This document shows positions 1-64,000 of a DNA stretch of 64,000 bases, in pieces. The translations under genes and the position numbers were made by a program. The DNA is taken from contig DYFA01000027.1 in the NCBI GenBank assembly GCA_020725425.1, positions 24,131 to 88,130 on the forward strand. The letters are read 5' to 3'. The stretch is from Aneurinibacillus sp. (GTDB lineage: Bacteria; Bacillota; UBA5301; DYFA01). The notes beneath the pieces are model-generated. The model did not search any database. It was given only the letters and a program-made list of their open reading frames with translations, and was not told the DNA's origin. How positions within the stretch are numbered: position 1 is the first letter of the stretch; each line of letters opens with the position of its first letter.

Positions 1-37
1 CGGAAGTACCGAATCGTAATGGAAGTATTTACAGTCT

Positions 38-322
38 TTGAAGAGGATAAGCGCCCTTGCCCGAAACAAGTTCGGGGAGCAGACCAAAGGGGCGCTGCTC
101 ACCCTGCTGTCGACCCTCTTCCGGCGGGGGGACGTGGTCTGCCCGTGGGATTCTCGGTGGTGCCTCGTGCAACTGACGGGGATCGAGCAGAAAGCCGTCT
201 CGGTCGTCAAGCGCCGCCTGGAACGGGCTCTCAAGGGGCTGCCCTTCGTTCCTCCCACCCTCACCGTCCGGGTCGTCGAGCCGTCGGCCGAACCGGCTTC
301 CCTGGAAAACCTTCTCTCCTAG
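38..322 (+). CDS. Small hypothetical protein, possibly winged-helix-like
   Basis: TTG-initiated 94-aa ORF with a protein-like composition, near the window edge and in a lower-GC stretch. The other frame (19..345) reads as Arg/Pro-rich junk. No family recognised. Confidence 0.25.
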   Translation: MKRISALARNKFGEQTKGALLTLLSTLFRRGDVVCPWDSRWCLVQLTGIEQKAVSVVKRRLERALKGLPFVPPTLTVRVVEPSAEPASLENLLS

Positions 323-623
323 ACTCGAACGCCCCCTCTCTTTGAGATTCCTCTGAGAGTCAACAAGAGCCCCCCAAGTTACCGGGGCGAAAAGCTGCAG
401 TGAGGGGCAGTTCACCCTGGGCCGAGGAGTGGGAGAAATGTGAGACCGCTTTGAGAGTCGTCTGGCATAGTGTAGCTACCAGGCCTCACAGGCCTTCCCG
501 GAAGATGAATAAGTTGCCACCTGAGGTATTACACTAGAACCACTGCACTCGGATCGCTGTGCACCAAGCCGAGGGCTGACCGGGGCGCCGTTCCGGTGGG
601 CAAGGACAAAGAGGTGGAAGAAT

Positions 624-1949
624 GTGACCGGGTGGTGGGGGCGCCTCGTGAGAGCTTCAGCCGGGTCCCTGGCGACCTGGTTGATTTTCGCCCTGCTCCA
701 CGCCACCCCCGTTCAGGCCGGGGACCTCGGTCGCATCTTCCAGCGTGATCCGGTCACGGGCGCGTGGGTCCGGCTCCCGTCCGTCAACGACCTGGCCGTT
801 CTCACAAGCACCGGCGCTCCGGCCGGTGGCGCCTGCAATAATCAGAATCGGCCGACGCTCTTCACGAACCGAGTCAAGGTGGAAATGTCCGTGTCGAAGC
901 TCAGCGTCCCGACGCTCGCTTCCCCCGACGAGCTGGGGGCCAGGCCTGTGGACCTGACCTCGCCGGAACTGGGCACGACCAGCTCGGAGGTCACCTTCGT
1001 CGAGGACTTCCAGCCGCGGTCGCCGGCGATCAGTCTGCAGCCGGCCCAGTACGGCTACCTCGCCGGCTTCCGGGTCCCGGAGGACCTCCGGGTGGAATGG
1101 CAGGTGGTTCTGACAGTCAAGAACAACCTGGACGGGGAAATCACGGGCCTCACGGTGACTGAACACCTCAACGCGGAACTGGACTACCACCCGGACACGG
1201 TCAGCGTCACTTCGGGACTCCCAGCCCCGGTTTTCGAACGGAGCGGGAACTTGAAAGTGACTTGGACGATCCCTGGCCTGGGGCCGGGCGCCGAGGCCCG
1301 GCTGAGCTTCACCATCTACAGCCGGCTCAGGAACGCTCACCAGCAGTACAGCGAGCCCACGCCGCCGGAGGGGCCGCCCTACTTCCTGAACTCCGGAGCC
1401 ACCTTAAAGTATTACCGCCTGGGCGTGAAAAGCAGCTTGGAGTTGCCGGCGATCCCCGTCTGGGTCGAGGAGGGCGGATACCTCCGAGTGAGCCTGAGCG
1501 CCACCCGCTACGACTGGCAAGTCCGCAAGCCGGGTACCTTCGCCGCAGATCCGGTGGAGATCGGCGTGTACTCGAACAGAAAGGTGTCGGTGATCTTCAG
1601 CGGGTTTGCCGATTTAGCCGCTGTTTCGCCGGGTCATACGGGGGCCATACCCACCTTCTACGGGTTCGGGAACACGCTGGACGAGGTCGAGAACACGGGG
1701 TGGATACGTGCGCAGGACCTGAACGTCCGGCGGCTTGAGACTGCTGCTGCGGAAAGCGGGACGACTGCGGTGTGGAAGCTGTGGCCGAAACTGAAGGTCA
1801 GCGGGCGGGAGCGCGCCGGGGAATACGAGGATGTAGGCTGCCTGACCTTCATTCTTTGCGAGACCTCGGCTTACATAGAGACCCAGGATACCCTGCTTCG
1901 GACTTCACTGCTTGAGGGGGTGAACCTGCCTGATCCAGACCGACTTTGA
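624..1949 (+). CDS. Secreted protein with a DUF11-like repeat domain and a C-terminal domain paralogous to the next gene
   Basis: GTG start preceded by a GAGGTGG ribosome-binding site. N-terminal signal peptide. Mid-region motif VVLTVKNN..ITGLTVTEHL..TVSVTSG resembles DUF11/CARDB-like repeats. The C-terminal block (YDWQVRKPGTFAAD...FADLA...KLW) is shared with ORF 2045..2728. Confidence 0.6.
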   Translation: MTGWWGRLVRASAGSLATWLIFALLHATPVQAGDLGRIFQRDPVTGAWVRLPSVNDLAVLTSTGAPAGGACNNQNRPTLFTNRVKVEMSVSKLSVPTLASPDELGARPVDLTSPELGTTSSEVTFVEDFQPRSPAISLQPAQYGYLAGFRVPEDLRVEWQVVLTVKNNLDGEITGLTVTEHLNAELDYHPDTVSVTSGLPAPVFERSGNLKVTWTIPGLGPGAEARLSFTIYSRLRNAHQQYSEPTPPEGPPYFLNSGATLKYYRLGVKSSLELPAIPVWVEEGGYLRVSLSATRYDWQVRKPGTFAADPVEIGVYSNRKVSVIFSGFADLAAVSPGHTGAIPTFYGFGNTLDEVENTGWIRAQDLNVRRLETAAAESGTTAVWKLWPKLKVSGRERAGEYEDVGCLTFILCETSAYIETQDTLLRTSLLEGVNLPDPDRL

Positions 1950-2044
1950 CTCCTGATGCATGATCAAACCTTCTCGGAGGCTTTGGGAAGGGCCGCCGGA
2001 GGAGGGCACTAGGTGCAAGGGTAACAAGAAAAGGAGTGTTGAGA

Positions 2045-2728
2045 GGAATGAAGAAGGCCATTTTTGGGGCGATCTTGCTGGCATGCCTGCTTTCCGTGTC
2101 CACCGTCGCGCTGGCTGCTCTTCCTGGCCAGGTCACAGTCTATGTGCCTTCCGAAAACGGCTGGGCCGCGCTGAGCAAAGAGGATCCGGCCTCACTGGCG
2201 AGAGCGTTCACCTCCATCCCGGCCCTCAATAGGTCATGCGATAAGGCGACTTGGACAGAAACGTTCACCAACCATGCCTCAGTCACGCAATGGCTCAATT
2301 ACTCGTTTGCCGGAACCCGGTGGGACTGGCAGGTCCGGAAGCCGGGGATTTTCGCAGCGGACTGCATCTCGTTCACCATCCAGAGCAACGACGATGTAGT
2401 GGTGACCTTCGCTGATTTTGCTGACCTCGAGCCGCAGGTTCATGAGGGGGCGGCCCCGATTCCGGTCGCCTACAGCTTCGGCGACACCGTTGAGGATGCT
2501 ACGGCCAACGGCTGGGTACCGGCAGCAGAGCTCAACGAGAAGGAGATCACCTTGCCCTACGAAGTGGTCGCGGGCGGCGTGAATTACAAGCTGTGGAACA
2601 AGATCGTGGTCGACCAGACCACCCGCGCCTGCGACTACGAGGACAGCGGGACCATCACTATCGCGCTGACCGACGTCAAGCCGTTTGTCGATCCTGCGGA
2701 CGGCGAATACTGGGACCTCATCTACTAG
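2045..2728 (+). CDS. Small secreted protein made of the same domain as the C-terminus of the upstream gene
   Basis: ATG preceded by an AAGGAG ribosome-binding site. Signal peptide MKKAIFGAILLACLLSVSTVALA. Shares RWDWQVRKPGIFAAD, FADFADLEP, GW..A.ELN and YKLWNKIVV...YEDSG with the C-terminal domain of 624..1949. Confidence 0.6.
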   Translation, partial: GMKKAIFGAILLACLLSVSTVALAALPGQVTVYVPSENGWAALSKEDPASLARAFTSIPALNRSCDKATWTETFTNHASVTQWLNYSFAGTRWDWQVRKPGIFAADCISFTIQSNDDVVVTFADFADLEPQVHEGAAPIPVAYSFGDTVEDATANGWVPAAELNEKEITLPYEVVAGGVNYKLWNKIVVDQTTRACDYEDSGTITIALTDVKPFVDPADGEYWDLIY

Positions 2729-2809
2729 TGTCCCGGCTTCCCTTGTCCGGCGGCCCTTCCCAAGGCCTTTGAGACTGGAGTGACTTGGAGTGGAGGAGGA
2801 TATCAGAGG

Positions 2810-4525
2810 GTGACTTCAACCCGGCTATCGCGATGGATGCGTGCACTGTCAGTGTTGGCAATCATGTTGCTTACCACGTCGTCAGGGTTAGGGGCCGGCT
2901 TGAACCTGCAAATCAGTCCACCGATGGCGGAGTTGTTTCTTGAACCAGGCGGGGAGAGGTCTCTTGACGTAGCGATCGAGAACGCGAGCGAGAGCGAAGC
3001 GGCCAGCATCCGGACCCGGCTCTTGCCTGTCGTCCAAGAACGCAAAGGGAACTATCGGGTGGCGTCCGAGCAAGAGATTCCGCCAGGAACGGCATTATCC
3101 TGGTTCCAGTTCTCATCTGAACAGTTCACCCTTCCCCCACGGAGCGCCGAGTCGGTGAACGTGAAGGTCAAGCTCCCCCGAAACGCCAGCGGAAGCCAGG
3201 CGGCTGCGCTGGTCTTCGAAGTCCTGCCGGGGACTGGGCAGGGACGTTCGGAAGGGGCCGTAGGAGGCAGCACGACGTTTGTGCACCAACTCACTTCGAT
3301 TGTCAAAGTCACCGCGAACAGCAGGGCCAACCGGAAAGCCGCCTCCATCTCCGGTCTAGCTGTGGTCAATGGGGCATCCGACCAACGTTTCCGGTCTTAC
3401 GGCGAAGAAGCGCTCGCAGTGATCTGCTCCATCGCCAACGAGGGCAACGTCTTTGTCTCGAGCCAGGGACGCTTGCTCATCAGGAACGCCGCCGGGCGAC
3501 GCATCAAAGATCTTCCCCTCAGTGATGGACGGGGTGTCATATTGCCTGGTTCGACAGTGGACCTGGTGACGATTATTCCGAAGGGGCTGCCGGAGGGCGA
3601 CTATACTGCCGAAGTCTCTGTCCGCTACGGAGGACTCCGGCCGCTTCAGGCGAGGATGCCCTTTCACGTGGCTGGCAGGAAGGCCGCGGTTGGGGAGCCG
3701 CAGGTGGCCTCGACGGTCCGGCTATTGGTTGCTCCGGAGGAAGTTGGTACCCAGCTTCCTCAGGGGGCTTTCCGGGGTTTCACGTTCAGCCTGGCAAACC
3801 TGGACAAGAGCCCCGTACAGGTATGCGGGGCCATCAAAGGGTTGGAATCGGACGAGAATGGCGGACTCATACCGGTTGACGAGCCTTCGGGGCGGTGGTC
3901 GGCAGCAAGCTGGATCAGCCTGGAACAGCACGTCATCCGCCTGGGGCCGGGAGAGAAGAAAAACTTGCGCCTGACGGCCAGCGTTCCTAAGGAAGCAACC
4001 GACGGAACCCGTTATGCCATGCTGGTTTTGGAAGCGACGCTGGAACAGCAGGGAGAATCCGGCACGGTGACCACCATCAGCACTCCGATTGTCATCACCA
4101 CTGGCAAGAATCTGACCAGGAAGGCTGAACTCACAGACACCAGGATTGCCGTGATCGAAGAATCGGGATTGCTATTGGTCGGTGCTACTCTGAAGAACCA
4201 AGGCAACACCCACTTGGCGCCTTCCGGCAAGGTCGTCCTGCGGCGGCGGGGAGTCACCCCTGCCCTTTCGGGAGGGATCGAGTATCTCGGTGAAGCCAAA
4301 TTCGAAGACGTAGCGACCATCCCGTTGCAGGAGACATCAGGCTGGCTCCTTCCCGACCATGCGCGACCGGTCGCGGCGGTGTATGATAAGCCCCTCGAAC
4401 TGGGCGAGTACCAGGGGGAGATTATTGTCGATATCGGAGACAAGCTTCCGCTGAGGGCAACGGTAACGTTCATGGTCGCCCCCCAAGGGACGGACATGAG
4501 GAAGTCCCCGGGTTCCGCCAACTAG
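2810..4525 (+). CDS. Secreted protein with an internally duplicated beta-rich domain
   Basis: GTG at 2810 lies 9 nt after GGAGGAGGA. Signal peptide (TSTRLSRWMRALSVLAIMLLTTSSGLGAG). The two halves share the pattern S.QE..PGT..S.F.FS...FTLPPRSAESVNVKV / R..SVPKEATDGTRYAMLVLE. The family is unknown. Confidence 0.55.
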   Translation: MTSTRLSRWMRALSVLAIMLLTTSSGLGAGLNLQISPPMAELFLEPGGERSLDVAIENASESEAASIRTRLLPVVQERKGNYRVASEQEIPPGTALSWFQFSSEQFTLPPRSAESVNVKVKLPRNASGSQAAALVFEVLPGTGQGRSEGAVGGSTTFVHQLTSIVKVTANSRANRKAASISGLAVVNGASDQRFRSYGEEALAVICSIANEGNVFVSSQGRLLIRNAAGRRIKDLPLSDGRGVILPGSTVDLVTIIPKGLPEGDYTAEVSVRYGGLRPLQARMPFHVAGRKAAVGEPQVASTVRLLVAPEEVGTQLPQGAFRGFTFSLANLDKSPVQVCGAIKGLESDENGGLIPVDEPSGRWSAASWISLEQHVIRLGPGEKKNLRLTASVPKEATDGTRYAMLVLEATLEQQGESGTVTTISTPIVITTGKNLTRKAELTDTRIAVIEESGLLLVGATLKNQGNTHLAPSGKVVLRRRGVTPALSGGIEYLGEAKFEDVATIPLQETSGWLLPDHARPVAAVYDKPLELGEYQGEIIVDIGDKLPLRATVTFMVAPQGTDMRKSPGSAN

Positions 4526-4545
4526 CCAGAAAGGGTGAAAACAGA

Positions 4546-5808
4546 GTGAGAACTCATCGGGTTCACGCCGTATGGTGGATCTCCATCCTACTGATCGGGC
4601 TGGCGGCGGTGAGTGTAGGTGTCCGGGCGGAGCCCCCGGTGACAAACGTTTTCGACAACACGTTCTTGGTTGACGCGCTGCGCGATATTTCCGCCCAGAC
4701 CGGCGTTCCGATCGTCGCCGACTCAACGGTTCAGGGTCAGGTGACCATGACGCTGGAGAATGTCCCCTTGGAAGAGGCGCTCAACCGAGTGTTGGCCCCG
4801 GCAGGCTTGGTGTACCGCCGGATAAACGACTACTATCTGGTCGGTGCCCCAGATCCCAAGAACCCGTCTTTCCTTCTGCTTAGCCGCACGGAGACGGTGA
4901 AGATGCGCTACACCAAAGCGGGAAGTGCCGCCAGGCTTATATCGGACGCGGTCAGCCAGTATGTCAAAGTAGATGTCGACAACAACGCTCTCGTTCTGAC
5001 TGCTCCTGATCCCATTCTGACCCGGATCAAGGCAGACCTGGCAGTGATCGACCGGCCCATCCCGCAGATCATGATCGAAGCCCTGGTGGTGGACGTCTCA
5101 AACGAGGGACGCAAGAACCTCGGGCTCGATTGGGGATGGGAGCACAAGGGGATGGTACGTACCGACACTCCCCGGTCGGGTACGGCGGTCATGGAAGCAT
5201 TGGCGGCGAGCATCGGATACATTCCCGCCGGGGGATTGAACGAGTTTGTCGTAAAGCTCAAGGCGACGTGTGAAAAGGGCCAGGCCAAGATTGAGGCCAA
5301 CCCCCGGGTGGCGACGCTGGACGGCCAGACGGCGGAGATCTTCGTCGGGCGAGACCGGTACTACAACCTGACGACCGGCATCGAGACCAATATGACGGCC
5401 CGGCTCGAGTCGATCAAGACCGGGATCACGCTGAAGCTCCTCCCCCAGGTGGGCGACAACGGCGAGATCACCGTGCGGATCGAGCCGGAGGTCAGCGATG
5501 TGGTGGGCGACAGCACGACCAACGGGACCTACCCCGTGATCAGCCGCCGCAAGGTCAGCACGACGGTGCGGGTCAAGACGGGCGAGAGCATCGTGCTCGG
5601 CGGGCTATTGCAGAGAACGGAACACAAGGTTGTCACCCGGGTGCCGATCCTCGGTTACATCCCGGTCCTTAACCTCCTGTTCAGTTCGACCAAGACGGTT
5701 CAGGAGGAAGGAGAGGTGCTCATCGTCATCACGCCGTATCTGGTGGGCGGCCCGGATACGCCGTCGGGCCGGGTGCCGGTGCTCATGACCCCGTCAACCA
5801 CCAATTAG
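4546..5808 (+). CDS. Secretin-family outer-membrane channel (GspD/PilQ/CpaC-like, short form)
   Basis: Signal peptide and secretin N-domains (FLVDALRDISAQTGVPIV...VTMTLENVPLEEALNRVL). Canonical C-terminal secretin block IEANPRVATLDGQTAEIFVG...VSTTVRVKTGESIVLGGLL...VPILGYIPVLNLLFSS...VLIVITPYLV. Confidence 0.8.
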   Translation: MRTHRVHAVWWISILLIGLAAVSVGVRAEPPVTNVFDNTFLVDALRDISAQTGVPIVADSTVQGQVTMTLENVPLEEALNRVLAPAGLVYRRINDYYLVGAPDPKNPSFLLLSRTETVKMRYTKAGSAARLISDAVSQYVKVDVDNNALVLTAPDPILTRIKADLAVIDRPIPQIMIEALVVDVSNEGRKNLGLDWGWEHKGMVRTDTPRSGTAVMEALAASIGYIPAGGLNEFVVKLKATCEKGQAKIEANPRVATLDGQTAEIFVGRDRYYNLTTGIETNMTARLESIKTGITLKLLPQVGDNGEITVRIEPEVSDVVGDSTTNGTYPVISRRKVSTTVRVKTGESIVLGGLLQRTEHKVVTRVPILGYIPVLNLLFSSTKTVQEEGEVLIVITPYLVGGPDTPSGRVPVLMTPSTTN

Positions 5809-5905
5809 CCTCGCTCGAGATTGAGAGGATGGCGTCACCGGCGGGTGGCGGCGTCCTTTGTATCAATAACTTTACTCAAACTTTACACGCAAAGCAGGAA
5901 ACGGG

Positions 5906-6730
5906 GTGGCTCCGGCAAATACTCCGGTAATGCGGGCGGTGGAGGTGGGTGTGGTGGACGCCCCGGCGGTAGTCACTTTTTTGGTCGGGTGGCTTAAGCA
6001 GCAAGTCGAGGCGAGCAAGACGGAGGGAGTCGTCTTCGGTCTGTCCGGCGGAATTGACTCGGCGGTGGTGGGCGCTCTGTGTAAGCAGGCGGTCCCGGAA
6101 CGCTGCCAGGGGCTGATCATGCCGTGCCACTCCGACCCCCGCGACCGGGAGGACGCGCTGGCGGTCGCCCGGCTCTTCGGCATCCCCGTCCAGACGGTGG
6201 ACCTGAGCCCGGTCTACGACCTGCACCTGGCGGCGCTGCGCCAGAGCCTGGCGGCGGCAGAACAGGAGCAGGGGCCGGGGCTCGCGGTGGACAGGCGGGC
6301 CAGCCTCGCTGAGGCCAACCTGAAGCCGCGCTTACGGATGGCGACTCTCTACTTTTTCGCCAACAGCTTAAACTACCTGGTGGTAGGCACGGGGAACCGG
6401 AGCGAGCTGACCGTCGGGTACTTCACCAAGTACGGCGACGGCGGGGTGGACCTCCTGCCTCTCGGCAGCCTGGTCAAAACCCAGGTGCGCCAGCTGGCGG
6501 AGCATCTCGGCCTCCCGCGACGGGTGATCGACAAGCCTCCCTCAGCCGGCCTGTGGGAGGGGCAGACGGATGAGGGGGAGATGGGCACCTCCTACGCCGA
6601 GTTGGACCGGTACATCCTGGAGGGCGTGGCCGCTGGAGCAGTGCGGGCCAAGGTCGAGCGCATGAGCCGGGCGGCCGCGCACAAGCTGACCCTGCCGCTG
6701 ATTCCGGAACTGCCCGAGGAATTCTTGTAA
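5906..6730 (+). CDS. nadE: NH3-dependent NAD+ synthetase
   Basis: PP-loop motif VFGLSGGIDSAVV and typical NadE length and C-terminus. Confidence 0.85.
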   Translation: MAPANTPVMRAVEVGVVDAPAVVTFLVGWLKQQVEASKTEGVVFGLSGGIDSAVVGALCKQAVPERCQGLIMPCHSDPRDREDALAVARLFGIPVQTVDLSPVYDLHLAALRQSLAAAEQEQGPGLAVDRRASLAEANLKPRLRMATLYFFANSLNYLVVGTGNRSELTVGYFTKYGDGGVDLLPLGSLVKTQVRQLAEHLGLPRRVIDKPPSAGLWEGQTDEGEMGTSYAELDRYILEGVAAGAVRAKVERMSRAAAHKLTLPLIPELPEEFL

Positions 6731-6731
6731 A

Positions 6732-7691
6732 GTGAAGAAAGGGTTCATCTTCCCTATCCTCTCCGCGACTCTCTGGGGTTTCACCGGGACAGTTGCCAAG
6801 CTGCTCTTCCGAGGCACCACCAGCCCGTTGGCGCTGGTCGAAGTGAGGCTGACCCTCTCCGCCGCGCTGCTCGGGCTGTTCCTCGGTGTGGTGCAGCGCC
6901 GGCTGCTCCTTCTTTCGGCCCGGGACATCCCCTACTTCATAGTGTTGGGCGTGGCCGGCATGGCTGGCGTGCAGTTCACCTACCTCTTCACCATCAGTCA
7001 GACCACGGTGGCCACGGCGGTGTTCCTCCAGTCCCTCGCTCCCTCACTGATCTTCCTGCATGCCGCGCTCTTCAAGGGTGAACGGCTGACGGCGGGCAAG
7101 TTCACCGCGCTGGCCCTCACCCTCTGCGGGAGCATCCTGATGATCCAGGGCCGGGGCGGGGGGCGGGGGCTCTATCCCTGGGGGCTGGCCTCCGGCCTGG
7201 CGTCAGCCTTCTTTGCCGCCTTCTACACGATTTACAGCAAGCGCGCCCTGGCCCGCTACCATCCCCTGACGGTGAACTTCTGGGCGCTGGCGTTCGGGGC
7301 GGTGCCCTGGTGGTTCATCCTCCCGCCGGGACGCCTCCTGAGCGCGGGGTTCACCACCAACGACCTGTTCTTCTTCCTCTACATCGCCGTTTTCTCCACG
7401 GTGGTCCCCTTCACCCTCTACTTTCAGGGCCTGCGGGATCTGACGCCGGGGCAGGCAGGCATCATCTCCACCCTCGAGCCGGTGGTAGCCACTGCCACCG
7501 CCTATCTGGTGTTGGGGGAGCGACTGAGCCTGGCCCGGGGCACCGGCGGGGCCCTCGTCCTGCTTGGCATCTTGCTCCTCCGATTGCTTCCCTCAACAGA
7601 AGAGCTGCCCGCCGGGACGAGGCAGCGATTGAACAAGGAAGCCGGACTGACTGGCGGTCGGGCGATCAGGCGGGGAGAGAGGCGGCTGTAG
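6732..7691 (+). CDS. EamA/DMT-family membrane transporter
   Basis: About 10 predicted transmembrane helices in two EamA-like repeats. Confidence 0.65.
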   Translation: MKKGFIFPILSATLWGFTGTVAKLLFRGTTSPLALVEVRLTLSAALLGLFLGVVQRRLLLLSARDIPYFIVLGVAGMAGVQFTYLFTISQTTVATAVFLQSLAPSLIFLHAALFKGERLTAGKFTALALTLCGSILMIQGRGGGRGLYPWGLASGLASAFFAAFYTIYSKRALARYHPLTVNFWALAFGAVPWWFILPPGRLLSAGFTTNDLFFFLYIAVFSTVVPFTLYFQGLRDLTPGQAGIISTLEPVVATATAYLVLGERLSLARGTGGALVLLGILLLRLLPSTEELPAGTRQRLNKEAGLTGGRAIRRGERRL

Positions 7692-8109
7692 TGAAGTCGA
7701 GGACTTTCTCCAGATCGAGCACGATGACGAGGCGCTCATCGATCTTGGCGACACCCTTGATGAAGGCCGCGTCCACGCCGGAGGCGCTCTCCGGAGGGAG
7801 GTCGATCGCCGCCTCGTCCAGGCGCAGGACTTCGGTAACTGCATCCACCACGAAGCCCGCGATTTCTCCCTTGAGCTCACTCACCACGATGCGGGTTGCG
7901 TCATCGTTGGTCTCTTTGGGAAAGCCGAACCGCTGGCGCAGGCTGATGACGGGGATGATCTTGCCCCGCAGGTTGATAATCCCCAGGACGCTGGGCGGGG
8001 CCTTCGGGATAGCGGTGATGGGCACAAGGCGGATGATCTCCCGCACCTGGGCGATGGGCACCCCGAAGTCTTCCCCTGCCAGGTTGAACACGACGAGCTG
8101 AATCTCCAT
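7666..8109 (-). CDS. cheW: Chemotaxis coupling protein CheW
   Basis: Full CheW domain (MEIQLVVFNLAGEDFGVPIAQVREIIRLVPITAIPKAP..LGIINLRGKIIPVISL). ATG at 8109 is preceded by AAGGGGGG. The track ORF extends further 5' to 8202 without support. Confidence 0.85.
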   Translation of the reverse strand: MEIQLVVFNLAGEDFGVPIAQVREIIRLVPITAIPKAPPSVLGIINLRGKIIPVISLRQRFGFPKETNDDATRIVVSELKGEIAGFVVDAVTEVLRLDEAAIDLPPESASGVDAAFIKGVAKIDERLVIVLDLEKVLDFTTAASLPA

Positions 8110-8273
8110 GACGGCCCCCCCCCTTACTTGAGGGAGATTAAACGGCCACAGGCAAAATCCTGCGCGGCGGTGACCCGTTCTAGCCCTGCTGCTCCCTGCC
8201 AACGGAGGGCCAATCTACCGGCAGGAGGCCGTTGGCGGGAGCGCCAATAAAGAAAGGGAGAGGAGTTGCAGCC

Positions 8274-8954
8274 ATGAGTCGCAGCATCGTTCACCGCTTT
8301 CTCCTCGCCTCCGCGGTGTTGCTCTGTCTCGCCTTTCCGGCCACTCCGGCCGCGGCCGCCCCGGAGACCCCGGAGGTCCGCCGCGGTCACGGCGTCCTCG
8401 CCTTTACTGCCTTCACCCAGTCCGGCGAGGTCTTTCCCGAGCCCAGCCTGGAATTCGGCCCAGCCGTGGAGTATGGCCTGACCGATCGGGCAGCCGTGCG
8501 GGCCTTCTGGCACGAGCAAAGGTACAACGATCCGCGCTCCCGGGACAGCCGCCTGGCTGATCTCGGGCTCAAGTACGAAGTCACTCCGGACCTCGCCGTG
8601 GAGGGCTTCGTCGAATCCAACTGGGACGATCGCAACTCCGCGACCGTCTATGGCTTCGGGTTGTTTGCCGGAAAGCAGTTCGGGCGGGCGTACGGATCAG
8701 TTCGGTGGCAGGCTCTCGCGCTTCCCTACCTGGGAGAATACTACTGGTACGACCAGCTCGCGGCCACCGGGAGCTACGCCCTGACTCCCCAGCTCAACTT
8801 CCTCGGCGGTGTCACGGCCACCCTCGACGTGGGGATCGACTGGCGCGGTTCGTACGGCCTGGAGTGGCAGCCCGATTCAAACTGGGCAATATGCGTGAGC
8901 CGCTTCACCGACCGCCGCGACCTCACCCAGCTTGGGGTGGAGTACCGCTTCTAG
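8274..8954 (+). CDS. Putative outer-membrane beta-barrel protein
   Basis: ATG after an AAAGGGAGAGGAG ribosome-binding site, followed by a signal peptide. The alternating hydrophobic pattern and C-terminal ...LGVEYRF (terminal Phe) are typical of outer-membrane barrels. Confidence 0.45.
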   Translation: MSRSIVHRFLLASAVLLCLAFPATPAAAAPETPEVRRGHGVLAFTAFTQSGEVFPEPSLEFGPAVEYGLTDRAAVRAFWHEQRYNDPRSRDSRLADLGLKYEVTPDLAVEGFVESNWDDRNSATVYGFGLFAGKQFGRAYGSVRWQALALPYLGEYYWYDQLAATGSYALTPQLNFLGGVTATLDVGIDWRGSYGLEWQPDSNWAICVSRFTDRRDLTQLGVEYRF

Positions 8955-8989
8955 TCCCGCCGGCGCCCAGTCCTGGACGATCAAGGACT

Positions 8990-9409
8990 CTACGCCACTG
9001 GCACCCGGACCACGAGCCGCGCCGGCCCCTGCTGCTCGGTGCGGGCCGCCTCCGGACGGACCCGGGCCGGCAGGGGGACAGTCCGGTAGAAAGTCCGGTA
9101 GCACTGGGTGTGGTCCTGCCGGGTCTCCGCTTCGCCCCGGACAGTCAGGTAGTCGGCTGAGACGCTGACTTCCAGGCTGTCCGGCCGCGCCCCGGGGATT
9201 TCCACGGTGGCGACGACCTCCTGCCCCCTTCGTTCCGCCTCGATCCGGGGGAAGAACTCGTTCAGCTTCAGGGGGGCCCCGGCGCTCTCGGCCGCTCTGA
9301 CGACCGCCGCCATGGTCTGGGAGAACAGCCGGTCGAGCTCCTGCCAGAGGCGGGTGAAGCCCAGGTCCAGGGGGTCCGGGTTCTGCGGACCCTTGGCGAG
9401 TTCGCCCAT
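8990..9409 (-). CDS. Small heat shock protein, Hsp20/alpha-crystallin family
   Basis: Alpha-crystallin domain (EAERRGQEVVATVEIPGARPDSLEVSVSADYLTVRGE...). ATG at 9409 is preceded by GGGGAGGTGAG. Confidence 0.85.
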   Translation of the reverse strand: MGELAKGPQNPDPLDLGFTRLWQELDRLFSQTMAAVVRAAESAGAPLKLNEFFPRIEAERRGQEVVATVEIPGARPDSLEVSVSADYLTVRGEAETRQDHTQCYRTFYRTVPLPARVRPEAARTEQQGPARLVVRVPVA

Positions 9410-9540
9410 CTGACTCACCTCCCCGCTCGCTAGCATCTTATGCCCCGGTAGTGAGCCGGTTCTAGGAGGCAGGCCGGGCTTCGTGCTTGTCACCCTTCTG
9501 GCGCCTCTCATATCATGAGACGAAAAGGGGAGGGAGTGCC

Positions 9541-10167
9541 GTGAGCGTCAGGGTCTTTCTCGGCGGCAGTGAGCTCCTGGGACTCCGGCATCCGAGCTAC
9601 GCCGACCCGCTTATCGCCGTCTGCCAGGCCGCGGGACTGGACTTCACCTACCGGCCGGACCTGGAGTGCCTCTTTATCGCCTCGCCGGTGGCCGGCGCCC
9701 TTGTGGCGTTGAAGGTGGAGGAGCCCTCCTCCGGGACCCTGCGGCGCCGGTTAACCGCTTTGTTGCGCGGGGCGGGCGCTCAGGTGGTCTCGGAAGTCGG
9801 GCTGATCGGCCGGCGCTACGGTGACGTGGCGTTGCGTCTGGTGGTGGAGGAGGGCCGGCGGGTGACCGAGATCCGTTATCCTCTGGGGAGTGCCTTATCC
9901 CGCATCCTGGCTTGTGGGGTGGCCAGGGCACTCGACCAAGCCGGCCTGCCGGTCGAGGCGCCCCGGGGCGAGTTCGCCGGCTTCGGCCGACGGGTGCCGT
10001 TGGCCCGCGTAAGGGTGGCAGAAGCGGCACCGCCCGTTGCGGCGGACCTGTACGCCCAGGGCCTGTTCCTCGGCATAACCCGCTTTCTGTGGTGGCGATC
10101 GTTGGCGCGATGCCGGGAGCGGCAGGCCGAGGCCGTACAGAGGGGGGTGAACGCCCCCCTGTCGTAG
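9541..10167 (+). CDS. Hypothetical protein
   Basis: GTG after an AAAAGGGGAGGGAG ribosome-binding site, with protein-like composition. No family recognised. Confidence 0.4.
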   Translation: MSVRVFLGGSELLGLRHPSYADPLIAVCQAAGLDFTYRPDLECLFIASPVAGALVALKVEEPSSGTLRRRLTALLRGAGAQVVSEVGLIGRRYGDVALRLVVEEGRRVTEIRYPLGSALSRILACGVARALDQAGLPVEAPRGEFAGFGRRVPLARVRVAEAAPPVAADLYAQGLFLGITRFLWWRSLARCRERQAEAVQRGVNAPLS

Positions 10168-10183
10168 CGCGGCGAAGGAAACC

Positions 10184-10764
10184 ATGGGCTCCCGTGGAAG
10201 TATTCGCGGCAAAGCTGCGCAAGCGAGGCAGTCGATGGGAGGTACGAGGGTGAGACGGTGGAGAGAGTGGAGCGCGAGAGTAGCAGCGGCTCTTCTGCTG
10301 CTCTCGATGCTGGTCCCGACGGCGCTGGCGGGAGACACGGGGCTCAGCGTGGCGGTCATGGACTTTGAGGACGCGTGGAGCGGACCCGGCTCGAGCAGAT
10401 CATGAAGGAGCAGAACTTCCAAGCGGGCACTGCGGTGGATGAGTCCACCGCGGTGCAGCTCGGAAGGGTGTTGGGCGTGCGGCTCATGGTCCTGGGCGCC
10501 GTGACGGAGTTCAACGTGAGAGGGATCAGCGGGCTGTCGGTCGGCAACATTGGACTGGGTGTGCAGACCGCCTCGGCCAAGGTGTCGGCTCGCTTGGTGG
10601 ACGTCCAGACTGGAGAGATCCTTGCCGCGGTGAAAGGTGAAGGCAACGCCTCCGGCGGGGCGGGCGCCATCAAGGTGGTGAGTGTGGATCCGGCGGCCTC
10701 CGTGGCCACCGTTTCAGAGTCCCAGGATGAGATCCAGGTAGGGGATGTGGTCGAGACTGAGTAA
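10184..10764 (+). pseudogene. Disrupted CsgG/TolB-N-like periplasmic protein gene (frameshifted, possibly internally deleted)
   Basis: Two overlapping ORFs in different frames (10184..10405 and 10375..10764) together encode a signal peptide, LSVAVMDFED, then LEQIMKEQNFQ...LGVRLMVLGAVTEF. This is a CsgG-like motif order, but about 40 residues between the motifs are missing. Confidence 0.4.
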
Positions 10765-10812
10765 CCGGTCCCTGCCCTGGCGGGGCGTTGGGTCGGGTAG
10801 GAGACCGGGCGG

Positions 10813-11460
10813 TCAGCGCAGGTACGGGGTGAAAAGAAGCCAGGTGAGCGGGAGATCCACTGCCGCGACCGCCAGAATCCCGGCGTAGGAAGAGGAGAGG
10901 CGCCGGTCCTGCCGCAAGGAGACGGCGGCCCAAACCCCGAGGGCAAAGAAAGCGGTCGAGATGAGCCAGCCCACGGGTAGGGGAGCGAGCCAAGCCGGCA
11001 GGAGCGAGCGGACGGTGACCTCGTAGAAGGTGCGTCTCAGAAGCAGCGTTTTGCCGATCAGATAGGAAGCGAGGCCCAGGTTCATCACTGCCCGATCGTG
11101 GTGTTCTACCCAGGTCAGAGCTACCGCGGAGATGACAGTCACGACCGCCACGGTCAAGAGCACTGTAGCTGGGATGTAGTACAGCGCCAGGAAGAAGGAG
11201 AAGAGACCCAAGGCAGTGCCGGTCAGCGCTTCCCACAGATCCGCCGGAGCGAGGCGGTTATAGCGGCGGAAGGCGGTCCCGGTACCGGTGACCGAGATCC
11301 GGTAGCGGCCGAACCCGGCGCTCTCCGTGAAGCACAGGATCCGCTCTCCCTCCGTTCCGGCCAGGGTGGGTTGGAGAACCGCCCCGGTGGCCCGGGAGGC
11401 GAAGGCCGGCGCGGTCAATCCGTCAGGCCGCAGCGTTGCGGTGAAGGCTTGAAAGCTCAC
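10813..11460 (-). CDS. C-terminal part of a split membrane-anchored protein (about 4 transmembrane helices)
   Basis: Protein-like N-terminus (ATGAVLQPTLAGTEGERILCF) and C-terminal transmembrane helices. Its upstream reading frame continues in-frame to about 11556, overlapping the end of 11423..12196. Confidence 0.45.
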   Translation of the reverse strand: MSFQAFTATLRPDGLTAPAFASRATGAVLQPTLAGTEGERILCFTESAGFGRYRISVTGTGTAFRRYNRLAPADLWEALTGTALGLFSFFLALYYIPATVLLTVAVVTVISAVALTWVEHHDRAVMNLGLASYLIGKTLLLRRTFYEVTVRSLLPAWLAPLPVGWLISTAFFALGVWAAVSLRQDRRLSSSYAGILAVAAVDLPLTWLLFTPYLR

Positions 11461-12196
11461 CCCGTGGCGGCCGGAGACTTTCCCTGTGCCGGCGGCCTCG
11501 AGGTGTTCGCCGCCGGACGGTGGCCAGCTCCTGAGTGGCCAGGAGAAGGCTGGTCACTCTGGGCTTGTGCTGCTGCCAGAGAGTAAGGCAGTACAGGTTG
11601 GTCCGGTCGAACCCCACCTGAAGGCTGGCCAGTGACCGGCCCAGCGTGGTGAGGGACCCGAGGGAGTCGAGCTTGACCCCGCCGGGGGCGCTTTCGGGAA
11701 ACAGGACGGCGTGCCAGAGCGCCAGCTCTCCGGACCGGTCGGGCACAGCGAGCGCCAGGTGAAGCTCGCCGGCGGCCGCCACTGCCACCGTCCCGGCCGG
11801 GAGGCTGTACTGGGTGACCACCCGGCCAGACGGATCGAGCACGGCTCCGCCCGCTCCTCCGGGACTCACCCAGAAGAAGGCGCCGCTCCCGGCACCCCCG
11901 ACCACTTCTCCGGCGGGGCTGGCGCCCTCGATGAACCCCTGGCGGAGGACCCGCCCGTCGGGCGCGAGCCGGGCGAAGCGCACGGAATCTCCGGCCGCCC
12001 AGGCGAGGAGATAACCTTCACCCCTCAGGGTCTCCACTGCCACTGGCGTGTTGAGATCCGTCTCCCCCACGCGTACCGATCGGCTCCAGGCAGGCGACGG
12101 GGGAGAGACCACCCGCTGCAGTTCCTCGCTGAAGTGAAGGCCAGTGACTGCCAGGACCGTCAACCCCACCACCGCGACCCACGGTTTCATGCCCAT
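11423..12196 (-). CDS. N-terminal part of a split exported protein
   Basis: ATG at 12196 gives signal peptide MKPWVAVVGLTVLAVTGL. The last 40 residues are Arg-rich and look out-of-frame. This is probably one gene with 10813..11460, split by a frameshift. Confidence 0.45.
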   Translation of the reverse strand: MGMKPWVAVVGLTVLAVTGLHFSEELQRVVSPPSPAWSRSVRVGETDLNTPVAVETLRGEGYLLAWAAGDSVRFARLAPDGRVLRQGFIEGASPAGEVVGGAGSGAFFWVSPGGAGGAVLDPSGRVVTQYSLPAGTVAVAAAGELHLALAVPDRSGELALWHAVLFPESAPGGVKLDSLGSLTTLGRSLASLQVGFDRTNLYCLTLWQQHKPRVTSLLLATQELATVRRRTPRGRRHRESLRPPRGELSSLHRNAAA

Positions 12197-12292
12197 CTTC
12201 CTCGCGACTCTGGATATTCCCCGGCAGAGGGGGCGATTCCTGGGAGAGGCGGAGAGAAAGGTTTCTCCTTCGGGGCGCCGAATTCTCAGGTC

Positions 12293-13756
12293 ATGGACCG
12301 CACTCAGATGGCCTTTCAGTCGGTGGTGTTCTTCTTCTATGGCCTGGGCTTCTTCGTGCTGGGCATGGCCACCGCTTTCCAGTACCGGCCGCGGAGCGAG
12401 TTCCCGTTGACCAAGGCCATCTGGGCGCTGGCCGGCTTCGGCGTCTTTCATGCCTTTCACGAGTGGTCCCTGGTTTTCGCTCCCATCCAGGAGGCGATCC
12501 TGCCCCCCTCTGGCGTGTTGCTCTTCAAAGTGGGGGAGGCGGCGGCGACCGCCGTCTCGTGGGCTCTCCTCTGGCAGTTCGGCGCGCTGCTCCTGCCGCA
12601 GTCGGAGCGCGGCTCGCCGGTGCTGCGCCGGGTTCCGCTGGCGGTCTTCCTCGGCTGGCTGGTCTTGCTGGGTCGGGTGCATTACCTCCTCCGACTTCAC
12701 CCGCAGCCGCTGGCCATAGCCCTCGCCGAACTCCGCAGCCTCGAACACCTCGCCCACTACCTCCTCGGCGTGCCGGCCGCGGTGGTCACCGCTTGGGCCC
12801 TCCTGGGGCAGGCCGCGGAATTCCGCGCCACCAGGTTGGACTGCCTGGTAGCTCCCTTGCGCTGGGCGTCGTGTTCCTTTTTCTGTTACGCCGCATTGAC
12901 GGGGTTCGTCATTTACCGTCCCGGCCTCGGCCTGGTCTCCCTCTTCACCCAGACTGAGCTGGCGACCTGGTGGTCGGTGTCGGTGCAGGTGCTCCAGTTG
13001 TTCACCGTGGTCGTCATGACCATCGCCACGGTGCGTGTCCTGGGTATCTTCAACCTGGAGGGGGAGCGGCGGCTGGAGGAGGCCGAGACCCAGCGGGCGA
13101 TCCTCAACGAACGGCTCCGGATCAGCCGGGACCTGCACGACGGGGTCATGCAGTCCATCTATGCTGTGGGGTTGGCGCTGGAGAACGTGCTCTTCCTGAT
13201 GAGCGAGGATCACTCCCGCGCCCGGAACGAACTCGAACGCTCGATGGCCCGGCTCAACGACACGATTCAGGACATCCGGGGGTACATCCTGAATCTGCGG
13301 CCTGCCCGGAGGTCGACCGGGGACCTGTATGCCAGTGTGCTCGAGGTGGTGGCCCAGTTCCGGGCCGGCGTGGCCCTCCGGACGACCATCGAACTGGAAC
13401 CGCTCCGGGCGGTCAGCCTTCCGCCGGAACAGGTCGAGGAGGTCTGCCAGATCGTCCGGGAAGCGCTGACCAACGTCGCCCGCCACGCCCGCGCCACGGA
13501 GGTGGCCGTTACCGCCCGCCTCCAGTGGGGCCAGGCGGTGGAGCTCGCGGTATGGGACAACGGCCAGGGGTTCCAGCCTGCCAGTATCCGTCCCGAGGGG
13601 CGCCAGGGGTTGAGGAACATGCGGGAGCGGGCGGAGGGGATCGGCGGCAGCCTGGAGGTGAACAGCCGGCGCGGCCGGGGTACGGAGGTGGTGCTCCGCC
13701 TGCCGCTGGGAGGAGGGTCCGTGGATGAACCGGAGCATTCGCATAGTGCTGGTTGA
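12293..13756 (+). CDS. Sensor histidine kinase, NarL-family type (HisKA_3 + HATPase_c) with a multi-TM sensor
   Basis: Six or seven N-terminal transmembrane helices, followed by RISRDLHDGVMQSIYAVGLAL (H-box) and an ATPase domain (LTNVARHA...DNGQGF...GLRNMRERAEGIGGSL). The track ORF extends upstream to 11711 without support. Confidence 0.8.
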   Translation: MDRTQMAFQSVVFFFYGLGFFVLGMATAFQYRPRSEFPLTKAIWALAGFGVFHAFHEWSLVFAPIQEAILPPSGVLLFKVGEAAATAVSWALLWQFGALLLPQSERGSPVLRRVPLAVFLGWLVLLGRVHYLLRLHPQPLAIALAELRSLEHLAHYLLGVPAAVVTAWALLGQAAEFRATRLDCLVAPLRWASCSFFCYAALTGFVIYRPGLGLVSLFTQTELATWWSVSVQVLQLFTVVVMTIATVRVLGIFNLEGERRLEEAETQRAILNERLRISRDLHDGVMQSIYAVGLALENVLFLMSEDHSRARNELERSMARLNDTIQDIRGYILNLRPARRSTGDLYASVLEVVAQFRAGVALRTTIELEPLRAVSLPPEQVEEVCQIVREALTNVARHARATEVAVTARLQWGQAVELAVWDNGQGFQPASIRPEGRQGLRNMRERAEGIGGSLEVNSRRGRGTEVVLRLPLGGGSVDEPEHSHSAG

Positions 13757-14402
13757 CGATCACGCCGTGGTGCGGGAGGGTCTGGCCGCCGTCCTGGGGC
13801 GCTGCCCCGACCTGGAGGTGGTCGGCGAGGCCGGTTCGGCCGCCCAGGCGGTGGAGGTGGCCGGCCGGACCCAGCCGGACGTCGTGGTGATGGATATCCG
13901 CATGCCGGGCGGGAGCGGCATCGACGCCTGCCGGGAGATCACCTCCCGGTGGCCGGAGGTGCGGATTCTCGTGCTGACCTCGTACGCCGACGACGAAGCC
14001 GTGCTCGCCTCCATCGCCGCCGGCGCCAGCGGGTACGTTCTGAAGCAAGTGGGGAGCCAGGGCCTGGTGGAAGCGATCCGCCGGGTGGCGGCGGGGGAAT
14101 CGCTGCTCGACCCAAGCGTAACCGGGCAGGTCTTGGCGGAAGTCCGCCGGGCGGCCGCCGCTCGCGACCCGGAACTGGCGCTCCTCAACGACCAGGAGCG
14201 CAAGATCCTGGGTTTGATCGCCGCCGGGAAGACCAACCGCGAAATCGCCACCGCCGTCTACCTCTCAGAAAAGACGGTCCGCAACTACGTGAGCGGCATC
14301 TTCACCAAGCTGAACCTGGCCAACCGGGCTGAGGCCGCGGCCTTCGCCGCCCGCAAGGGACTCCGCCCCGACCCTTCAGCCAACGGGACCGACAAAGCAT
14401 GA
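13725..14402 (+). CDS. Response regulator, NarL/LuxR family
   Basis: Receiver domain (IVLVDDH...VVVMDIRMPGGSG) and LuxR helix-turn-helix (ERKILGLIAAGKTNREIATAVYLSEKTVRNYVSGIFTKL). GGAGG ribosome-binding site. Overlaps the histidine kinase 3' end. Confidence 0.9.
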   Translation: MNRSIRIVLVDDHAVVREGLAAVLGRCPDLEVVGEAGSAAQAVEVAGRTQPDVVVMDIRMPGGSGIDACREITSRWPEVRILVLTSYADDEAVLASIAAGASGYVLKQVGSQGLVEAIRRVAAGESLLDPSVTGQVLAEVRRAAAARDPELALLNDQERKILGLIAAGKTNREIATAVYLSEKTVRNYVSGIFTKLNLANRAEAAAFAARKGLRPDPSANGTDKA

Positions 14403-14502
14403 CACCCTGCCCAAAACCTGAGGACATTTGCCCCATGCTGGTTGAAACAAAAGGCAGGATAATGTAGTCAAGGATTGGCGGAGCAGCAGCGTTCACACCC
14501 AT

Positions 14503-14530
14503 GCAGGTGCCAGCCCACCTGCTTTGTTGC
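14503..14530 (+). terminator. Intrinsic terminator after the two-component operon
   Basis: GCAGGTG-ccagcc-CACCTGC hairpin followed by TTTGTTGC. Confidence 0.5.
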
Positions 14531-14752
14531 AGGCGTCGTCCCGCAAGCCTCCCTTACCTTTGAATCCTAGACGCAGCAACCCCCCTCCCCCTCCACCTGT
14601 ACTACAACCGCCAATTGCCTGGAGCCGGCCGACGAGGCCGGCTCGCGCCTTTCGTACGCCCCGAGGCCGAATTGCCTTCCCCCGGGAATTTCCTCCTCCG
14701 CTCTTACCCACACTATCCTTGCCGCTTCACTGGGAATTTGAACGGCGGGGTG

Positions 14753-16024
14753 ATGGTCGTGCAGGAGGCGCTCCGCAATCTCCTCCGGCAGAAGGGGCGG
14801 ACAGCCCTGACGGTCACCGGGATCGTGATCGGCATCTTCGCCCTGACGGTCATGGGGGCGCTGGCGGAGAAGTTCAACCAGATGATCGCCAACGGGGAGC
14901 GGTACTTCACCCACCAGATCTCCGTGTACGCCGCTCATGTCAACGGTGCGCCGCTCGGCTCCAACTTCTTCCCGGCGGAGAAGGTGGAGGAGATCAAGCG
15001 TGTCCCCGGCGTCGACGAGGTGGCCCCGGAGGTGCTGATGCTGATGGAGGAGGAGACGCGCCGCCTGACCCTGGGGATACCGCCGTTGATCCACGGGACG
15101 GACCTGGCCGCCGTAGCCCGGACCCGCCGGGGGAACCAGCTCGTCCTGCGGGAAGGCCGCATGCCACGGCCGGGGGAGCGGGGATGGGTGGTCGTCGGTG
15201 CAGATCTGGCCTTCGAGCGTAAGGCACAGGTGGGCGAGGTGCTCCGGTTGCGCGGCCGCTCCTTCCGGGTGGTGGGGGTGGCGGACAAGACTATGACCGG
15301 GCCCGACCGCATGGCCTTCGTGGCGTTGGAGGACGCCCAGGCGCTGCTGGCGGAGAGCCAGCCTTACCTGCGGCTGCTGAAGGAGCAGGCTGAGGCGGTT
15401 CGGGCGATCCCGGACTTCTGGGTGGTGCTCCTCCCGCCGGCGATCCGGCGCCAGCTGCAGGCAGTGAGCCACCTCCCCGTGCAGGGCCTGGCCACGGCGG
15501 CCTCGGTAGGGTGGAAACCCGGCGAGGATCCCGAAGAGGTGGCCCGGAGGATTCGGAAGGCCGTCTCCGGGGTCGAGGTCTACTCGCCGGCGGAGATGCG
15601 CCGAAGCCTCCGCCAGGCCACGCTCCTCTTCAACCTCCTGATCCTCGGCAGTGCGACCATCGCCCTGGTGGTGGGAGCCCTGGCGGTGATCAACACCATG
15701 ACGATGGCGGTCCTGGAGCGAACCCGTGAGATCGGGCTGAAGCGGGCGTTGGGGGCGCGGACCGCCGACGTTCTCCGGGAGTACCTCCTGGAGGCCGGAC
15801 TGATCGGGTTCCTGGGCGGGCTGGCCGGCGTCGGGTCGGGCGTGGCCTTTGTATCAGCCTTGAACCGCTGGATGGCGGAGCGGGGGGCGGTCCTCTTCGC
15901 CGCGACGCCGCGCCTCGAGCTCCTGGGGGTGGTTCTGGCCACCGGGCTCGGGGTGGCGGCCGGAGTCTACCCGGCGCTGCGGGCGGCGCGACTCGATTGC
16001 GTGCAGGCGTTGCGGGAGGAGTGA
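14753..16024 (+). CDS. ABC transporter permease, FtsX/MacB family
   Basis: N-terminal transmembrane helix, large extracytoplasmic domain and C-terminal FtsX-like 3-TM bundle (LGARTADVLREYLLEAGLIGFLGGLAG). ATG at 14753. The track start further upstream is unsupported. Confidence 0.8.
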   Translation: MVVQEALRNLLRQKGRTALTVTGIVIGIFALTVMGALAEKFNQMIANGERYFTHQISVYAAHVNGAPLGSNFFPAEKVEEIKRVPGVDEVAPEVLMLMEEETRRLTLGIPPLIHGTDLAAVARTRRGNQLVLREGRMPRPGERGWVVVGADLAFERKAQVGEVLRLRGRSFRVVGVADKTMTGPDRMAFVALEDAQALLAESQPYLRLLKEQAEAVRAIPDFWVVLLPPAIRRQLQAVSHLPVQGLATAASVGWKPGEDPEEVARRIRKAVSGVEVYSPAEMRRSLRQATLLFNLLILGSATIALVVGALAVINTMTMAVLERTREIGLKRALGARTADVLREYLLEAGLIGFLGGLAGVGSGVAFVSALNRWMAERGAVLFAATPRLELLGVVLATGLGVAAGVYPALRAARLDCVQALREE

Positions 16025-16749
16025 AACAGGCGGTGCTGGTGGAAGCGGAGGACCTGCGCAAGGAGTACCGGCGTAGCCCTGCTCAGGTGGTTCACGCCCT
16101 GAACGGGGTCACGCTGAGTGTGGCGGAGGGCAGCATGGTCGCCATCGTGGGGCCGTCCGGCTCGGGCAAGTCCACCCTCCTCCACCTCCTCGGCTGTCTC
16201 GACCGTCCGACCGCGGGGCGCATCCGACTCCTCGGCGAGGACCCGAGCCGCCTTCCCCCCGGGTCCCTGTCCGACTTCCGCAACCGCAACCTGGGCTTCA
16301 TCTTCCAGCAGCACTACCTGATCCCGACCCTGACTGCCTGGGAGAACGTGGCCCTGCCGCTGCGGTACGCCCGGGTGGGGCCGGCGGCTGCCCGGAGGCG
16401 GGCCCGGGACCTCCTGGCCGAAGTCGGGCTGGCCGAGCGGTTGAACCACCGCCCGGGGGAGCTCTCCGGAGGGCAGCAGCAGCGGGTGGCCATCGCCCGC
16501 GCCCTGGCCTGCGATCCTCCCTTGATTCTGGCGGATGAGCCCACGGGTGAACTCGACTCAACCACCACCGGCCAGGTGATGATCCTGCTCCGCCGGTTGA
16601 ACCGGGAGAGCGGCCGGACCTTCCTCATCGTCACCCACAACCCGGAAGTGGCCCGGGCCTGCGACCGGTGTGTGATTCTTCGGGACGGCCGGGTGGTCGG
16701 GGAGGAGGGCCTCGTCACCGCGGCCGGCGCGGCATCGCCCGACCCGTGA
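15997..16749 (+). CDS. ABC transporter ATP-binding protein (MacB/LolD-type)
   Basis: Walker A GPSGSGKST, signature LSGGQQQRVAIARAL, Walker B ILADEPTGELD. The true start may be the in-frame GTG at 16018 or 16030 after GGAGGAG. Confidence 0.85.
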   Translation: MRAGVAGGVKQAVLVEAEDLRKEYRRSPAQVVHALNGVTLSVAEGSMVAIVGPSGSGKSTLLHLLGCLDRPTAGRIRLLGEDPSRLPPGSLSDFRNRNLGFIFQQHYLIPTLTAWENVALPLRYARVGPAAARRRARDLLAEVGLAERLNHRPGELSGGQQQRVAIARALACDPPLILADEPTGELDSTTTGQVMILLRRLNRESGRTFLIVTHNPEVARACDRCVILRDGRVVGEEGLVTAAGAASPDP

Positions 16750-17626
16750 GGATGAGTCCTTCCACCTTCAGCGCCAAAAGCCGCCGGGCCTCCTCCGGGG
16801 AGGCGGCCGGGCCGGCGAGAACCGCCAGGCGGCGGCGGTGGGCCGCACCCACTACCCGCGCCGTGAGCGCTTCCGGCGCCGCCCACAGCAGGTGGTAGGC
16901 CGGGCGGGCGAACGCGGCGAGGCCGAGGCGGGCCAGGGTGAGGAAGGAGGCGGCCTCCTCCGGAGTGGAGACGGCCGGGGCCTCCGGGATGAGGCGGCGC
17001 AGAGTGGCGGCCACCTCCCGCGACCGGGCGGCAAGGAGAATCGTCCCTGAAACCTCCCACCGCTTCACTATGCGGGCAAGGCGGTCCAGGTGGGCCGGTG
17101 CCGGTGACGGGTCAACGAGCTCGACCAGCATCGGAGTGCCCGGGAAGGCGGCCAAGACCTCTTCGAACAGCGGGATCTGCAGGCCGTGGCCCCGGAAGGA
17201 GAAGGCGCCGGGCGGGTCGGCGAAGCGATACCCGGCGTCCAGGGTTTGGAGGTCCGCCAGGGGGAGAGCCTCGACCGCGCCGTGCCCGTCGGTTGTGGCG
17301 CTCAGGTCGCCGGCGGGATAGACCACCGGTTCCCCGTCGGCGGTGAAGCGGAGCGGCAGCGCCAGCGCCTGCACCCCGTCGGCCAGCGCCCGGCGGAAAG
17401 CTGGCAGGGTGTAGGGTGGGGCGGAGGGGGCCCCGCCGGCGGCGATCAGGAAGGGACGTCCCAGGGTGCCCTGCCAGGGGAAGGGCGCGACACGGGGTGG
17501 AGCGGCCGGGGTGAGCAAAAGGACCCCCGCCGCGGCCAGGGCGGGCGCCGACAGCAGCACGGCGAGCCACTTCAGGATCGGCCGGCGCTGAAACACGACG
17601 GGGCCACCCATCTTGCTCACCCCCAC
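16715..17626 (-). CDS. Glycerophosphodiester phosphodiesterase family protein (membrane-anchored)
   Basis: GDPD-like motifs (TADGEPVVYPAGDLSATTDGHG; QIPLFEEVL) after an N-terminal signal/anchor. Confidence 0.6.
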   Translation of the reverse strand: MGVSKMGGPVVFQRRPILKWLAVLLSAPALAAAGVLLLTPAAPPRVAPFPWQGTLGRPFLIAAGGAPSAPPYTLPAFRRALADGVQALALPLRFTADGEPVVYPAGDLSATTDGHGAVEALPLADLQTLDAGYRFADPPGAFSFRGHGLQIPLFEEVLAAFPGTPMLVELVDPSPAPAHLDRLARIVKRWEVSGTILLAARSREVAATLRRLIPEAPAVSTPEEAASFLTLARLGLAAFARPAYHLLWAAPEALTARVVGAAHRRRLAVLAGPAASPEEARRLLALKVEGLILTGRAMPRRPR

Positions 17627-17663
17627 AGATCCGAGGACGGACTCTGACCTGGCCGGAGTAACT

Positions 17664-18317
17664 TTACGCCTGCGAGGGGGAAAAGATGTCCCGGGAAGGG
17701 CAGTCCGGGGCGAGTGGGCAGGCGGCGCAGCGCGGCCGTCGGGCGGTGCAGACCTGCCGGCCGTGGGCGATGAGCTGATGGTGGGCGCGAAGTCGGAGGT
17801 CTGGCGGCACGAGGGCTTCCAACTCGTCGGAGACCTGGTCCGGCGTCTTGCCGGAGGCGAGGCCCAGACGGTGAGCCACCCGGAAGACGTGGGTGTCGAC
17901 GGGCAGATAAGGGCCGGCGAAGGCGTTGGCCAGCACCACCCCGGCTGTCTTGCGCCCGACCCCCGGCAGGGCGGTCAGGGCTTCGACGGAGGCGGGGACC
18001 TGCCCGCCGTGCTCCTCGACCAGGGCCCGGCAGACGGCGTGAATATGGCGCGCCTTGGTGCGGTTGAGCCCGCACTCCCGGATCAGGCCGGCCAGTTCCT
18101 CCTCGCTCAACTTCAGGAAGTCCTCCGGTCCGGGGTAGCGGGCGAAGAGCGGACCGCTCACCCGATTGACGCATTCGTCGGTGCACTGGGCGGAGAGCAT
18201 GGTGGCGATGAGCAGCTGAAAGGGGTTGGCGTGGACCAGGGCGCAGCGGGCCCCCGGGTAAGCCTGTTCCAGACGAGCGAGGATGCGTTTGAGGCGCTTG
18301 GTGTCACGTGAGCGCAT
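17664..18317 (-). CDS. nth: Endonuclease III
   Basis: HhH-GPD fold (LPGVGRKTAGVVL) with the C-terminal 4Fe-4S cluster loop C-x6-C-x2-C-x5-C. Confidence 0.9.
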   Translation of the reverse strand: MRSRDTKRLKRILARLEQAYPGARCALVHANPFQLLIATMLSAQCTDECVNRVSGPLFARYPGPEDFLKLSEEELAGLIRECGLNRTKARHIHAVCRALVEEHGGQVPASVEALTALPGVGRKTAGVVLANAFAGPYLPVDTHVFRVAHRLGLASGKTPDQVSDELEALVPPDLRLRAHHQLIAHGRQVCTARRPRCAACPLAPDCPSRDIFSPSQA

Positions 18318-18465
18318 GGCGGGGAGTTCGCTCCCTTCTCGCTTTCTTCCTGCTGGCGGAGGTGTCAGGCTGTGGCAGACCGCCTAGAACATGCCGCTTG
18401 GCGGAAGCAGGAAAACTCGCCTCAGATGTAGGAGTGTAACCCGAACACGGGCAAAGGAGTACCTC

Positions 18466-19416
18466 ATGCCGTCAGTCCTCATCACCGGCGCCAGCGGCTG
18501 CGTCGGCCACTATGTGGTCGACGAGTTTGCCGCGGCCGGATACGAAGCGTACCTGCTGGTACGGAACCCAGCCAAACTGCGCTTCGACCCGGCGACCCGC
18601 CCGAACGTCACTGTCGTCCGGGGCGACCTGACCGAACTGAGCGCCCACGCTGCGCTGCTTTCGCAGATGGACTACTGCGTCCATACGGCCGCTGCCTGGG
18701 GCGGGCCGGCGGCCTGGGAAGTGAACGTCCGCCGGACCCACGAACTGTTCACCCTGCTGAACCCGGAGCGGGTGCGGCGGATCGTCTACTTCTCCACCGC
18801 CAGCATCCTCGGCCGGGGAAACCGGTTGCTCCACGAGGTGGACCGGTACGGAACGGACTACATCCGCTCGAAGTACCGGGCCTATGTGGAGTTGCCCCAG
18901 TCACCCAACTATGAGCGGATCGTGACAGTCTTCCCCACCCTGGTCTTCGGGGGGGACCGGGGCCACCCCACCTCCCACCTCAGCTCCGGCCTGCCGCTCC
19001 TGAAGCGCTGGGCGTGGCTCCTGGGGCGGCTGGACACGGACGCCTGGTTCCACTTCATCCATGCCAGGGACATCGCCCGGCTGGTGCGACACTTGGTTGA
19101 GGCGGAACAGGTGGAGAAAGACAACGTCCTGGGGAATGAGCCGCTCAGCTTCGGCGAGTTCACCCGGCGGGTGGCGGCCTACTTCGGCCACCGGATCGGT
19201 TGGCAGCTCCATCTGTCCCCGCAGGCCATGTACCGCTTCGCGAGGCTCATGGGCGCCAGGATGAGCCCCTGGGACCGGTTCTGCATCGAATACGGCGACT
19301 TCCGCTACCGGACGGTCAACTGCCCCGCCGTGGGCCTGCCCGGCGACCTCTCGACCCTCGAGGGCATCCTGGCGGACTGGGAGCGGGCGCAGCGCGAGGC
19401 GGTGGTGGAGCCATAG
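18466..19416 (+). CDS. NAD-dependent epimerase/dehydratase family protein
   Basis: Rossmann motif ITGASGCVGHYVV. ATG after an AAAGGAG ribosome-binding site. Confidence 0.75.
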   Translation: MPSVLITGASGCVGHYVVDEFAAAGYEAYLLVRNPAKLRFDPATRPNVTVVRGDLTELSAHAALLSQMDYCVHTAAAWGGPAAWEVNVRRTHELFTLLNPERVRRIVYFSTASILGRGNRLLHEVDRYGTDYIRSKYRAYVELPQSPNYERIVTVFPTLVFGGDRGHPTSHLSSGLPLLKRWAWLLGRLDTDAWFHFIHARDIARLVRHLVEAEQVEKDNVLGNEPLSFGEFTRRVAAYFGHRIGWQLHLSPQAMYRFARLMGARMSPWDRFCIEYGDFRYRTVNCPAVGLPGDLSTLEGILADWERAQREAVVEP

Positions 19417-19418
19417 CC

Positions 19419-20438
19419 GGAGGGGTCCTGGTCATCCTGGCCTTCGCCGCGCTGGGGTCGGCCGCCGCGGTGGTGGCGCGCCGCTACCAGGCCCTGCGCC
19501 ATGACGTCCATGCCTTCACCACCTTCTCCTTCCCGATCAGGCGGCCGCGGCTCGCCGCCTTCACTGTAGCCGACCCCTATCGCGTCCCCGGCACCTACCG
19601 CAAGGGGCAACTCCACCTGCACACCTCCAACTCGCCGGACGTGCGGGAGAAGAAACCGGTCCGGGAGACAGTGCTGGCCTACCGGCGCGCCGGGTACAGC
19701 TTCGTGGTCCTGACCGACCACGACCGGGTGACCGACGTCGCGGGCCTGGCCGACCTGAACACCCCGGACTTCGCCGTGCTCCCGGGGGAGGAGAGGACTC
19801 TGCCGGTCATCACTTGGCCATTAGGGAGGCACCTGCTGCGGATCGGGATCGGCAGGGACGAGGTTCGGGCTGTGGCGCACCCGAGCTGGGGCGGGAATCT
19901 CGGAACCGGGCGCTGGAGCCTGAAAGACCTGCTGAGGCGGAGGGACTACCAGCTCATCGAAGTGCTCAACGGCAAGTCCAATTCGACCCTGGATTTCTGG
20001 CTGTGGCACAAGGTCCTCGAGCGGCGGGGATACGCCGATCCGGTCTGGGGGATCGCCGTGGATGACACCGACAACGCCGAGCCGATCGACGCCGGGTGGG
20101 TCATGGTCAAGACGGCGGAGGTCTCCCGGGAGGCCCTGCTGGCCGCCTTGCGGAGAGGCAGCTTCTACGCCACCAACGGCGCGCTGGCGGAGTTCGGGGT
20201 GGTGGACGGAGCGATCCGAGCCGAAGCCTCAGCGGGAGCCTGGATCAGGTTTATCAACGCCCGGAACGAGGTCGTGGCGGTTTTCCGGGGTGACCGGGGC
20301 GAGTACCGGCCGGTGGGCGACGAGGGGTTCGTCCGGGTCGAGGTGGAGAGCCAGGCTGGGTACGCCGCCTGGTCCCAGCCGTTCTTCCTGATCCCTTCGG
20401 ACGGCGCGGCGGAGGGGGGTGACGGGCGCCATGGATAA
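19419..20438 (+). CDS. PHP-domain metal-dependent phosphoesterase (membrane-anchored)
   Basis: N-terminal transmembrane helix, then GQLHLHTSNSPD and further His/Asp motifs typical of PHP domains. The start codon is unresolved: the ORF overlaps the 3' end of the upstream gene and has no obvious ATG/GTG. Confidence 0.5.
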   Translation, partial: GGVLVILAFAALGSAAAVVARRYQALRHDVHAFTTFSFPIRRPRLAAFTVADPYRVPGTYRKGQLHLHTSNSPDVREKKPVRETVLAYRRAGYSFVVLTDHDRVTDVAGLADLNTPDFAVLPGEERTLPVITWPLGRHLLRIGIGRDEVRAVAHPSWGGNLGTGRWSLKDLLRRRDYQLIEVLNGKSNSTLDFWLWHKVLERRGYADPVWGIAVDDTDNAEPIDAGWVMVKTAEVSREALLAALRRGSFYATNGALAEFGVVDGAIRAEASAGAWIRFINARNEVVAVFRGDRGEYRPVGDEGFVRVEVESQAGYAAWSQPFFLIPSDGAAEGGDGRHG

Positions 20439-22164
20439 GACCCGCCGACTTTTGGCCTATCTCAAGCCGCACTGGAGGACGTTCCTCGGTGGCTTCCTGG
20501 CCATGCTCGTGGTCATCGCCATCAACCTCATGATCCCCTTCATCTTCGGCCGGCTGCTGGGGACTCTCCTCCACCGGGGACAGCAGGTTCAGCTCAACCT
20601 CCTGGCCGGCGGCGTGGTGGTGCTCGTCCTCATCAAGGGGGCCTTCTCCTTCGCCCGCAACTACCTGATGGCTTTCACCGGCCACCGGGTCGTCGTCAGG
20701 CTGCGTAACCAGATCTACGAGCAACTGCAGCGGATGTCCATCGGGTACCACGAGTCCCACCGGACCGGCGAACTCCTGGCCAGGATCACGAACGACGTAG
20801 GTCTTATCCAGACGAGCATCTCCAGCGGGGTGGCGGACCTCCTCTACCAGTCCCTCTACCTTACCGGGGTGTTGGTCGCCCTGTTTTACCTGCACTGGCG
20901 GCTGGCGCTCCTGACCCTCACCGTCTTTCCCCTGGCCGCCTACGTCGTGTCCCGGGCGGGGGAGCGCATCCGGGGGGTGAGCCGGCGCGTCCAGGAGAAG
21001 GTGGCCGACCTCACCTCCGTCCTCCACGAGAACCTGGCCGGCATTCGGATCATCAAGGCTTTCACCATGGAGGAGCGGGAGGCGCAGCGGTTCGCCGGGG
21101 AGAACGAGGCCAGCTTCCGGGCGGTCATGCGGTCGGAACAGGCTGTGGCGACGCTGGGCCCGCTGATCGAGCTGATCTTCACCGTGGCGCTGGCACTGGT
21201 GATGTGGTACGGCGGGGGGGAGGTCATCCGCGGGCGCCTGGAGGCCAGCGAGCTTCTAACCTTTTTCACCCTGATCGCCATGGCGGGGGCGCCTCTGACG
21301 ACGCTGACCAACACCTTCAACGGCTTCCAGCAGGCTCTGGCCGCCGCCGAGCGGGTGTTCCAGGTCCTGGACTCCGAACCGGAGATCCGGGACGCGCCGG
21401 GCGCCATCACCCTCCCTCGCCTGGCGGGGCGGGTGGAATTCCAGGACGTGACCTTCGGCTACCGGGAGGGGCAGCCGGTCCTTTCCCACCTGAACCTGGA
21501 CGTCCGTCCGGGCGAGGTGGTGGCGCTGGTCGGGCCGAGCGGCGCCGGCAAGACCAGCCTGGTGAACCTCATCCCCCGCTTCTACGATCCGTCGGAAGGC
21601 CGGGTCCTGGTGGACGGGTACGACCTCCGGACGGTCAAGGCGGCCTCCCTCCGTGCCCAGATCGGTCTCGTCCCCCAGGAGACGCTGCTCTTCAGCGTGA
21701 GTGTCCGGGAGAACATCGCCTACGGGCGGCTCGGGGCGACGGAGGAGGAGATTGTCGCCGCCGCCAAGGCGGCCAACGCCCATGACTTCATCCTGGAACT
21801 GCCGGACGGCTACGACACCCTGATCGGCGAGCGGGGGGCCGCTCTCTCCGGGGGACAGCGGCAGCGAATCGCCATCGCCCGGGCCATCCTGCGCGACCCG
21901 CGCCTTCTCATCCTGGACGAGGCGACCTCCGCCCTGGACACTGAATCGGAGCGACTGATCCAGGCGGCGCTGGAAAACCTGATGCGGGGCCGGACGACCT
22001 TCGTGATCGCTCACCGGCTCTCCACGGTCCAACGCGCCCATCGGATCGTCGTCCTGGCCGAAGGACGCATTGTCGAGCAGGGAACCCACGAGGAGCTGCT
22101 GGCGAAGGACGGCCTGTACCGCAGGTTGTACGAGACGCAGTTCACTGAGGGTCCTCGACCGTAA
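20431..22164 (+). CDS. ABC exporter, fused permease-ATPase (MsbA-like)
   Basis: Six transmembrane helices, then ATPase domain (GPSGAGKTS; LSGGQRQRIAIARAIL; LILDEATSALD). ATG at 20431 is about 14 nt after GGAGGGGGG. Confidence 0.85.
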   Translation: MDKTRRLLAYLKPHWRTFLGGFLAMLVVIAINLMIPFIFGRLLGTLLHRGQQVQLNLLAGGVVVLVLIKGAFSFARNYLMAFTGHRVVVRLRNQIYEQLQRMSIGYHESHRTGELLARITNDVGLIQTSISSGVADLLYQSLYLTGVLVALFYLHWRLALLTLTVFPLAAYVVSRAGERIRGVSRRVQEKVADLTSVLHENLAGIRIIKAFTMEEREAQRFAGENEASFRAVMRSEQAVATLGPLIELIFTVALALVMWYGGGEVIRGRLEASELLTFFTLIAMAGAPLTTLTNTFNGFQQALAAAERVFQVLDSEPEIRDAPGAITLPRLAGRVEFQDVTFGYREGQPVLSHLNLDVRPGEVVALVGPSGAGKTSLVNLIPRFYDPSEGRVLVDGYDLRTVKAASLRAQIGLVPQETLLFSVSVRENIAYGRLGATEEEIVAAAKAANAHDFILELPDGYDTLIGERGAALSGGQRQRIAIARAILRDPRLLILDEATSALDTESERLIQAALENLMRGRTTFVIAHRLSTVQRAHRIVVLAEGRIVEQGTHEELLAKDGLYRRLYETQFTEGPRP

Positions 22165-22215
22165 GACCGTAATTGGTCCGATTTATCCGAAGCCGGGATA
22201 AGGCATACTTAGAGC

Positions 22216-24111
22216 ATGGTTATTCTGCTTCTGGTCGCCATCCCGCTGGCGGCGGGGTTGTTCACGCTGATCGGCGGGGCGTGGACGAGATACGTCGCCG
22301 TGGGTGGGGCCGTCCTGTCGCTTCTCTCGGGGGCAGCCCTCGTTCTGGCGCACGGCCGCCTCGCCCTGGATGCCGCCACCCTCCTCGGCGGCTTCCGTCC
22401 CGGCCCGCTCTTCGGGATTCTCGATGCCCTGCTCCTGGCCTACATCGGCCTGACCGGCTGGCGGCTGCGGCACCTCCTCCTCACCCTGCTTGCCTTGGTA
22501 CAACTGGCTGGGATCCTCTACCTCGAAGGGGTGCCCCGGCCCGAAGCCGGCCGCTTCGTCGTGGACGGGCTCTCGGCAGTGATGGTGCTCGTCGTCTCCG
22601 TCGTGGGTTCGCTGGTGGCCCTCTTCAGCCTCCCCTACATGCGGGAGTACGAGCGGCACGCCCAGGGCACGGCGGGACCCAGGCGCTTTTTCGCCGTGCT
22701 CCTCGCTTTCCTCGGCCTCATGAACGGCCTCGTCCTGGCCGATGACCTTCACTGGGTCTACTTCTTCTGGGAGGCGACCACCCTTGCCTCATTCCTGCTC
22801 ATCTCCCATCCGCAGTCGGGCGACGCCGTCCCCAACGCGGCCTATGCGCTGACGGTCAACTCGCTCGGAGGCGTGGCCTTCGTCGGCGCTCTGGTCCTGC
22901 TCGCGGGGCGGGGAGAAGCGTCCCTCGAACAGCTCGCGGCGACACCGCCTGCTCCCGGAATCCTCGTGCCGCTGGGGCTGCTCCTCTTCGCCGCCTTCAT
23001 CAAGGCCGCCCAGTTCCCCTTCCAGCGCTGGCTCACCGCGGCCATGGTGGCCCCCACCCCGGTCTCAGCCCTCCTCCACTCCAGCACCATGGTGAAGGCC
23101 GCCGTCTACCTCGTCCTTCGCCTGGCGCCGGCCTTCCGCGGCACACCCCTGGCGCTGGCGGCCGCCGTCTACGGGGCCTTCTCCTTCTTCGCCGGTTCGG
23201 CCACAGCCATCGGACAGGCCAACGGAAAGAAGGTGCTGGCCTACTCGACCATCGCCAACCTGGGGCTCATCATCGCCTGCGCCGGTGTGGGGACGACCGG
23301 CGCCCTCGCCGCCGCGATCCTCCTGGTCCTCTTCCACGCCGCCACCAAGGCGCTCCTCTTCCTCTGCGTGGGGACGATCGAGCACGGCATCGGCACCCGC
23401 AACATCGAGGAGATGGAAGGGGTCATGTGGAAGATGCCGGTGACGACGGTCCTAACCGTTCTCGCCATGCTGGCGATGGTGGTCCCCCCCTTCGGCATGC
23501 TGATCGGAAAGTGGCTGGCGATCGAATCGAGCGTCCGGACCCCGCTGGTCCTGGCCTTCGTCGTCTTCGGCTCCGCTTTCACTCTCGTCTTCTGGTCCAA
23601 GTGGATCGGCCGGATTCTCACCGTCTCCTACCACCGGAAGTTCCGCTGGGAGCGCCTGCCCGTCCTCCTCCGCCTTCCCAAGCTCCTGCTCCTTTTGGCC
23701 GTCTTCTCTGGGAGCATCGGCGTGGCGCCCCTCTACAACCGGCTCGTCCGGCCGGTGATCGTCGACCAGTTCGACGCCCGGGGCTTTGTCCGAACCGGCG
23801 GGGGAGGACTGACCACCGGCTTCGGGGATTTCCTGCCGTGGCCCATTTTCCTGGTCATCCTGGGAGTGCTGCTGCTCCTCCTCGTCATGGTCGGCCGACT
23901 CGAACCGGAGGACGCCCGACCGCCGTATCTTTGCGGAGAGAACGCCGACCAGAAGCCGGGAACGTCCTTCCACACCGCCCGGGACGAGGTGGAGATCGCT
24001 GAGACAGGCAACTTCTACCTGGAGTCGGTCTTCGGCGAGGGAATGGTGCGCCAGTGGGCCGACCCGCTAGCCCTGGCGATCCTGTTGCTGATGGTGGGGT
24101 TCCTGCGGTAA
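22216..24111 (+). CDS. echA: Ech-type hydrogenase membrane subunit (NuoL/MnhA antiporter-like; EchA/HyfB-like)
   Basis: 631-aa polytopic protein of the complex I antiporter-subunit family. First gene of an ech-like operon. Confidence 0.75.
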   Translation: MVILLLVAIPLAAGLFTLIGGAWTRYVAVGGAVLSLLSGAALVLAHGRLALDAATLLGGFRPGPLFGILDALLLAYIGLTGWRLRHLLLTLLALVQLAGILYLEGVPRPEAGRFVVDGLSAVMVLVVSVVGSLVALFSLPYMREYERHAQGTAGPRRFFAVLLAFLGLMNGLVLADDLHWVYFFWEATTLASFLLISHPQSGDAVPNAAYALTVNSLGGVAFVGALVLLAGRGEASLEQLAATPPAPGILVPLGLLLFAAFIKAAQFPFQRWLTAAMVAPTPVSALLHSSTMVKAAVYLVLRLAPAFRGTPLALAAAVYGAFSFFAGSATAIGQANGKKVLAYSTIANLGLIIACAGVGTTGALAAAILLVLFHAATKALLFLCVGTIEHGIGTRNIEEMEGVMWKMPVTTVLTVLAMLAMVVPPFGMLIGKWLAIESSVRTPLVLAFVVFGSAFTLVFWSKWIGRILTVSYHRKFRWERLPVLLRLPKLLLLLAVFSGSIGVAPLYNRLVRPVIVDQFDARGFVRTGGGGLTTGFGDFLPWPIFLVILGVLLLLLVMVGRLEPEDARPPYLCGENADQKPGTSFHTARDEVEIAETGNFYLESVFGEGMVRQWADPLALAILLLMVGFLR

Positions 24112-24161
24112 GGCCTGTGAGGTTAATACAGCGCACCTCCCGGCGGGAGACTATAACTTCG

Positions 24162-25034
24162 ATGGTTTACCGTCCACTCCTGATCGCTTTTGGAGTCCTT
24201 GTCCTGGCGCCGCTCCTGGGCGGGCTCCTCACCGGGTTCGACCGGTGGCTCTCGGCGCGCCTCCAGGCGAGGGTCGGCCCTCCGCTCTGGCAGCCCTTCG
24301 CCGACCTGGTGAAGCTGTGGCACAAGGACCGGCTCACCGTCAACGTGGTGCAGATCCTCTACGCCAACGCCTACCTACTCTTCGTCGCAGCTGCCCTGGC
24401 GGAGCTGGCCCTGGGCCACGACCTCCTGATGCTTCTCTTCACCCTCGCCTTCGGCACCATCTCGCTGGTGCTGGGGGGGTTCAGCGTCCGCTCCCCCTAC
24501 AGCCGGTTCGGAGCCCAGCGGGAGATCATGCAGCTTCTGGCGTACGAACCGATCCTGGTTCTGATGGTGGTGGCGATCTACCTCCGAACGGGCAGTTTCC
24601 TGGTGAGCCGGGTGGTCGTCTTCCCACGACCCTTGCTCCCCAGCCTGCCCCTGATCTTTCTCGGCTACCTGCTGGTCGTCGTCATCAAGCTGCGCAAGTC
24701 CCCCTTCGACCTGGCCACCTCACTCCACCACCCCCACCAGGAACTGGTCAAGGGCATTCTCACCGATTATTCCGGGCCATACTTGGGCATCATCGAGCTG
24801 GCCCACTGGTACGAGCTCGTCCTGCTTCTCGGTCTGGCGGGTCTCTTCTGGGCGACCAGCGTCTGGGCGGCGGCCGGGGTGGCTCTCCTGGTCTACCTGG
24901 CAGCCATCACCGTCGACAACGTCTCCGCCCGGGTTACCTGGGCCTGGATGCTGCGCTTCGCTTGGCAGGCGGGGCTGGGGTTGGCCGCCATCAACGTAGT
25001 CTGGCTGTACCTTTGGGGGGCGGGTATGCCGTGA
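24162..25034 (+). CDS. echB: Ech-type hydrogenase membrane subunit (NuoH/HycD-like; EchB)
   Basis: NuoH-family helices and N-terminal LLGGLLTGFDRWLSARLQARVGP..WQPFADLVKL. Confidence 0.8.
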   Translation: MVYRPLLIAFGVLVLAPLLGGLLTGFDRWLSARLQARVGPPLWQPFADLVKLWHKDRLTVNVVQILYANAYLLFVAAALAELALGHDLLMLLFTLAFGTISLVLGGFSVRSPYSRFGAQREIMQLLAYEPILVLMVVAIYLRTGSFLVSRVVVFPRPLLPSLPLIFLGYLLVVVIKLRKSPFDLATSLHHPHQELVKGILTDYSGPYLGIIELAHWYELVLLLGLAGLFWATSVWAAAGVALLVYLAAITVDNVSARVTWAWMLRFAWQAGLGLAAINVVWLYLWGAGMP

Positions 25035-25531
25035 GCATCGTGCGGTGGGCCCGGGGGAAGTCGCCCTGGTATTTCCACTACGAGACGGGGAGCTGCAACG
25101 GGTGCGCCATCGAGGTCTTCGCCCTCCAGACCCCCCTCTACGACCTGGAACGGTTCGGGATCATGAACACCGGCAACCCCAAGCACGCCGACCTCCTCCT
25201 CGTCACCGGCTGTGTCGGGTATCGGAGCGGGCGGGTGCTCCGGAACCTGTACCACCAGATGCCCGGGCCGAAGGCGGTGGTGGCGATCGGGGTCTGCGCC
25301 CTGACCGGCGGCATCTTCCACGACTGCTACAACCTGGCTCCGGGGGCCGACAAGGTGATACCGGTGGACGTCTACGTGCCGGGGTGCGCCCCCTGGCCGG
25401 AGGCCATGATCGACGGGATCCTCCTGGCGGCGGAGAAGCTCCGGGGGGCGCCGGTGGCCCGGGACCGCCGGCGCCTGGTCGAAGAGGAGGAACCGCCGGC
25501 CGGGGGGGCGGGGGAGGAGGGGAAGGCATGA
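25031..25531 (+). CDS. echC: [NiFe] hydrogenase small subunit (NuoB-like; EchC)
   Basis: NuoB-like Fe-S motifs GSCNGCAIE, AIGVCALTGGIF, VPGCAP. GTG at 25031 overlaps the upstream stop (GTGA). Confidence 0.85.
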   Translation: MSIVRWARGKSPWYFHYETGSCNGCAIEVFALQTPLYDLERFGIMNTGNPKHADLLLVTGCVGYRSGRVLRNLYHQMPGPKAVVAIGVCALTGGIFHDCYNLAPGADKVIPVDVYVPGCAPWPEAMIDGILLAAEKLRGAPVARDRRRLVEEEEPPAGGAGEEGKA

Positions 25532-25896
25532 TCCCGGACGTCACTCAGGTGGGAGTGGAGCAGTTGCTCACGGTGGTCCAGGGCTTGGCGGAGGAAGGGT
25601 GCCGGCTCGTCTCCATCACCGGCGTGGACGCCGGCGACGCCTTCGAGCTGCTCTACCACTTCGACCGGGAGTTGCGCCTGACCCACCTGCGGGTCCGTCT
25701 CCCGAAGGGGCAGGAACTGCCCAGCATCAGCCGGATCTACTTCTGCGCCTTCGTCCCCGAGAACGAACTCCAGGACTTCTTCGGGATCAGGGTGGCCAAC
25801 CCGGTGATCGACTACGGGGGGCACATGCTCCTCGCCCGCGAGTCGCCGGAGACGCCTCTCGTCAAGCGGGAGCGGCCGGAGGGGGCAGAGCGCTAG
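25528..25896 (+). CDS. echD: NuoC-like subunit (EchD)
   Basis: 122-aa NuoC/30 kDa-like domain. ATGA overlap with echC. Confidence 0.7.
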   Translation: MIPDVTQVGVEQLLTVVQGLAEEGCRLVSITGVDAGDAFELLYHFDRELRLTHLRVRLPKGQELPSISRIYFCAFVPENELQDFFGIRVANPVIDYGGHMLLARESPETPLVKRERPEGAER

Positions 25897-26975
25897 TGCC
25901 CGGCCAGAGCGTGATCCCCTTCGGGCCCCAGCACCCCGTCTTCCCCGAACCCCTCCAGTTACGCCTGGTGATGAAAGAGGAGCGGGTGCTGGAGGCCGTC
26001 CCCGCCCTCGGCTACATGCATCGGGGCTTGGAGAAGCTCGCTGAGACGAAGGACTACGCCCAGAACGTCTTCCTCATGGAGCGGGTCTGCGGCATCTGCA
26101 GCTTCATGCACTCCCTCTGCTACTGCCAGGCGCTCGAGGATCTGATGGGAATCGAGGTCCCGCCCCGGGCCCGCTACCTCCGGACCATCTGGGCCGAACT
26201 TGGCCGCCTCCAGTCCCACCACCTCTGGCTGGGCCTTTTGGCCGACGCCTTCGGGTTCGAGAGCCTCTTCATGGAGTGCTGGAAGAACCGGGAGATCGTG
26301 ATGGACCTCTGCGAGGCGACCACGGGGAACCGGGTGATCATCTCCGGCAACGCCGTCGGGGGCTGCCGGCGGGACCTCGAACCCTCGGTCCTGAAGGAGA
26401 TCGGGCGGCGGATGGACGACCTGGAGCGAGGGTTGGACCGGGTGGCGCCGGTCTTCCAGGACGACCCCCTGATCAAGCAACGCACTGTCGGGACGGGGAT
26501 CATCACCCGGGAGGAGGTCATCCGGCTTGGGGCGGTGGGGCCGGTCCTCCGGGCCAGCGGGGTGGCGCAGGACATGAGGCAGCTCGGCTACGCCGCCTAC
26601 GGGGAACTGGACTTCCGGCCGGTGGTGGAAACGGGCGGGGACTCCTACTCCCGGCTGATGGCGCGCCTCGGCGAGACCTACCAGGCGATCGACCTGGTCC
26701 GGCAGGCGCTGCGGAGGATCCCAGAGGGCGAGGTGCTGCCGAAGGTCAAGGGACGCCCGGAGGGAGAGGCGGTCAGCCGGGTGGAGCAGCCCCGGGGGGA
26801 GCTCCTGTACTACGTCCGGGCCACCGGGAAGCCGCAGCTCGACCGGGTGCGGGTGAGGACCCCGACCCTCTCCAACATCCCCCCGCTCGTCCGGATGCTG
26901 GAGGGGTGCCGCCTGTCCGACGTGCCGGTGATCGCCCTCTCCATCGACTCCTGCGTCAGTTGCACCGAGCGCTGA
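25896..26975 (+). CDS. echE: [NiFe] hydrogenase large subunit (NuoD-like; EchE)
   Basis: N-terminal Ni-binding motif RVCGICSFMH and C-terminal DSCVSCTER (the DPCxxCxxR type, ending at the stop), as in Ech/Mbh group 4 enzymes. 359 aa. Confidence 0.9.
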   Translation: MPGQSVIPFGPQHPVFPEPLQLRLVMKEERVLEAVPALGYMHRGLEKLAETKDYAQNVFLMERVCGICSFMHSLCYCQALEDLMGIEVPPRARYLRTIWAELGRLQSHHLWLGLLADAFGFESLFMECWKNREIVMDLCEATTGNRVIISGNAVGGCRRDLEPSVLKEIGRRMDDLERGLDRVAPVFQDDPLIKQRTVGTGIITREEVIRLGAVGPVLRASGVAQDMRQLGYAAYGELDFRPVVETGGDSYSRLMARLGETYQAIDLVRQALRRIPEGEVLPKVKGRPEGEAVSRVEQPRGELLYYVRATGKPQLDRVRVRTPTLSNIPPLVRMLEGCRLSDVPVIALSIDSCVSCTER

Positions 26976-26994
26976 TTGCCTGCAGAAGAGGTGA

Positions 26995-27366
26995 ATGAGC
27001 GAAGTGTTCGAGATGCTCCGCGTCCTCAGCGCCAATCTCGGCCGCGGCCCGGCGACCCGGCGGTATCCGGCGGAGAAGCGAGCGATATTCCCCTCCTCCC
27101 GGGGGCGGATCGAGAGTGTCATCGAGAACTGCATCTTCTGCGGGGTCTGCCAGAAGCGGTGCCCGGCGGACTGCATCGTGGTGAACAAGGCGGAGAGAAC
27201 CTGGAACCTCGACCCCTACCAGTGCATCGTCTGTGGGGTGTGCGTGGAGGTCTGCCCGACGAAGGCCATCGCCATGCGGACCGAATACCGCAAGCCGCGC
27301 AGCGAGCGGACTCCCCTGACCCACCACCAGGAACCGGGACCCCGCGAAGGGCGGGTCGAAGGCTAG
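26995..27366 (+). CDS. echF: 2x[4Fe-4S] ferredoxin subunit (NuoI-like; EchF)
   Basis: Two CxxCxxCxxxCP motifs (CIFCGVCQKRCP; CIVCGVCVEVCP). Confidence 0.8.
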   Translation: MSEVFEMLRVLSANLGRGPATRRYPAEKRAIFPSSRGRIESVIENCIFCGVCQKRCPADCIVVNKAERTWNLDPYQCIVCGVCVEVCPTKAIAMRTEYRKPRSERTPLTHHQEPGPREGRVEG

Positions 27367-27397
27367 GGCGGAGGAACGGCCGGGGGGCGGGGAAGGG

Positions 27398-28309
27398 TCA
27401 CTCGGCAAGCGGTTCCTGCACCAGTTCCGCCCGACGCTCCGGGAGAGCGGCCAGTACCACCCCGGTGACTACGAGGCCGATGGCCAGGACCCCCTGAGCG
27501 GTGACCGCCTCCCCGAAGAAGGCGCCCAGGATAACGGCGATGACCGGGTTGACGAAGGCGTAGGTCCCGACGATGTGCGGGGGGACGTGCGCGACCAGCC
27601 ACGAGAAGGAGAAGTAGCCGATGCAGGAGCCGAAGACCGCGAGGTAGAGTATGGCCAGCAGGGGCTTAGGGGCGAGCAGCGCCGGGCCGACCCTGGCGCC
27701 ATCGCCGTGGAGCAGCGCCAGAAGCACGAAACCCGCCCCCCCGGCCAGCATCTGATACGCCACGCGCACCAGGAGCGATCCGGCGGGGCGGCGCTTGGCG
27801 ACCCAGACCGAGGCGAAGGCCCAGGTTGCCGCACCGACCAGCAGGATGAAAGCGTTGGCGGCCGACACCGCGGCTCCGCCGTTGGCGACCAGCAGGGCCA
27901 CCCCCGACAGGCCGAGCGCCAGGGCAACGAAGACGCGGAGGCTGGGGCGGGCGTGGGTCCCCATGAGCCAGGCGAAGAGCGTCATCCAGATGGGCACCGT
28001 GGCGGTGAGGGTGGCGACCAGACCTGAGGAGGTGGTCTGTTCCGCCCACAGCACGGCGCCGTTCCCCACCGGAAAGAGGAGCAGCCCGGAGAGGAAGGAG
28101 GTGGCCAGGGCGCGGCGGTCGAGCCGGAGCGAGTGTCCGAAGGCCTTGGCGGTGAGCAGCATCAACGTGCCCGCCGAAAGGAAGCGGACGACCCCGGTGA
28201 GGAACGGCGGCCAAACGGCGACGGCGAAGCGGATCGCCAGGTAGGTCGAGCCCCAGACCACGTAGATGATCGCCAGGTGGGTGAGCGCCAGGGGCGATAG
28301 ACTAGTCAT
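27398..28309 (-). CDS. EamA/DMT-family transporter
   Basis: 10-TM protein built from two EamA repeats. Confidence 0.7.
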   Translation of the reverse strand: MTSLSPLALTHLAIIYVVWGSTYLAIRFAVAVWPPFLTGVVRFLSAGTLMLLTAKAFGHSLRLDRRALATSFLSGLLLFPVGNGAVLWAEQTTSSGLVATLTATVPIWMTLFAWLMGTHARPSLRVFVALALGLSGVALLVANGGAAVSAANAFILLVGAATWAFASVWVAKRRPAGSLLVRVAYQMLAGGAGFVLLALLHGDGARVGPALLAPKPLLAILYLAVFGSCIGYFSFSWLVAHVPPHIVGTYAFVNPVIAVILGAFFGEAVTAQGVLAIGLVVTGVVLAALPERRAELVQEPLAE

Positions 28310-28324
28310 GCTCGACTCCCTTCG

Positions 28325-29161
28325 TCATTCCCGGGTGATGAGGCACGGGCCGAGGATCTCCGGACCCGTGTGGCTGGCGATCACCGGGGAAAGGCGGACC
28401 AGCGGCACCGGCATCCCGGCGACGGCCTCCATCTCCCGGGCGAAGGCGGTCGCCTCCTCCAGGTTGTCTCCGTAGTGGAGGGCGATCTTCTCAATCCCCC
28501 GCCCGGCCCGCTCCTTCACAAGCTCGATGAGGCGCGCCCGGGCCGCCTTGGTGGTGCGGATCTTCTCCAGGGCCTCCATTGTCCCCGCCGAGTCGAACCA
28601 GATGATCGGCTTGATCTGGATGAGCGAGCCGAGCAACGCCTGGGCTCCGGAGAGCCGGCCCCCTTCATAGAGGTAGCGGAGGGACTCGACGACGAAGTAA
28701 GTCCGAGTCCGGGCGATGAGGTCGTCCAAGGCGCGGACGATCTCCTCTCGGCCGGCCCCGGCGTCCGCCATCTCCTTCGCCCTGAGGGCCAGGGAGGCCT
28801 CGCCGAAGCCGCTCTGGCGGGAGTCCACGACGGAGACCCGGTCGGTTTCGAGCAGTTGCCTGGCGAGGTTGGCCGAGTTCAGCGCCCCGGAGATGCGGCT
28901 CGACAGCACGATGCAGATGACCTCGTCCCCTGCCTCCACCGCCGGCCGGAAGTGCTCGAGGAAGGCGTTGGGGTCCGGCTGGGCGGTGGAGAACCTGGCT
29001 CCCGCCCGCTGCCGCCGGTAGAACTCCGCGTAGGAGAGGTCGAACAGCTCCCGCTGGACGTTCTCGCCCTCCCGGACGTACAACGGCACGGCGGTAAGGC
29101 CGTGCTGGCCGTACCATTCCAGCGGCATGGAACAGGTGGTGTCGACGATGACCCTGATCAT
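28325..29161 (-). CDS. DegV-family fatty-acid-binding protein
   Basis: Typical DegV N-terminus MIRVIVDTTCSMP...GLTAVPLYV. GGAGGGA ribosome-binding site before the ATG at 29161. Confidence 0.8.
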   Translation of the reverse strand: MIRVIVDTTCSMPLEWYGQHGLTAVPLYVREGENVQRELFDLSYAEFYRRQRAGARFSTAQPDPNAFLEHFRPAVEAGDEVICIVLSSRISGALNSANLARQLLETDRVSVVDSRQSGFGEASLALRAKEMADAGAGREEIVRALDDLIARTRTYFVVESLRYLYEGGRLSGAQALLGSLIQIKPIIWFDSAGTMEALEKIRTTKAARARLIELVKERAGRGIEKIALHYGDNLEEATAFAREMEAVAGMPVPLVRLSPVIASHTGPEILGPCLITRE

Positions 29162-29270
29162 ACTGTTCCCTCCACGCAAAACGGACTTGACCGAATGACC
29201 GCTTGTTGCTTACTACGGCATTGGAAGGCGTAAACCTTCCGTGCATACTATCACCAAGGAGGCGATCCTT

Positions 29271-30479
29271 TTGCGGACCTGGGACCTGATCGTGGTGGGG
29301 GCGGGGCCGGCCGGCGCGGCGGCCGCCCGGGCGGCCGCCCGGGCCGGCGTCGAGACGCTGATCCTGGAGGCGGAGGAGTTTCCCCGGCCGAAACCGTGCG
29401 CCGGAGGTCTCTCGGCAGCGGCCCTGAAGGAGCTGGGGGAGCCGCTCCCGCCCGGAGTGGCGGGGCGGGCGTGCCGGGCTGTGCGGCCTCGCTACGGCGG
29501 CTTGGCGGTTACAGTGCGCCGGGAGGAGACGCTGGTCGAGGTGGTCCACCGGGACCGGTTCGACGCCTACCTGCTCTCCCTGGCCCGGCAGGCTGGGGCC
29601 GAGGTGAGGCACGGGACCCGGGTCACCGCCGCCGAGCCGGGGAGCGACGGGGTGACCTTGCGCACTGACCGGGGGACGTGGCGCGCCCGGGTGGTCGTGG
29701 GAGCCGACGGCGCCCGGAGCAGGGTCGGCCTGGCGGTCCGCCCGCCGTTCCCCCGCCGCGACCTCGGGGTGTGCCAGGTCGGGGAACTGCCCCTCCGCCC
29801 CCAGGAGTACGAAACCTTCTTCGTTGATGGGCTCGAGGTGTGGTACAGCAACCCGGAGAAAGGCTACGGCTGGATCTTCCCGCAGGAGGCCGGCCTGAAC
29901 GTAGGCATCGGCAGCGTCGCCCGGTACTTGCCTTCGCCCCGCCGCGAGCTGTCGCGCTTCCTGGCCCTGGCCGGGCTCCCGGAGCCGGCGGCGGTCAAGG
30001 GGGCAGTCCTGCCGCTCGGCGGGCGGAATCATCCCGGGCAGGCCGCGCGGGTGCTGCTGGCGGGGGACGCTCTGGGCGTGGCCGACCCTTTCACCGGTGA
30101 GGGTATTCGTTATGCCCTGCTTTCGGGGCGGCTGGCTGGCGAGTGCGCTGCCGCGGCGCTTCACCGCTCCCCCGCCCACCCGGACCTCTCCTCCTACCCC
30201 GCGCGGTGCTGGGAGAGCTTCGGGGCCGACCTCCGGTATGCCCGCCTCTTCGCCCGCCTCTACCTCTCGCTCGATCAGCGGCTCAACCGCTTGGTCTTCC
30301 GCCACCCCGGTCTCTTCTCCCGGGTGGCTGACATCATGCAAGGGAAGGGCACCTACCGCGATCTCGTGGGGAAGCTCGGGAGTCATCTGCCCGGCTACTG
30401 GCTGCGGGGTCTCATGAACCGCCAAACCCGTGAGTTTAGTCGAACAATTTCGGAAAGAACGTTGCGACCACCAGGATGA
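29271..30479 (+). CDS. Geranylgeranyl reductase family FAD-dependent oxidoreductase
   Basis: FAD dinucleotide-binding motif DLIVVGAGPAGAAAARAAARAG..LILE. TTG at 29271 lies 8 nt after AAGGAGG. The track ATG at 29241 has no ribosome-binding site. Confidence 0.7.
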   Translation: MRTWDLIVVGAGPAGAAAARAAARAGVETLILEAEEFPRPKPCAGGLSAAALKELGEPLPPGVAGRACRAVRPRYGGLAVTVRREETLVEVVHRDRFDAYLLSLARQAGAEVRHGTRVTAAEPGSDGVTLRTDRGTWRARVVVGADGARSRVGLAVRPPFPRRDLGVCQVGELPLRPQEYETFFVDGLEVWYSNPEKGYGWIFPQEAGLNVGIGSVARYLPSPRRELSRFLALAGLPEPAAVKGAVLPLGGRNHPGQAARVLLAGDALGVADPFTGEGIRYALLSGRLAGECAAAALHRSPAHPDLSSYPARCWESFGADLRYARLFARLYLSLDQRLNRLVFRHPGLFSRVADIMQGKGTYRDLVGKLGSHLPGYWLRGLMNRQTREFSRTISERTLRPPG

Positions 30480-31692
30480 TGGTCAGGGCGATCATCACCC
30501 AGGTTGTCACCCAGGCCACCACATTGTACCAGCGTGAATTGACGTAGTTGCCCATGAGTCTGCGGTCGTTGATGAGAAGCTGCATATAGATCAGGATGAA
30601 TGGCAAAAGGATGCCGTTCGCCACCTGGGACAGGTACATCATCAGGATCAGAGGCGCGTTGGGAATCAGAACAATCCCGACTGCGAGAACGATCAAGCCG
30701 GTGTACAAGCCGAAGAACCAGGGTGCCTCTTTGAACGTCTTGTTGACTCCGGATTCCCAGCCCATACCTTCACAGACGGAGTAGGCAGTCGATAACGGGA
30801 GAATCGAGGCAGCGAAGAGGGAGGCGTTGAACAGCCCAAAGCCGAACAGCGCAGCCGCATGTTTGCCTGCGAGGGGACGGAGGGCCATCGCAGCGTCTTT
30901 GGCGGTCTCGATTTGGATGCCATGTGCGAAGAGAGTAGCCGCGCAAGCCGCCACGATGAACCAGGCTACGATGTCCGTGACGAAACATCCCAGCACCACG
31001 TCCAGGCGGGAGTATCTGTAATCGCATACCCGGATCCCCTTCTCGACGATGGACGATTGAAGATAGAACTGCATCCAGGGAGCGATCGTCGTTCCGACCA
31101 TGCCGATGACCATCATGATGTAGCTCGGCTCAAAGCTAAAACTTGGAGTTACCGTGGCACGCAAGAGTTCTCCCCAGTGTGGCTTGGCCATGATGCCGGA
31201 GATGACGTATGCCACGTAGAACACGCACGCTGCTAGAAAGACCTTCTCAACGGTCTTGTATGTCCCCTTGACCACCAGCCACCATACCAGGACTGCCCCG
31301 AGCGGCACGGTGATGTACTTGGAGATACCAAAGACTTCTCCCGCAGCCGCTACCCCGGCGAAGTTACCGACCGTGTTGGCCAGATTGGCGATCAAGAGAC
31401 CCAAGAGAAGGTAAAACGTGGTCTTGACCCCGAAATTCTCCCGAATAAGGTCAGAGAGGCCCTTGCCGGTTACGGCGCCCATCCGGGCTACCATTTCTTG
31501 AACTACGATCAGCGCGAATGTTATGGGGACAAGGGTCCAGAGCATAGCTGCGCCATAATGCGCCCCGGCCAGAGAATAGGTGGTAATGCCGCCGGCGTCG
31601 TTGTCGACGTTGGCGGTGATAATCCCTGGACCTACCACACTCAGCCAGAAGAAGAGGCTGCCGAGCCTTGCTTTCACATCTCTCACTAGCAT
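30436..31692 (-). CDS. mntH: NRAMP-family divalent metal transporter (MntH-like)
   Basis: 11-12 transmembrane helices and an NRAMP N-terminal signature region (VVGPGIITANVDNDAGGITTYSLAGAHYG). Confidence 0.75.
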   Translation of the reverse strand: MLVRDVKARLGSLFFWLSVVGPGIITANVDNDAGGITTYSLAGAHYGAAMLWTLVPITFALIVVQEMVARMGAVTGKGLSDLIRENFGVKTTFYLLLGLLIANLANTVGNFAGVAAAGEVFGISKYITVPLGAVLVWWLVVKGTYKTVEKVFLAACVFYVAYVISGIMAKPHWGELLRATVTPSFSFEPSYIMMVIGMVGTTIAPWMQFYLQSSIVEKGIRVCDYRYSRLDVVLGCFVTDIVAWFIVAACAATLFAHGIQIETAKDAAMALRPLAGKHAAALFGFGLFNASLFAASILPLSTAYSVCEGMGWESGVNKTFKEAPWFFGLYTGLIVLAVGIVLIPNAPLILMMYLSQVANGILLPFILIYMQLLINDRRLMGNYVNSRWYNVVAWVTTWVMIALTIILVVATFFPKLFD

Positions 31693-31713
31693 GGCGTCAT
31701 CTCCGTTTCGCTC

Positions 31714-32985
31714 CTAGACCCGACGGAGGCGCTTCCGGCGGTTGGCGAGGTAGACGTCGTCCACCACGTCGTGGATGAGGGCCATGCCGAGCAGGTGCTG
31801 GCCGGCGTCGACCACCGGGATGGCCAGGAGGTCGTACTTGGTCATCACCTCGGCCACCTCGTTCTTGTGCGCATCCTCCTTAACGAAGAGGACGTGGGGG
31901 TCCATGATCGCCCAGAGCGGCTGGTCCGGCTCAGCCACCACCAGGTCGCGCAAGGAGACCACGCCGATCAGGTGCTGCTCCCCGTCGACGACGTACAGAT
32001 AGTAGGCCGAGTCCGGGTCCGGCTTCAGCCGCCGTAACTCCTCGATGGTTTGAGCGGTAGTGAGCTCCTCCCGGAAGGAGAGCACGTCGGTGGTCATCAG
32101 GCGCCCGGCCGTGTCCTCCTCGTATTCGAGCAGTTCCCGGACGTCCTCTGCCTCCTCGTCCTCCATCTGCTCCAGGAGTTCCTGAGCCCGCCGTTCCGGC
32201 AGCTCACCCAAGATGTCGGCCGCTTCGTCGGCCGGCATCGACTCCAGGATGTCGGAGGCCTTCTCTCCCCCCAACTGTTCCAGGACATCGGCCTGCGCTT
32301 CCGGCTCCATCTCCTGCAGGGTCTCGGCGGCCACGTCCACGTTCAGGGCGGACATGACCGCCGCCCGCTCCGGCCGGTTCAGGGCCTCCAGGATGTCGGC
32401 TAGGTCCGCCGGGTGGAGCTTGCTCAGCCGCTCGTACGGCACAGCGAGCTTGACCTGGTGGGGGGCGCTGGTGATGGGTTCCACGTCCCGCCAGGAGATG
32501 AAGTAGTCCTCGATCGGCTTGGGCAGGAGCTTATCCAAGCCATGGACCAGGCGGCGCAGCCCCAGCCGGCGCAGCAGGCCGCGCAGGCCCACCTCGACGG
32601 CCACGAGCCGCAGCACGCCGTTGATCTCGGCCAGCTTGATGTCGTTGATCCGCCGTACCTTCAGCCCGTTCAGGTCGACGATCTGCTTGTCGAGGAGGTC
32701 CCGCTTGAGATGGAGCAGCTTCTCCGGGAGGGATTGCTCGTCGACCTCGTCTTTCTGCACCGAAAGGGTCAGGTACTGGCGGACGAGCACCTGGATGAGC
32801 GACCAGGGAATCCTCCGGAGGGCGCCGCGCTTCGTCCGCACCTCCAGCCCCACCACCGGCGGAAACTCCTCCCCCGGCTCGACCAGGATATCGTTCACCC
32901 TGCCCAGACGCTTGCCGAAGCGGTCGACCACTGTCTTTTCGAGTAAGCGACTCGCGTGGATCTCAGGCACGATGGCGACGGACAT
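31714..32985 (-). CDS. Soluble PRC-barrel + MgtE-N + CBS-pair protein (no channel domain)
   Basis: MgtE intracellular N domain (LADILEALN..., acidic helix) and a tandem CBS pair. It lacks the MgtE transmembrane domain. ATG at 32985 after GGGAGGTGAG. Likely co-transcribed with the NRAMP gene. Confidence 0.7.
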   Translation of the reverse strand: MSVAIVPEIHASRLLEKTVVDRFGKRLGRVNDILVEPGEEFPPVVGLEVRTKRGALRRIPWSLIQVLVRQYLTLSVQKDEVDEQSLPEKLLHLKRDLLDKQIVDLNGLKVRRINDIKLAEINGVLRLVAVEVGLRGLLRRLGLRRLVHGLDKLLPKPIEDYFISWRDVEPITSAPHQVKLAVPYERLSKLHPADLADILEALNRPERAAVMSALNVDVAAETLQEMEPEAQADVLEQLGGEKASDILESMPADEAADILGELPERRAQELLEQMEDEEAEDVRELLEYEEDTAGRLMTTDVLSFREELTTAQTIEELRRLKPDPDSAYYLYVVDGEQHLIGVVSLRDLVVAEPDQPLWAIMDPHVLFVKEDAHKNEVAEVMTKYDLLAIPVVDAGQHLLGMALIHDVVDDVYLANRRKRLRRV

Positions 32986-32994
32986 GGTTCTCAC

Positions 32995-33255
32995 CTCCCG
33001 GCATCAAAAAGCCCCCGGCTTACTTTCACCGGGGGCGGAAACTTACATGCCTCGGGTACGGGCAGGCGCCTAGCCCCCCGTCTCCGACCTGTTTCCGGCG
33101 GTGGAAGAATGGCCGATTCCCAGAAAGACAAGCTGCTGCGGACTGTGACACGGGCTCCCGTCCATCTGCCACCACCACCTTAGGCCTGGCTGGTTCTTAA
33201 GCCGATACGCTCACGCTCCACCAATAACCTACTACGCCGACCAGCGCTTGTCAAC
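32995..33255 (-). promoter_or_regulatory. Promoter plus about 225-nt structured leader ending in an intrinsic terminator just 5' of the ribosome-binding site
   Basis: Minus-strand TTGACA (33254..33249), 17-nt spacer, TAGGTT (33231..33226). The leader then ends in GCCCCCGG-ugaaaguaa-CCGGGGGC followed by UUUUUGAU, about 8 nt before GGGAGGUGAG-ATG. Confidence 0.35.
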
Positions 33256-33261
33256 CGGTCA

Positions 33262-33281
33262 AGTCCAGGGCAGTCCAGGGC
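33262..33281. repeat. Tandem direct repeat 2 x GTCCAGGGCA between divergent promoters
   Basis: Exact 10-mer repeated in tandem immediately upstream of the trp -35 element. Confidence 0.4.
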
Positions 33282-33289
33282 AGTTCCCT

Positions 33290-33319
33290 ATTGACAGACA
33301 AGCCCGGCGTGCCTTAGAA
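33290..33319 (+). promoter_or_regulatory. Sigma-A-type promoter of the trp operon
   Basis: TTGACA (33290-33295), 18-nt spacer, TAGAAT (33314-33319). Confidence 0.6.
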
Positions 33320-33342
33320 TCCTTTCAAAGGCAGTGGCGCCC

Positions 33343-33448
33343 GGAGGGGAGCCAGCCGAGTCGAGGTCACAGGTTGAGTGGAGAAGAGACGAGCAAAGAG
33401 CAGGCAGGACCCGTTCAGGTCTGACTCTTTGGAGTCGGGCCGTTTTTG
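33343..33448 (+). promoter_or_regulatory. trp leader attenuator: GAG-triplet array followed by an intrinsic terminator
   Basis: Nine GAG triplets at 33343, 33348, 33357, 33362, 33375, 33380, 33385, 33390 and 33397, mostly 2-nt spaced. These are followed by the nested hairpin GACCCG..GACUCuuugGAGUC..GGGCC and then UUUUUGUU. Confidence 0.45.
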
Positions 33449-33484
33449 TTACCTCGTCCTTCTCCCGCCCCGGAGGTGGGAAAG

Positions 33485-35803
33485 GTGTCCGCAGACTTGT
33501 CCGTCCTGCGGGAGTCGCTTCCGCTCGTCACCGCCCCGCACCCGGAGAGGGTCCGGATAAGGTTAGGGGAGGTGGTCGCCGGCGGCCCGGTCCCGGTGGT
33601 CATCGCCGGCCCCTGCGCCGTGGAGAGCCTGGCGCAGCTCCTCCAGACCGCCCGGCAGGTCAAGGCCGCCGGCGCCCACGGCTTGCGCGGCGGCGCCTTC
33701 AAGCCCCGCAGTTCCCCCTACAGCTTCCAAGGTTTGGGTCGGCCAGCTCTGGAGATGTTGGCCGCGGCCAAGGTCGAGACGGGTCTCTTCCTGACCATCG
33801 AGGTGATGCGGGAGGCTGAGGTCGACCTGGTGGCCGACTACGCCGACCTGCTCCAGATCGGCGCCCGGAACATGCAGAACTTCGCCCTGCTGCGGGCCGT
33901 GGGAAGGTGCCCCCGCCCGGTGCTGCTCAAGCGGGGGATGGCCGCCACTGTCCGGGAGTGGCTGCAGGCCGCGGAGTACATCCTTGCGGAAGGGAACCCC
34001 AGCGTCATCCTTTGCGAGCGCGGAATCCGCACCTTCGAACCGTGGACCCGCAATACCTTCGATGTCGCCGCTATCTCCCTGGTGCGCAACCTGTCCGGAC
34101 TGCCGGTCTTCGCCGACCCCAGCCACGCCGCCGGCCGGCGGGAACTCGTTCCCCCTCTGGCCCGGGCCGCTCTGGCGGCGGGGGCCGACGGCCTCCTGCT
34201 CGAGGTTCATCCCGATCCGTCGAGGGCGCTCTCCGACGGCGACCAGTCGCTCACCCTGGAGGAGTTCGCAAACCTGATGCGCGGCCTGGCCCCGTTCTGC
34301 GCCGGCCGGGAGCCGGTTTCCCGCAGGAGCCGGCCGGCGGGGATCAGCCCGGCAGCCGGTGAGTTCCCGGAACTGGCGGCCCGCGGCTACCGCCACGCCC
34401 CGGTCTTCACCCAGTTCACCAGCGACGAGCTTACGCCGGTGGGGATTTTCCGTCGCCTGGTGCATCAGGGGCCCGGCTTCCTCTTGGAAAGCGTGGAGTC
34501 CGGGGGAAACGGAGTCGGCCGGTACTCCTTCTGCGGTGACCGCCCGCTCCTGACCCTGACCGCCCGGGGCCGCCGCCTGGAGCAGAAGGGGCCCGGCCGG
34601 CTCGAGGAGGCGTCGGAGGGCGACGTCCTGGACCGGCTGCGCGAGCTCCTGGAGGTGTTCCGCGTGGCGCCGGTCGAGGGGTTACCCCGCTTCTACGGGG
34701 GAGCCGTGGGCTATTTGGGCTACGACTACGTACAGGCGTTGGAACCCATCCCTGCGACCGCCCCGGACCCGCTGGGGCTGCCGGACTCCTTCTGGCTGGT
34801 GCCGGAGCGACTCGTGGTCCTGGACCACGTCACCGGCGCGGTGACAGTGATCATCCTGGCGCCGACGGACCGGGAGGGGTACGAACGGGCCTCATCCCTC
34901 CTCGAGGCCACCCTCGCCGAACTGCGCCAACCGTGCCCGGCGCGGGAAGCGAAGCCGGAACCAGCTGGAGCCCTCCTCTCTTCGGTCTCCCAGGCGGAGT
35001 TCTGCACGGCCGTGACGAAGGCCAAAGAGTACATCGCCGGGGGTGACGCCTTCCAGGTGGTGCTCTCCCGGCGGCTGACCACCCCCTACGCCGGCGACGC
35101 CGTTGAGCTGTACCGGGCCCTGCGCTCCGAGAACCCTTCGCCCTACCTGTTCCTCCTCGACTGCGGCGGTTTCCACCTGGTCGGCTCCTCCCCGGAGATG
35201 CTGGTGCGCCTGGAGGGAACTACGGCCGAGATCCGCCCGCTGGCAGGGACCAGGCCTCGGGGCCGGGACAGCGAGGCCGACCGGGCCCTTGAGGCGGAAT
35301 TGCGGGCTGACGCCAAGGAGTGCGCCGAGCACGTCATGCTGGTGGACTTGGGCCGTAACGACCTGGGGCGGGTCTGCCGGTTCGGGAGCGTTCAAGTGCC
35401 GGAGTTGATGGGGGTGGAGCGGTTCTCCCGGGTGATGCACCTCGTCTCCCGCGTCACCGGCGAGCTGGCGCCGGGCCAGGACGCCTTTTCGCTGCTCAAG
35501 GCGGTCTTCCCCGCCGGGACGCTGACCGGCGCCCCGAAGGTGCGGGCGATGCAGCTCATCGCCGAACTGGAGCCCTTCCAACGCGGCATCTACGGCGGGG
35601 CGGTGGGGTACGTCGGGTTCAACGGCAGTCTGGACGCCTGCATCGCCATCCGCACGGCGGTCCTCTGCGACGGCCGGGTCAGCGTGCAGGCCGGAGCGGG
35701 GATCGTCGCCGACTCCGACCCGGAGCGGGAGTACGCCGAGACGGCCCACAAGGCGGCGGCCGTTCTCGCCGCCGTCCGCCGGGCGCAGGAGGGACGGTCA
35801 TGA
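33485..35803 (+). CDS. trpE: Fusion protein: DAHP synthase (class I-beta, AroG/KdsA-like) + anthranilate synthase component I (TrpE)
   Basis: N-terminal [10 protein letters not shown]...[19 protein letters not shown]...IGARNMQNF...LLKRG...[10 protein letters not shown]...[10 protein letters not shown] matches the unadorned I-beta DAHP synthase core. A roughly 30-aa linker is followed by the TrpE body (LLESVESGG...GRYSF...[15 protein letters not shown]). One continuous ORF. GTG at 33485 after GGAGGTG. Confidence 0.85.
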
Positions 35804-36360
35804 TTCTCCTGATCGACAACTACGATTCCTTCGTCTATAACCTGGCCCAGTATCTGGGAGAACTGGGGGCGGAGGTGGAGGTCCAGCGCAACGACGCCGT
35901 GGACATTGCGGCCATCGAGCAGAAGGCCCCGTCGCACCTGGTCATCTCGCCCGGCCCCGGGTACCCCCGGGACGCCGGTGTATCGCTGACTGCCGTCCGC
36001 CACTTCGCCGGCCGCCTGCCGATCCTCGGGGTCTGCCTCGGCCACCAGAGCATCGGCGAGGCCTTCGGGGGCATCGTCGTCCGCTACCAGCCGGTCCACG
36101 GCAAGACGTCGCTCATCACCCACTCCGGCCGGGGCATCTTCGCCGGCCTGCCCAACCCCTTCCGGGCGACGCGGTACCACTCGCTGGTCGTGGACGCGGC
36201 CACCTGTCCGGCGGAGCTCGAGATCACCGCCACCACCGAGCCGGGCCTGGTGATGGGGCTGGCCCACCGGCGGTGGCCGGTCTTCGGCGTCCAGTTCCAC
36301 CCCGAGTCCATCCTGACTGAGGGGGGACACCGTCTGCTCAAGAACTTTCTGGAGATGTGA
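35800..36360 (+). CDS. trpG: Anthranilate synthase component II (glutamine amidotransferase)
   Basis: Class I GATase: [15 protein letters not shown], catalytic GVCLGHQ, C-terminal HPES. ATGA overlap with trpE. Confidence 0.9.
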
Positions 36361-36398
36361 GTCCAGACGAGAGACCCGGTTGAGCCGGGAACAGCTGA

Positions 36399-37421
36399 GT
36401 GGAGGCGAGAAGAGTGATCAAAGAAGCGATAGCCATGGTAGTTCAGGGACACGACCTCAGCGCCGACGACATGGCCCGGGTGATGGACGAGGTCATGAGC
36501 GGAGAGGCCACCCCGGCGCAGATCGGGGGACTGCTGACCGCCCTTCACATGAAAGGGGAGTCGCCGGCGGAGATCGCCGGGGCGGCTCGCACCATGCGGG
36601 CCAAGGCCACCAAGGTCCCGGTGAACGGGGACGGCCTGGTCGACACCTGCGGCACAGGCGGGGACGGCAAGCGCACCTTCAACATCTCGACCACCGTGGC
36701 GTTCGTTGTCGCCGGGGCAGGGGTGCGCGTCGCCAAGCACGGGAACCGGGCCGTCTCCTCCGGCTGCGGCAGCGCCGATGTCCTGGAGGCGGTGGGAGTC
36801 AGGATCGACCTGGCTCCCGAGCGCGTCGCGGCCTGCATCGACGAGGCCGGCATCGGCTTTTTGTTCGCGCCGCTCTTCCACACGGCCATGCGCCACGCCG
36901 TCGGCCCCCGCCGGGAGCTCGGCTTTCGCACCATCTTCAACGTCCTCGGGCCCCTGGCCAATCCGGCTGGCGCCTCCCGCCAGGTCCTGGGGGTCTACGC
37001 TCCCGAGCTGACCCGGACGATCGGCCGGGTTCTCCTGGACCTGGGGACGGAGCACAGCCTGGTGGTGCACGGGGCGGGCGGCGCTGACGAGTTGACCCTC
37101 GCCGGCCCCAACCTGGTCTGCGAGTGCCGGGGAGGCGAGCTCCGGGAGTACACTCTCCGGCCGTCCGACGTGGGGCTCCGGGAAGCCCCCCTGTCGGCTC
37201 TGGCCGGCGGGGACGCCCGGGAGAACGGGGAGATCATGCTCCGGGTCCTGCGGGGGGAGGAGGGACCGCGCCGGGAGGCGGTGCTCTTGAACGCCGCCGC
37301 GGCCCTGGTCGCCGCCGGGCGGGCCCGGGACCTGGCGGAGGGCGTCTCTCTGGCGGCCGAGTCGATCGACCGCGGGGCGGCTCTGGCCGCGCTGGAGCGG
37401 CTTCGCCGGGTGGCAGCCTGA
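36399..37421 (+). CDS. trpD: Anthranilate phosphoribosyltransferase
   Basis: Signature DTCGTGGDG and GAGVRVAKHGNRAVSSGCGSADVLEA. Alternative GTG start at 36414 after GGAGG. Confidence 0.9.
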   Translation: MEARRVIKEAIAMVVQGHDLSADDMARVMDEVMSGEATPAQIGGLLTALHMKGESPAEIAGAARTMRAKATKVPVNGDGLVDTCGTGGDGKRTFNISTTVAFVVAGAGVRVAKHGNRAVSSGCGSADVLEAVGVRIDLAPERVAACIDEAGIGFLFAPLFHTAMRHAVGPRRELGFRTIFNVLGPLANPAGASRQVLGVYAPELTRTIGRVLLDLGTEHSLVVHGAGGADELTLAGPNLVCECRGGELREYTLRPSDVGLREAPLSALAGGDARENGEIMLRVLRGEEGPRREAVLLNAAAALVAAGRARDLAEGVSLAAESIDRGAALAALERLRRVAA

Positions 37422-37423
37422 CC

Positions 37424-38254
37424 ATGTCCTTTCTCTCGGCTATCCTGGAAGCCAAACGCGCGGAGGTCCGCCGGGCCAGGCGCCGTGTCCCCGAGGCAAT
37501 CCTGGCGGCCAGCCCCCGCCCCGCCCGGCGGGACTTCTCCGCCAGCCTGCGGCAGGAAGGCCTTTCGGTCATCGCCGAGGTGAAGCGGGCTTCCCCGTCC
37601 AGAGGCCCTCTGGCCCCGGACCTCGACCTCGGCTGGCTGGTCAGCCGGTACGAGGCGGGGGGCGCCGCCGCGGTCTCCGTGTTGACCGACGGACGGTTCT
37701 TCGCGGGAAGCCTCGCCGACCTGCGAGCCATCCGGGAGCTGACCTCCCTGCCCCTATTGCGCAAGGACTTCCTGATCGACCCGTACCAGGTGGTCGAGGC
37801 GGCTGCGGCGGGGGCCGACGCCGTGCTGCTGATCGTCGCCTGCCTCAGTGCCCCTCAGTTGTCCGAGCTCTTGGCGGCGGCGGAGGAACAAGGTCTGGCG
37901 GCCTTGGTCGAGGTCCACACCCCAGCCGAACTGCAGACGGCCGTCGCCGCGGGAGCCAGGATCGTCGGACTCAACAATCGGGACCTCCACACGTTTGCAG
38001 TCGACCCGGGGACCACTCTGAGGCTGTTGCCGGAGGTTCCCCGGGGGTGCCTGGTGGTGGCGGAGAGCGGACTCCGTCAGCCGGAGGAGGCGGCCGCCCT
38101 GGCCCGGGCAGGGGTGGACGCCGTCCTGGTCGGGGAGGCCCTGGTCAAGAGCCCCGATCCGGCCGGACTGATCCGGGCTTTCCGGTTGTCGGCGGCGCGG
38201 AGATCCGCCGGACAGGTCCCTGCCGGAGAGGGGGACCGAGAGCATGTTTGTTAA
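37424..38254 (+). CDS. trpC: Indole-3-glycerol phosphate synthase
   Basis: TIM-barrel motifs (SVIAEVKRASPS; LRKDF; VGLNNRDL; ESG). ATG 3 nt after the trpD stop. Confidence 0.9.
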   Translation: MSFLSAILEAKRAEVRRARRRVPEAILAASPRPARRDFSASLRQEGLSVIAEVKRASPSRGPLAPDLDLGWLVSRYEAGGAAAVSVLTDGRFFAGSLADLRAIRELTSLPLLRKDFLIDPYQVVEAAAAGADAVLLIVACLSAPQLSELLAAAEEQGLAALVEVHTPAELQTAVAAGARIVGLNNRDLHTFAVDPGTTLRLLPEVPRGCLVVAESGLRQPEEAAALARAGVDAVLVGEALVKSPDPAGLIRAFRLSAARRSAGQVPAGEGDREHVC

Positions 38255-38879
38255 GATCTGCGGCCTGACCCGGGTCGACGAAGCGGTGGCGGCGGCAGAG
38301 GCCGGGGCCACCGCCATCGGGTTTGTCTTCGCCTCCTCCCCCCGACGGGTATCGCCCGCTCAGGCCCGGGTCATCGGGGAACGGCTGCCGCCGGGAGTCC
38401 TGCGGGTGGGGGTGTTCGTCTCGCCTGCGCCAGACGAGGTCGAGCAGACCCTGGCTGAGGCCGGCCTGGACCTGGCCCAGATTCATGGCGCCTTCCCGGA
38501 AGAAGGGTGGCTGCGCCTGGGCGATCGGGCGATCAGGGGGGTCAGGGTGGGGCAGGATGAACCCCACCCTGCTCTGACCACCGGCCGGCCGCGCTTTCTC
38601 CTGCTCGACACCTACCAGCCGGGGCTGGCCGGAGGAACCGGCCGGACCTTTGCCTGGTCCAAGGCCGGGGCCTTCCGGGCGCTGGGCCTGCCGCTCCTGA
38701 TCGCCGGAGGATTGGCCCCCAGCAACGTCCGGGCCGCTCTGACGGCCACGCGGCCGGCCGGAGTCGACGTGTCGAGCGGGGTGGAATCCTGCCCCGGGCG
38801 CAAGGACCCCGCCCTGGTCGCGGCCTTCCTGGCGGCGGTCCGGGAGTGGGAGGAGTCATTCGGAAGCAAAGGAGAGTAA
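38244..38879 (+). CDS. trpF: Phosphoribosylanthranilate isomerase
   Basis: MFVKICGLT...LLDT...GGTG...AGGL pattern typical of TrpF. Confidence 0.85.
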
Positions 38880-38884
38880 GGCAG

Positions 38885-40060
38885 ATGCGAGGCTACTTCG
38901 GTCCCTACGGAGGCCAGTTCGTGCCGGAGACCGTGATGGCGGCCCTGGAAGAGCTCGAGCAGGCATACGCCCGCTACCGCGAGGATCCGGTGTTTCAGGC
39001 GGACCTGGCGGCGCTCTACCGGGACTACGCCGGGCGACCCACCCCGCTCTACCACGCCCGGCGCCTCAGCGCCGAGGCGGGCGGGGCCCAGATCCACCTC
39101 AAGCGGGAGGACCTGAACCACACCGGCGCCCACAAGCTTAACAACACCCTCGGCCAGATCCTGCTGGCGCAGCGCATGGGGAAGCGGCGCATCGTGGCCG
39201 AGACCGGCGCCGGGCAGCACGGGGTGGCCACCGCCACCGTGGCGGCCCTCTTCGGGTGCGAGTGCGTGATCTACATGGGCGCCAAGGACATGGCGCGCCA
39301 GGCGCCGAACGTCGCCCGGATGCGCATGCTAGGCGCCGAGGTCAGGGCGGTCGCCTCCGGGAGCCAGACGTTGAAAGACGCCACCAGTGAGGCCATCCGG
39401 GACTGGGTCACCAACGTGGAGGACACCTATTACCTGATCGGCTCGGTGGTCGGCCCTCACCCCTATCCCACCATCGTCCGGGACTTCCAGGCAATCATCG
39501 GACGGGAGGCCCTGGCCCAGGCCAGGGAGCAGCTGGGGCGGCTGCCGGAGGCGGTCTACGCCTGCGTCGGCGGGGGGAGCAACGCCATCGGCATCTTCAC
39601 GGCGTTCCTCGCTCACCCGGAGGTCAGGCTGGTGGGGGTGGAAGCCGCCGGGTTGGGGCTCGAGACGGGAGCTCACGCCGCCACGCTCGCCTGCGGCCGG
39701 CCGGGGGTCCTGCACGGGGCGCTGAGCTATCTTCTCTGCACGAAGGAGGGTCAGATTCAGGAGGCTCACTCGATCTCGGCCGGCCTGGACTATCCCGGGG
39801 TGGGGCCGGAACACAGCTGGCTCAAGGATCAGGGACGGGTGACCTACACCGCCGCCACCGACGAGGAGGCGCTGGCCGCCTTCCACCGCCTGACCCGCCT
39901 GGAAGGGATCCTTCCGGCGCTGGAAAGCGCTCACGCCGTGGCGGCTGCCCTGCGGGACGCCGCCCGTCTCCCGGCCGGCCAGAATCTCGTGGTCAACCTC
40001 TCCGGGCGGGGGGACAAGGACCTGGCGATAGTGGCCGGGGAGGAGGGGGTCGCCGTATGA
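38885..40060 (+). CDS. trpB: Tryptophan synthase beta subunit
   Basis: PLP-binding site HTGAHKLNN, plus [18 protein letters not shown] and [19 protein letters not shown] ribosome-binding site. Confidence 0.95.
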
Positions 40061-40839
40061 ACCGGGTCGCCGAGCGTCTCGCCGGCCTGCGCGCTCAAGG
40101 CTGCAAGGCGTTCGTCCCGTTCGTCATGGCCGGCTACCCGGACCTCGAGGCCACTGCCCGACTGCTGGTCGGGCTCTCCCGGGCCGGGGCGGACGTGATC
40201 GAGCTCGGTCTGCCCTTTTCGGATCCCCTGGCCGACGGGCCGGTGAACCAGTCGGCCGCCCACGCGGCGCTGGCCGCCGGGACAACTGTCGACCGCGTCC
40301 TGGCCCTCCTGGCGTCGGTTACCCCGCACCTGGCCTGTCCAGTCATGCTCTTCACCTACCTCAACCCTGTCCTCCAGGCCGGGCCGGAGGTCTTCGCCGC
40401 CCGGGCGGCCGCCGCCGGTGCCGCCGGGCTGGTCATCCCGGATCTTCCCCCGGAGGCGGCCGGGGAGATCCGGGCGCACGCCCGGGAGCACGGCCTGGGT
40501 TTGGCTTTCCTGGTTGCCCCGACCAGTCCGGAGCAGCGTCTTCGCCTGGCCGGCCAGGCCAGCTCCGCCTTCGTGTACGCGGTCTCGCTCCGAGGCGTGA
40601 CCGGCGAACGCCAGACTCTCCCGCCCGACCTGCCGGACTTCCTCCAGCGGGTCAAGCGGCAAGTCGCGCAGCCGGTCCTGGTCGGGTTCGGGATCAGCAC
40701 GCCGGCGCAGGCCAGAGAGGCGGCGCGCTTGGCCGACGGGGTGATCGTAGGCAGCGCGCTGGTGCGACTCGCCGGGTCAGGCGGGGTGGACGCCGCCTGT
40801 GGGCTGGCGCAGGAACTGCGGGAGGCGATCCGGTGTTGA
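40057..40839 (+). CDS. trpA: Tryptophan synthase alpha subunit
   Basis: [36 protein letters not shown] overlap with trpB. Confidence 0.9.
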
Positions 40840-40862
40840 ACTGGCTCGGAAGGGCCGGGCGG

Positions 40863-42278
40863 CTACTCTGCCAGTTTCACGCACCGCCAGGCGGTGCGGT
40901 CCACCAGCCGGCCTAGGTACGCCTCTGCAGCCACGAAGAAGCGGCGACGGGGTCCGGCGGCCAGCCGGGGAAAGCGGACGATGATCGCCCGGTCCGACGC
41001 CGTCACGGGGTAGTCCGGCTCGGGCGCGGATTTCCGACCCGGGAAGGCCGCCCACCTTCCCTCACAAAAGCGGAGGCGAAGGTCGGAGCGGAGCGGGGTT
41101 CCGTCGGCCAGGGCCGGCAGGGCGTGCAAGTGCAGGCAGTAAGCGACAAAGGGGGAAAGGGGGCGCCGGACAGTGAGGCGGCAGTAGAGGTAGTCCCGGT
41201 CCGACCAGAGGGCGATCTCCTCGAGGTCGGCGGCTCCTTCCGCCTCCCCGGCCAGAATGTCGCCGACCGGGTCGTTCACCGCCGCCACCGGCGCAGGGCC
41301 GATTTCCGGGGCCGGGGGGAGAAGACCGAAGAGCTCGTCAGCCCGGGCGAAAGCCAAGAGGTGGCTGCGCATGACCTTGACCTGAGACCGATACTCGAGG
41401 ATGGCTTGGTGCTTGGCTTTGACTTCCTCGGGGGTCAGGGGAAACGTCCTCCACTCCGTCCCGACCTGGAGGAGCCGGGGCGGGGGGGCCAGCCCAAGGC
41501 GCGGGCAATACCCCTTGGGTGTGGGCCAGGACCCCCGGTGGACCAAGTAGGTGAGGAGCTGCGGCTTCTGACGGAAGAGGTGGCTCAAGCCCCGCTCCGA
41601 CTCCTCCAGCATGGCCAGGGAGTAGACGACGAAGTTGTGGGTCGCCCAATGGTCGGGGTGCAGGTCGTTGGGGTGGGGGAGGATGATCGTGTCCGGGTTG
41701 AACTCCCGGATGAGCTGCATGATCTCCTCGGCCAGGGCCGCCCCGCTGAACGGCGCCCCCGTGACATAGCTGTTGTGGTAGGGCGAGTGGCTGAGCTTGG
41801 TGTACCGGGAGGTGTAGGGGTTGGACTTGCGCCAGTGGTTCTCCCACTCCGCGGCCGTTCCCCGGTCCGGGAAGCCCAGGAAGGTCACGGCGCTTGAGGG
41901 CAGGCCGAGGGAGTTGAGCGCCGCCAGCGTCTCCTGCTGGCGGAGGTAGGCGAACTGGATGTACTTTTCCGGCGTAAGGCGGACGGAGTGGAACTCGTCC
42001 TCAGCGGCCAGCGTGAAGCCGTCGCCGTTGGTGAGGAGGACCACCCGCACCACTGCCCCGGCACGCCTGGCGCGGCTGAGCAGTCCCCCGGAAGCGAGGA
42101 CCTCGTCGTCGCTGTGGGGGGCGAAGACCATGATGCGGTCGCCCCGCTCTATAGTGAGCGGGGGCAGTGGCTTCGAAGGCGCGGGTGCGGTCGGGAAGGC
42201 GAAGCGCCACCAGAAGGCGACGGTTGCCGCAAGCAGGAAAGCCGCCACGGCGGCCGGCCGGCGGATTGCGTGGGGCAC
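40863..42278 (-). CDS. Membrane-anchored PIG-L/LmbE-family N-deacetylase with C-terminal extension
   Basis: N-terminal anchor, then VFAPHSDDEVLASGG, HPDH and the other LmbE Zn-site motifs. About 200 extra C-terminal residues. Confidence 0.7.
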   Translation of the reverse strand: MPHAIRRPAAVAAFLLAATVAFWWRFAFPTAPAPSKPLPPLTIERGDRIMVFAPHSDDEVLASGGLLSRARRAGAVVRVVLLTNGDGFTLAAEDEFHSVRLTPEKYIQFAYLRQQETLAALNSLGLPSSAVTFLGFPDRGTAAEWENHWRKSNPYTSRYTKLSHSPYHNSYVTGAPFSGAALAEEIMQLIREFNPDTIILPHPNDLHPDHWATHNFVVYSLAMLEESERGLSHLFRQKPQLLTYLVHRGSWPTPKGYCPRLGLAPPPRLLQVGTEWRTFPLTPEEVKAKHQAILEYRSQVKVMRSHLLAFARADELFGLLPPAPEIGPAPVAAVNDPVGDILAGEAEGAADLEEIALWSDRDYLYCRLTVRRPLSPFVAYCLHLHALPALADGTPLRSDLRLRFCEGRWAAFPGRKSAPEPDYPVTASDRAIIVRFPRLAAGPRRRFFVAAEAYLGRLVDRTAWRCVKLAE

Positions 42279-42401
42279 GCCCCTGTTCCTCCTACGGGCC
42301 AGTCTCTCCCGCTGCCGGGGCCCCTGCGCGCAAGCCGTTCGACGCCCGGCCGGGCGTCGAAGTATTTCCGCCTGCTGCTCGGGAAGTCCTTCCCTGTCCC
42401 C

Positions 42402-43499
42402 TCAGGCAAGAGCAGGTCCTGGAGGCAGTATCCGGTCCAGTACCTCCTGCTGCTTCCCTTCGATGGCCGCGAAGTCCATGTGCGGCACGTAGTGGCGCTC
42501 CAGCTCGTCGTGGACCTCTTTGGCCCGGTGAAGGTGGTCCACCGCCGCCGCGAAGGCCTCGTCGTAAAAGACACGGGCCGTCTCCAACTCCCCGCGGAAG
42601 GGTGCGAGCCGGGACTCGGTCACGAACTCCCCGGTGTCCACGGTCCGGTCGCCGGGCTGAGCCGGATAGGGATGGGGCTCCGCCCCGTTGATGACGGCGA
42701 CGTCCAGGGCGGGGATGAGGGCGTGGTCGATCCGGGAGGGGTCCAGGGCGTCATGAAAGACTTCCACGTCGTACCCGCGGAAGGCGGCCAGGTCGGCGAG
42801 GTAGCGGACGATGGTCGTCTTTCCGGTGCCGGGAGGTCCGCTGAGGATCACCCGGCGGGAGACCGGCGCGAAGAGCGAGGCGAAGTGGTGGCGGAGGCCG
42901 TCGGGCGTGATGGCGCTGGCGAAGAGATGGCGCTCGCGGGCTTGGCGGGCGAGGCTGGGCCGGCCGGCGAAGAGGTCGTTCCCGAGCGCCTCGGCCACCC
43001 GGTTGAGCGCGGCGTAGTCCACCGCCTCCGAGTCGCAGTAAGCCGCCTCCCACTGGTCGTGGAAGGTCTTGGCGGCGGCGAGGTACCCATAGGCCCGGCG
43101 GAAGAGCCGGCCGACCTCTCTGGTGGCGGCGAGAATGGCCTCCCGCTCGGCCCGCATCGCCGGTTCGTCCCAAAAGTCCCCGAGGTGGACGATGGTGTCG
43201 ACGGCGCCGGGATGGCGCGGATCCAGAACATGTGGAGCCGTACCATCTATCAGCGCAACTCCCAGCGACGGGGCGACGACACCGTCCAGTGAGTGGTTGT
43301 CGGCGGAACAGTGGTGCAGTTCGACGGGGATTCCCCGGGCGCTCAACTTCGCGGCGATCGAGCGCATGAAGCTGGATTTGCCGACGCCCGGCCCCCCTTT
43401 GATGATGTAGATGCGGCTGATCTCAGGGCCGGCGACGTAATCGTAAAACGAGTAGAAGCCGAGAGCGGTGTTGCCTCCCGGAAAGACGTGGCGCTCCAT
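42402..43499 (-). CDS. Tandem P-loop NTPase of unknown function
   Basis: Two Walker A motifs (GGPGVGKSS and GPPGTGKTT), each followed by a kinase-like domain. ATG at 43499 after AAGGGGGAGAAGG. The track ORF extends to 43856 without support. Confidence 0.55.
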   Translation of the reverse strand: MERHVFPGGNTALGFYSFYDYVAGPEISRIYIIKGGPGVGKSSFMRSIAAKLSARGIPVELHHCSADNHSLDGVVAPSLGVALIDGTAPHVLDPRHPGAVDTIVHLGDFWDEPAMRAEREAILAATREVGRLFRRAYGYLAAAKTFHDQWEAAYCDSEAVDYAALNRVAEALGNDLFAGRPSLARQARERHLFASAITPDGLRHHFASLFAPVSRRVILSGPPGTGKTTIVRYLADLAAFRGYDVEVFHDALDPSRIDHALIPALDVAVINGAEPHPYPAQPGDRTVDTGEFVTESRLAPFRGELETARVFYDEAFAAAVDHLHRAKEVHDELERHYVPHMDFAAIEGKQQEVLDRILPPGPALA

Positions 43500-43669
43500 T
43501 CCTTCTCCCCCTTCTGCGCCCGGAGTGTACGGCCGGGCGCTTTGTGAGGTTATCTTACGGGAGAGAAGAGAGGGGTGTGCCCGTCCGCCACCTTCTCCCG
43601 GCGGACAGTCGTCTCCGGGATTCATAAACCCCTGGGTCCGGCATAACTCTCCGGCAGGGGGTGAGCGGG

Positions 43670-45517
43670 ATGTACGTCCTGGTCTGGCGGCCCCGCAAGG
43701 GCACAGCCTTGCCGGCGCTAGGGTTGTTTCTACTCCTTTCGCTGTTGGCAGCGGGGCGGGAGATGGAACCGCCGCTCCGCCTGGCCGTTCCCGAAACGCT
43801 TCTCCCCGCGGCGAAGGAGCTCGTGACCGCCTATACCTCGGCCTGTCCCGGGGCACAGGTTCACCTCCTGCCGGTGGACGGGGAAGCGGCGGCCACCGGT
43901 TTGGTCCGGGAGAAGGCGGCCGAGGCTGCTCTGGTAAGGGGGGCTTTCCCGGCGTCGGGAGGTGACTCCGCCCCGCGGCCGGTCCGGCTGGGCGGCGGGC
44001 GCCTCCGTCTGGTGCACGTCGGGTGGGAGGCAGTGGCTGCCGTCTCCGGTCCTTTCACCCCGCCCGGCGACCTGAGCGCGGCGCAAGTGACGGCGCTCCT
44101 CAGCGGGAAGCCGGTTCCCTGGGGGACGATCGCCCCCGGAGCCAGCGGCAGGGTCCGCCTGTACTGGCCGGCCGGGAACGCCGCCCTCCCGCTTCTGGCA
44201 GATTTCCTGGCCGCCCGGGGTCAGCGGCTGCAGCCCGGCCGGGTGGTCCGCGGGTTCGACGACTTCCGTCAGGCTCTGCTGGCGGATCCGGCCGGCCTCG
44301 GTTTCGTCCCCCTGTCCGCCCTTGCCCCCGGCTTGCGCCCACTTGCCGTCGGGGGCGCCCTGCCCGACCGGGATGCTCTAGCCGCCGGCCGCTACCCGCT
44401 GTCCCGCCCGCTCTTTCTGGCCCTGCCCGGGAGGCCGACTGCCCCGGCCCGCGCCCTGGTGCGGGAGGCCCGGCGCCGGTGGGGTGAAGCCGGCGGACGC
44501 CCGGTAACCGTGGCTCTGGCAGGTGACTTCCTGCCGGACGGGCCTGTGGGGGAGGCCATTCGCAAGCACGGCCCGGAGTGGCCCTGGGCCAAGGTGGGTC
44601 CCCTGACCGCCGGCTGCGACCTGGCGGTCTGCAACCTGGAGGCGCCGCTCTCGGAGATTGGGTGGAAGATCAACGAGTACCGCGGAGACCCAGTGGCGGT
44701 CAGAGGGCTCCGCTCCGCAGGTATAGACGGAGTGACCGTGGCGAACGACCACATCCTGGACTATGATGATCCAGCGCTCCTCTCCACGCTGGCTCTGCTC
44801 GACCGGGAGGGCATCGCCCACGCCGGAGCCGGCGCTACGCTGGCCCACGCCCGGAGACCGGCGGTTTTCCAGGTGCGGGGAATCCGGGTGGCGCTCCTGG
44901 CCTACGGCCGTCCCGAACTGGGCCGTTCCCGGACCGGCCGGCGCTGGGACGCCTCCCCCTGGTCGCCGGGGATCGCCCCGGCGGTGACGGAAGAGGTGGC
45001 GGAGGACGTGCGCCGGGCGCGCCGGGAGGCGGAGGTAGTCCTGGTCGGGGTGCACTGGGGCGAAGAGGGAGCGGAGGCGCCGCGCTCCGAGGACCGGCTC
45101 CTCGCCCGGGCGGCGATCGACGCCGGGGCGGCGGCGGTCTTCGGATGCGGCCCCGGCCTGGTCCAGGGGCTGGAGCTCTACCAGGACGGGGTCGTCCTGT
45201 ACGGGCTCGGCAGCTTCGTCCGCCAGGAGGATGAACCGGCGAAGCAACTGGGCGTGGTGGCCGTGCTCTCCCTGGCCGGCGGGTGGGTTCAGGGGGTGAA
45301 GCTGGTACCGGTCCGGAACGTGGGCGCCCAGCCGGTGGTTCTTGAGGGGACAGAGCGCGCCGCCGCTCTCCGGCTGCTCCATGAACGTACCAGGCACATC
45401 CAGGCTGTCTTCCTTCAGTCCCCCGCAGGAAATGGCGGCGAGGCACCGTATTCTGGCGGGAGAAGGGGGCCTTCGCTTGAGCGACATAACCATCACGGAA
45501 TGCCGGACTTTCCCTGA
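43670..45517 (+). CDS. Fusion of a periplasmic-binding-protein-like domain with a CapA/PgsA-type metallophosphatase domain
   Basis: Signal/anchor, then a PstS-like PBP domain (LSGKPVPWGTI...). C-terminal CapA motifs CDLAVCNLEAPLS, GIDGVTVANDHILDYD, GIAHAGAG. Confidence 0.65.
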   Translation: MYVLVWRPRKGTALPALGLFLLLSLLAAGREMEPPLRLAVPETLLPAAKELVTAYTSACPGAQVHLLPVDGEAAATGLVREKAAEAALVRGAFPASGGDSAPRPVRLGGGRLRLVHVGWEAVAAVSGPFTPPGDLSAAQVTALLSGKPVPWGTIAPGASGRVRLYWPAGNAALPLLADFLAARGQRLQPGRVVRGFDDFRQALLADPAGLGFVPLSALAPGLRPLAVGGALPDRDALAAGRYPLSRPLFLALPGRPTAPARALVREARRRWGEAGGRPVTVALAGDFLPDGPVGEAIRKHGPEWPWAKVGPLTAGCDLAVCNLEAPLSEIGWKINEYRGDPVAVRGLRSAGIDGVTVANDHILDYDDPALLSTLALLDREGIAHAGAGATLAHARRPAVFQVRGIRVALLAYGRPELGRSRTGRRWDASPWSPGIAPAVTEEVAEDVRRARREAEVVLVGVHWGEEGAEAPRSEDRLLARAAIDAGAAAVFGCGPGLVQGLELYQDGVVLYGLGSFVRQEDEPAKQLGVVAVLSLAGGWVQGVKLVPVRNVGAQPVVLEGTERAAALRLLHERTRHIQAVFLQSPAGNGGEAPYSGGRRGPSLERHNHHGMPDFP

Positions 45518-46613
45518 GCACTTCGCCTTCTTCGCCTTGCCTCGCCGGCTCTACCGCAACGACCCGAACTGGGTGCCCCCGCTACTCTTCGAGTTGTGGC
45601 AGGTTCTGTACCCGCGCTACAACGCCCTGCTGCGCCTCGGACCCCACGCCCACCTGCTCGCCCGGCGGAACGGGCGGGTGGTGGGGAGGCTGGGGGTGGG
45701 GATCGACGAGAACCTCAACGCCAGGAAAAACCGGCGCGAGGGCTACCTCACCCTGTTCGAGGCGGAGAACGACTACGCCATCGCCCAGGCGCTCTTCGAC
45801 GCCGGCGAGAAGTGGCTCGCCGAGCGCGGGATGACCGCCTGGACCGGCCCCCAGTCCCCCTCCAACGGCGACGACTACCGGGGCCTCCTGGTCAAGGGTT
45901 TCGATTCTCCGCCGGTCCTCATGAACAGCTACAATCCCCCTTATTACCAGGAGTTTTTCGAGCGTTACGGGTTCGTGAAGCAGTTCGACCGTCTGGCCTT
46001 CCGCATCGACCTCTCGCAGGGGGAGCCGGAACGCTTCGCCCGCCTGGCTGAGACGGTCCAGGAACGGTACGGCTTCCACGTGGACCAGGTCGACCTGAGG
46101 CGCATCCACGAAGAGTTCGCGGACGTCAAGGTGATCTGCGACAACTCCTGGCCTGAGGAGTGGCCGGACATGATCCCTCCCACCATGGAGGAGATCCAGG
46201 CGGAGGCCGACCGCCTCCTGCCGCTGGCCGAATCCGACCTGGTGCACATCGCCCGGAGCGACGAAGGGAAACCGATCGGTTTCTCGGTGACGCTCCCCGA
46301 CTACAACCAGGTGCTGAGGAAAATGAAAGGGCGTCTGCTCCCCTTCGGTTGGCTCATCTTCCTCCGGGAGCGGAAGAAGATCGACGCCGGGCGCATCTTC
46401 ATCCTCATGGTGGACAAGGAGTGGCACCGCAAGGGTGTCTCCGCGGCGCTCTATCACGCCAACTATCAGGCGGCTCTGCGGCGCGGCTGGAAGTGGGGCG
46501 AGGGCGGAACGGTCCACGAGTTCAACCGCAAGATGGTGGCCGACGCCGAGGGGGCCGGGGGAAAGCTGTACAAGATCTATCGCATCTACCGCAAGGAACT
46601 GGCCCCGGCCTGA
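45477..46613 (+). CDS. Uncharacterised protein, possibly an acyltransferase fold
   Basis: TTG at 45477 after GGGAGAAGGGGG (alternative ATG at 45432). Conserved-looking FFALPRRLYRNDPNWVPPLLFE. No family firmly recognised. Confidence 0.4.
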   Translation: MSDITITECRTFPEHFAFFALPRRLYRNDPNWVPPLLFELWQVLYPRYNALLRLGPHAHLLARRNGRVVGRLGVGIDENLNARKNRREGYLTLFEAENDYAIAQALFDAGEKWLAERGMTAWTGPQSPSNGDDYRGLLVKGFDSPPVLMNSYNPPYYQEFFERYGFVKQFDRLAFRIDLSQGEPERFARLAETVQERYGFHVDQVDLRRIHEEFADVKVICDNSWPEEWPDMIPPTMEEIQAEADRLLPLAESDLVHIARSDEGKPIGFSVTLPDYNQVLRKMKGRLLPFGWLIFLRERKKIDAGRIFILMVDKEWHRKGVSAALYHANYQAALRRGWKWGEGGTVHEFNRKMVADAEGAGGKLYKIYRIYRKELAPA

Positions 46614-46678
46614 GGCGGCCGCCGTCAAACCTCTCTCCTACTACTCGGCTCGGTATTCGGGAATAAGCTGTAGCCGGG

Positions 46679-46951
46679 GTGGGACGCGTGGAGCAAGCAC
46701 GGTCGGAAGAAAGGTCGCTCGCCAACCTCCTGCGTGCCTCCCGACCCGAGTTCGTAACTCCCGAGGTGTACACCATTCACCGGGGGATCGACGTAATTCT
46801 CGGGCTGCTCCTGATTGCCAATTACCTGCGCAGCACTGGTATCTTCATCGGTGACGACGGGGCAGTGAGTATCTCTATTTCCGGCCCGCTCATCAATAAG
46901 CCTTTCGTGCAGGCAATCTTCGACAGGGAGAGGGGGAGGGAGAATGGCTGA
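46679..46951 (+). CDS. Small hypothetical protein
   Basis: 90-aa ORF with no recognisable family and a weak ribosome-binding site. Confidence 0.3.
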   Translation: MGRVEQARSEERSLANLLRASRPEFVTPEVYTIHRGIDVILGLLLIANYLRSTGIFIGDDGAVSISISGPLINKPFVQAIFDRERGRENG

Positions 46952-47165
46952 GAATCCTGCACCGTCCCCTACCGCTGGTCTCGCGCCGCGCAGCATCGAC
47001 TTGACCCCTGCTGGAGCGGTGTTACTGATCGTCGCCCTGGCCATCGCCATCTTCTACTACGTCACTCCTCCCATCGGGCCGCCTGTGGGTCGGATCCTCG
47101 CCATCCTGGGGTTACGCCGCCCGCCCGAGGAGGCGCTTGGCGGCCGAGGCTCCTCGTCGAAGTAG
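46944..47165 (+). CDS. Small membrane protein
   Basis: ATG after GGGGGAGGGAGA. One transmembrane helix (AVLLIVALAIAIFYYV). Overlaps the 3' end of the convergent amidase ORF. Confidence 0.35.
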   Translation: MAENPAPSPTAGLAPRSIDLTPAGAVLLIVALAIAIFYYVTPPIGPPVGRILAILGLRRPPEEALGGRGSSSK

Positions 47166-47860
47166 GTGGTGATCCCCCGCAGCAACGCCCGGGCGAGTTC
47201 CTCGCGGTAGACCTCCTGGTTCAGCAGGTGGCGCTCCTCCGGGTGGGAGATGAACCCCAGCTCGACGAGGACCGACGGAATGTCGGTGCACCTTAACAGG
47301 AAGAGGTCGGCGGCCCCGGCCCGGCGGTAGTTCCCTGGCTGGAGGCGGAGGAGTTCCGCCTGGAGCGCCAGGGCGAGCCGCCGCCCTTCGACGGACGAGG
47401 GGTGGTAGAAGACCTGCCCGTACTGGCAGGAGGAGTCGGAATGGGCGTCGACGTGGAGGCTCAGGAGGATCTCCGCCCGCCCCTTCTCGGCGATGGCGGC
47501 CCGCCGGCGGAGTTCCGCCCGGTCCGGCAGGTCGCTCTCCCAGTCGTCAGTCCGGGTGAGGACAGCCCGGCCGCCGGCCTGGCGGACGAGCCGGCCGAGG
47601 CGCCGGGCGACGTCGAGCGTGATCTCCTTTTCGGTAAGACGGCTCTCGGGGTGGTGGGCGCCGCTGTCGATCCCGCCGTGCCCCGGGTCGAGGGCGATGG
47701 TGCGACCGGCCAGCGGCCGGAGCCTGACGGGACGGCGGACGGCGGCCGCCCAGGCGCCACCGACGAGCCCCCCGACCAGGGCGAAGGCGAGCAGGGCGGC
47801 CAGCCTCCGGCGGGTGAGCACGACGACGACCGGCAGACGGGTGCGCTGGCGGACCTCCAC
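47057..47860 (-). CDS. N-acetylmuramoyl-L-alanine amidase (Amidase_3; CwlD/AmiC-like)
   Basis: Signal/anchor, then IALDPGHGGIDSGA...EKEITLDVARRL...LSLHVDA...SVLVELGFISHPEE. The true stop may lie earlier than the ORF end. Confidence 0.8.
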   Translation of the reverse strand: MEVRQRTRLPVVVVLTRRRLAALLAFALVGGLVGGAWAAAVRRPVRLRPLAGRTIALDPGHGGIDSGAHHPESRLTEKEITLDVARRLGRLVRQAGGRAVLTRTDDWESDLPDRAELRRRAAIAEKGRAEILLSLHVDAHSDSSCQYGQVFYHPSSVEGRRLALALQAELLRLQPGNYRRAGAADLFLLRCTDIPSVLVELGFISHPEERHLLNQEVYREELARALLRGITTYFDEEPRPPSASSGGRRNPRMARIRPTGGPMGGVT

Positions 47861-47926
47861 GGCGCGTCCCTCCCCTCGGTGAATCGGTAGAGGGTATGCG
47901 CCGGGGCAGCCGGGTATTTCGTTGGC

Positions 47927-48577
47927 CTAAGTCCGGGGGGGCACCGAAACGTACGGGTTGTCGCGGAGCGAGAAACGCCAGGGCCGGTCGGCCCACTCGC
48001 CGGCGTAGGTCACGCCGATGCGGGGCGAGGCGACGATCTCGTCTCGGTCTACCGGACGCCCTTCCTCCAGGAAGAGCCGGTCACCGGTGAGATCGGCGCC
48101 GTAGAGGTCCATGTTGATCCCGAGAGCGGCGGTCAGCTTGCCCGGCCCGTTGGTGAGGCGGACGAGGTCGCGGGCGGTCCGGACCGGCAGCCGGCGCCGG
48201 CGGGCCATCAGCGCGACCCCCTCGAGGGGCTCCAGCGCCCGGACGAGAACCGCCTCCGGTTGGCCTCTCCCGGCGGCGACCACGTTGAAGCAGTAGTGCA
48301 TGCCGTAGACGAAGAAGATGTACGCCCGTCCCGGCGGGCCGAACATGGCGCGGGTGCGTTGGGTGGGCCGCCCGCCGAAAGAGTGGGCGGCCCGGTCGTG
48401 CGGACCGCAGTACGCCTCCACTTCGACAATCATCCCGCTCGTCCGCCCCTCTGGGGCCTCATGAACCAGGACCTTGCCGAGCAAGGCGGGGGCCAGGGCC
48501 AGCGCCCCCCGGGCGTAGAAACCGCGGGGCAGTTTCCGGCGGGAGTATTCCTGGCCGGAACCGCCTGCGCCGTTCAT
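47927..48577 (-). CDS. mpg: DNA-3-methyladenine glycosylase (Mpg/AAG family)
   Basis: MPG-family motifs (IVEVEAYCGPHDRAAH; YIFFVYGMHYCFNVV; GPGKLTAALGI). Confidence 0.85.
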   Translation of the reverse strand: MNGAGGSGQEYSRRKLPRGFYARGALALAPALLGKVLVHEAPEGRTSGMIVEVEAYCGPHDRAAHSFGGRPTQRTRAMFGPPGRAYIFFVYGMHYCFNVVAAGRGQPEAVLVRALEPLEGVALMARRRRLPVRTARDLVRLTNGPGKLTAALGINMDLYGADLTGDRLFLEEGRPVDRDEIVASPRIGVTYAGEWADRPWRFSLRDNPYVSVPPRT

Positions 48578-49347
48578 CGCGACCCGCGGAGAACGCGCGC
48601 CGCTGGCGCCGGGACCAGATGCTCAGGCGAGGGATCTATGGCGCAGCGGGCCAGGGCGGTCCCGCCCAGGAGCATCGGGGAGACGACCCGGGTGGCACCG
48701 GCGAGATACAGCTTCCGCGCCGCCTCGGCGTTCGAGGCGGCGGCGATGATCTCGGCGTCCGGGTTGAGGTCCACTGCCTCGAGGACCACGTACGTGTTGT
48801 CCTCATCCGGCTCGAAGGTGACAATCACCCCGGCTGCCCGAGCCACCCCCGCCCGCTCGAGCACCTCCTGGCGCAGGGCGTTCCCGTGCACGAAGGGGAT
48901 GCCCAGCTGGCCGAGCTCCTCGGCTTTCTCGCCGACCCGGTCGATGACCACCACCTGCTTGCCCGCCCGGCGCAGCTCCTCCACGACGATCGTGCCGAGC
49001 CGGCCGTGTCCGCAGACCACGTAATGGCCGGAGAGCGAGTCGATCAATTTCTCCATGCGCCGCCACCTCCGCGTGAAGAGACCCCGGAAGTACTCCTCCA
49101 CGAGCGTGATTCCTACCCCGAAGATCAGGGCGATGGCGCTCGGGATCAGCAGGATGAGAAACAGCTTGCCGGCGGCCGTCTTCGGGACGAGATCCCCATA
49201 TCCGACAGTGGTGAAGGTGATCGTCGCCAGGTACAGGGCGTCAACGAGGGACAACCGCTCGACCCACATCAGGACGCCCACCGTCACGGCGTAGACCAGC
49301 GCCAGCAGCTTCAGATAGGTTGTGGCCCGGTTACTGGTGGTATTCAC
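48574..49347 (-). CDS. Two-TM potassium channel with C-terminal RCK/TrkA-N domain (MthK-like)
   Basis: Selectivity filter TTVGYGD between two transmembrane helices. RCK Rossmann motif VVCGHGRLG. Confidence 0.85.
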   Translation of the reverse strand: MNTTSNRATTYLKLLALVYAVTVGVLMWVERLSLVDALYLATITFTTVGYGDLVPKTAAGKLFLILLIPSAIALIFGVGITLVEEYFRGLFTRRWRRMEKLIDSLSGHYVVCGHGRLGTIVVEELRRAGKQVVVIDRVGEKAEELGQLGIPFVHGNALRQEVLERAGVARAAGVIVTFEPDEDNTYVVLEAVDLNPDAEIIAAASNAEAARKLYLAGATRVVSPMLLGGTALARCAIDPSPEHLVPAPAARVLRGSR

Positions 49348-49514
49348 CGGCTTTCCCTCCGCTACCCCTCACACTTTTCGGTGAGAGCCGGGCAAATCCT
49401 TGTGGCCGGACTGGTCGCAGCCGACAGGAGACTGGACAATTAGGGAAGCCATGGGAGGAACGGCTTTCCGGGCGGCGAATAGAACCATATCACGCACTCC
49501 CAGGGGGGATAGAC

Positions 49515-51338
49515 GTGGCCGATTCTGGGCTCGGTTCCCGCTCGCGGCTCGGGCGAGGCTCGCTCCTTCTTACTTTGGCCGTCGTCCTCGTCCTGGGGGG
49601 ACTCCCGGCCGCAGCCAGCGCCAGCCTGCCTGCCGCCGACCTTTTGGTCACCACCACTGGCGAGACCAAGCTGGTCGGAACGCTGGAAGAAGCCTATCTC
49701 TCCCTGGAAGCCTTCGGTACGGTCCTGCAGCTGCCGCTCGGTTTCGTCACCTCGCTTCAGAGGCTCGAGAACGGCCAGGTTCGCCTGGAGTTGATCAATC
49801 ACGACGTGCTCACCGGCACCCTACGCAACCGGGTGTTCTCCTTCTCCACCCCGTCAGCCAAGATGACCATCCCGGTCGAGAAGGTCAAGGCGCTCTCCCT
49901 AAAGACGCGGCAGGCGCCGCCGGAGGCCGTGGAGAGCCTCCTGGTCTCCCTCAAAAACGGTGATGCGCTGGCCTGGATGCTGGTGCCGACGGAACCGGTC
50001 ATCCTCTCGTTCGAGACTTCGTTCAGCGACCCGATCCGGATCCAGCTCGACAAGGTGCGGGAGATCCGCCTGAAGGACGGCGCACCGGATATCGCGGAGT
50101 TGGGGAACGGGGACGTGATCTTCGGGCGGCTCCAGGACTCCCTTCTCCGGGTGCGGACGTACTATCAGCCCGTGGAGCTCCCCCGGGCCGAGGTGGCGAG
50201 CATCGTCTTTCTGAGCAAGCAGGAAGCCAAAGCCCGCTTCACCGGCGTTGAGGAAGCGGAGCCAGCCGCCCCTGCCCAACCTCCGGCTCCCCCTGCCCAG
50301 GCCGCCGCACCGGCGGGCGCCCGCCCGCTTACGGCGACCAGCCTGACTATCAGTACCGCGAACCCTTTGGCTGACCCGCGCGTGGCCGATGCCTACCAGC
50401 CCTTTTCCGATTACACCTATAGCTCCATAGGGGCGTTGGCTGTGGCAGTGGGGGTGCCTGGGGTCAGCGGCGAGAAGACGGGGCGGGAGATCTGGGTGTA
50501 TCACCGCACGGGGAAGCGGGTGGTGATCGAGGCGCCCGGCGAGGCCTCGTCACCGGCCTGGAGCCCGGACGGCCAACGCCTGGCGTACGACTTCCGGCCG
50601 GCCGGCTCGCCCACCTCCGAGATCTGGATCAGCGCGGCCGACGGTTCCTCCCGCCGGCAGCTTTCCCGAGACGGGGCGGGTTCCCATTCCAGCCTCGCCT
50701 GGTCACCCGAGGGCAAGCGCCTGGCCTACGTGGCCCGGGATTACCAGACCGGCACCAACGGGGTCTGGGTGATGAGCCTGGACGGCGGTGCGGCGGTGAG
50801 GCTGCTCTCCAGCAACTTTGACTACTTCTCCAGCCTCCAGTGGTCGCCCGACGGGCGGAAGCTCCTGGTCGTCAGCGGGGTGCCCGGGGCGAACCCCCGC
50901 TCCACCCTGAAGCTGATCGACGTGGAGAGCAAGGCGGTGATGGATTTCCTGCCGCGGACGGACAAAGGAGGGGTCAATGATCACCCCCGCTGGTCGCCGG
51001 ACGGCCGGGAGATCGCCTTCTCCTCCGACCGGAGCGGGACCCGCCAGATCTGGCTCGTCCGGGCTGACGGCACCAACCTCCGCCGCCTGACCAGTGGAGA
51101 CGAGCCGAAGGACTTCCCGGTGTGGTCGCCCGACAGCCGGGTGGTGATGTATTGGGCGGGGCGGAACGGTTTGGGTAACCTCTGGCTGGTCAACGCCTCT
51201 GGGGGAGAGAGCGTCCAGTTGACCAGCAGCGGGCGGATCACCGGGCGGGCCGAGTGGTCCCCGGACGGCCAGCAGATGGTGTTCACCAAGCGCGAGCAGA
51301 GTCTCCAGCTTTGGACGGCGGTCCTGGTGGCCAAGTGA
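49515..51338 (+). CDS. Secreted protein: two unknown ~85-aa modules + Pro/Ala linker + TolB-like beta-propeller
   Basis: GTG at 49515, signal peptide. Two N-terminal modules are paralogous to the next gene. The C-terminus carries 6 or more repeats of type WSPDG(Q/R)..A/VW. Confidence 0.6.
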   Translation: MADSGLGSRSRLGRGSLLLTLAVVLVLGGLPAAASASLPAADLLVTTTGETKLVGTLEEAYLSLEAFGTVLQLPLGFVTSLQRLENGQVRLELINHDVLTGTLRNRVFSFSTPSAKMTIPVEKVKALSLKTRQAPPEAVESLLVSLKNGDALAWMLVPTEPVILSFETSFSDPIRIQLDKVREIRLKDGAPDIAELGNGDVIFGRLQDSLLRVRTYYQPVELPRAEVASIVFLSKQEAKARFTGVEEAEPAAPAQPPAPPAQAAAPAGARPLTATSLTISTANPLADPRVADAYQPFSDYTYSSIGALAVAVGVPGVSGEKTGREIWVYHRTGKRVVIEAPGEASSPAWSPDGQRLAYDFRPAGSPTSEIWISAADGSSRRQLSRDGAGSHSSLAWSPEGKRLAYVARDYQTGTNGVWVMSLDGGAAVRLLSSNFDYFSSLQWSPDGRKLLVVSGVPGANPRSTLKLIDVESKAVMDFLPRTDKGGVNDHPRWSPDGREIAFSSDRSGTRQIWLVRADGTNLRRLTSGDEPKDFPVWSPDSRVVMYWAGRNGLGNLWLVNASGGESVQLTSSGRITGRAEWSPDGQQMVFTKREQSLQLWTAVLVAK

Positions 51339-51368
51339 CGTCATCCGAAACGGGTAGGGGGAGCCGGG

Positions 51369-52043
51369 ATGAAGAGGACGAGGCGCACGTTGGGGATGGC
51401 AGCCGTAGGACTTTGGCTGGTGTTGGCTCTGGGAAGCCCGGCCTGGGCTGCGGTGGGCGTGATCGAGACGACCGCCGGTGAGACCCTGGAGGGACAACTG
51501 GCCGAGGAGTTCGTCTTCCTCGAGAGCCCAATCGTGGGGCAACTCACTCTCGCAGCCAACCAGGTGACGCGGGTCACGATCTCCCCCGGGAAGGTGGAAC
51601 TGGCCGGGGGGGACGTGCTCTCCGGGACCATCAAGAACGAGCTGATCCACTTCACGACCGAGTTCGCCGCCGTCGCCATCCGCACGGACAAGGTGCGCAG
51701 TCTCACCGTGAAAGACGTGACCCTGCCGGCGGGAGCGCCGGGCGGTGTCGAGGTGCGATTGCGCAACGGCGACCAGGTCCGGGGGGCCTTGACCTTCGAC
51801 CGGGCTGCCCGGCCGAGCGTCGGGGTGTCGACCAGCTACGCCGGGACGGTCAGCGTGGCGCTGGGCGAGATCGCCGACATCCAGTCGACCGGCGACCAGT
51901 ACCTGGTCACCATGCGGGACGGGTCCCGGCTCACCGGCGCTATCACCAACGCCTTCTTCGTCCTGCGGACCGCTTACGGGGAACTGGTTCTCCCTCGGGC
52001 GGCCATCGCCAGCTTCACCTTTCCCAAGACCGTCAAGAAGTGA
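51369..52043 (+). CDS. Secreted protein consisting of the same two-module domain as the N-terminus of the upstream gene
   Basis: Signal peptide. Module 1 (IETTAGETLEGQL...VLSGTIKNE...KVRSLTVK) and module 2 (NGDQVRG...GDQYLVTM...LPRAAIASFTF) match the upstream protein (e.g. LPRAEVASIVF). Confidence 0.55.
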   Translation: MKRTRRTLGMAAVGLWLVLALGSPAWAAVGVIETTAGETLEGQLAEEFVFLESPIVGQLTLAANQVTRVTISPGKVELAGGDVLSGTIKNELIHFTTEFAAVAIRTDKVRSLTVKDVTLPAGAPGGVEVRLRNGDQVRGALTFDRAARPSVGVSTSYAGTVSVALGEIADIQSTGDQYLVTMRDGSRLTGAITNAFFVLRTAYGELVLPRAAIASFTFPKTVKK

Positions 52044-52839
52044 GTCGGGTGTGGTAGGCGGGCAGACGCACGAGTTCCACCTCGCCGGCGACGGCGAGGT
52101 GGTCGCCTTTTACGAGGAGGGCTCCGGCCACGCCGGGGACGGTGAGGGCCCAGTCGGCCGCCGCCTGGAGGTCCGCCGCGGAGTGCACCCGGTTGCCGGC
52201 GGCGGTGGCCACCGCGTCGGCCAGCGCGGCGTCCGGGGCCACGACTACCGCCGCGTCGGCACTCCCGAAGCTGAGGGACGGCCCGACCGTCCCGGCGGAG
52301 GTGCAGACGCCGGTGGGCAACTTCTCCGGGGGGAGGCGGAGGCCGAGGAGGCCAGTGAAGGGGGATTCGCCGGCGAAGACGGCGACGGTTAGCGGCTGCC
52401 GGGAGGCCAGGTAGAGGTCGCCGCCGTTCTCAATCACCACCTCGGAAGTCTGTTCTCGCAGCTTCTCCCCGACCTCCGCCGCGATAGCTCCGGCCACCGC
52501 CGCCATCGGCCCTACACCGGCGGCTTCCGCAGCCCGGGCCATGCGTCGGACGAGGCGGGGCGCATGGGGCGGCACCGGGCGCGGGGCGAGGGCGGTCCAG
52601 AAGGCGGGGTCCACGGCCAGAAAGGCTTCGAGGCCCCGCCGCGCCTCCCGGACGAGCTGTTCCACGAAGCGCCGCCAGGCGGCGACGTCCGCCTCCCGTC
52701 CCCCACCCCCTCCGGCTGCCGGCCCCAGGCGGACGAAGAGGTCCGTCTCCTGGATCCGGACCTCGAAGGAGACCAGGTCCGGCGCCTCCCGGGTCCAGGT
52801 GCGGTAGGTCCGCCGAACGTACGAGCGGGGGTGGCGCAT
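52033..52839 (-). CDS. UPF0280/COG2122 (ApbE-like) protein, a frequent partner of COG1900 in homocysteine biosynthesis clusters
   Basis: Family-level recognition from gene context and the Gly/Ala-rich C-terminal half. Confidence 0.5.
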   Translation of the reverse strand: MRHPRSYVRRTYRTWTREAPDLVSFEVRIQETDLFVRLGPAAGGGGGREADVAAWRRFVEQLVREARRGLEAFLAVDPAFWTALAPRPVPPHAPRLVRRMARAAEAAGVGPMAAVAGAIAAEVGEKLREQTSEVVIENGGDLYLASRQPLTVAVFAGESPFTGLLGLRLPPEKLPTGVCTSAGTVGPSLSFGSADAAVVVAPDAALADAVATAAGNRVHSAADLQAAADWALTVPGVAGALLVKGDHLAVAGEVELVRLPAYHTRLTS

Positions 52840-52840
52840 C

Positions 52841-53251
52841 TCAGAAGGAGACCCGGAGGATCCCCAGCGGGCAGGCGGTCACGCACTGCTCGCAGACGAT
52901 ACATCTGTCCTGGTCGAAGGAGAGCTCCCAGCTCTCCGGGTTGAGCGCCAACGCCTGGGGGCGGCAGACGGCGGTGCAGGCCCCGCAGTGGATGCACTCC
53001 GCCTCGTTCCACGTGATCTCCCGGGAAAGCGGCTCCACCTGCGCCCCGTTCTCCCGGAGGAAGGCCAGCCCCCGCTCGACCTGTTCCTCCGAGGAGTTAC
53101 CGATCTCGAGGACGAGCTTTCCCTCCTCCTCAGGGGAGATGCGGGCGAAGAGGATGTTGATCACCAGGTCGAAGTCCTTGACCAGATGGTAGGTGAGGGG
53201 CTTCTCCGCAAGCCCGGGGGGGAAGGTGATGACGATGCGCTTCTTGATCAT
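52841..53251 (-). CDS. NIL-domain + 2x[4Fe-4S] ferredoxin protein
   Basis: N-terminal NIL-like domain (VITFPPGLAEKPLTYHLVKDFDLVINILFARI). Two Cys clusters CIHCGACTAVC and CIVCEQCVTACP. Confidence 0.7.
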   Translation of the reverse strand: MIKKRIVITFPPGLAEKPLTYHLVKDFDLVINILFARISPEEEGKLVLEIGNSSEEQVERGLAFLRENGAQVEPLSREITWNEAECIHCGACTAVCRPQALALNPESWELSFDQDRCIVCEQCVTACPLGILRVSF

Positions 53252-53254
53252 GGG

Positions 53255-54421
53255 CTACTCCTCTCCTTCCGCCTGCCGGATAGTCAACGGCCGGAACGGG
53301 GTGGTGGCCGGGAGCGGCTGAACCGGCGGGTTCAGGGCGAACCGGCCGGCCCGCACCTCCTCCCGGAGCAGAGCGGCGATCCGGCGGGCCTTGGCCAGGC
53401 TGCTCAGGGGAGCAGTGGGAACGCGCCGGCCCTGCAGGGTCACGGCGCCGCTGCGCAGCTCGGCGTAGCTTACCTGCGCCAGCGCCGGCCGGGACCGGAC
53501 GGGGACGCCGTAATCGTAGACGCTGGTCAGGATATCCTTGTCCCGGATGGCCAACTGGGCGGCGAGGTCCTGGTCCAGTACCGGGATAGGGACGCCGACA
53601 CCGACGTAGAGCGTCACCCCGTAACGGTGGAAAACCGCCGCCCGGAGGTACTCGCGGCTCATCTCCTTCAGGTTGCCGATCAGCGCCAGGGTCCCCGCCC
53701 CGCCCAGCGGCACCCCCTGATCTGTCCGCTTGACGGCCGGGTTGTGCTGCGTCCCCTCCCAGGCCACGTAACCCTGGGCGCCGCCGAGGAAGACCCGTGT
53801 GCCGACCCCGATGGTGCGGTAGTACGGGTCGTTCAGGAGCGGGCTCAACTGGCCGGCGGTGGAGTAGGTGACGTTGCCGTACCTGGGCAGGAGAGTGCCC
53901 ATGTAGGTGTAGATGGTCCGGTCGGACCCGTTGGTCGCCGCAGCGTAGTTCTGGTAGGCGTTGCGGGGGTTGAAGAGATAGGCCTGGTTGACCTCGCGCA
54001 GGCTCACCCAGGTCTCCACCTCGCGCCGGGGGTAGCAGTCGGTTCCCTGGGAGACCGCCCGCAGCCGTACCCGTTTCCCGGCCACCAGTTCCTCGATGAC
54101 GTGGGCCCCGCCGTAGGTCGGGTCGAGTTCGGACTGCTCGGTGGCGCCGAGGTAGGCGTCCACGGCTGCCAGGCCTCCATAGGCCGGAACGCCGTTGAGC
54201 CAGACCCGGCTCATCTTGATCGGCGGGTCGGCGTGCCCGAAGTTCAGAAAAGCCCCGGAAGAACACATGGCGCCGAAGGTGGCGGTGGTGACCACGTCCA
54301 CCGTCTCGGCGGCCCGGTCAACCCCCTGCTCGTCGACCGCCTTCAGGAATTCCTCCTTGGTCAGGACGACCGCTTTCCCTTGGCGTATGCGGTGTGCGAT
54401 CTCTTCGTAGCTCTTGGCCAT
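53255..54421 (-). CDS. COG1900/DUF39 homocysteine biosynthesis protein (sulfide-dependent route)
   Basis: Characteristic N-terminus MAKSYEEIAHRIRQGKAVVLTKEEF...VDVVTTATFGAMCSSGAFLNFG...WLNGVPAYGG.AAVDAYLGAT. The gene is preceded by a SAM riboswitch. Confidence 0.7.
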   Translation of the reverse strand: MAKSYEEIAHRIRQGKAVVLTKEEFLKAVDEQGVDRAAETVDVVTTATFGAMCSSGAFLNFGHADPPIKMSRVWLNGVPAYGGLAAVDAYLGATEQSELDPTYGGAHVIEELVAGKRVRLRAVSQGTDCYPRREVETWVSLREVNQAYLFNPRNAYQNYAAATNGSDRTIYTYMGTLLPRYGNVTYSTAGQLSPLLNDPYYRTIGVGTRVFLGGAQGYVAWEGTQHNPAVKRTDQGVPLGGAGTLALIGNLKEMSREYLRAAVFHRYGVTLYVGVGVPIPVLDQDLAAQLAIRDKDILTSVYDYGVPVRSRPALAQVSYAELRSGAVTLQGRRVPTAPLSSLAKARRIAALLREEVRAGRFALNPPVQPLPATTPFRPLTIRQAEGEE

Positions 54422-54439
54422 GCCGTTCCCTCCTTGCCG

Positions 54440-54645
54440 GTCTCTGCCCCGCCCCGCGGCGGGGCGTAAAGAAAGCGCCTGTTCCCTTGAGTGGAAAGGC
54501 GCCGGACAGGCCGTTTCTCATCTCTCAGGAACTGCTTCCTGCAGGATTTGGCACCGCACGGCCGGGCCGCCGGTTGCCGAGGCTTCATCGGGCCAGTCCC
54601 TCCACCTCTCGCGATGAGACCTTTGTGGTATGCGGTTGTAGTTGT
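54440..54645 (-). promoter_or_regulatory. SAM-I (S-box) riboswitch with terminator-like expression platform
   Basis: Minus strand reads CUCAUCgcGAGAGGUGGAGGGACUGGCCCGAUGAAGCCUCGGCAACC...GUGCGGUGCCAAAUCCUGCAGGAAG...GAGAUGAGA, which matches the SAM-I core and P1 pairing. It is followed by GGCGCC...GGCGCUUUCUUUA. Confidence 0.8.
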
Positions 54646-54652
54646 TGCTCCT

Positions 54653-54681
54653 ACTCTACCACCTGGACCCTCCCTTGTCAA
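54653..54681 (-). promoter_or_regulatory. Promoter of the riboswitch-controlled homocysteine operon
   Basis: Minus strand TTGACA (54681..54676), 17-nt spacer, TAGAGT (54658..54653). Confidence 0.5.
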
Positions 54682-54707
54682 CCACTATGACATCACCACT
54701 ATGACAT
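54681..54707. repeat. Tandem direct repeat 2 x ACCACTATGACAT abutting the -35 element
   Basis: Exact 13-mer repeated with 14-bp periodicity (54681-54693 and 54695-54707). Confidence 0.5.
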
Positions 54708-54825
54708 TCACTTTGTGACCGGGTGGGTGGAGACTCGCACCGGGGCGGGTCATGCCCGGCCCTCGGGCGGCGTAGGATTCTGGCAGGCCGCCGGAGAAAG
54801 CTACCGGCGACGGAGGGACAGCCCC

Positions 54826-55635
54826 ATGGAATGGCCGGACGAGGTAAAAGGGCTGCTGGAGGCGTTTCCCGGCGAGGTCTCGCTGGCGGTCGAGGTCCTG
54901 CCGGAGGGCGGGGGACCGGGGGCGCGGCTGAGCCACCGGGCGGAGGAGGCTTATCCGGCGGCGAGCCTGATCAAGCTGCCGGTGCTTCTTGCGGCGTTAG
55001 AGGCAGCCGAGCGGGGAGAGCTGCCGCTCGAGCAGGAAGTGGCGGTAGGGGGGGAAGCTACCGGCGGGGCCGGGGTGGTGGAGCACTTCCACCCCGGGAC
55101 CCGCCTTACCCTGGGCGACCTCCTCCTTTGCATGACCGCGGTCAGCGACAACGCCGCCACCAACCACGTGCTCGACCTGGTCGGGTTCGAGGCGGTGAAT
55201 GCCCTGTCCAGCAGGTTGGGGCTGAAGGATACTCTCCTGCGCCGGCGGATGATGGACGCCGCAGCGCGGGCCGCGGGGCGGGAGAACACCACCACCGCCG
55301 CCGACATGCACCGCCTCCTGCGCCAGTTGGTCCGTCCGGAGCTGGTCTCGCCGCGGGTGGCGGCCCACGCCCGCCGGCTGCTCGCGCTTCAACAGTTGAA
55401 GCTGGGATTCGGCACTTTCCTGCCCGAGGAGCGGGTCGCCCACAAGACGGGGGACTTGGCGGGTCTCTTCCACGACGCGGGCCTGGTGGACCCGGAGGGG
55501 CCGGTGACGGTGGTGTACGCCTTCCTCTCCAGGGGGGTGGAGAACCTCGGCGAGGCCTCGGTGGCTGCGGGGCGGGTGGGCCAGGCCGTGGCGGCGTGGG
55601 CGGCGTCCCTGGCCGGGGAGGGGCGCGGGCGATGA
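54826..55635 (+). CDS. Class A beta-lactamase-like serine hydrolase
   Basis: S-x-x-K (ASLIKLP), SDN and KTG (HKTGD) motifs. ATG 9 nt after GGAGGG. The track ORF 54715/54723 starts are unsupported. Confidence 0.7.
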   Translation: MEWPDEVKGLLEAFPGEVSLAVEVLPEGGGPGARLSHRAEEAYPAASLIKLPVLLAALEAAERGELPLEQEVAVGGEATGGAGVVEHFHPGTRLTLGDLLLCMTAVSDNAATNHVLDLVGFEAVNALSSRLGLKDTLLRRRMMDAAARAAGRENTTTAADMHRLLRQLVRPELVSPRVAAHARRLLALQQLKLGFGTFLPEERVAHKTGDLAGLFHDAGLVDPEGPVTVVYAFLSRGVENLGEASVAAGRVGQAVAAWAASLAGEGRGR

Positions 55636-56747
55636 GGATTGTGGGGGCGGCGGTCTATCCCGTCCGCCTGCCGAAGCGCACCGCCTTCCAGGTGGCCTAC
55701 GCCACCCGGACCGCCTGCCGCAGCGCCCTGCTGCGGCTGGAGACGGAGGACGGGCGCGTGGGGTGGGGCGAGGCGGTGCCGGTGGCGGAGGTGACAGGGG
55801 AGAGGCGGGCCGGGGCGTATGCCCAACTGGAACGGTTTGCCCGGGAGCGCCTGCCCGGCGCCGACCCCTTCGCCCGGGAGGAACTGAGCGTCCTCCTCCG
55901 GCAGGAGCTGGGGGCCTGGCCTTCGGCACGGTGTGCGGTGGACACCGCCCTGTGGGACCTGCGGGGCCAGGCGCTCGGCCTTTCCCTGCGCCAACTCCTC
56001 GGCGGGGCGCGGACCACCTTCCGCGCCAGTTGCAGCCTGGGGATCAAGGACACCGCCGCCACCGTGGCCGAGGGACGCGCTTTGCTGGCGAAGGGCTTCC
56101 GGGACCTCAAGATGAAGATCGGACTCGATCCCAAGGCTGACGCAGCCCGGGTGAAGGCGCTCCGGGCCGAACTCGGCCGGGGCTTCCGCCTCTACCTCGA
56201 CGCTAACCAGGGGTACACCGCCCGGGAAGCAATCGCCTTTCTCCAGGGGCTGGCGGAAGAGGGTGTGGAACTGGTGGAGCAGCCGGTGCCAGCAGGTGAC
56301 CTGGAGGGGCTGGCGGAGGTGAGCCGCCACAGCCCCATCCCGGTCGTGGCCGATGAGGCGGTCAAGGGGCCGGAGACCTTGGTGCCGCTCCTCGCCCGGC
56401 AAGCGGCCCATTTCATCAACGTGAAGCTGGCGAAGTGCGGCGGCCCCTCCGGGGCGGAGACGCTCGTCCGGATGGCGGAGGCGGCCGGGATGGGGGCGAT
56501 GGTCGGCTGCATGATCGAGAGCCGCGTCGGCATCACGGCCGGCCTTTCGGTGGCCCTGGCCCTGAACAACGTCCGCTACATCGACCTGGATGGGGCCTTC
56601 GACTTGGCCGACGACCTGGTGGCGGCGGGCGGAGCCCAGTTCGAGTGCGGCGAGCAGTTCCTGGTGGAGGGGCCGGGGCTGGGACTGACAGTGGACGAGG
56701 AGAAGCTGGCCCGCTACCGCGATGAAGGGCCGGAGGAGGATCAGTGA
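55632..56747 (+). CDS. ykfB: L-Ala-D/L-Glu dipeptide epimerase (enolase superfamily, YkfB-like)
   Basis: MR/MLE motifs (KMKIG; LYLDANQGY; VEQP; ADE; KLAKCGG; IESRVG). ATGA overlap upstream. Confidence 0.85.
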   Translation: MRIVGAAVYPVRLPKRTAFQVAYATRTACRSALLRLETEDGRVGWGEAVPVAEVTGERRAGAYAQLERFARERLPGADPFAREELSVLLRQELGAWPSARCAVDTALWDLRGQALGLSLRQLLGGARTTFRASCSLGIKDTAATVAEGRALLAKGFRDLKMKIGLDPKADAARVKALRAELGRGFRLYLDANQGYTAREAIAFLQGLAEEGVELVEQPVPAGDLEGLAEVSRHSPIPVVADEAVKGPETLVPLLARQAAHFINVKLAKCGGPSGAETLVRMAEAAGMGAMVGCMIESRVGITAGLSVALALNNVRYIDLDGAFDLADDLVAAGGAQFECGEQFLVEGPGLGLTVDEEKLARYRDEGPEEDQ

Positions 56748-57634
56748 TGGGTGGAGTCGCGACACCGGCGAAGGGGACGACCGTCTTCGTCCGCCGGAGC
56801 CTCGTCTCCCTGCACCGGACGCCGGAGCCGGAGGCGGAAGTAGTGACGCAGGCCAGGCTCGGCGAGGTTGGCGGGATTCTGGAGACCGGCGGGACCGGGG
56901 CTGAAGGGTGGGTCTGCCTGGCCATGAGCCATGACGGCTACACCGGCTGGACCAGGACGGAAGGGCTGGCGGAAGGGGTCTGGCCCGCGCCCGGCGCGCC
57001 GGTGGTCGCGGTCCGCCAGTTGTTCGCCAACGTCTACGCTGCACCGAAGGTCCAGGCGCCGTTGCTCCTCACGGTGCCGCTCGGCACACCGCTGCCGGAG
57101 CTCGGGGCCGAGGGCGAGTGGCGGCGGGTCGGACTGCCTGGGAACGGCGAAGGATTTGTCCAGGCCGGTGACGTCTGCCGCGGGGCCGAGGCCTGGGCCT
57201 GGGAGAGCCTGCCCGAGCTGCGGCGGAGCCTGGTGCGCGTAGCGCGCCAACTCCTCGGCCTGCCTTACCGGTGGGGCGGGACGACGCCCTGGGGGCTCGA
57301 CTGCTCCGGGCTGGTGCAACTGGTCTACCGCCTGCACGGCATCCTCCTCCCGCGGGACGCCTGCGAGCAGGCCAGGGACGGGCGGACCGTCGCGGTCAGC
57401 CGGAACGACCTCCAGCCGGGGGACCTCCTCTTCTTTGCCGACCGCAGCCACGTGGGGCTGGCCGTCTCCCACTGGGAGTTCATCCACGCCACCACCCACG
57501 AGACGCCGGTGGTCCAGGTGAGCGCGGTGGACGAGGCTTACTGGGCGGGCCGCCGCGACGAGATCCGGCGGCTTCCTCTCCTTCCCGCTGACCGGCGGCG
57601 GCCCGAAGGCACAGGTGGAGGGACGAGTGCATAG
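56744..57634 (+). CDS. NlpC/P60-family gamma-D-glutamyl-L-diamino-acid endopeptidase with N-terminal SH3-like domains (YkfC-like)
   Basis: NlpC/P60 core YRWGG..P.GLDCSGLVQ...H with catalytic Cys/His. Linked to the ykfB homologue. Confidence 0.75.
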   Translation: MMGGVATPAKGTTVFVRRSLVSLHRTPEPEAEVVTQARLGEVGGILETGGTGAEGWVCLAMSHDGYTGWTRTEGLAEGVWPAPGAPVVAVRQLFANVYAAPKVQAPLLLTVPLGTPLPELGAEGEWRRVGLPGNGEGFVQAGDVCRGAEAWAWESLPELRRSLVRVARQLLGLPYRWGGTTPWGLDCSGLVQLVYRLHGILLPRDACEQARDGRTVAVSRNDLQPGDLLFFADRSHVGLAVSHWEFIHATTHETPVVQVSAVDEAYWAGRRDEIRRLPLLPADRRRPEGTGGGTSA

Positions 57635-57652
57635 GGTGTAGCCAAACGGGAG

Positions 57653-58768
57653 GTGGTCCCTTTGGCTAATCAGCCTCTGGTCCTGCGCCCTGGCGACATC
57701 GCTGTGCCGGTCGGCAACGTGCAGGAGCAACTGAATGTCATCATATATGCGGGCCTGGAGGTCGACAACATCTTCGGCCCGGCCACTGAGGCGGCGGTGC
57801 GGCAGTTCCAACGCCAGGCCGGGCTGCCAGTGACCGGCATCGTGGATGAGCCTACCTGGCGCCGGCTTTTCCTCGGGCGTCCGCTGCCGGCGGAAGTGGT
57901 GGGCGGCGTGGACCCGCCCCAGTTCCCCCAGACCGGCGGGTACAGCGTGGAGATCAACCTGGCCAACCGGACGCTCACTCTCTTCCGCAACGGCACGTGG
58001 CAGGCGACTTATCCGGTGGCGATCGGCAAACCGGCGACCCCTACGCCGGTCGGCAACTTCACCATTTTGAACAAGGCCTGGGAACCGGGAGGGGTCTTCG
58101 GCACCCGGTGGCTCGGGGTGACGGAATCCGGTGTCGGGATCCACGGCACCAACGACCCGGCCTCCATCGGACTCGCCGTCTCGAACGGCTGCATTCGCAT
58201 GTACAACCAGGACGTCGAAGCCATCTTCCCCGTCCTGAACGTCGGCGACCCTGTCCGGATCGTCGCCGGAGCAGTGGCAGGGAATACCTACACCGTGCAG
58301 CCGGGCGACACCCTCTGGCTGATCGCCCAGCGCTTCGGCACCACCGTGGAAGCCCTGCGGCGGGCGAACAACCTGACCACCGACGTGATCTACCCCGGCC
58401 AGGTCCTGTTCATCCCCGGCGCGGCTGCACCCCCGCCTCCTCCGCCGCCTGGGCCGCCGCCTGCGCCGCTCCCCGGCACGATGACCTACACCGTCCAGCC
58501 CGGCGACACGCTCTTCCTGATCGCCCAGCAGTTCAACACCACCTTAGAAGAGCTGCGTCGGCTGAACAACATCCAGGGCGACCTGATCTACCCCGGCCAG
58601 ACGCTGCTCGTTCCCACGGCCGGAATTCCGCAGACCTACACCGTGCAGCCCGGGGATACGCTGTACTTCATCGCCCAGCGGTTCGGCACGACGGTGGCGG
58701 AGTTGCGCCGGCTGAACAACCTGACGAGCGACATCATTTACCCGGGGCAGGTGTTGCGGGTGCGGTAG
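57653..58768 (+). CDS. L,D-transpeptidase (YkuD) with PG-binding domain and three LysM repeats
   Basis: PG_binding_1 (PATEAAVRQFQRQAGLPVTGIVD). YkuD catalytic HGT...SNGCIRM. 3x LysM (YTVQPGDTL..IAQRF.TTV.EL...NNL). Confidence 0.85.
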   Translation: MVPLANQPLVLRPGDIAVPVGNVQEQLNVIIYAGLEVDNIFGPATEAAVRQFQRQAGLPVTGIVDEPTWRRLFLGRPLPAEVVGGVDPPQFPQTGGYSVEINLANRTLTLFRNGTWQATYPVAIGKPATPTPVGNFTILNKAWEPGGVFGTRWLGVTESGVGIHGTNDPASIGLAVSNGCIRMYNQDVEAIFPVLNVGDPVRIVAGAVAGNTYTVQPGDTLWLIAQRFGTTVEALRRANNLTTDVIYPGQVLFIPGAAAPPPPPPPGPPPAPLPGTMTYTVQPGDTLFLIAQQFNTTLEELRRLNNIQGDLIYPGQTLLVPTAGIPQTYTVQPGDTLYFIAQRFGTTVAELRRLNNLTSDIIYPGQVLRVR

Positions 58769-58796
58769 CGGCTTCGGCCGGCGTCCGCACCGCCTA

Positions 58797-58834
58797 GACA
58801 AAGGGTGCGGACCGGTCGATCCGCACCCTTTGTC
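58797..58834. terminator. Bidirectional terminator hairpin between convergent genes
   Basis: Perfect 14-bp palindrome GACAAAGGGTGCGG-accggtcgat-CCGCACCCTTTGTC followed by TTCCTT. Confidence 0.55.
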
Positions 58835-58867
58835 TTCCTTAGTCGAGGTTTCAGTCGGTCGCCTCTG

Positions 58868-59158
58868 CTAATACCGGCTCCGCGGCTGGAAACAGTCGCT
58901 GCAGTAGACCGGCTTGCCGGCGGTCGGCTGGAACGGCACTACCGCCGCACCCCCGCAGCGGGCGCAGACGGCTTCGTACATCTGCCGCTCCCCGCCGCGG
59001 CCATGGGAATTGCGGTTCTGCTTCCGGGCCGCCCGGCACTCGGGGCACCGCGACGGTTCGTTTGTGAACCCCTTGGCCGCAAAGAATTCCTGCTCCCCCG
59101 CGGTGAACGTGAATTCCTGCTGGCAATCGCGACAGACCAGCGTTTTGTCGGCGTACAT
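58868..59158 (-). CDS. Tandem zinc-ribbon (2x CxxC...CxxC) small protein
   Basis: Two repeats of C..C..F.F...EQ.F...GF...P..C..C (CRDC...CPEC; CARC...CSDC). Confidence 0.6.
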   Translation of the reverse strand: MYADKTLVCRDCQQEFTFTAGEQEFFAAKGFTNEPSRCPECRAARKQNRNSHGRGGERQMYEAVCARCGGAAVVPFQPTAGKPVYCSDCFQPRSRY

Positions 59159-59407
59159 TCAGACCACATCTCCTCTTCTGCCCAGTGGGCGATTTCGTCT
59201 CCGATTGGCTGGGCTTGGAGCGAGATGTCGGCCTCGGACGAACCTCCGCTTTGGTCACGAACCGCACCCATTGATCGTCAGACAACTCATTTTACCACGC
59301 TTTGTCTTGAGTTTCAAACGGCTCTTGCCGGGGTATCCTGCGGGGGGGCAGGAAATCGGCCCCGGAAGAACAAATGGGAGAGATGTTCTACCGGTGGAGG
59401 GATAGGT

Positions 59408-60382
59408 ATGAACGATCGCGAGTCTTCTCGTTCCGTGGCCGCCGCATTAACCCTGATCCTTGCCGTGTTCCCCCCCCTGGCGTGGTCTTGCGCGAGTCAG
59501 GCCGGCGGGTTGACCGTCTTCCGCGAATCGCCCGCGGACTCCGGTGCCATCAACCCGGGCGACTTCAAGCAGTTGGGCGATGCCCTGCAGGGCAAGATCA
59601 AAGTGGTGGACATCGTCAACTTCGGGCGGTTGCGCTTCTTGAGCTGGCCGGCCCGGCGCCGCCTCTCCTACGCCGCGCTCGACCGCTTCCCCGACTTCAT
59701 CCCGGTGCGCCCCCCAGCCGCGCTCGAGGGATATGAGGCGCCGGTGGTCGAGCGGGTGGCGCCGCTCAAGGTCCAGTTCGCGCTGAGAGTCAAGTCCCTG
59801 AACAAGATGCTGGAGTCGCTCGGGAGCGCCGAGCGGCTTCCGGCCGGGTTGGAGGGGCGGACCTTTACCCTTTCCACCGCCCCTGAACTCCGCCTCCGGT
59901 ACCGCTCGAAGGACCTGAAACGCCGTGGCGACCTGGTGCTCTCCGAGACGCAGGCCCCTCTTTTGGAGGTGCCGGCGGGGGTAGACCTGAACCAGCTCCG
60001 CGCCGCCCTCCTGGCCTTACCCCTGTGGCCTGAACCGATCCGTCGCCAGTTCGCCGCGCTGCCGGTCGGCGCCGACGGCCAGGTCGCCGGCGCCCTGGCG
60101 CTTGACCCGCTAGGAGGGGGCGAGGCTGAGCGGGTCGAGGTCAACGGTAACCCGGGCATCTTTCTTTTCCTCCCCTCCGAGTTCGAGCAACGGCTCTCCC
60201 CCCAGGCGCTCGAACTGCGCCGACAGGCGGGCCGCCAGGCCGAGGAGAGCGGCGACCCGTGGGTCGAGCATCACCGGCATGGCAACACCCTCCTGTGGCG
60301 CCAGAAAGGGCTCCTGCTCTCCCTGACAGGCGAGGGGCTCACCCTCGCCCAGGCCAAGGCGATCGCGGAGCTGATGCGATGA
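59408..60382 (+). CDS. Lipoprotein/secreted protein of unknown function, first gene of an ABC-2 operon
   Basis: ATG after GGAGGGATAGGT. Signal peptide ending LAWSCAS (lipobox-like). ATGA-coupled to the ABC ATPase. Confidence 0.5.
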   Translation: MNDRESSRSVAAALTLILAVFPPLAWSCASQAGGLTVFRESPADSGAINPGDFKQLGDALQGKIKVVDIVNFGRLRFLSWPARRRLSYAALDRFPDFIPVRPPAALEGYEAPVVERVAPLKVQFALRVKSLNKMLESLGSAERLPAGLEGRTFTLSTAPELRLRYRSKDLKRRGDLVLSETQAPLLEVPAGVDLNQLRAALLALPLWPEPIRRQFAALPVGADGQVAGALALDPLGGGEAERVEVNGNPGIFLFLPSEFEQRLSPQALELRRQAGRQAEESGDPWVEHHRHGNTLLWRQKGLLLSLTGEGLTLAQAKAIAELMR

Positions 60383-61311
60383 TCGCGGTCGAGACGCAGG
60401 TTCTGACTAAGCTCTACCGGAACGGGGGCGGGTGCCGGGAGGTCACCCTCTCCCTCGAAGCAGGGCGGATCTTCGGCTTGCTGGGGCCCAACGGGGCCGG
60501 GAAGAGCACCCTCGTCAAGACGCTGGTCGGCTTGGTGCGGCCCACCTCCGGAGCGGGCCGCCTCTTCGGCCACCCTCTGCGCAGCCCTGAAGCCCAGCGC
60601 TCCTTCGGCTTCCTTCCTGAACTCTTCCGCTATCAGGACTGGATGACCGGCCGGGAACTGCTCGATTTCCACGGCCACCTCCGCCGGGTTCCCCCGCGCG
60701 ACCTCCGGCGCCGCCGCGAGGAGGTCCTGGCACTGGTGGGCCTCATCGGGCGCGAGAACCAGCGTCTTGGCAGCTATAGCAAGGGGATGCAGCAGCGCCT
60801 CGGGCTCGCCGTGGCCCTCATCGGCGACCCGCCCCTCCTCTTTCTCGACGAGCCCACCTCCGCCCTTGACCCAGTGGGGCGGCGGGAGGTGCGGGAAGTG
60901 ATCCGGAACCTTCGGGCGGCGGGGAAGACAGTCTTCCTGAACAGCCACCTGTTGAGCGAGGTCGAGCTTGTCTGTGACCGGGTAGCGGTGATCCACCAGG
61001 GGAGGATGCTGGCGGAAGGTCCTCCCCAGGCGCTGCGGAAGCGGGAGGTCGAAGTCGAGCTGGTGGCCGACCAGTACCCGGAGGCGCTCCTGAGTGGCCT
61101 GCGTCGGCTGGCCCGCCAGGTGGAGCGGACGGACCAGGGCCTCCGCCTGGTCCTGAGCGAGCGGGCCGACATCCCGGAAGTGGCCCGGCTGGCAGTCGGC
61201 GAGGGGGTTTCGGTGTACGCCCTGACCCCCCGCCCGCCGGCCCTGGAAGACGTCTTCCTCGAACTGGTGAAAGGGGGTGGGGCGGACAATGGGGGCGATC
61301 TTTCAGATTAG
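60379..61311 (+). CDS. ABC transporter ATP-binding protein (ABC-2 type)
   Basis: Walker A GPNGAGKST, signature YSKGMQQRLGLAVAL, Walker B LFLDEPTSALD. Confidence 0.85.
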   Translation: MIAVETQVLTKLYRNGGGCREVTLSLEAGRIFGLLGPNGAGKSTLVKTLVGLVRPTSGAGRLFGHPLRSPEAQRSFGFLPELFRYQDWMTGRELLDFHGHLRRVPPRDLRRRREEVLALVGLIGRENQRLGSYSKGMQQRLGLAVALIGDPPLLFLDEPTSALDPVGRREVREVIRNLRAAGKTVFLNSHLLSEVELVCDRVAVIHQGRMLAEGPPQALRKREVEVELVADQYPEALLSGLRRLARQVERTDQGLRLVLSERADIPEVARLAVGEGVSVYALTPRPPALEDVFLELVKGGGADNGGDLSD

Positions 61312-62122
61312 CCTGAAGGAGATGGTGCGGAGGCGGACCTTGGCCATCACTCTCGGCATGACCCTCTTGTATCTCGTGGCTTATACCCTGACCCTGCGCT
61401 ACGCGGCGGCCGCGGTAGCCCGTACCACCAACCCCCTGATGCGGGCGGTGCTGGTCCCGCAGATCGCCACGGCCGGCCTCTACTTCGCCGAACAGATCCT
61501 GGCCTTTTTCGCCATCGCCTCGACCATGGGGGCGCTCGCCGGCGAGCGGGAGAGCGGAGTGATGCAGGTGATCGCCACCGCGCCGGTGAGGCGCGGCGAG
61601 ATTGTGCTGGGGAAACTCCTTGGGTACTGGACCGTACTGGCCGCCTACGCCGTCGCCCTCTGCCTCGGGGTCTTCGCCCTTCTCCGCACCCAGACCGGTT
61701 TTGCGCTGGCGAACCTCTGGCCGACGCTGGCCGTCTTCACCCTCCAGCCGCTCCTCCTCGCCGCCCTGACGATGCTCGGCTCGGCCGTGCTCCCCACGAT
61801 CCCTAACGCCGTCGTGATGTTCAGCCTGTACGCCATAAGCCTCCTGGGCGGGGTATTGGAGCAGATCGCCGGCTTCACCCGCTCGGCCACCCTGAGCGCC
61901 ATCGGTATCGTCACAAGCCTCCTAATTCCGGCGGACTCGCTTTACCGGAAATCGGTCAGCCTCGCCTTGGCCGTCCGGGACAATCCACTCGCCGGCCTCG
62001 TGATGATCGGCCCCTTCGGCGCCCAGGCTCCGCCCAGCATCTGGATGCTGGTCTACGTCGGTTTCTACCTTGCGGCCTGCGTCTTCCTGACGGTATGGCT
62101 CTTCTCCCGGCAGGATCTGTAA
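61289..62122 (+). CDS. ABC-2 family permease
   Basis: 6-TM ABC-2-like membrane protein. ATG at 61289 after an AAAGGGGGTGGGG ribosome-binding site. Confidence 0.6.
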   Translation: MGAIFQISLKEMVRRRTLAITLGMTLLYLVAYTLTLRYAAAAVARTTNPLMRAVLVPQIATAGLYFAEQILAFFAIASTMGALAGERESGVMQVIATAPVRRGEIVLGKLLGYWTVLAAYAVALCLGVFALLRTQTGFALANLWPTLAVFTLQPLLLAALTMLGSAVLPTIPNAVVMFSLYAISLLGGVLEQIAGFTRSATLSAIGIVTSLLIPADSLYRKSVSLALAVRDNPLAGLVMIGPFGAQAPPSIWMLVYVGFYLAACVFLTVWLFSRQDL

Positions 62123-62249
62123 AGGACCAGTCGTAGATCCATTTGGCGTCCTCCTCGGCCAGGCGCAGGCAGCCGTGGGACGCCGGGGTGCCGAGCTTGG
62201 CCGCCTCGGTACGAAAACAAAGGGAAGTCCTGCCTCGCCTGGGAAGGGG

Positions 62250-63095
62250 TCAGATTTCCGCCGGGGGAGCGTGAAGGGCCTGACGTTCGAGGTAGAGGCG
62301 GAGGGTGTCGCCGCGCAGGCCGCGCCGCAGCGCCTCCACTGCCAGGACCTCCCGGGGCGGAATGTTGCCGAGGTTCACTTCCGGCCCGAAGCGGGCGATC
62401 ATGCACTCCTGCTGGTTCTTCAGCGGTGTCTCCCAGATCAGGGCGTTCGGGTCAGGCAGGCCGGCCAGGAGGTCGTCCACCTCCACCACCTTGACGGCCC
62501 CACTGGCGTCGTAGACCCCGACGCCTTTCCCGGACTCCCGCCCTTCCACGATTACGTGGGAGACGCCTTCGTCCAGGTCCCGGCGGATTTGGTCGCGGAG
62601 GAAAGCCAGGGGCGGCTGGGAGGCGGTGTCCTTCTTCCCCACCTCGCTGATTACCGTGAGGCCGGCGCTCAGCCCTACCCGGACGGCCCGGGCCCGCTCG
62701 GCGGGTGAAAGGGGGATGGTGCCGTCAGAGACCTCGAGGGCGGTGAAGCCGAGTTCGCAGGCGTGCTCGACAAACCGTTCGAGTCTTCCCTGCAGGAGCG
62801 CCACCTCCAGAAGAGTGCCTCCGGGGTAGACGCCGGTCCGGTAGGCGCGGATCAACTCGATCTTCTTCGCCAGCAGCGACTGGTCGTACAGGGCCGAGGT
62901 GCCGAAGGCCAGCTTGACATAGTCGATGTAGTCCCCTGCCAGCTCGAGCAGGTCCCGGGTTTCGCTCAACCCCAGCCCCTTGTCGATGATGACCGTGAGG
63001 CCGCATAGCCGCGGCTTGGTGGAGCGGCCGGGGAAGGGATCGGCGATGATTCCCTCCCACGCCCGCGCACGGTTCTCCCCTGGCAGGTTCGACAC
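62250..63095 (-). CDS. (2R)-phospho-3-sulfolactate synthase (ComA/YitD) family protein
   Basis: TIM-barrel family pattern KPR..GLTVIIDKGLG......LELAGDYIDYVKLAFGTS...K. Confidence 0.6.
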   Translation of the reverse strand: MSNLPGENRARAWEGIIADPFPGRSTKPRLCGLTVIIDKGLGLSETRDLLELAGDYIDYVKLAFGTSALYDQSLLAKKIELIRAYRTGVYPGGTLLEVALLQGRLERFVEHACELGFTALEVSDGTIPLSPAERARAVRVGLSAGLTVISEVGKKDTASQPPLAFLRDQIRRDLDEGVSHVIVEGRESGKGVGVYDASGAVKVVEVDDLLAGLPDPNALIWETPLKNQQECMIARFGPEVNLGNIPPREVLAVEALRRGLRGDTLRLYLERQALHAPPAEI

Positions 63096-63244
63096 GGATA
63101 TCCCTCCGGCGATAGGTTATGCGGCGGCTGGGGTGTGTGACTTTGTCTTCAGAGTTTCTTCAGAATCCCCGGGTAAAATCAGAAGTGAAGGCGGCCAGAC
63201 CGCGGTTGGACCGCCGGAAAAGGAAGTTTGAGGAGGGTCAGAGA

Positions 63245-63670
63245 ATGAAAAAGCTGATTGCTGGCGGGTTGTTGGCGCTGTTGCTTCTGGGGATGATCGG
63301 CGGGTCGGCGCTGGCGGCGGATAACACCCCGACGACGGCGGCCCCCTGGACTGCTCCCTGGGCGAACCTGACCGACAAGCAGAAGGCGGAGCTGGCTGAG
63401 TTGCAGAAGCAGATGCTTTCCGTCCGGGAGAAGCTGATCGACAAGTACGTCGAGTACAAGTGGATCACTCCCCAGCAGGGTCAGTACCTGAAGGACCGGA
63501 TCGCCCTGCAGAAGAAGTATGCGGGCGAATTCGGCTGGGGCCCGGGCTTCGGAATGCGGGGCGGCCGAGGCGGCCGGGGCTTCGGGGCGCGTGGCTTCGG
63601 CGCCGGGATGATGGGCGGTTATCGCCGGGGCTTCGCTCCGGGGTACAACCCGGCCACGGCCACCACCTGA
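63245..63670 (+). CDS. YckD-like (DUF2680-type) small secreted protein with Gly/Arg-rich tail
   Basis: Signal peptide. LTDKQKAELAELQKQMLSVREKLIDKYVEYKWITPQQGQYLKDRI resembles the YckD repeat. C-terminal GRGGRGFGARGFG tail. Confidence 0.5.
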   Translation: MKKLIAGGLLALLLLGMIGGSALAADNTPTTAAPWTAPWANLTDKQKAELAELQKQMLSVREKLIDKYVEYKWITPQQGQYLKDRIALQKKYAGEFGWGPGFGMRGGRGGRGFGARGFGAGMMGGYRRGFAPGYNPATATT

Positions 63671-63801
63671 CTTGCGCGGGGCCCGGGTTTCCGGGAGCCG
63701 GTCTGCGGCGACGGGGAGAACCCGGCGCCGGCGGGGACAGCCGGGTTGGTCGGCTGTCCCCTCTTATTCAGTACGGCCGCGCAGTGAGGAGGAGCAGGCG
63801 A

Positions 63802-64000
63802 CATGGCTTCAGCAGGACGCATCCTCGTGGTCGACGACGAACCGCAGATTCGCCGGGTGGTGGCGGCGTACCTGGAGCGGGAAGGGTATGAAGTGGAGAC
63901 CGCGGCCGGCGGTGAGGAGGCGCTGCGGAAGATCGGACAGTTGCGCCCCGACCTCGTTGTGCTCGACCTCATGCTGCCCGGGCTGAGCGGGGAAGCCGTC
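63802..64000 (+). CDS. Response regulator receiver domain (truncated by window end)
   Basis: [20 protein letters not shown]...[17 protein letters not shown] after a GGAGGAG ribosome-binding site. No stop codon within the window. Confidence 0.8.

Follow-up and report, generated by a model that had tools for sequence, protein, structure and literature searches.

How is the tryptophan operon of an uncultured high-GC bacterium controlled when its leader carries a run of GAG triplets between a promoter and a hairpin followed by a U tract? Attenuation by TRAP, short for trp RNA-binding attenuation protein, is a textbook mechanism, but nearly all work on it concerns Bacillus and its close relatives. 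In the trp leader of B. subtilis, 11 (G/U)AG triplets with 2–3 nt spacing are bound by tryptophan-activated TRAP, and this binding site overlaps an antiterminator, which is followed by an attenuator hairpin whose U stretch is interrupted (PMC3064811, PMC3913778, PMC7430163). We estimate at roughly 80% the probability that the leader of the aroF/trpE-trpGDCFBA operon described here is a protein-mediated attenuator of the TRAP type, built like the B. subtilis trp leader. Read in this way, the leader adds one more case, from an uncultured bacterium of high GC content, to a mechanism that is already well known.

The 64-kb window, by which we mean the whole stretch of DNA that was analysed, has a GC content of 67.6%, and that of the host is about 68%. 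A 20.8-kb part of the window (L001) corresponds with zero mismatches to contig JASEFQ010000015.1 of the metagenome-assembled genome (MAG) GCA_030019095.1, labelled “Bacillota bacterium”, and the TrpA protein of the window is also found on a Logan contig of run SRR23186779. The leader sits in a 490-nt intergenic region, bounded upstream by a divergent gene with MgtE_N, CBS and PRC domains (31714–32994, minus strand), the terminator of which lies at 33011–33036. The first gene of the operon (33485–35803, plus strand) starts with GTG and encodes a 772-aa fusion of a type I-beta DAHP synthase (DAHPS) with TrpE, with the Pfam domains DAHP_synth_1, Anth_synt_I_N and Chorismate_bind in one ORF; the fusion is a single gene in the NCBI gene calls of the MAG as well. 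It is followed on the same strand by trpG (35800–36360), trpD (36414–37421), trpC (37424–38254), trpF (38244–38879), trpB (38885–40060) and trpA (40057–40839), as assigned by Pfam and by the L001 gene calls shifted by +30056, so that the operon downstream of the leader is complete. In B. subtilis, by comparison, trpE is the first gene behind the leader and stands inside the aro supraoperon. Within about 160 nt 5′ of the operon, we found a promoter, a triplet array, an overlapping antiterminator, a terminator and a Shine–Dalgarno (SD) sequence, in this order.

For comparison, one close relative was available, L006 (contig JBLNCE010000196.1, 63% GC). It carries the same DAHPS–TrpE fusion in a collinear arrangement with 70% amino acid identity and is the one fusion-bearing relative among the 80 matches listed, the other 79 of which matched the TrpE part only and do not include the source genome itself; the comparative support for the leader comes from this single relative and contains little true covariation. 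The contig is labelled “Bacteroidota bacterium”, a label that agrees badly with the presence of a sigma-A promoter and of a leader of the TRAP type. At the residues that are identical in both fusion genes, 54% of the synonymous third positions are identical, which is near saturation. Perfect blocks of 8–15 nt are shared by the two leader regions, namely AGGCAGTGGC (33329–33338), GCCAGCCGAGTCGA (33351–33364), GGAGAAGAGACGAGC (33380–33394), CTGACTCT (33421–33428), CGTCCTTCTCCC (33455–33466) and GGAGGTGGG (33472–33480), and these coincide with the 5′ stem-loop, with the triplets and the arm of the terminator, and with the anti-SD segment and the SD.

The preliminary description of the locus had placed a sigma-A promoter (TTGACA-18-TAGAAT) upstream of the triplets, and this promoter is present on the plus strand at 33291–33320, with TTGACA at 33291–33296, a spacer of 18 nt, TAGAAT at 33315–33320 and 11/12 matches in total. 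It is the sole promoter-like match in 32900–33700 (shuffle mean, 0.0), and both hexamers are identical in L006. Transcription probably starts at about 33327–33329, some 7 nt past TAGAAT, and transcripts from the presumed start at 33328 were folded. The first element of the RNA is a 5′ stem-loop, GGCAGUGGCGCCC-GGAG-GGGAGCCAGCC (33330–33357, plus strand), which is predicted in every fold; a 5′ stem-loop is also found at the equivalent position of the B. subtilis trp leader (PMC3913778). Its sequence is near-invariant in L006, where the loop reads GCAG instead of GGAG and a G/A mismatch of the window stem is replaced by a U·G pair. At the other end of the leader, the ribosome site GGAGGUGG that had been described precedes the DAHP synthase–TrpE fusion gene, with the SD GGAGGTGG (33472–33479, plus strand) 5 nt 5′ of the called GTG start at 33485.

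Nine GAG triplets had been counted in the leader, and all nine are present, starting at 33344, 33349, 33358, 33363, 33376, 33381, 33386, 33391 and 33398 (span, 33344–33400). However, the first two lie in the loop and 3′ arm of the near-invariant 5′ stem-loop and are CAG and GGG in L006, and we therefore assign these unconserved triplets to the stem-loop and not to the array. The array proper, which is the proposed TRAP-binding site (33358–33400, plus strand), reads GAG tc GAG gtca CAG gtt GAG tg GAG aa GAG ac GAG caaa GAG, that is, 7 GAG and one in-register CAG (33370) with spacers of 2, 4, 3, 2, 2, 2 and 4 nt. It is shorter and less regular than that of B. subtilis, with one 4-nt spacer and, unless the CAG is counted, a 10-nt gap. 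The L006 array, GAG tc GAG tccc GAG tc TAG cg GAG aa GAG ac GAG ccg GAG ca GAG tatg GAG, has 10 (G/U)AG triplets with spacers of 2, 4, 2, 2, 2, 2, 3, 2 and 4 nt; the CAG of the window aligns with a GAG of L006, and the GAG at 33376 is a TAG there. The spacers of the two leaders differ in sequence, and in length by one nucleotide. Conserved triplets with drifting spacers are the pattern that would be expected if the triplets, and not the spacers, are read. An unconserved triplet register in relatives had been named beforehand as an observation that would speak against TRAP; in L006, the one close relative found, the register is kept.

It had also been cautioned that the repeats could be coincidental in such a purine-rich leader. 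The corresponding explanation holds that the GAGs are a by-product of an SD-like, purine-rich sequence and that the hairpin behind them is a partial terminator that is unregulated or regulated in another way. The number of triplets by itself is compatible with this, as at least nine GAG occurred in 1678 of 5000 dinucleotide-preserving shuffles of the leader (34%), and one other place in the window, 10216–10302 at the start of an unrelated gene, contains an equally GAG-dense 57-nt stretch. Their spacing is not: a chain score that rewards (G/U)AG triplets 2–3 nt apart reached 6.7 for the window leader, a value attained by none of the 5000 shuffles. What sets the leader apart from chance is its regular 5-nt register and not the abundance of GAG. 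In addition, the triplets are conserved against the near-saturated neutral background given above, and the last ones pair precisely with the 5′ arm of the terminator in both genomes. The register and the conservation contradict a chance origin, and we regard the by-product explanation as quite improbable.

The register is also rare elsewhere. In 1.74 Mb (both strands) from 80 loci around TrpE relatives of many phyla, a chain score of at least 6 was reached by the L006 leader only, with 9.0. The window has two matches to the strict pattern GAGNNGAGNNGAGNNGAG, where 0.01 would be expected; each lies on the trp operon's sense strand, and the 113 other loci compared have none. Among the 79 listed loci besides L006, 78 have no comparable array 5′ of trpE, the exception being a Desulfotomaculum sp. 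MAG that is discussed below. A metagenome scan for more leaders of this kind with the DNA pattern GGAGAAG...CTTCTCCCNCCCNGGAGG returned 14 unrelated coding sequences only. Two other GAG-rich places of the window were considered and rejected as TRAP sites, the stretch at 10216–10302, where the spacing is irregular and a frameshifted gene for a secreted protein begins with an R/E/W-rich segment, and a cluster on the minus strand at 46651, which consists of overlapping triplets.

The array is predicted to be mostly unstructured, and its 3′ end is shared with an antiterminator. In this helix, CAAAGAGCAGGC (33394–33405), which includes the last GAG, pairs with GUCUGACUCUUUG (33419–33431), which comprises the terminator's 5′ arm and its loop (33394–33431 overall, plus strand); it is the minimum free energy (MFE) structure of the window transcript without the terminator 3′ arm, at −15.9 kcal/mol. 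The equivalent helix of L006, GAGcAGAGU:ACUCUCUU, joins triplets 8–9 to the arm and loop of its terminator with a predicted −14.6 kcal/mol, so that in both leaders the 5′ strand of the antiterminator is part of the triplet array. The hairpin and U tract that had been noticed before the ribosome-binding site form an intrinsic terminator (33418–33450, plus strand), with a 10-bp GC-rich hairpin at 33418–33441 (−16.2 kcal/mol) followed by GTTTTTGTT / GUUUUUGUU. Its L006 counterpart is GGCCUGAC...GUCAGGCC, followed by UUUUGUGUU (−18.9 kcal/mol). Antiterminator and terminator share the terminator 5′ arm and are mutually exclusive. The terminator is already present in the unconstrained MFE structure of the full-length leader; read-through must therefore depend on the antiterminator forming first, co-transcriptionally. 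A further pairing, CGAGGUCACAG:UUGUUACCUCG, was seen in one MFE structure of the window; it is impossible in L006 and was dropped.

Downstream of the terminator, an anti-SD segment, CCUUCUCCCGCC (from 33458), pairs with GGAGGUGGGAAAGG in an SD-sequestering hairpin (33453–33485, plus strand) that covers the SD at 33472–33479 together with the initial base of the GTG start codon. In both leaders, CCUUCUCCC(G/A)CC pairs with GGAGGUGGG; the predicted energy is −15.5 kcal/mol for the window as against −10.2 for L006, and the G-to-A change turns a G·U pair into an A–U pair. The anti-SD strand CUCGUCCUUCUCC (33453–33465) has a second partner, as it is complementary to the triplet block GGAGAAGAGACGAG (33380–33393); this duplex (−20.1 kcal/mol in the window, −17.1 in L006) is part of the unconstrained MFE structure of the full window leader, and both of its strands are blocks that are 100% conserved between the window and L006. 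With two partners available to it, the anti-SD strand would pass to the SD if the triplet block were held. When the array was constrained to be single-stranded, both leaders folded into the terminator and the SD hairpin. This hairpin with its alternative partner in the array, the explicit antiterminator and the placement of two GAGs in the 5′ stem-loop are refinements of the preliminary description.

On the basis of these folds, we propose the following mechanism. After initiation about 7 nt past TAGAAT, the nascent RNA would first form the 5′ stem-loop and then expose the GAG array on its register of about 5 nt. When tryptophan is plentiful, a tryptophan-loaded TRAP ring, encoded elsewhere in the genome, would wrap the array and keep CAAAGAGCAGGC from the antiterminator, so that the GC-rich hairpin and the U tract could stop transcription at about 33445–33450. 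In transcripts that escape, TRAP would keep GGAGAAGAGACGAG from the anti-SD strand, and the freed strand would close on the first gene's SD and start codon, by which translation would be blocked. When tryptophan is scarce, the array would be free, the antiterminator would form first and the polymerase would read through, while the triplet block would hold the anti-SD strand and leave the SD open. Binding by TRAP and dependence on tryptophan are what we infer from the leader, and the anatomy, the register, the conservation in L006 and the alternative folds all argue for the TRAP-type attenuator that had been suggested at the outset.

The likeness to the leader of B. subtilis trpEDCFBA extends to the order of the parts, from the promoter through the RBS-sequestering hairpin, the interrupted U tract included. 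An RBS-sequestering structure has been mapped in the B. subtilis leader (PMC3913778), where the anti-SD strand can likewise pair with the triplet region instead. Three of the features by which TRAP leaders can be recognised are found here: a (G/U)AG array with short, unconserved spacers, although with fewer triplets in the window than in B. subtilis (11); conserved triplets with variable spacers, as judged from the alignment of the window with L006 only; and, in the window and L006, a binding site 5′ of trp genes that overlaps an antiterminator excluding the terminator. The number of triplets is 7 GAG and 1 CAG in the window, 10 in L006 and 11 in B. subtilis, and the leader of the window is the more compact one: its terminator lies at about +91 to +114, that of B. 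subtilis at +108 to +133. In B. subtilis, the attenuator is a weak one that depends on TRAP for its function (PMC3064811); its hairpin has 40% GC and −12.6 kcal/mol, whereas the terminator of the window is GC-rich and strong (−16 kcal/mol). The overlap between antiterminator and terminator is 13 nt in the window and 3 nt in B. subtilis (PMC3064811). A strong GC-rich terminator combined with a long antiterminator overlap offers a natural contrast to the weak attenuator of B. subtilis.

In other Gram-positive bacteria, trp operons are commonly controlled by ribosome-mediated attenuation through a leader peptide or by tRNA-mediated attenuation through a T-box. The preliminary description had set both aside for this locus. 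In agreement with this, no T-box (RF00230) was detected in the window, where Rfam at the gathering score gives a SAM riboswitch alone, and no relevant Rfam family was found in 33200–33560 at E ≤ 10. By eye, the leader contains no SD-preceded short ORF and no tandem TGG, but three isolated TGGs without a common plausible ORF. The only ORFs that start in the leader, 33334–33819 and 33378–33560, both enter the first gene out of frame, and the distance from the transcription start to the terminator is about 120 nt. Such attenuation is hardly credible for this operon, and the sequence effectively refutes it.

A second candidate site for TRAP lies within the operon, in the 39-nt gap between trpG and trpD. 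The cluster CAG ct GAG tg GAG gc GAG aa GAG (36392–36414, plus strand) covers the SD of trpD (GGAGG, 36401–36405) and touches its GTG start at 36414; it is the only match to GAGNNGAGNNGAGNNGAG in the window other than the leader (0.01 expected), and the pattern has 0 matches in the other 113 loci. In B. subtilis, TRAP blocks ribosome binding at trpG, trpP and ycbK, where the sites have about nine triplets. The trpD cluster CAGctGAGtgGAGgcGAGaaGAG resembles these trpG (pabA), trpP and ycbK operators in lying over the SD and start codon, whereas it has 4–5 regularly spaced triplets and its target, trpD, is a different gene. Regulation of B. subtilis trpG by TRAP is cited in the literature (PMC3913778, PMC7430163). 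Since the cluster is not conserved in L006, in which the junction is longer and irregular, its assignment as a second TRAP operator is tentative.

The remaining doubt about the mechanism concerns mostly the possibility that the genome has no mtrB, the gene for TRAP. In the 64-kb window, tblastn with the Geobacillus TRAP protein gave a best E value of 0.48, which is noise, and the family HMM run against all six-frame ORFs gave a best E value of 4.6, that is, no mtrB. Of eight TRAP proteins that were traced to contigs, none came from GCA_030019095.1 or SRR23186779. A literature search on the taxonomic distribution of TRAP yielded no directly usable source. The family itself (PF02081) extends well beyond Bacilli. 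It comprises 127 clusters in a full scan of 1.84 billion representatives; the best 120 matches were Bacillaceae in one TRAP protein search, Dormibacteraeota in a second and a mixture of Clostridia-like or high-GC MAGs in a third, and members were found in Candidatus Dormibacteraeota MAGs, Caldicoprobacter, Hydrogenispora and Syntrophothermus. TRAP genes of PF02081 occur in Bacillota-like MAGs of 60–67% GC, namely P0147 (GCA_014896355.1, locus with 67% GC), P0385 (GCA_050260635.1, JBLNCL), P0370 (GCA_050260095.1, JBLNBQ) and P0467 (Logan contig of SRR17828886). The prefixes JBLNCL and JBLNBQ are adjacent to the prefix JBLNCE of L006, which suggests a single sequencing project.

In these four loci, as well as in P0382 and P0486, the TRAP gene is flanked by dnaE/pgpA on one side, in some loci together with a malic-enzyme gene, and by accD-accA on the other, and pfkA and/or pyk usually follow; a part of this neighbourhood is also seen around P0143 and P0371, for which the loci are shorter. 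In B. subtilis, mtrB is part of the mtrAB operon, and the dnaE-accDA-pfkA-pyk locus of the comparable MAGs is a different setting. In the aligned TRAP proteins of the high-GC MAGs, the E-K/R-L-D and K-x-R residues are invariant, and so are the glycine, threonine and histidine residues that we assign to the tryptophan pocket of TRAP. The former correspond to K37, K56 and R58 of B. subtilis TRAP, which are its RNA-binding residues (PMC7430163). Since comparable MAGs possess TRAP genes with intact RNA-binding residues, a TRAP protein that reads GAG is plausible in the lineage of the window, and mtrB is presumably present in its genome.

These results also bear on the possibility that the leader is a real switch with a reader other than TRAP, such as an unrelated RNA-binding protein or direct sensing of a ligand, in a lineage without mtrB. 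Such a reader would account for mtrB not being tied to the genome of the window, and the canonical triplets are fewer than in B. subtilis sites. However, a 5-nt register of conserved (G/U)AG triplets and free spacers is what specifically marks a TRAP site (PMC3064811, PMC7430163), the array is mostly unstructured by prediction, unlike a riboswitch aptamer, and has no Rfam match, and TRAP genes are widespread in non-Bacillus Bacillota, high-GC MAGs included. We consider a non-TRAP reader unlikely. Slightly less likely still is a more specific form of this reading, in which the genome lacks mtrB and both the GAG-register leader and the trpD cluster are read by a different, undescribed tryptophan-responsive factor; if this were true, TRAP-like operators would have been captured by, or would be older than, another regulator in uncultured high-GC Bacillota. 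For annotation, the TRAP-type attenuator that we prefer assigns a mode of regulation to the trp operon, and it leads one to expect mtrB in the remaining part of the genome.

The design is not confined to the window and L006. With the same chain scoring, we found that the trpE leader of the Desulfotomaculum sp. MAG (L009, about 3399–3560) has about 12 (G/U)AG triplets, a hairpin and a U tract, and this leader, a textbook case of the TRAP type, shows that the design exists outside Bacilli. That the leader of the window retains all elements of the B. subtilis leader suggests that the two-level design of attenuation and translational block is old and portable across Bacillota, and not a peculiarity of Bacillus. 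The Desulfotomaculum leader is unlike that of the window in other respects, as it has 42% GC, is rich in UAG, shows no sequence similarity to the window leader and precedes a trpE without the DAHPS fusion.

The first gene of the trp operon (33485-35803) encodes, in a single open reading frame, a fusion of a type I-beta DAHP synthase with TrpE, the component I of anthranilate synthase, two enzymes that do not catalyze consecutive steps in their pathway. A collinear fusion, 70% identical to that of the window, is carried by L006 (contig JBLNCE010000196.1), and the linker of about 25 residues is variable between the two. In the 79 other best TrpE relatives from the genome collection, among the matches listed, the TrpE part alone was matched, and a full-text literature search found no description of a fusion of this type. 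It might be speculated that the allosteric site of TrpE could confer tryptophan sensitivity on the fused DAHP synthase.

Within the same operon, the cluster CAGctGAGtgGAGgcGAGaaGAG (36392-36414) overlaps the Shine–Dalgarno sequence and start codon of trpD, and it contains the only other exact match in the window to GAGNNGAGNNGAGNNGAG (0.01 expected). This exact match was absent from the 113 other loci searched, and the cluster is not conserved in L006. The trpD cluster may be a translational operator for TRAP, the MtrB protein. Directly 5' of its -35 hexamer, the trp promoter is flanked by a perfect tandem repeat of AGTCCAGGGC (2.3 copies, 33262-33284), which is absent from L006 and could be a protein-binding site. 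The GAG-richest stretch of the window is found at 10216-10302, with 10 GAG triplets in 57 nt at irregular spacing, a density that is probably due to chance. It spans the ribosome-binding site and the initial codons (VRRWREWSARV...) of an apparently frameshifted gene for a protein with a signal peptide, the frame ending after about 52 codons and resuming in the ORF at 10375-10764.

A SAM-I (S-box) riboswitch was found on the minus strand at 54515-54620 (88.8 bits, full length), with an ORF (~53258-54517, minus strand) directly downstream. A textbook TRAP-type leader is located just 5' of trpE in a Desulfotomaculum sp. MAG of 42% GC (L009, JAJOKO010000077.1, ~3399-3560), where about 12 (G/U)AG triplets are followed by a hairpin (acccggcattc...gaatgccgg) and a U run.

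TRAP homologues also occur outside Bacillota, as a large, tight clade of R-rich proteins from Candidatus Dormibacteraeota MAGs (P0155 and P0250-P0367) with 88-100% identical cores and N-terminal extensions. Ten proteins of 440-2268 aa (P0189, P0216, P0226-P0229, P0231, P0238, P0241, and P0244) each match TRAP in 2-7 separate stretches, every one of which covers most of the 75-aa sequence at 22-34% identity, and so carry tandem TRAP-like domains in a single polypeptide.

The context of mtrB is conserved at six TRAP loci from non-Bacillus, Bacillota-like MAGs (L005, L086, L089, L105, L108, and L112), where the gene lies outside any mtrA-mtrB operon, in the order dnaE-pgpA-(malic enzyme)-mtrB-small ORF-accD-accA-pfkA-pyk, the small ORF encoding 59-89 aa. 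The NCBI labels of several of these MAGs and of L006 (Bacteroidota, Chitinophagales, Betaproteobacteria, and Methylocystaceae) look inconsistent with the gene content there.

Follow-up and report, generated by a model that had tools for sequence, protein, structure and literature searches.

A conserved DAHP synthase–TrpE fusion heads a trp operon with a putative TRAP-type leader in a small group of Bacillota

The 64,000-nt stretch of DNA analysed here (64 kb; hereafter the window) carries on its plus strand an uninterrupted open reading frame at 33446..35803, which the ORF listing counts as 785 aa from the first TTG. The fusion gene likely starts at GTG 33485, giving a protein of 772 aa; this codon is preceded by the Shine-Dalgarno sequence GGAGG (33472-33476), and the start agrees with the NCBI gene call as well as with the conserved N-terminus of the fusion family. 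On the 785-aa form, Pfam placed DAHP_synth_1 at residues 42-277, Anth_synt_I_N at 327-467 and Chorismate_bind at 516-769. In the 772-aa protein, a type I-beta DAHP synthase (DAHPS) domain (residues 1 to ~273; 33485..34303; PF00793, TIGR01361) is followed by an interdomain linker of roughly 15-20 residues (~274-290; 34304..34354) and by a complete TrpE domain that includes the stop codon (34355..35803; PF04715 and PF00425, TIGR00564). No stop or frame change was found between the DAHPS and TrpE halves in ORF 33485-35803. A first-pass annotation of this DNA had proposed a single ORF fusing DAHPS to TrpE, and this was confirmed by the ORF together with the Pfam and NCBIfam domains; the motifs quoted there were all present in the translation. 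Among 84 homologues the linker varied in length and had no conserved columns. The AF2 model of the fusion protein consisted of two well-folded domains (pLDDT 88) with a low-confidence linker between them, pLDDT being mostly above 85 across the DAHPS domain and below 50 at linker residues 274-283.

The fusion gene is the first of a seven-gene trp operon, all on the plus strand. Its stop overlaps the start of trpG (ATGA), which encodes the glutamine amidotransferase subunit (35800..36360; PF00117), and further downstream lie trpD (36414..37421; PF02885, PF00591), trpC (37424..38254; PF00218), trpF (38244..38879; PF00697), trpB (38885..40060; PF00291) and trpA (40057..40839; PF00290). The earlier placement of the fusion in a trp operon thus held, the gene being the head of a complete one. 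A fusion-headed operon of the same seven genes was present at four related loci (L082, L084, L085 and L089), and at L087 the fusion was followed by trpG-D-C-F up to the contig end.

The DAHPS half scored 249 bits with PF00793 (cutoff 25.5), 361.5 bits with the NCBIfam model TIGR01361 (DAHP_synth_Bsub; cutoff 267.75) and 393 bits with NF006421 (cutoff 335). Its PDB matches included 1vs1, 1zco and 1rzm at E values of 1e-80 to 1e-85, and also 5j6f and 3nvt. The alignment to 1zco, the P. furiosus enzyme of 262 aa, began at its residue 7, and that to T. maritima 1rzm at residue 75, a position that we take to fall past the regulatory (ferredoxin-like) domain of the latter enzyme. Pfam detected no ferredoxin-like (FXD), ACT or chorismate mutase (CM) domain in the fusion protein, and this result, with which the 1zco and 1rzm alignments agree, bears out the previous description of the DAHPS N-terminus as unadorned. 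Across 53 fused sequences K73, R75, H214, E240 and D251 were invariant, C44 was conserved in at least 90%, and the KPRS phosphate-binding motif was invariant or nearly so. C44, H214, E240 and D251 are the metal ligands, corresponding to C31, H201, E227 and D238 of the P. furiosus enzyme at a constant offset of 13 (alignment ranges from the PDB comparison). From these residues we infer a genuine metal-dependent type I-beta DAHP synthase.

For the TrpE half, TIGR00564 (trpE_most) gave 521.5 bits against a cutoff of 517.7, a narrow margin, and PabB models also scored well, yet under their cutoffs. The TrpE half nevertheless carries both PF04715 and PF00425 and aligned over its full length with the solved mycobacterial-type TrpE chains 7bvd and 5cwa. 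The motifs AEHxMLVDLxRND, FPAGTxxGAPK, LLES and NPSPY were invariant or nearly so in the fused TrpE halves; in the version that marks the Trp feedback site, FLLESV occurred in 79 of 84 fused proteins and NPSPYL/M in all 84. A Leu instead of Met after NPSPY was considered as a family-specific change of the Trp site and rejected, since, of 137 unfused TrpE sequences in which the motif was located, 41 also had Leu. The borderline TIGR00564 score and the PabB scores are what could be held in favour of a misidentified half, in which the DAHPS barrel would be a dead scaffold, or the chorismate-binding half would be PabB or another enzyme of the MST family (the chorismate-utilising menaquinone, siderophore and tryptophan group). 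Such a misassignment is highly improbable, as the metal ligands and the KPRS motif are kept, the chorismate-binding half is encoded within a complete trpGDCFBA operon, and this half matches solved TrpE chains and possesses both the N-terminal domain of TrpE and its Trp-site motifs. By motifs and context it is the large subunit of an anthranilate synthase, presumably working with the separate TrpG.

The fusion architecture was common to ~84 protein clusters with 45-75% identity, drawn from NCBI, ENA, JGI and Logan assemblies, and it occurred in the cultured isolate Hydrogenispora ethanolica in two independent assemblies. Among the best 150 matches from 1.84 billion 50%-identity clusters, only 2 representatives were full-length fusions. 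In a small unbootstrapped NJ tree, the fused TrpE parts formed a single clade against six unfused TrpE sequences. The fusion is restricted to one small group of Bacillota. The first-pass annotation had proposed a check for conservation in relatives, which the ~84 clusters now provide, and had held that common occurrence in annotated genomes would speak against its reading. Fusion proteins are indeed present in annotated genomes, under the generic names “anthranilate synthase component I” or “3-deoxy-7-phosphoheptulonate synthase”, but they are confined to a narrow clade.

Since the source of the window is a metagenome-assembled genome, and the gene call at the related locus L089 covers the TrpE half only, we considered whether two adjacent genes had been merged by a sequencing or assembly frameshift. 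The chance of this is negligible: a corresponding uninterrupted ORF was found in dozens of independent assemblies and in the isolate genome, and the fusion ORF of L089 is really intact, with 787 aa. Conservation across assemblies excludes that a local frameshift or an assembly error produced the fusion.

Two proteins were examined as unfused close relatives. P0082 was rejected, as its fusion ORF proved intact and only the gene call was short. P0013, encoded at the syntenic sister locus L088, was a genuine case of DAHPS-domain loss: the domain was lost in frame, with the promoter, leader, Shine-Dalgarno sequence and start codon the same, and L088 nested inside the fused clade in the NJ tree of TrpE parts. 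The DAHPS domain is therefore dispensable at L088, and TrpE does not depend on it. When contigs were searched by TrpE motifs, L039 (Udaeobacter) alone among at least 80 unfused TrpE loci had a DAHPS gene of its own, in the same direction as trpE and 730 bp upstream of it; a partial DAHPS match at L049 did not reproduce on re-examination.

Upstream of the fusion gene, likewise on the plus strand, a sigma-70-type promoter (TTGACA-18-TAGAAT, 33291..33320) had 11/12 consensus matches, against 0.1 such occurrences expected in shuffles, and its -35 and -10 hexamers were kept in L087, L088 and L089. A conserved 5' stem-loop follows at 33330..33357 (-17.1 kcal/mol, z -3.0); its block AGGCAGTGGCG..CCAGCC was kept in four high-GC loci, and by analogy it may have the role of the B. 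subtilis 5' stem-loop. A run of nine GAG triplets at 33344..33400 is a putative TRAP-binding site. The start-to-start spacings were 5, 9, 5, 13, 5, 5, 5 and 7, so that the spacers measured 2 nt in five of eight cases and 4, 6 and 10 nt in the remaining three; two long gaps (6 and 10 nt) make the run more irregular than the site in B. subtilis. The pattern GAGNNGAGNNGAGNNGAG, of which 0.01 matches were expected in the window, was found only twice in the 64 kb, in the leader and at the trpD start. By (G/U)AG density, the leader triplet region belonged to the top 0.04% of 65-nt windows. Its core GGAGAAGAGACGAGC was invariant in four loci, and equivalent triplet runs were present in L082, L084 and L085. 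A GAG-dense stretch at 10225-10285 was discarded as a TRAP target, as it lies at the start of a CsgG-like lipoprotein gene, has irregular spacing and is probably due to chance; (G/U)AG density as such can occur by chance.

A predicted antiterminator (33394..33431, -16.1 kcal/mol), formed by pairing of CAAAGAGCAG with CUGACUCUUUG, overlaps the last triplets and the 5' arm of an intrinsic terminator (33418..33449; 10-bp stem, UUUG loop, GUUUUUGUU tail; -17.6 kcal/mol, z -5.0), the two structures sharing 33418-33431. Shuffled sequences reached energies as good as that of the antiterminator (z -0.7); at L088 there were matching changes on both of its strands, GCAGAG with CUCUGU. The terminator was kept in L087 and L088 and missing in L089. 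A hairpin UCCCGCC/GGUGGGA (33463..33481), seen in sequence and alignment, covers the Shine-Dalgarno sequence; one of its pairs is G.U in the window, A-U in L088 and L089 and G-C in L087, and the hairpin is probably functional. Other kinds of leader found no place here: Rfam was empty in 32900-33700 at gathering and permissive thresholds for a T-box or other known RNA leader, and the leader showed no short ORF that combines tandem Trp codons with a Shine-Dalgarno sequence, as expected for leader-peptide attenuation.

The second GAGNNGAGNNGAGNNGAG match belongs to a run of eight GAG triplets at 36352..36414 (plus strand), which ends on the Shine-Dalgarno sequence and GTG of trpD. Triplet runs at the trpD start were also present in L082, L084, L085, L087, L088 and L089, and the run in the window is a possible TRAP translational operator for trpD. 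There was no TRAP gene (mtrB, PF02081) in the 64-kb window or in the examined flanks of L085-L089, so the case for TRAP control in this organism is made by the leader and the relatives. The gene immediately before the fusion in L082, L083 and L084 encodes TRAP (PF02081), with 65% identity to the B. subtilis protein. For at least 18 further TRAP clusters the longest contig has the length of that of a fusion cluster, which suggests that the two are on one contig. Amino-acid composition could not pick out a high-GC-type TRAP among the 120 matches listed, TRAP being too conserved.

Taken from its sequence elements, the leader appears to be a TRAP-type attenuator, and the operon is apparently switched off by TRAP. 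The trp attenuation presumed in the first-pass annotation is in this way supported and refined to the TRAP type, with (G/U)AG triplets and a terminator. The predicted elements are like those of the B. subtilis trp leader, namely (G/U)AG triplets (2-3 nt apart in B. subtilis, less evenly spaced here), a 5' stem-loop, an antiterminator and a terminator that exclude each other, and a hairpin over the Shine-Dalgarno sequence; TRAP (MtrB) orthologues are encoded in relatives. In contrast to B. subtilis, the first regulated cistron also encodes a DAHPS, an enzyme not known to belong to the TRAP regulon of B. subtilis; the relatives have mtrB immediately before the operon, a second triplet run stands at the trpD start, and the host clade of the fusion is outside Bacilli.

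The E. coli isozyme AroH is a Trp-specific DAHP synthase of type I-alpha. Like AroH, the aroA gene inside the Simkania trp operon (PMC3937554) and PhzC of phenazine operons, an extra DAHPS co-regulated with one branch for precursor supply (PMC8772962; PMC6435475), place an additional DAHPS under the control of one downstream branch, as the fusion probably does; in Sargasso Sea contigs, aroG or aroH adjoins trpA (PMC2395257). Unlike AroH, Simkania aroA and PhzC, which are separate polypeptides, the window DAHPS is joined covalently to the branch-point enzyme, and it is of type I-beta, whereas AroH is of type I-alpha and PhzC of type II.

As in the bienzyme DAH7PS fusions, a second aromatic-pathway enzyme is here covalently fused to the I-beta barrel. 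In the C-terminal CM-linked type I-beta DAH7PS of Prevotella nigrescens and Porphyromonas gingivalis, a chorismate-utilising enzyme is likewise linked at the barrel C-terminus, and the barrel likewise has no separate regulatory domain (PMC8408635; PMC12202928). In these Prevotella and Porphyromonas DAH7PS-CM proteins prephenate inhibits by way of the fused enzyme domain, and each domain depends on the other (PMC8408635; PMC12202928). The partner there is an AroQ three-helix chorismate mutase of the Phe/Tyr branch, whereas here it is a TrpE of ~480 residues that commits to the Trp branch and makes the fusion need a third subunit, TrpG; interdomain allostery would here be a possibility. CM-DAH7PS (Bacillus subtilis, Listeria, Geobacillus) and Thermotoga DAH7PS belong to one DAHPS subfamily with the window protein (TIGR01361; 5j6f, 3nvt, 1rzm). 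CM-DAH7PS and the ferredoxin-like/ACT-adorned Thermotoga enzyme also carry domains recruited onto the I-beta barrel, but these added modules are N-terminal and mainly regulatory, and the window protein is without them.

The fused domain is probably a DAHPS isozyme dedicated to the Trp branch and tied to TrpE in expression and stoichiometry, the two enzymes forming one polypeptide of a presumably TRAP-attenuated operon. With plentiful Trp, TRAP would bind the GAG triplets and block the antiterminator, and the terminator would stop transcription before the fusion gene. With scarce Trp, the Trp-branch enzymes would be made together with extra DAHPS in a 1:1 ratio to TrpE, and this extra DAHPS would feed the shikimate pathway with carbon at the very time when chorismate is needed for the Trp branch. 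The logic would be the same as for AroH, the Trp-specific isozyme of E. coli, reached here by fusion. Since the DAHPS and TrpE reactions lie seven steps from each other, the fusion cannot owe its benefit to substrate channelling, and the benefit must be regulatory or stoichiometric. A single line of evidence, the domain loss at L088, points to an accessory-isozyme role of the fused DAHPS.

Two other readings of the fusion have to be weighed against the dedicated isozyme. It could be a near-neutral accident, in which aroA stood before trpE, the stop codon was lost and only co-expression followed, with no interaction of the domains. Unfused DAHPS genes beside or inside trp operons elsewhere (L039, Simkania, Sargasso Sea contigs), the flexible and unconserved linker and the one lineage that lost the DAHPS domain would fit such an origin; still, ~84 deeply diverged clusters have kept the fused state, and one loss but no re-splitting into two genes was observed. 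This persistence argues for some selective maintenance, and we regard an accident as a real but less probable explanation.

Somewhat less probable again is that TrpE serves as an allosteric module, by which Trp (at LLES/NPSPY) or chorismate rearranges the assembly and so inhibits DAHPS, and DAHPS substrates may activate anthranilate synthase, a reciprocal allostery of the kind seen in the C-terminal CM fusions. The C-terminal position of the partner matches that in the Prevotella and Porphyromonas DAH7PS-CM, the DAHPS half lacks any other regulatory domain, the Trp-site motifs are conserved, and the fusion is kept down to ~45% identity even though no channelling is possible between two non-consecutive reactions. 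Against it stand a linker variable in sequence and length and predicted to be disordered, and the L088 protein, which dropped DAHPS and kept TrpE. The AF2 monomer, with a pTM of 0.65, had no confident DAHPS-TrpE interface; lack of a fixed interface in the model counts against the allosteric reading, and a model of this kind may be taken neither to support nor to exclude coupling. That Trp or chorismate at the TrpE domain controls the DAHPS domain allosterically is accordingly put forward as a tentative proposal. The TrpE feedback presumed in the first-pass annotation is of this tentative kind too, the conserved LLES and NPSPY motifs being what the sequences show of it. Such control would be an extension of the dedicated-isozyme explanation and is compatible with it.

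The gain of allostery through recruited extra domains has its textbook example in DAHP synthase. The enzyme-enzyme DAHPS fusions in the literature searched were with chorismate mutase. We found no description of a natural DAHPS-TrpE fusion in the full texts searched, which did not include the trp-operon review by Xie et al. 2003. The natural, conserved fusion joins two non-consecutive steps and offers a clean test of whether fusion alone creates cross-pathway feedback, with the in-frame DAHPS loss of L088 as a natural control. Through the fusion, TRAP would also control a DAHP synthase, in a lineage of Bacillota that does not belong to Bacilli, and the fusion is a ready-made design for metabolic engineering of Trp overproduction. 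Should the domains not communicate, the protein would merely be another aromatic-pathway gene fusion. A new class of Trp-sensitive I-beta DAHPS, with TrpE as the sensor of Trp and/or chorismate, possible reciprocal activation and a TRAP layer reaching trpD translation, is possible though not the likeliest reading; if TrpE does act as such an allosteric sensor, the fusion would be a bienzyme machine that links the first step to the Trp branch point and controls entry into the shikimate pathway.

The fusion gene occupies an uninterrupted ORF at 33446..35803 (+), corresponding to 785 aa when counted from the first TTG. The probable start is the GTG at 33485, nine bases past a GGAGG Shine-Dalgarno sequence, giving a protein of 772 aa; this start agrees with the N-terminus conserved in the fusion family, and NCBI calls the gene of the identical protein P0001 (GCA_030019095.1, JASEFQ010000015.1, ‘MAG: Bacillota bacterium’) from it as well. 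The Pfam domains follow in the order DAHP_synth_1 (E 5e-74), Anth_synt_I_N (E 2e-32) and Chorismate_bind (E 2e-96). Against NCBIfam, the protein scored 361 bits for TIGR01361 (DAHP synthase (DAHPS) domain, B. subtilis type; cutoff 268) and 521.5 bits for TIGR00564 (trpE_most; cutoff 517.7). Residues 17-268 aligned to solved structures of type I-beta enzymes (1vs1, 1zco, 1rzm), and residues 293-768 aligned end-to-end to anthranilate synthase component I chains 7bvd and 5cwa. On the 262-residue Pyrococcus enzyme 1zco the barrel match starts at residue 7, and on the Thermotoga enzyme 1rzm it starts at residue 75, which lies past the ferredoxin-like domain of the latter; the fused barrel therefore lacks an N-terminal regulatory domain. 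Downstream, trpG, whose start overlaps the fusion stop codon, is followed by trpD, trpC, trpF, trpB and trpA, and no second DAHPS or other aro gene was found within the window. The first-pass annotation had read one continuous ORF with an unadorned DAHPS N-terminus inside the trp operon, and on all these points it was borne out.

The DAHPS-TrpE fusion is real, not an assembly artefact, and constitutes a family. Among 5.8 billion proteins searched, about 84 clusters (730-833 residues) had these three Pfam domains and 48-74% identity over at least 95% of the query, so that the conservation check in relatives proposed earlier came out in favour of the fusion. The clusters originate from assemblies at NCBI, ENA, JGI and Logan, and the cultured Hydrogenispora ethanolica is among them. 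The same trp operon, again headed by the fusion, was present in H. ethanolica (L082, L083), the 1.1-Mb ENA scaffold L084, the Thermoanaerobacteraceae MAG L085 and the contig L089, and locus L087 carries the fusion and trpG-D-C-F up to the contig end. In a small neighbour-joining tree of the TrpE part, built without bootstrap, all fused proteins fell into one group versus six unfused TrpE. The architecture is narrow, since only two full-length fusions (P0027, P0086) occurred among the best 150 matches when 1.84 billion representatives clustered at 50% identity were searched exhaustively with HMMER. For four close fused homologues with 54-74% identity (P0003, P0004, P0009, P0018), the MAG label at NCBI is, for example, ‘Patescibacteria group bacterium’ or ‘Bacteroidota bacterium’; such labels conflict with the family's Bacillota context and may point to mislabelled or mis-binned MAGs. 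An apparently unfused relative, P0082, was ruled out as a short gene call: at L089 (1657-4481; GCA_012840275.1, DULT01000262.1) the ORF at 2118-4481 is an intact fusion of 787 aa, of which the annotation shows only a 523-aa TrpE.

In the family alignment both halves were strongly conserved, and the 15-25 residues between them were variable in length and contained no conserved column. Among 53 fused sequences, K73, R75, H214, E240 and D251 of the DAHPS half were invariant and C44 was present in at least 90%; by the alignment ranges, C44, H214, E240 and D251 are each shifted by 13 positions relative to Cys31, His201, Glu227 and Asp238, the metal ligands of the P. furiosus enzyme. In the TrpE half the LAGT, AEHxMLVDLxRND, FPAGTxxGAPK and AGAGxVxDSxP blocks were invariant or nearly so, and the motifs of the Trp feedback site were retained (FLLES in 79 and NPSPY(L/M) in all of 84 fused proteins). 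Leu instead of Met after NPSPY is not specific to the fusion, as it also occurred in 41 of the 137 unfused TrpE in which the motif was found. Judged by these motifs, both enzyme halves look competent. An AlphaFold2 model from the family alignment (mean pLDDT 88, pTM 0.65) had both domains well folded and a low-confidence linker (below 50 for residues 274-283); as modelled, the fusion resembles two domains joined by a flexible tether, and no intramolecular interface is predicted with confidence.

Upstream of the fusion we found a near-consensus promoter (TTGACA-18-TAGAAT, 33291-33320 (+)), a stable 5' hairpin (33330-33357 (+), z -3.0), nine GAG triplets (33344-33400 (+)) with five of the eight spacers being 2 nt long, and a strong intrinsic terminator (33418-33449 (+), -17.6 kcal/mol, z -5.0). 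In a predicted alternative hairpin (33394-33431 (+), -16.1 kcal/mol) the last triplets pair with the 5' arm of the terminator. This layout broadly matches the trp leader of B. subtilis, which is controlled by the tryptophan-sensing protein TRAP. No Rfam match to a T-box or other known RNA leader and no leader peptide were seen in the fusion leader. Elsewhere in the window, a SAM riboswitch (54515-54620 (-), 88.8 bits) lies upstream of genes for a PF01837 HcyBio (homocysteine-biosynthesis) protein (53255-54421 (-)) and an NIL/4Fe-4S ferredoxin (52841-53251 (-)). Dense (G/U)AG runs, ranking in the top 0.002-0.2% of 65-nt windows per locus, were present in the leaders of L082, L084, L085, L087, L088 and L089; a hairpin with U-tract accompanied them in all but L089, where the triplets are kept and the terminator hairpin is missing (a gap of about 42 nt in the leader alignment). 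The densest (G/U)AG stretch of the window, 11 irregularly spaced triplets in 65 nt where a gene for a CsgG-like lipoprotein begins (10225-10285 (+)), is probably due to chance, and triplet density alone is therefore to be taken cautiously as evidence for a TRAP site. A further hairpin, UCCCGCC/GGUGGGA (33463-33481 (+)), covers the Shine-Dalgarno sequence of the fusion; one of its pairs varies from G.U in the window to A-U in L088 and L089 and G-C in L087, which suggests a conserved translation-control structure. The trp attenuation presumed by the first-pass annotation is supported by these attenuator elements, and its mechanism can be specified as putatively TRAP-type.

The pattern GAGNNGAGNNGAGNNGAG, expected 0.01 times, was found twice in the window, in the fusion leader and, as the sole other match in 64 kb, at 36352-36414 (+). 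This second run of eight GAG triplets, the last four spaced by 2 nt, ends on the Shine-Dalgarno sequence and GTG start of trpD. (G/U)AG runs preceded trpD at the trpG-trpD junction in six of six related loci (L082, L084, L085, L087, L088, L089), and the site could be an operator through which TRAP controls trpD translation, comparable to the one known at pabA/trpG of B. subtilis. An 83-aa TRAP gene (mtrB, PF02081) lies immediately upstream of the fusion in H. ethanolica (L082 7753-8004; L083 5300-5551) and L084 (9525-9776). Its product has 65% identity to B. subtilis TRAP, the strength of the match showing the query to be a genuine TRAP sequence. In Hydrogenispora-like genomes mtrB thus adjoins the trp operon, whereas the B. 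subtilis gene (mtrAB) is not linked to the operon. Metagenomes contain many TRAP homologues (1919 clusters); for at least 18 further TRAP clusters the longest contig, some of 3.9-4.9 kb, was exactly equal in size to that of a fusion cluster, which suggests that they share a contig with the fusion gene. Since no TRAP gene was found within the window, we can only infer TRAP control for this organism.

One relative appears to have lost the barrel. L088, a 329-kb JGI contig (JGI 3300045950, Ga0484001_0000059; locus 7484-9491), is syntenic with the window, with Nramp and MgtE genes upstream and trpGDCFBA, an AAA ATPase and a PGA_cap gene downstream. Part of a cluster located at 22216-27366 (+) in the window (Proton_antipo_M, NADHdh, Complex1_49kDa/NiFeSe_Hases, 4Fe-4S), Mrp/complex-I-like and resembling a membrane-bound group 4 [NiFe]-hydrogenase module, is also found upstream in L088. 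The L088 operon shares homologous promoter, leader, Shine-Dalgarno sequence and start codon with the window, but it opens with a gene for a 496-aa TrpE with 79-80% identity to residues 289-771 of the window protein, and DAHPS-coding sequence is absent from this locus. In the small TrpE tree, without bootstrap, L088 was the sister of the window protein, deep within the fused clade. This is most simply explained by deletion of the DAHPS domain in frame. The barrel is therefore dispensable for TrpE, and because L088 apparently dropped DAHPS and kept TrpE, and its organism presumably has another DAHPS, we term the fused barrel an accessory isozyme.

Gene fusions are common in the aromatic pathway. 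Others met during the searches (P0271, P0250, P0100, P0104-P0120) were TrpA-TrpE (774 aa), TrpE-TrpD (855 aa), a 926-aa PhzE-like protein (chorismate-binding and GATase) with C-terminal I-beta DAHPS, and proteins of about 573-625 aa matching the families PDT (prephenate dehydratase), ACT and DAHPS, listed without domain order, most of which also match ferredoxin-like FXD; one cluster has 178 members. As adornments of type I-beta DAH7PS, PMC8408635 describes regulatory modules at either end and covalent linkage with chorismate mutase. Unfused DAHPS genes inside or next to trp operons were described for Simkania (PMC3937554) and Sargasso Sea contigs (PMC2395257), and we found one by the trp operon of the Udaeobacter locus L039. 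The closest biochemical precedent is provided by the Prevotella and Porphyromonas enzymes with a C-terminally fused chorismate mutase, in which the barrel receives feedback through the partner domain and the two activities are interdependent (PMC8408635; PMC12202928). No description of a natural DAHPS-TrpE fusion was found in full-text searches of the literature, with a mention in the trp-operon review of Xie et al. 2003 being possible. Public databases already contain fused proteins under generic names, among them a UniRef entry for H. ethanolica, so the sequence is not new; the architecture appears to be undescribed and uncharacterised, and belongs to two known kinds, I-beta DAHPS fusion enzymes and TRAP-regulated trp operons.

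When Trp is scarce, the trp operon would be read through, yielding the Trp-branch enzymes and additional DAHPS on the same polypeptide as TrpE, and flux into chorismate would rise together with the capacity to draw chorismate into the Trp branch. When Trp is abundant, TRAP would end transcription in the leader, and Trp would presumably also inhibit the TrpE domain through the conserved feedback site. Seven reactions separate DAHPS from anthranilate synthase; channelling therefore cannot explain the fusion, and the advantage must be regulatory (co-expression, fixed stoichiometry) or allosteric. That the TrpE domain passes feedback to the barrel, as in the chorismate mutase fusions, we consider possible but less likely than not, because the linker is unconserved, no interface is predicted and a viable domain-loss variant exists. 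Altogether, the bienzyme is worth a specialist test, with L088 as a natural control, and the exciting part, a tentative proposal, is that its DAHPS may be allosterically controlled through TrpE.

Follow-up and report, generated by a model that had tools for sequence, protein, structure and literature searches.

A three-gene operon behind a SAM-I riboswitch was identified in the 64,000-nucleotide stretch of DNA analysed here (the window), and this operon very probably makes homocysteine from aspartate semialdehyde and sulfide under the control of the riboswitch. The initial annotation had interpreted three co-directional genes, whose products belong to the DUF39, NIL-ferredoxin and COG2122 types, as a homocysteine biosynthesis cluster with a SAM riboswitch. 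This interpretation was supported by the full-length family alignment of the DUF39 protein and by the location of the riboswitch, and all elements were found at the positions given. The gene set was correct, while its title listed the genes in the reverse of the transcription order. Similarly, the riboswitch does precede the cluster as described, and lies outside the span of 52033-54421 that had been assigned. The features of the locus, in the order of transcription, were as follows.

54653..54681, minus strand: sigma-70-like promoter (TTGACA, 17-nt spacer, TAGAGT, the -10 hexamer being preceded by TG; 10/12 consensus matches)
54515..54620, minus strand: SAM-I (S-box) riboswitch aptamer (RF00162, full model, 1-108 of 108)
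54468..54503, minus strand: expression platform, a predicted intrinsic-terminator hairpin (GGCGCCUUUCC / GGAACAGGCGC, one bulge) and then UUUCUUU (by folding, -15.4 kcal/mol)
54446..54465, minus strand: second G+C hairpin (GCCCCGCC-GCGG-GGCGGGGC) located after the U-tract and ahead of the ribosome-binding site (-20.7 kcal/mol)
54428..54435, minus strand: ribosome-binding site AAGGAGGG, 6 nt ahead of the ATG, read from the sequence
53255..54421, minus strand: DUF39/COG1900a protein of 388 aa, predicted as the catalytic subunit of L-aspartate semialdehyde sulfurtransferase, abbreviated L-ASST (PF01837)
52841..53251, minus strand: NIL domain and 2x[4Fe-4S] ferredoxin of 136 aa (PF09383 and Fer4 families; MDI6871459.1)
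52033..52839, minus strand: COG2122/UPF0280 protein of 268 aa (NF003323, PDB 2o34; MDI6871460.1)

The three minus-strand ORFs (54421..53255, 388 aa; 53251..52841, 136 aa; 52839..52033, 268 aa) are tightly packed and transcribed in the direction DUF39, NIL-ferredoxin, COG2122, with an intergenic gap of 3 nt between the first two genes and of 1 nt between the last two. All three ORFs were intact and kept every conserved residue, including all cysteines. Recent horizontal transfer was rejected, as the G+C of the cluster (0.66-0.73) was the same as that of the flanks. No other methionine genes were found in the 64 kb window. The window also contained a trp operon, Nramp, MgtE, ABC transporters, a secretin, hydrogenase/complex-I-like subunits and cell-wall enzymes, and the look-up of its ORF at 11423-13744 gave no match.

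The identity of the first gene product was determined by its match to PF01837 (HcyBio, formerly DUF39) with E=6.2e-155, in which residues 17-363 covered profile positions 1-349 of 349, and the protein aligned end to end with the COG1900 family model. The motifs VDVVTTATFG and LNGVPAYGG, which had been quoted as the signals of a DUF39 N-terminus, were both present. Only two cysteines occur in the protein, C53 in the motif GAMCSSG and C129 in the motif GTDCYP, and both were invariant in 81/81 relatives. L-ASST-type (COG1900a) proteins have been reported to carry two near-universal cysteines, Cys54 and Cys131 of MA1821 (PMC12068725), and C53 and C129 appear to fit this pair, as matched by residue numbering and motif context, not by direct alignment. 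No CBS domain was matched by Pfam in the 388-aa protein, whose C-terminus lies 25 residues beyond the COG1900 domain. C-terminal CBS domains are not defining for the bacterial form, because the validated bacterial Dde_3007 of D. alaskensis, like the present protein, is a DUF39 protein without CBS domain (PMC4045070). The AlphaFold model of the DUF39 protein reached a pLDDT of 86 and a pTM of 0.86, and no relative in the PDB was found by sequence or by fold; the absence of a resembling solved structure is a trait of the whole DUF39 family and not of the present locus. More than 8000 close homologues exist, and the names given to such homologues at source include 'homocysteine biosynthesis protein' and, for P0074 and P0113, 'L-aspartate semialdehyde sulfurtransferase'. 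Fused DUF39-ferredoxin proteins also occur.

The 136-aa product of the second gene contained a NIL domain (PF09383, E=3.7e-15) and two CxxCxxCxxxCP motifs corresponding to Fer4 domains, which confirmed the fusion of a NIL domain to 2x[4Fe-4S]. Its eight cysteines were all invariant in 80/80 relatives. The protein is predicted to be the electron-donating subunit, and possibly it is also methionine-sensing.

The third gene product passed the threshold of NF003323 (the PRK04334 family; 275.1 bits vs a cutoff of 271) and carried a precomputed match to PF27030 'AbpE_bact', while no Pfam match was obtained for it in the local Pfam copy. PDB 2o34 was matched with E=1.5e-33 by the single sequence and with E=2.7e-64 by a profile. 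In the PDB, this 22-sequence COG2122 profile found only 2o34, with ApbE structures absent from the matches at E<=10, and the ApbE link was therefore rejected. The description of the protein as an ApbE-like COG2122 protein thus holds for the COG2122 identity, based on NF003323 and 2o34, and its ApbE likeness comes from naming and literature only, where a distant relation is reported that stops short of the flavin-binding region (PMC5764234). The residue C179 was conserved in 72/74 homologues. The COG2122 homologues of two relatives (L028 and L038) seemed to contain in-frame stops, but these were apparent only, as tblastn had extended the alignments past the true stop codon. By analogy with its homologues, the COG2122 protein would be a required accessory factor, for which a role in sulfur (persulfide) delivery is proposed.

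The leader of the operon contained the elements of a transcriptional switch. The aptamer scored 88.8 bits against RF00162 (gathering score 44.4, E=9e-20) and was the sole Rfam match in the 64 kb window. It lies on the same strand as DUF39 and directly upstream of it, with the ATG 93 nt downstream and no ORF in between, so the riboswitch belongs to the DUF39 operon and not to a different downstream gene. The promoter-like site, which precedes the aptamer by about 30 nt, was unique within 51800-54900, where shuffled sequence averaged 0.1 such sites. The riboswitch terminator was missed by the consensus terminator scan because its stem is bulged, and was found by folding, which also predicted a competing pairing of the aptamer P4/P1 3' strand with the terminator 3' arm. 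The folding stability of the whole leader was not significantly above that of shuffled sequence (z=-1.58). From these results, a SAM-sensing RNA probably turns the operon off, with an expression platform predicted from sequence.

The conservation of this arrangement was evaluated by gene-neighbourhood counts over 80 related species. NIL-ferredoxin followed DUF39 on the same strand in 79/80 species, and COG2122 was located downstream on the same strand as both genes in 68/80. A SAM-I riboswitch was present upstream of DUF39 in 38/80 species, at a distance of 57-202 nt from the DUF39 start in 36 of them, and the 15 weakest of these 38 riboswitch matches were all confirmed by Rfam. Elements resembling the terminator, with a hairpin and a U-tail, were found at 28 of 39 riboswitch-bearing loci, the window's own included. 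The other 42 of the 80 related operons lacked a CBS domain and also any Rfam riboswitch, and SAM control is thus not obligatory for the DUF39 trio even among close relatives. In two relatives (L007 and L014) an additional 304-aa ORF, which belongs to no Pfam family and has no counterpart in the window, was observed between the riboswitch and DUF39.

The trio is of a known type and not novel, as the pathway has been published in anaerobic bacteria and the lead gene has already been named in GenBank. The genetics of the Desulfovibrio pathway date from 2014 and 2018 (PMC4045070, PMC5764234). In D. alaskensis, the DUF39 protein Dde_3007 was needed for homocysteine synthesis (PMC4045070). In the anaerobic bacterium D. 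vulgaris Miyazaki F, the same three families (DvMF_1464 DUF39, DvMF_0262 NIL/ferredoxin and DvMF_0044 COG2122) were all required, methionine rescued the mutants, and homoserine was not an intermediate (PMC5764234). The initial annotation had described the cluster as methanogen-type in a bacterium; the pathway was correctly recognised, while the implied rarity was not borne out, since the pathway is normal in many anaerobic bacteria (PMC4045070, PMC5764234).

The only departures from the methanogen enzyme were the absent C-terminal CBS domain and SAM control through RNA. The Desulfovibrio trio genes appear dispersed, judging by their widely separated locus tags, whereas the window carries the trio as one operon behind a cis SAM-I riboswitch; in D. 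vulgaris Hildenborough, a known SAM-I element precedes a different small gene (bioRxiv 10.1101/803072). A likewise clustered trio of DUF39-pathway genes has been noted in Dehalococcoides ethenogenes (DET0921:DET0919), a non-proteobacterial anaerobe of a different phylum (PMC5764234). Methanosarcina acetivorans, whose L-ASST is MA1821-22 (PMC12068725), has the same COG1900a two-cysteine subunit and NIL-ferredoxin (MA1821-MA1822) together with the COG2122 protein MA1715 (PMC12068725, PMC5764234). However, the archaeal subunit has C-terminal CBS domains for allosteric SAM sensing, whereas here the protein has no CBS domain and SAM would be sensed by RNA, and MA1715 is apart from MA1821-22 by locus tag while COG2122 here lies within the operon. 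The leader shares the canonical aptamer, the terminator-type platform and a downstream methionine-pathway operon with the classical S-box (SAM-I) regulon of Bacillota, which controls metI/metC, metE, metK or metNPQ-type genes, in contrast to the L-ASST trio found here. Among the papers searched, none mentioned both COG1900 and a riboswitch.

The chemistry and the genetic need for all three proteins are taken from the literature on these homologues, and we infer an equivalent function for the present operon and a switch that shuts its expression off. Transcription would begin at the sigma-70-type promoter and pass through the SAM-I riboswitch. With ample SAM, the aptamer would close, the terminator hairpin with its U-tract would form and the operon would not be transcribed; when SAM is scarce, the alternative pairing would block termination. 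The DUF39/COG1900a protein would then put sulfur on the aldehyde carbon of aspartate semialdehyde via its conserved cysteines, with reducing electrons coming from the NIL-[4Fe-4S]2 ferredoxin, whose NIL domain may sense methionine, and with the COG2122/UPF0280 protein presumably aiding sulfur loading or delivery.

Other explanations were weighed against this reading. It is very unlikely that the operon, chiefly through COG2122, serves general sulfide assimilation or persulfide trafficking for several sulfur compounds and not homocysteine alone, as proposed for Methanosarcina MA1715. In M. acetivorans, high sulfide, cysteine or homocysteine each rescued the MA1715 mutants, and COG2122 has been proposed to load persulfides on both DUF39 and SepCysS (PMC5764234). 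However, the COG2122 gene here starts 1 nt after the NIL-ferredoxin gene in the same SAM-controlled unit and follows the other two genes in most related species (68/80), and in D. vulgaris the fitness profile of COG2122 correlated with that of DUF39 (r=0.98) and the mutants were rescued by methionine (PMC5764234). Even less probable is that the DUF39 enzyme takes a different aldehyde and yields a thiol other than homocysteine, as MMP16/ComF does in converting sulfoacetaldehyde to coenzyme M. The COG1900 family does include paralogues that perform analogous aldehyde-to-thiol conversions on other aldehyde substrates, and MMP16 may be partly replaceable by L-ASST (PMC12068725). The MMP16/ComF coenzyme M synthase (COG1900d, TIGR03287) shares PF01837 and such a reaction with the present protein. 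In MMP16, however, the COG1900 domain contains an inserted ferredoxin domain and the conserved cysteines lie at other positions, whereas no inserted ferredoxin (Fer4) domain was found by Pfam in the 388-aa protein, which scored 142.6 bits with TIGR03287, the coenzyme M synthase paralogue model, far under the cutoff of 363.95. Its partner is a separate NIL-ferredoxin, as MA1822 is, and the operon is directly controlled by the SAM riboswitch. A gene for ComA phosphosulfolactate synthase (PF02679, E=1.2e-84) is located at 62250-63086, about 8 kb from the operon, but nine unrelated genes in mixed orientations lie between, and a functional tie to it was unsupported.

The least probable explanation, with hardly any likelihood, is that the cluster represents a decaying or redundant copy, with homocysteine made via the classical homoserine-based sulfhydrylase routes. 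The loss of L-ASST is tolerated by M. acetivorans in minimal medium (PMC12068725), which would agree with redundancy. Against it, the three ORFs are intact with all conserved residues and cysteines kept, as are the promoter, the riboswitch, the terminator and the ribosome-binding site, and the G+C matches the flanking DNA. Homocysteine synthesis from aspartate semialdehyde and sulfide remained the preferred reading of the operon.

With regard to regulation, we tentatively suggest that in this Bacillota lineage the feedback on L-ASST might be split, with SAM acting via the riboswitch, which would replace the archaeal CBS domains, and methionine maybe acting via the NIL domain. The 42 of 80 relatives that carry neither a CBS domain nor an Rfam riboswitch may use a regulator not yet described.

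The finding is relevant chiefly to annotation. Organisms with the DUF39 route have been miscalled as methionine auxotrophs by automated pathway tools (PMC5764234). In the NCBI record, a function-based name stands on the first gene only: MDI6871458.1, the DUF39 protein, is named 'homocysteine biosynthesis protein' (Bacillota MAG GCA_030019095.1), while MDI6871459.1 is labelled 'NIL domain-containing protein' and MDI6871460.1 'UPF0280 family protein'. The conservation of the operon supports a pathway role for all three genes in annotation. The complete riboswitch-controlled trio indicated that in this uncultured member of the Bacillota, aspartate semialdehyde and sulfide are probably converted directly to homocysteine.

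Three minus-strand ORFs were found in tandem, with gaps of 3 nt and 1 nt:

54421..53255, minus: DUF39 ORF, 388 aa
53251..52841, minus: NIL-ferredoxin ORF, 136 aa
52839..52033, minus: COG2122 ORF, 268 aa

The operon was limited to these three genes because a convergent plus-strand ORF overlapped the COG2122 stop codon. The Pfam match of the 388-aa protein to PF01837 (older name DUF39/COG1900, present name HcyBio, 'homocysteine biosynthesis enzyme, sulfur-incorporation') spanned the entire model (1-349/349, E=6.2e-155). In the 136-aa protein, a NIL domain (Pfam, E=3.7e-15) was followed by two CxxCxxCxxxCP motifs. The 268-aa protein had no match in the local Pfam copy; it passed NCBIfam NF003323 (275.1 bits against a cutoff of 271) and carried a precomputed PF27030 'AbpE_bact' match. 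Its full-length relative in a profile search was PDB 2o34 (E=2.7e-64), labelled only 'Hypothetical protein' in the PDB listing and presumably a Desulfovibrio vulgaris protein. These matches bore out the co-directional trio of DUF39, NIL-2x[4Fe-4S] ferredoxin and COG2122 proposed in the initial annotation, including the alignment with COG1900 over the length of DUF39 that it had set as a check. The GenBank names of the three proteins were 'homocysteine biosynthesis protein', 'NIL domain-containing protein' and 'UPF0280 family protein', and a MAG labelled Bacillota bacterium (GCA_030019095.1) contained identical copies of all of them. The NCBI contig JASEFQ010000015.1 (61,967 bp) stopped near window position 29312, so that the initial 29 kb must derive from another contig, of 115 kb, on which these proteins are also encoded.

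The operon was surrounded by bacterial genes (LysM/YkuD, NlpC/P60, secretin, trp operon, hydrogenase-like subunits) and its G+C content equalled that of the flanks; no further methionine genes were found within the 64-kb window beyond the trio. Two plus-strand genes converged on the operon, one encoding a large PD40/Tricorn-like beta-propeller protein (49320-51338) and the other, downstream of it, a 224-aa protein without Pfam family (51369-52043), whose 3' end overlapped the COG2122 gene end by 11 nt. A secretin (PF00263 and STN, 4546-5808, plus), together with clustered genes for Mrp-antiporter/complex-I-like and NiFe-hydrogenase-like subunits (22216-26975, plus), suggested a diderm-type anaerobic Bacillota bacterium with an energy-converting hydrogenase.

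The leader of the operon contained the following elements:

54681..54653, minus: sigma-70-like promoter (TTGACA, 17 nt, TAGAGT, extended TG)
54620..54515, minus: SAM-I riboswitch (Rfam, 88.8 bits, gathering score 44.4, E=9e-20)
54503..54468, minus: predicted terminator hairpin and UUUCUUU, 3' of the aptamer (arms GGCGCCUUUCC/GGAACAGGCGC, -15.4 kcal/mol)
54465..54446, minus: second strong G+C hairpin, GCCCCGCC-GCGG-GGCGGGGC, -20.7 kcal/mol, 3' of the terminator U-tract and 5' of the ribosome-binding site
3' of the 54465..54446 hairpin, minus: ribosome-binding site AAGGAGGG

The riboswitch was the sole Rfam match within the window and ended 93 nt upstream of the DUF39 ATG on the same strand, confirming its reported position directly ahead of the trio. 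The promoter was unique within the 3.1 kb scanned (0.1 such sites in shuffles). The 3' strands of aptamer P4 and P1 were predicted to pair alternatively with the terminator loop and 3' arm; the stability of the whole-leader fold against shuffled sequence was not significant (z=-1.58). The leader has the classical S-box layout for SAM-bound transcription termination, and a SAM-bound off-switch is predicted for the operon.

At least 8000 DUF39 homologues (E<=1e-10) came out of the protein search. The 120 best were 63-87% identical and for the most part from Bacillota, several being named 'homocysteine biosynthesis protein' or 'L-aspartate semialdehyde sulfurtransferase'. Among 80 species-representative genomes, the NIL-ferredoxin gene immediately followed DUF39 on the same strand in 79 loci and COG2122 lay downstream on the same strand in 68; in 4 further loci, from MAGs labelled Actinomycetota/Actinomycetes, COG2122 was upstream and divergent. 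DUF39-ferredoxin fusion proteins also occurred among the homologues, which supports a physical partnership of the two proteins. A SAM-I riboswitch preceded DUF39 in 38 of the 80 loci, ending 57-202 nt before its start in 36 of them, and all 15 of the weakest calls were confirmed by Rfam (52-101 bits). A simple scan detected a hairpin with U-tail in 28 of 39 riboswitch-bearing loci, that of the window included. No Rfam riboswitch of any class was found ahead of DUF39 in the other 42 loci (among L006 to L081, e.g. L009, L012 and L041), several of which had a divergent 132-138-aa ORF without Pfam family about 180-280 nt away (L008 3420-3818; L049 3369-3785; L063 3307-3717).

Other loci showed individual arrangements. 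In two related Clostridia MAGs the riboswitch lay about 1 kb upstream of DUF39, with an intervening 304-aa ORF without Pfam family (L007 3056-3970, plus; L014 ~3101-3967, plus; 78% identity between loci) that could be an extra SAM regulon member. In L028 (2728-3975, plus) and L040, DUF39 was immediately preceded on its strand by a gene for a RACo-type reductive activator of corrinoid proteins (PF14574/PF17651), an arrangement compatible with a link to the reactivation of cobalamin-dependent methionine synthase. Four MAGs of PRJNA950955 (L002, L013, L023, L039), labelled Betaproteobacteria, Patescibacteria and Bacteroidota, encoded DUF39 proteins 64-87% identical to the Bacillota protein of the window, with operon and SAM-I riboswitch alike; these taxonomic labels look unreliable.

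COG1900 includes paralogues. The L-ASST type (COG1900a) has two near-universal cysteines, the essential Cys54 and Cys131; in the coenzyme M synthase MMP16 (COG1900d) a ferredoxin domain is inserted and the cysteines are at other places (PMC12068725). The only cysteines of the window protein were C53 and C129, invariant across 81 sequences; no inserted ferredoxin domain was found by Pfam, and the MMP16 model gave 142.6 bits against a cutoff of 363.95. Unlike archaeal L-ASST, the protein had no CBS domains, an absence common to the experimentally validated bacterial member Dde_3007 (PMC4045070). It is probably orthologous to the tested proteins MA1821, Dde_3007 and DvMF_1464.

According to the summary of Rauch et al. 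and Allen et al. in PMC5764234, cell-extract and genetic evidence points to sulfide-level sulfur being transferred reductively to aspartate semialdehyde in a route that bypasses homoserine; a conserved DUF39 cysteine is persulfidated in vivo, and a thioaldehyde intermediate that is reduced via the ferredoxin and aid by COG2122 in persulfide loading are proposed. None of the three proteins (DUF39, NIL/ferredoxin, COG2122) is dispensable for the pathway in D. vulgaris Miyazaki, where methionine rescues the mutants (PMC5764234). Reported ligands are methionine for the NIL domain and SAM for the archaeal CBS domain (PMC12068725). The window operon would follow the chemistry of these homologues, forming homocysteine from aspartate semialdehyde and sulfide-level sulfur, with SAM feedback acting at the RNA level.

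Use of another aldehyde by the DUF39 enzyme, as in a coenzyme M route, was considered given a ComA (2R)-phospho-3-sulfolactate synthase gene (62250-63086, minus; PF02679, E=1.2e-84) about 8 kb from the operon, and COG1900 paralogues do complete coenzyme M synthesis in methanogens. However, the SAM riboswitch and the DUF39 subfamily features argue against this route, as do the nine unrelated genes between ComA and the operon, with no evidence linking the two. General sulfide trafficking as the role of COG2122 is likewise disfavoured by its co-transcription with the DUF39 and NIL-ferredoxin genes and by Desulfovibrio cofitness data, and a redundant or decaying copy of the operon by the intactness of all functional elements. 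Homocysteine biosynthesis is very probably the pathway served, and the methionine-pathway role initially claimed was supported by the subfamily features, the riboswitch, the conserved operon and the homologue literature; the details of each protein's role are assigned with lower confidence, here as in the family at large.

The operon is a routine case of a published, already annotated pathway. The point of mild interest is its regulation: SAM would be sensed by RNA instead of a CBS domain, and no known riboswitch precedes about half of the operons in relatives.

Follow-up and report, generated by a model that had tools for sequence, protein, structure and literature searches.

The window, by which we mean the whole 64-kb stretch of DNA analyzed, carries a three-gene operon on its minus strand, preceded by a riboswitch leader and by a promoter that abuts a tandem repeat (Table 1). 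The operon starts with the gene for HcyBio (DUF39/COG1900), a sulfur-incorporating homocysteine biosynthesis enzyme, whose start codon lies 94 nt past the end of the aptamer. It is followed after 3 nt by a gene encoding a NIL domain together with a 2x[4Fe-4S] ferredoxin and, after 1 nt more, by a gene for a UPF0280/ApbE-like protein, which also matched NF003323 at 275.1 bits against a cut-off of 271.

DUF39 is needed for homocysteine formation (PMC4045070). The operon resembles the sulfide-dependent homocysteine pathway of anaerobes (Desulfovibrio Dde_3007) in having the same two families in the same order, with UPF0280 in addition here. It differs from the known HcyBio/NIL-ferredoxin module in that its genes lie in an uncultured high-GC Bacillota MAG (GCA_030019095.1) and are under S-box control. 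We take MA1821/MA1822 to be the methanogen counterpart of the HcyBio/NIL-ferredoxin (COG2122) pair. The order of a PF01837 gene followed by a NIL and 4Fe-4S ferredoxin gene is common to the window and the related loci L002 and L162 to L165. Among the HcyBio homologues, P0008, P0010, and P0085 are fusions of HcyBio to a 4Fe-4S ferredoxin (467 to 563 aa), matching the adjacent NIL-ferredoxin gene here.

Divergent from the operon, a class A beta-lactamase-like gene is the first of a cluster with MR_MLE-family (enolase-superfamily), NlpC/P60, and YkuD genes. Just upstream of it lies a block, (C/G)TAGCTT(TCTCC)GGC...AATCCTACGCC, that is conserved in all four related genomes and contains TAGGAT when read on the plus strand. 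This block, for which a search against Rfam gave no match, could be a promoter, leader, or operator of the beta-lactamase-like gene.

Table 1. Positions of the features described in the text; those without a locus prefix are window positions.
Feature	Position	Strand	Basis or remark
UPF0280/ApbE-like protein, 268 aa, third gene of the operon	52033..52839	minus	PF27030 AbpE_bact
NIL domain + 2x[4Fe-4S] ferredoxin, 136 aa	52841..53251	minus	PF09383 and Fer4 families
HcyBio (DUF39/COG1900), 388 aa	53255..54421	minus	PF01837, E 6.2e-155; gene call
RBS AAGGAGGG	54428..54435 (54435-54428)	minus	read from sequence; 6 nt before the ATG at 54421
Second hairpin, GCCCCGCC-GCGG-GGCGGGGC	54446..54465 (54465-54446)	minus	fold
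Intrinsic terminator, 10-11 bp stem with one bulge (54503-54474), then UUUCUUUA (54474-54467)	54467..54503	minus	fold
Predicted antiterminator	54481..54532	minus	prediction, RNAfold of 54545-54465, -27.9 kcal/mol
SAM-I (S-box) aptamer, full length	54515..54620 (54620->54515)	minus	RF00162 cmscan match
Extended -10, TGgTAGAGT (hexamer TAGAGT 54658-54653)	54653..54661	minus	promoter scan and alignment
-35 hexamer TTGACA	54676..54681 (54681-54676)	minus	promoter scan and alignment with relatives
Proximal copy of ATGTCATAGTGGT	54681..54693 (54693-54681)	minus	exact match; about -47..-35 from the predicted start
Distal copy of ATGTCATAGTGGT	54695..54707 (54707-54695)	minus	exact match; about -61..-49 from the predicted start
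Possible older degenerate unit AAAGTGAATGTCA	54702..54714	minus	putative; weak alignment by eye; overlaps the 5' half of the distal copy
Conserved block before the beta-lactamase-like gene	54769-54804; L002:9673-9707; L162:3030-3064; L164:2985-3020
Class A beta-lactamase-like gene, divergent	54823..55635	plus	PF13354, E 7.5e-54
2 x TTGAACATTACT	L085:373-401		ends near the -35
2 x ~15-nt unit containing GCTTGAGAAAA	L088:5649-5680		ends near the -35
3 x CGAGTCGAAATC	L051:9641-9685		ends near the -35
2 x 17-nt unit, AGAAGTTTCATAA..	L113:565-599		promoter without a riboswitch
2 x TTTATTGA	L016, -12..+4 of its -35		overlaps the -35

The first-pass annotation of this DNA had described a SAM-I core on the minus strand with P1 pairing CUCAUC/GAUGAG and had proposed an Infernal comparison with RF00162. 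We confirmed this identification by cmscan, which matched RF00162 at 88.8 bits (gathering score 44.4; E 9e-20) over model positions 1-108 of 108, without truncation and with P1 formed by UCUCAUC/GAUGAGA. All helices from P1 to P4 are present in the cmscan alignment, with only 3 non-canonical positions, and the four-helix junction was reproduced by a minimum free energy (MFE) fold of the aptamer alone (-46.3 kcal/mol). RF00162 is the sole Rfam family that cmscan found in the whole window. The match was recovered again in E-value mode, and the permissive E-value scan gave no other Rfam family in the intergenic region at E<=1. The MFE fold of the whole leader is uninformative, as the aptamer is missing from it and the z-score reaches only -1.93; piecewise folds were taken in its place.

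Downstream of the aptamer, the GGCGCC/GGCGCU hairpin that had been noticed earlier is the stem of a predicted intrinsic terminator, with arms GGCGCCUUUCC / GGAACAGGCGCU (fold -15.9 kcal/mol) and UUUCUUUA behind it. A simple terminator scan did not list it, probably because the stem has one bulged C. The terminator is also the consensus structure across 6 relatives, with 11 pairs, 2 of them showing compensatory changes. When P1 was left out of the fold, GUUCCUGAGAG (54532-54522), the 3' side of P4/P1, was predicted to pair with CUCAAGGGAAC (54491-54481), which makes up the terminator loop and 3' arm. This plausible antiterminator and the terminator would be mutually exclusive, as expected of an S-box expression platform.

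The second stable GC hairpin, also reported earlier as lying before the ribosome-binding site, is present between the U-tract and the RBS and consists of 8 G-C pairs closed by a GCGG loop. Its place is taken by different GC hairpins in L002 and L162 and by no more than a weak hairpin in L164. The hairpin might stabilize the RNA or cause a pause.

The leader is similar to the attenuation-type S-box leaders of the Bacillus subtilis met and cys genes, based on its full-length match at twice the gathering score, the four-helix aptamer, a P1 predicted to compete with an antiterminator, the terminator with its U-tract, and the methionine-pathway operon downstream. Nothing essential differs at this locus, although the U-tract is interrupted (UUUCUUUA) and there is an additional 8-bp GC hairpin between the terminator and the RBS. 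We regard membership in the SAM-I family and the attenuation logic as secure, with very little room for doubt. Judged from its sequence, the locus appears to be an ordinary SAM-sensing riboswitch that would switch off a homocysteine-synthesis operon. It is one more well-behaved S-box leader.

The promoter proposed in the first-pass annotation, TTGACA-17-TAGAGT, was also found by our promoter scan. With a 17-nt spacer and the preceding TG, it is the one such site in 54300-54900, against 0.0 expected in shuffled sequence, and transcription probably starts near 54646, about 7 nt past the -10. In the alignment with the relatives L002, L162, and L164, (G/C)GTTGAC, the TG-extended -10, the AGGAACAACAA start region, the aptamer, and the terminator are all conserved. 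GGTTGAC is kept in L002 and L162, with CGTTGAC in L164, and the extended -10 of the relatives reads TGGTAGAGT, TGGTAGATT, or TGGTACATT.

By protein identity, the closest relatives are L002 (87%), L162/L163 (83%), L164 (82%), and L165 (77%). The sequence of L165 reaches no farther than 121 nt ahead of the gene, and of the aptamer it includes just the 3' part. A metagenome scan for closer relatives gave none above 67% identity, and the 90% protein cluster has one member. The MAGs of PRJNA950955 that contain L002, L013, L023, and L039 are labeled Betaproteobacteria, Patescibacteria, or Bacteroidota, and their HcyBio loci are Bacillota-like, with identity to the window protein of up to 87%; their taxonomic labels look unreliable.

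The first-pass annotation had placed a 13-mer twice, immediately before the promoter. Two exact copies of ATGTCATAGTGGT (plus-strand form ACCACTATGACAT) are indeed there, but the fit is not quite as described: the -35 hexamer begins with the T that ends the proximal copy, and one G (54694) lies between the copies. Because of this single separating base, the repeat has a period of 14. Counted from the predicted start near 54646, the two copies cover -61 to -35. In the sequence from -61 to -36, ATGTCATAGTGGTGATGTCATAGTGG, neither A nor T forms a run of 3 or longer. The repeat has 41% GC, compared with 68% for the window, and no other A+T-rich DNA lies upstream of the promoter. Within each unit is a short palindrome, ATGTCAT, and an inverted repeat, TGTCA-N7-TGACA, overlaps the -35.

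The exact pair is not a product of chance. No further copy with up to 2 mismatches lies in the 64-kb window. The 10 kb past the window held none in noncoding DNA and one 2-mismatch match inside a coding region, so that about 74 kb of the same genome was covered. Across 80 genome loci we found nothing beyond scattered single matches (up to 2 mismatches), and a search of viral contigs with the 27-mer gave no match. About one short tandem duplication of the same type is found per 20 to 30 kb. Of near-perfect ones with periods of 10 to 30, we counted 3 in the window and 69 across the 2.04 Mb of related loci; a slightly relaxed definition gives a density of 0.094 per kb in all DNA and of 0.37 per kb in DNA free of ORFs. 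The two others in the window, at 33262-33284 and 29318-29344, have periods of 10 and 12, so such events are common here. A single duplication of this kind in an intergenic region is unremarkable.

Comparison with the relatives locates the repeat outside the conserved part of the promoter. The 13-mer does not occur, even with up to 2 mismatches, in the loci L002 and L162 to L165, and the repeat is absent from the orthologous promoters of L002, L162/L163, and L164; similarity to the relatives stops exactly at the -35. In L162 and L164, the beta-lactamase-like gene and the HcyBio promoter are separated by motA-motB (L162:3184-4734 and L164:3131-4738, compared with 54708-54822 of the window). There, the TGA stop codon of motB falls inside the -35 TTGACA, which makes -36 to -60 coding DNA in both. 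The window and L002 lack motAB at this place and share the beta-lactamase-proximal part of the spacer, and the repeat is in the window only. This distribution of motAB points to a junction, left by a deletion or an insertion, directly ahead of the -35, and the absence of the repeat from L002 suggests that it arose after the split from L002. The repeat is also carried by L167, a Logan assembly, which is 100% identical to the window's genome over 19.5 kb and therefore the same strain, not independent evidence. With the core conserved and the repeat absent in the relatives, and the upstream flank coding in two of them, the control logic that this clade conserves does not include an upstream operator.

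The reading that we favor, and consider fairly probable as a whole, is a canonical S-box leader beside a repeat that is a recent slippage duplication without a conserved regulatory role. The sigma-A-type promoter TTGACA-17-TGgTAGAGT would start the transcript near 54646. When SAM is abundant, the aptamer (54620-54515) would close P1, and the hairpin at 54503-54474 with UUUCUUUA would terminate transcription. At low SAM, the 3' strands of P4/P1 would pair with the terminator loop and 3' arm as an antiterminator, and RNA polymerase would then read into the HcyBio, NIL-ferredoxin, and UPF0280 genes, allowing homocysteine to be made. The repeat itself would be a young, lineage-specific duplication, generated by replication slippage, of the flank that the loss of motAB created upstream of the -35. 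It would stand outside the conserved control logic and contribute at most a modest tuning of promoter strength.

The first-pass annotation had suggested an additional protein regulator or a UP-like element acting on top of the riboswitch. Neither is supported by these analyses: the closest orthologous promoters conserve the core and lack the repeat, motB coding sequence lies upstream of the -35 in two relatives, about 74 kb of the same genome has no second site, and the sequence is without the A/T tracts of a UP element. The main interest of the repeat is as a warning: perfect direct repeats next to promoters look regulatory, but this one is evolutionarily young when set against close relatives.

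One observation against pure neutrality is that the repeat occupies the exact zone of UP elements and activators. Repeats of this kind could be promoter-tuning elements, in which an A+T-richer flank was duplicated and recurrently selected in strong S-box/HcyBio promoters. They would act through a larger contact surface for the alpha-subunit C-terminal domain or by pushing unfavorable upstream DNA away. We consider this unlikely, even though the location at -61 to -35 and the GC content of the repeat relative to the window agree with it. The UP-element consensus consists of a distal AAAWWTWTTTT and a proximal AAAAAARNR at -59 to -38, bound by the alpha-CTD. The repeat is like the UP elements of sigma-70/sigma-A promoters in position (-35 to -61) and relative A+T richness, but it lacks A- and T-tracts and is not conserved. 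The relatives have a short AAAAC at about -39 to -45, which is motB coding sequence.

Other HcyBio promoters also lend support to tuning. In distant Bacillota, unrelated tandem repeats reach to within about 3 nt of the -35 in such promoters, namely in L085, L088, L051, and L113 (-3 to +3), and perhaps in L016, with periods of 8 to 17 and 2 or 3 copies (Table 1). About 0.23 abutting cases would be expected in 62 promoters with a 10-nt target, given the noncoding density of 0.37 per kb (Poisson p of about 0.002 for at least 3). In a second count, 4 of 195 tandem repeats lie directly beside a promoter with a score of 11.5 or more, where random positions would give 0.45 (p of about 0.01 with the window left out). 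Besides the window, 3 or 4 cases were therefore seen against 0.23 or 0.45 expected (p of about 0.001 to 0.01), but these statistics are post hoc and come from a data set centered on one gene family, with p ranging over about 0.001 to 0.04 and reaching about 0.04 under a short-spacer null. Among 166 other consensus-like promoter matches, the sole abutting case was L113, itself an HcyBio promoter.

The history of these repeats bears on both readings. In L113, the unit that was duplicated is the ancestral flank, of which the relative L103 has a single copy, and the relative L109 keeps only a part (AACATTAC) of the L085 unit; both agree with tuning. L024 lacks the L051 repeat. The duplications are lineage specific, and none is conserved in sister lineages, which argues against tuning. 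The analogous repeats of L085, L051, and L113 being likewise missing or single copy in their nearest relatives favors recent duplication, as proposed for the window. The periods of 12, 12/15, 14, 15, and 17 bp are also out of helical phase. The repeat units of the window, L085, L088, L051, and L113 do not recur elsewhere in their own loci. A transcription factor motif shared by these units was considered and rejected, as they have only a vague -35-like TYGARA/TGWCA likeness.

We treat the abutting repeats in HcyBio promoters as a lead and not as a result. Their recurrence is a hint that selection or a mutational hotspot, and not neutrality alone, is at work. That tandem duplication of the 12 to 17 bp immediately before the -35 recurs through independent events in near-consensus S-box/HcyBio promoters strikes us as doubtful. 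If true, it would reflect selection for quick promoter tuning, by lengthening or shifting the upstream contact zone, or a mutational hotspot at the upstream edge of a heavily occupied sigma-A promoter. Should the pattern hold in a large survey, it would describe a simple, fast route of promoter evolution or a hotspot linked to replication or transcription.

It is more doubtful still that the 13-mers form a direct-repeat operator at -61 to -35 for a lineage-specific activator or repressor, which would add a protein-level signal (sulfide, redox state, or cysteine) to SAM attenuation. Two perfect 13-bp copies do lie against the -35, in a zone bound by class I/II activators and many repressors, and the ATGTCAT palindromes and the TGTCA-N7-TGACA inverted repeat agree with an operator. 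Tandem direct-repeat operators beside the -35 include the MetJ met-boxes, PhoB/PhoP boxes, and VirR boxes. Our repeat shares with these the abutting or overlapping of the -35 of a biosynthetic operon, but its period is 14 bp, where theirs are 8, about 11, or 21, and its sequence is unrelated. The 14-bp period would also put the two sites on different helical faces. Moreover, no cognate regulator, regulon, or conservation was found among the operon-adjacent genes, the approximately 74 kb searched, and the orthologous promoters, respectively: no regulator gene lies in or adjoining the operon, the nearest being for an OmpR-type response regulator about 9 kb away; no other noncoding site with up to 2 mismatches was seen; and no orthologous promoter conserves the site. 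The perfect identity of the copies points to a recent origin rather than to a maintained operator. Likeness to the Spo0A box and to WalR, PhoP, and omega-heptad motifs was also considered and rejected, as spacing or sequence did not fit.

Least probable of all is that the repeat is an upstream promoter element of the divergent beta-lactamase-like gene or a scar, left by target-site duplication or by repair when motAB was lost: it lies 115 nt upstream of the plus-strand ATG (54823) in a shared 400-nt intergenic region, beside a rearrangement junction just upstream of the -35 (motAB in L162/L164 and not in the window or L002), and a pair of 13-mers 1 nt apart looks like a duplicated target site, but L002 has the same motAB-less junction without the repeat, no plus-strand promoter was found near the repeat, the locus has no transposase or IS remnants, the 27-mer lacks viral matches, and the three copies in L051 fit slippage better than target-site duplication.

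Many aptamers (e.g., that of L051) escaped a strict regular expression for the SAM-I core, and we substituted an nhmmer profile built from SAM-I cores, which matched 75 of 165 fetched HcyBio loci. Upstream sequence of at least 350 nt was available for 129 distinct loci, and in 51 of these a SAM-I riboswitch lies within 450 nt upstream of the HcyBio start codon, so the sulfide-dependent HcyBio operon is very often SAM-I controlled in anaerobic Bacillota, which helps annotation but is no surprise. Almost all HcyBio SAM-I leaders have a near-consensus TTGACA-17/18-TGnTAnnnT promoter 20 to 35 nt before P1. Because both the arrangement and the near-consensus promoters are common among HcyBio loci, the riboswitch, promoter, and operon of the window are ordinary. 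A search of the open-access literature for COG1900/MA1821 together with a riboswitch found functional DUF39 papers only, and none describing the linkage. Several HcyBio loci have a second SAM-I riboswitch within 3 to 7 kb, controlling another gene (L025:12585-12699, L072:16398-16508, L075:6847-6958, and L116:8652-8760), which suggests clustered S-box regulons.
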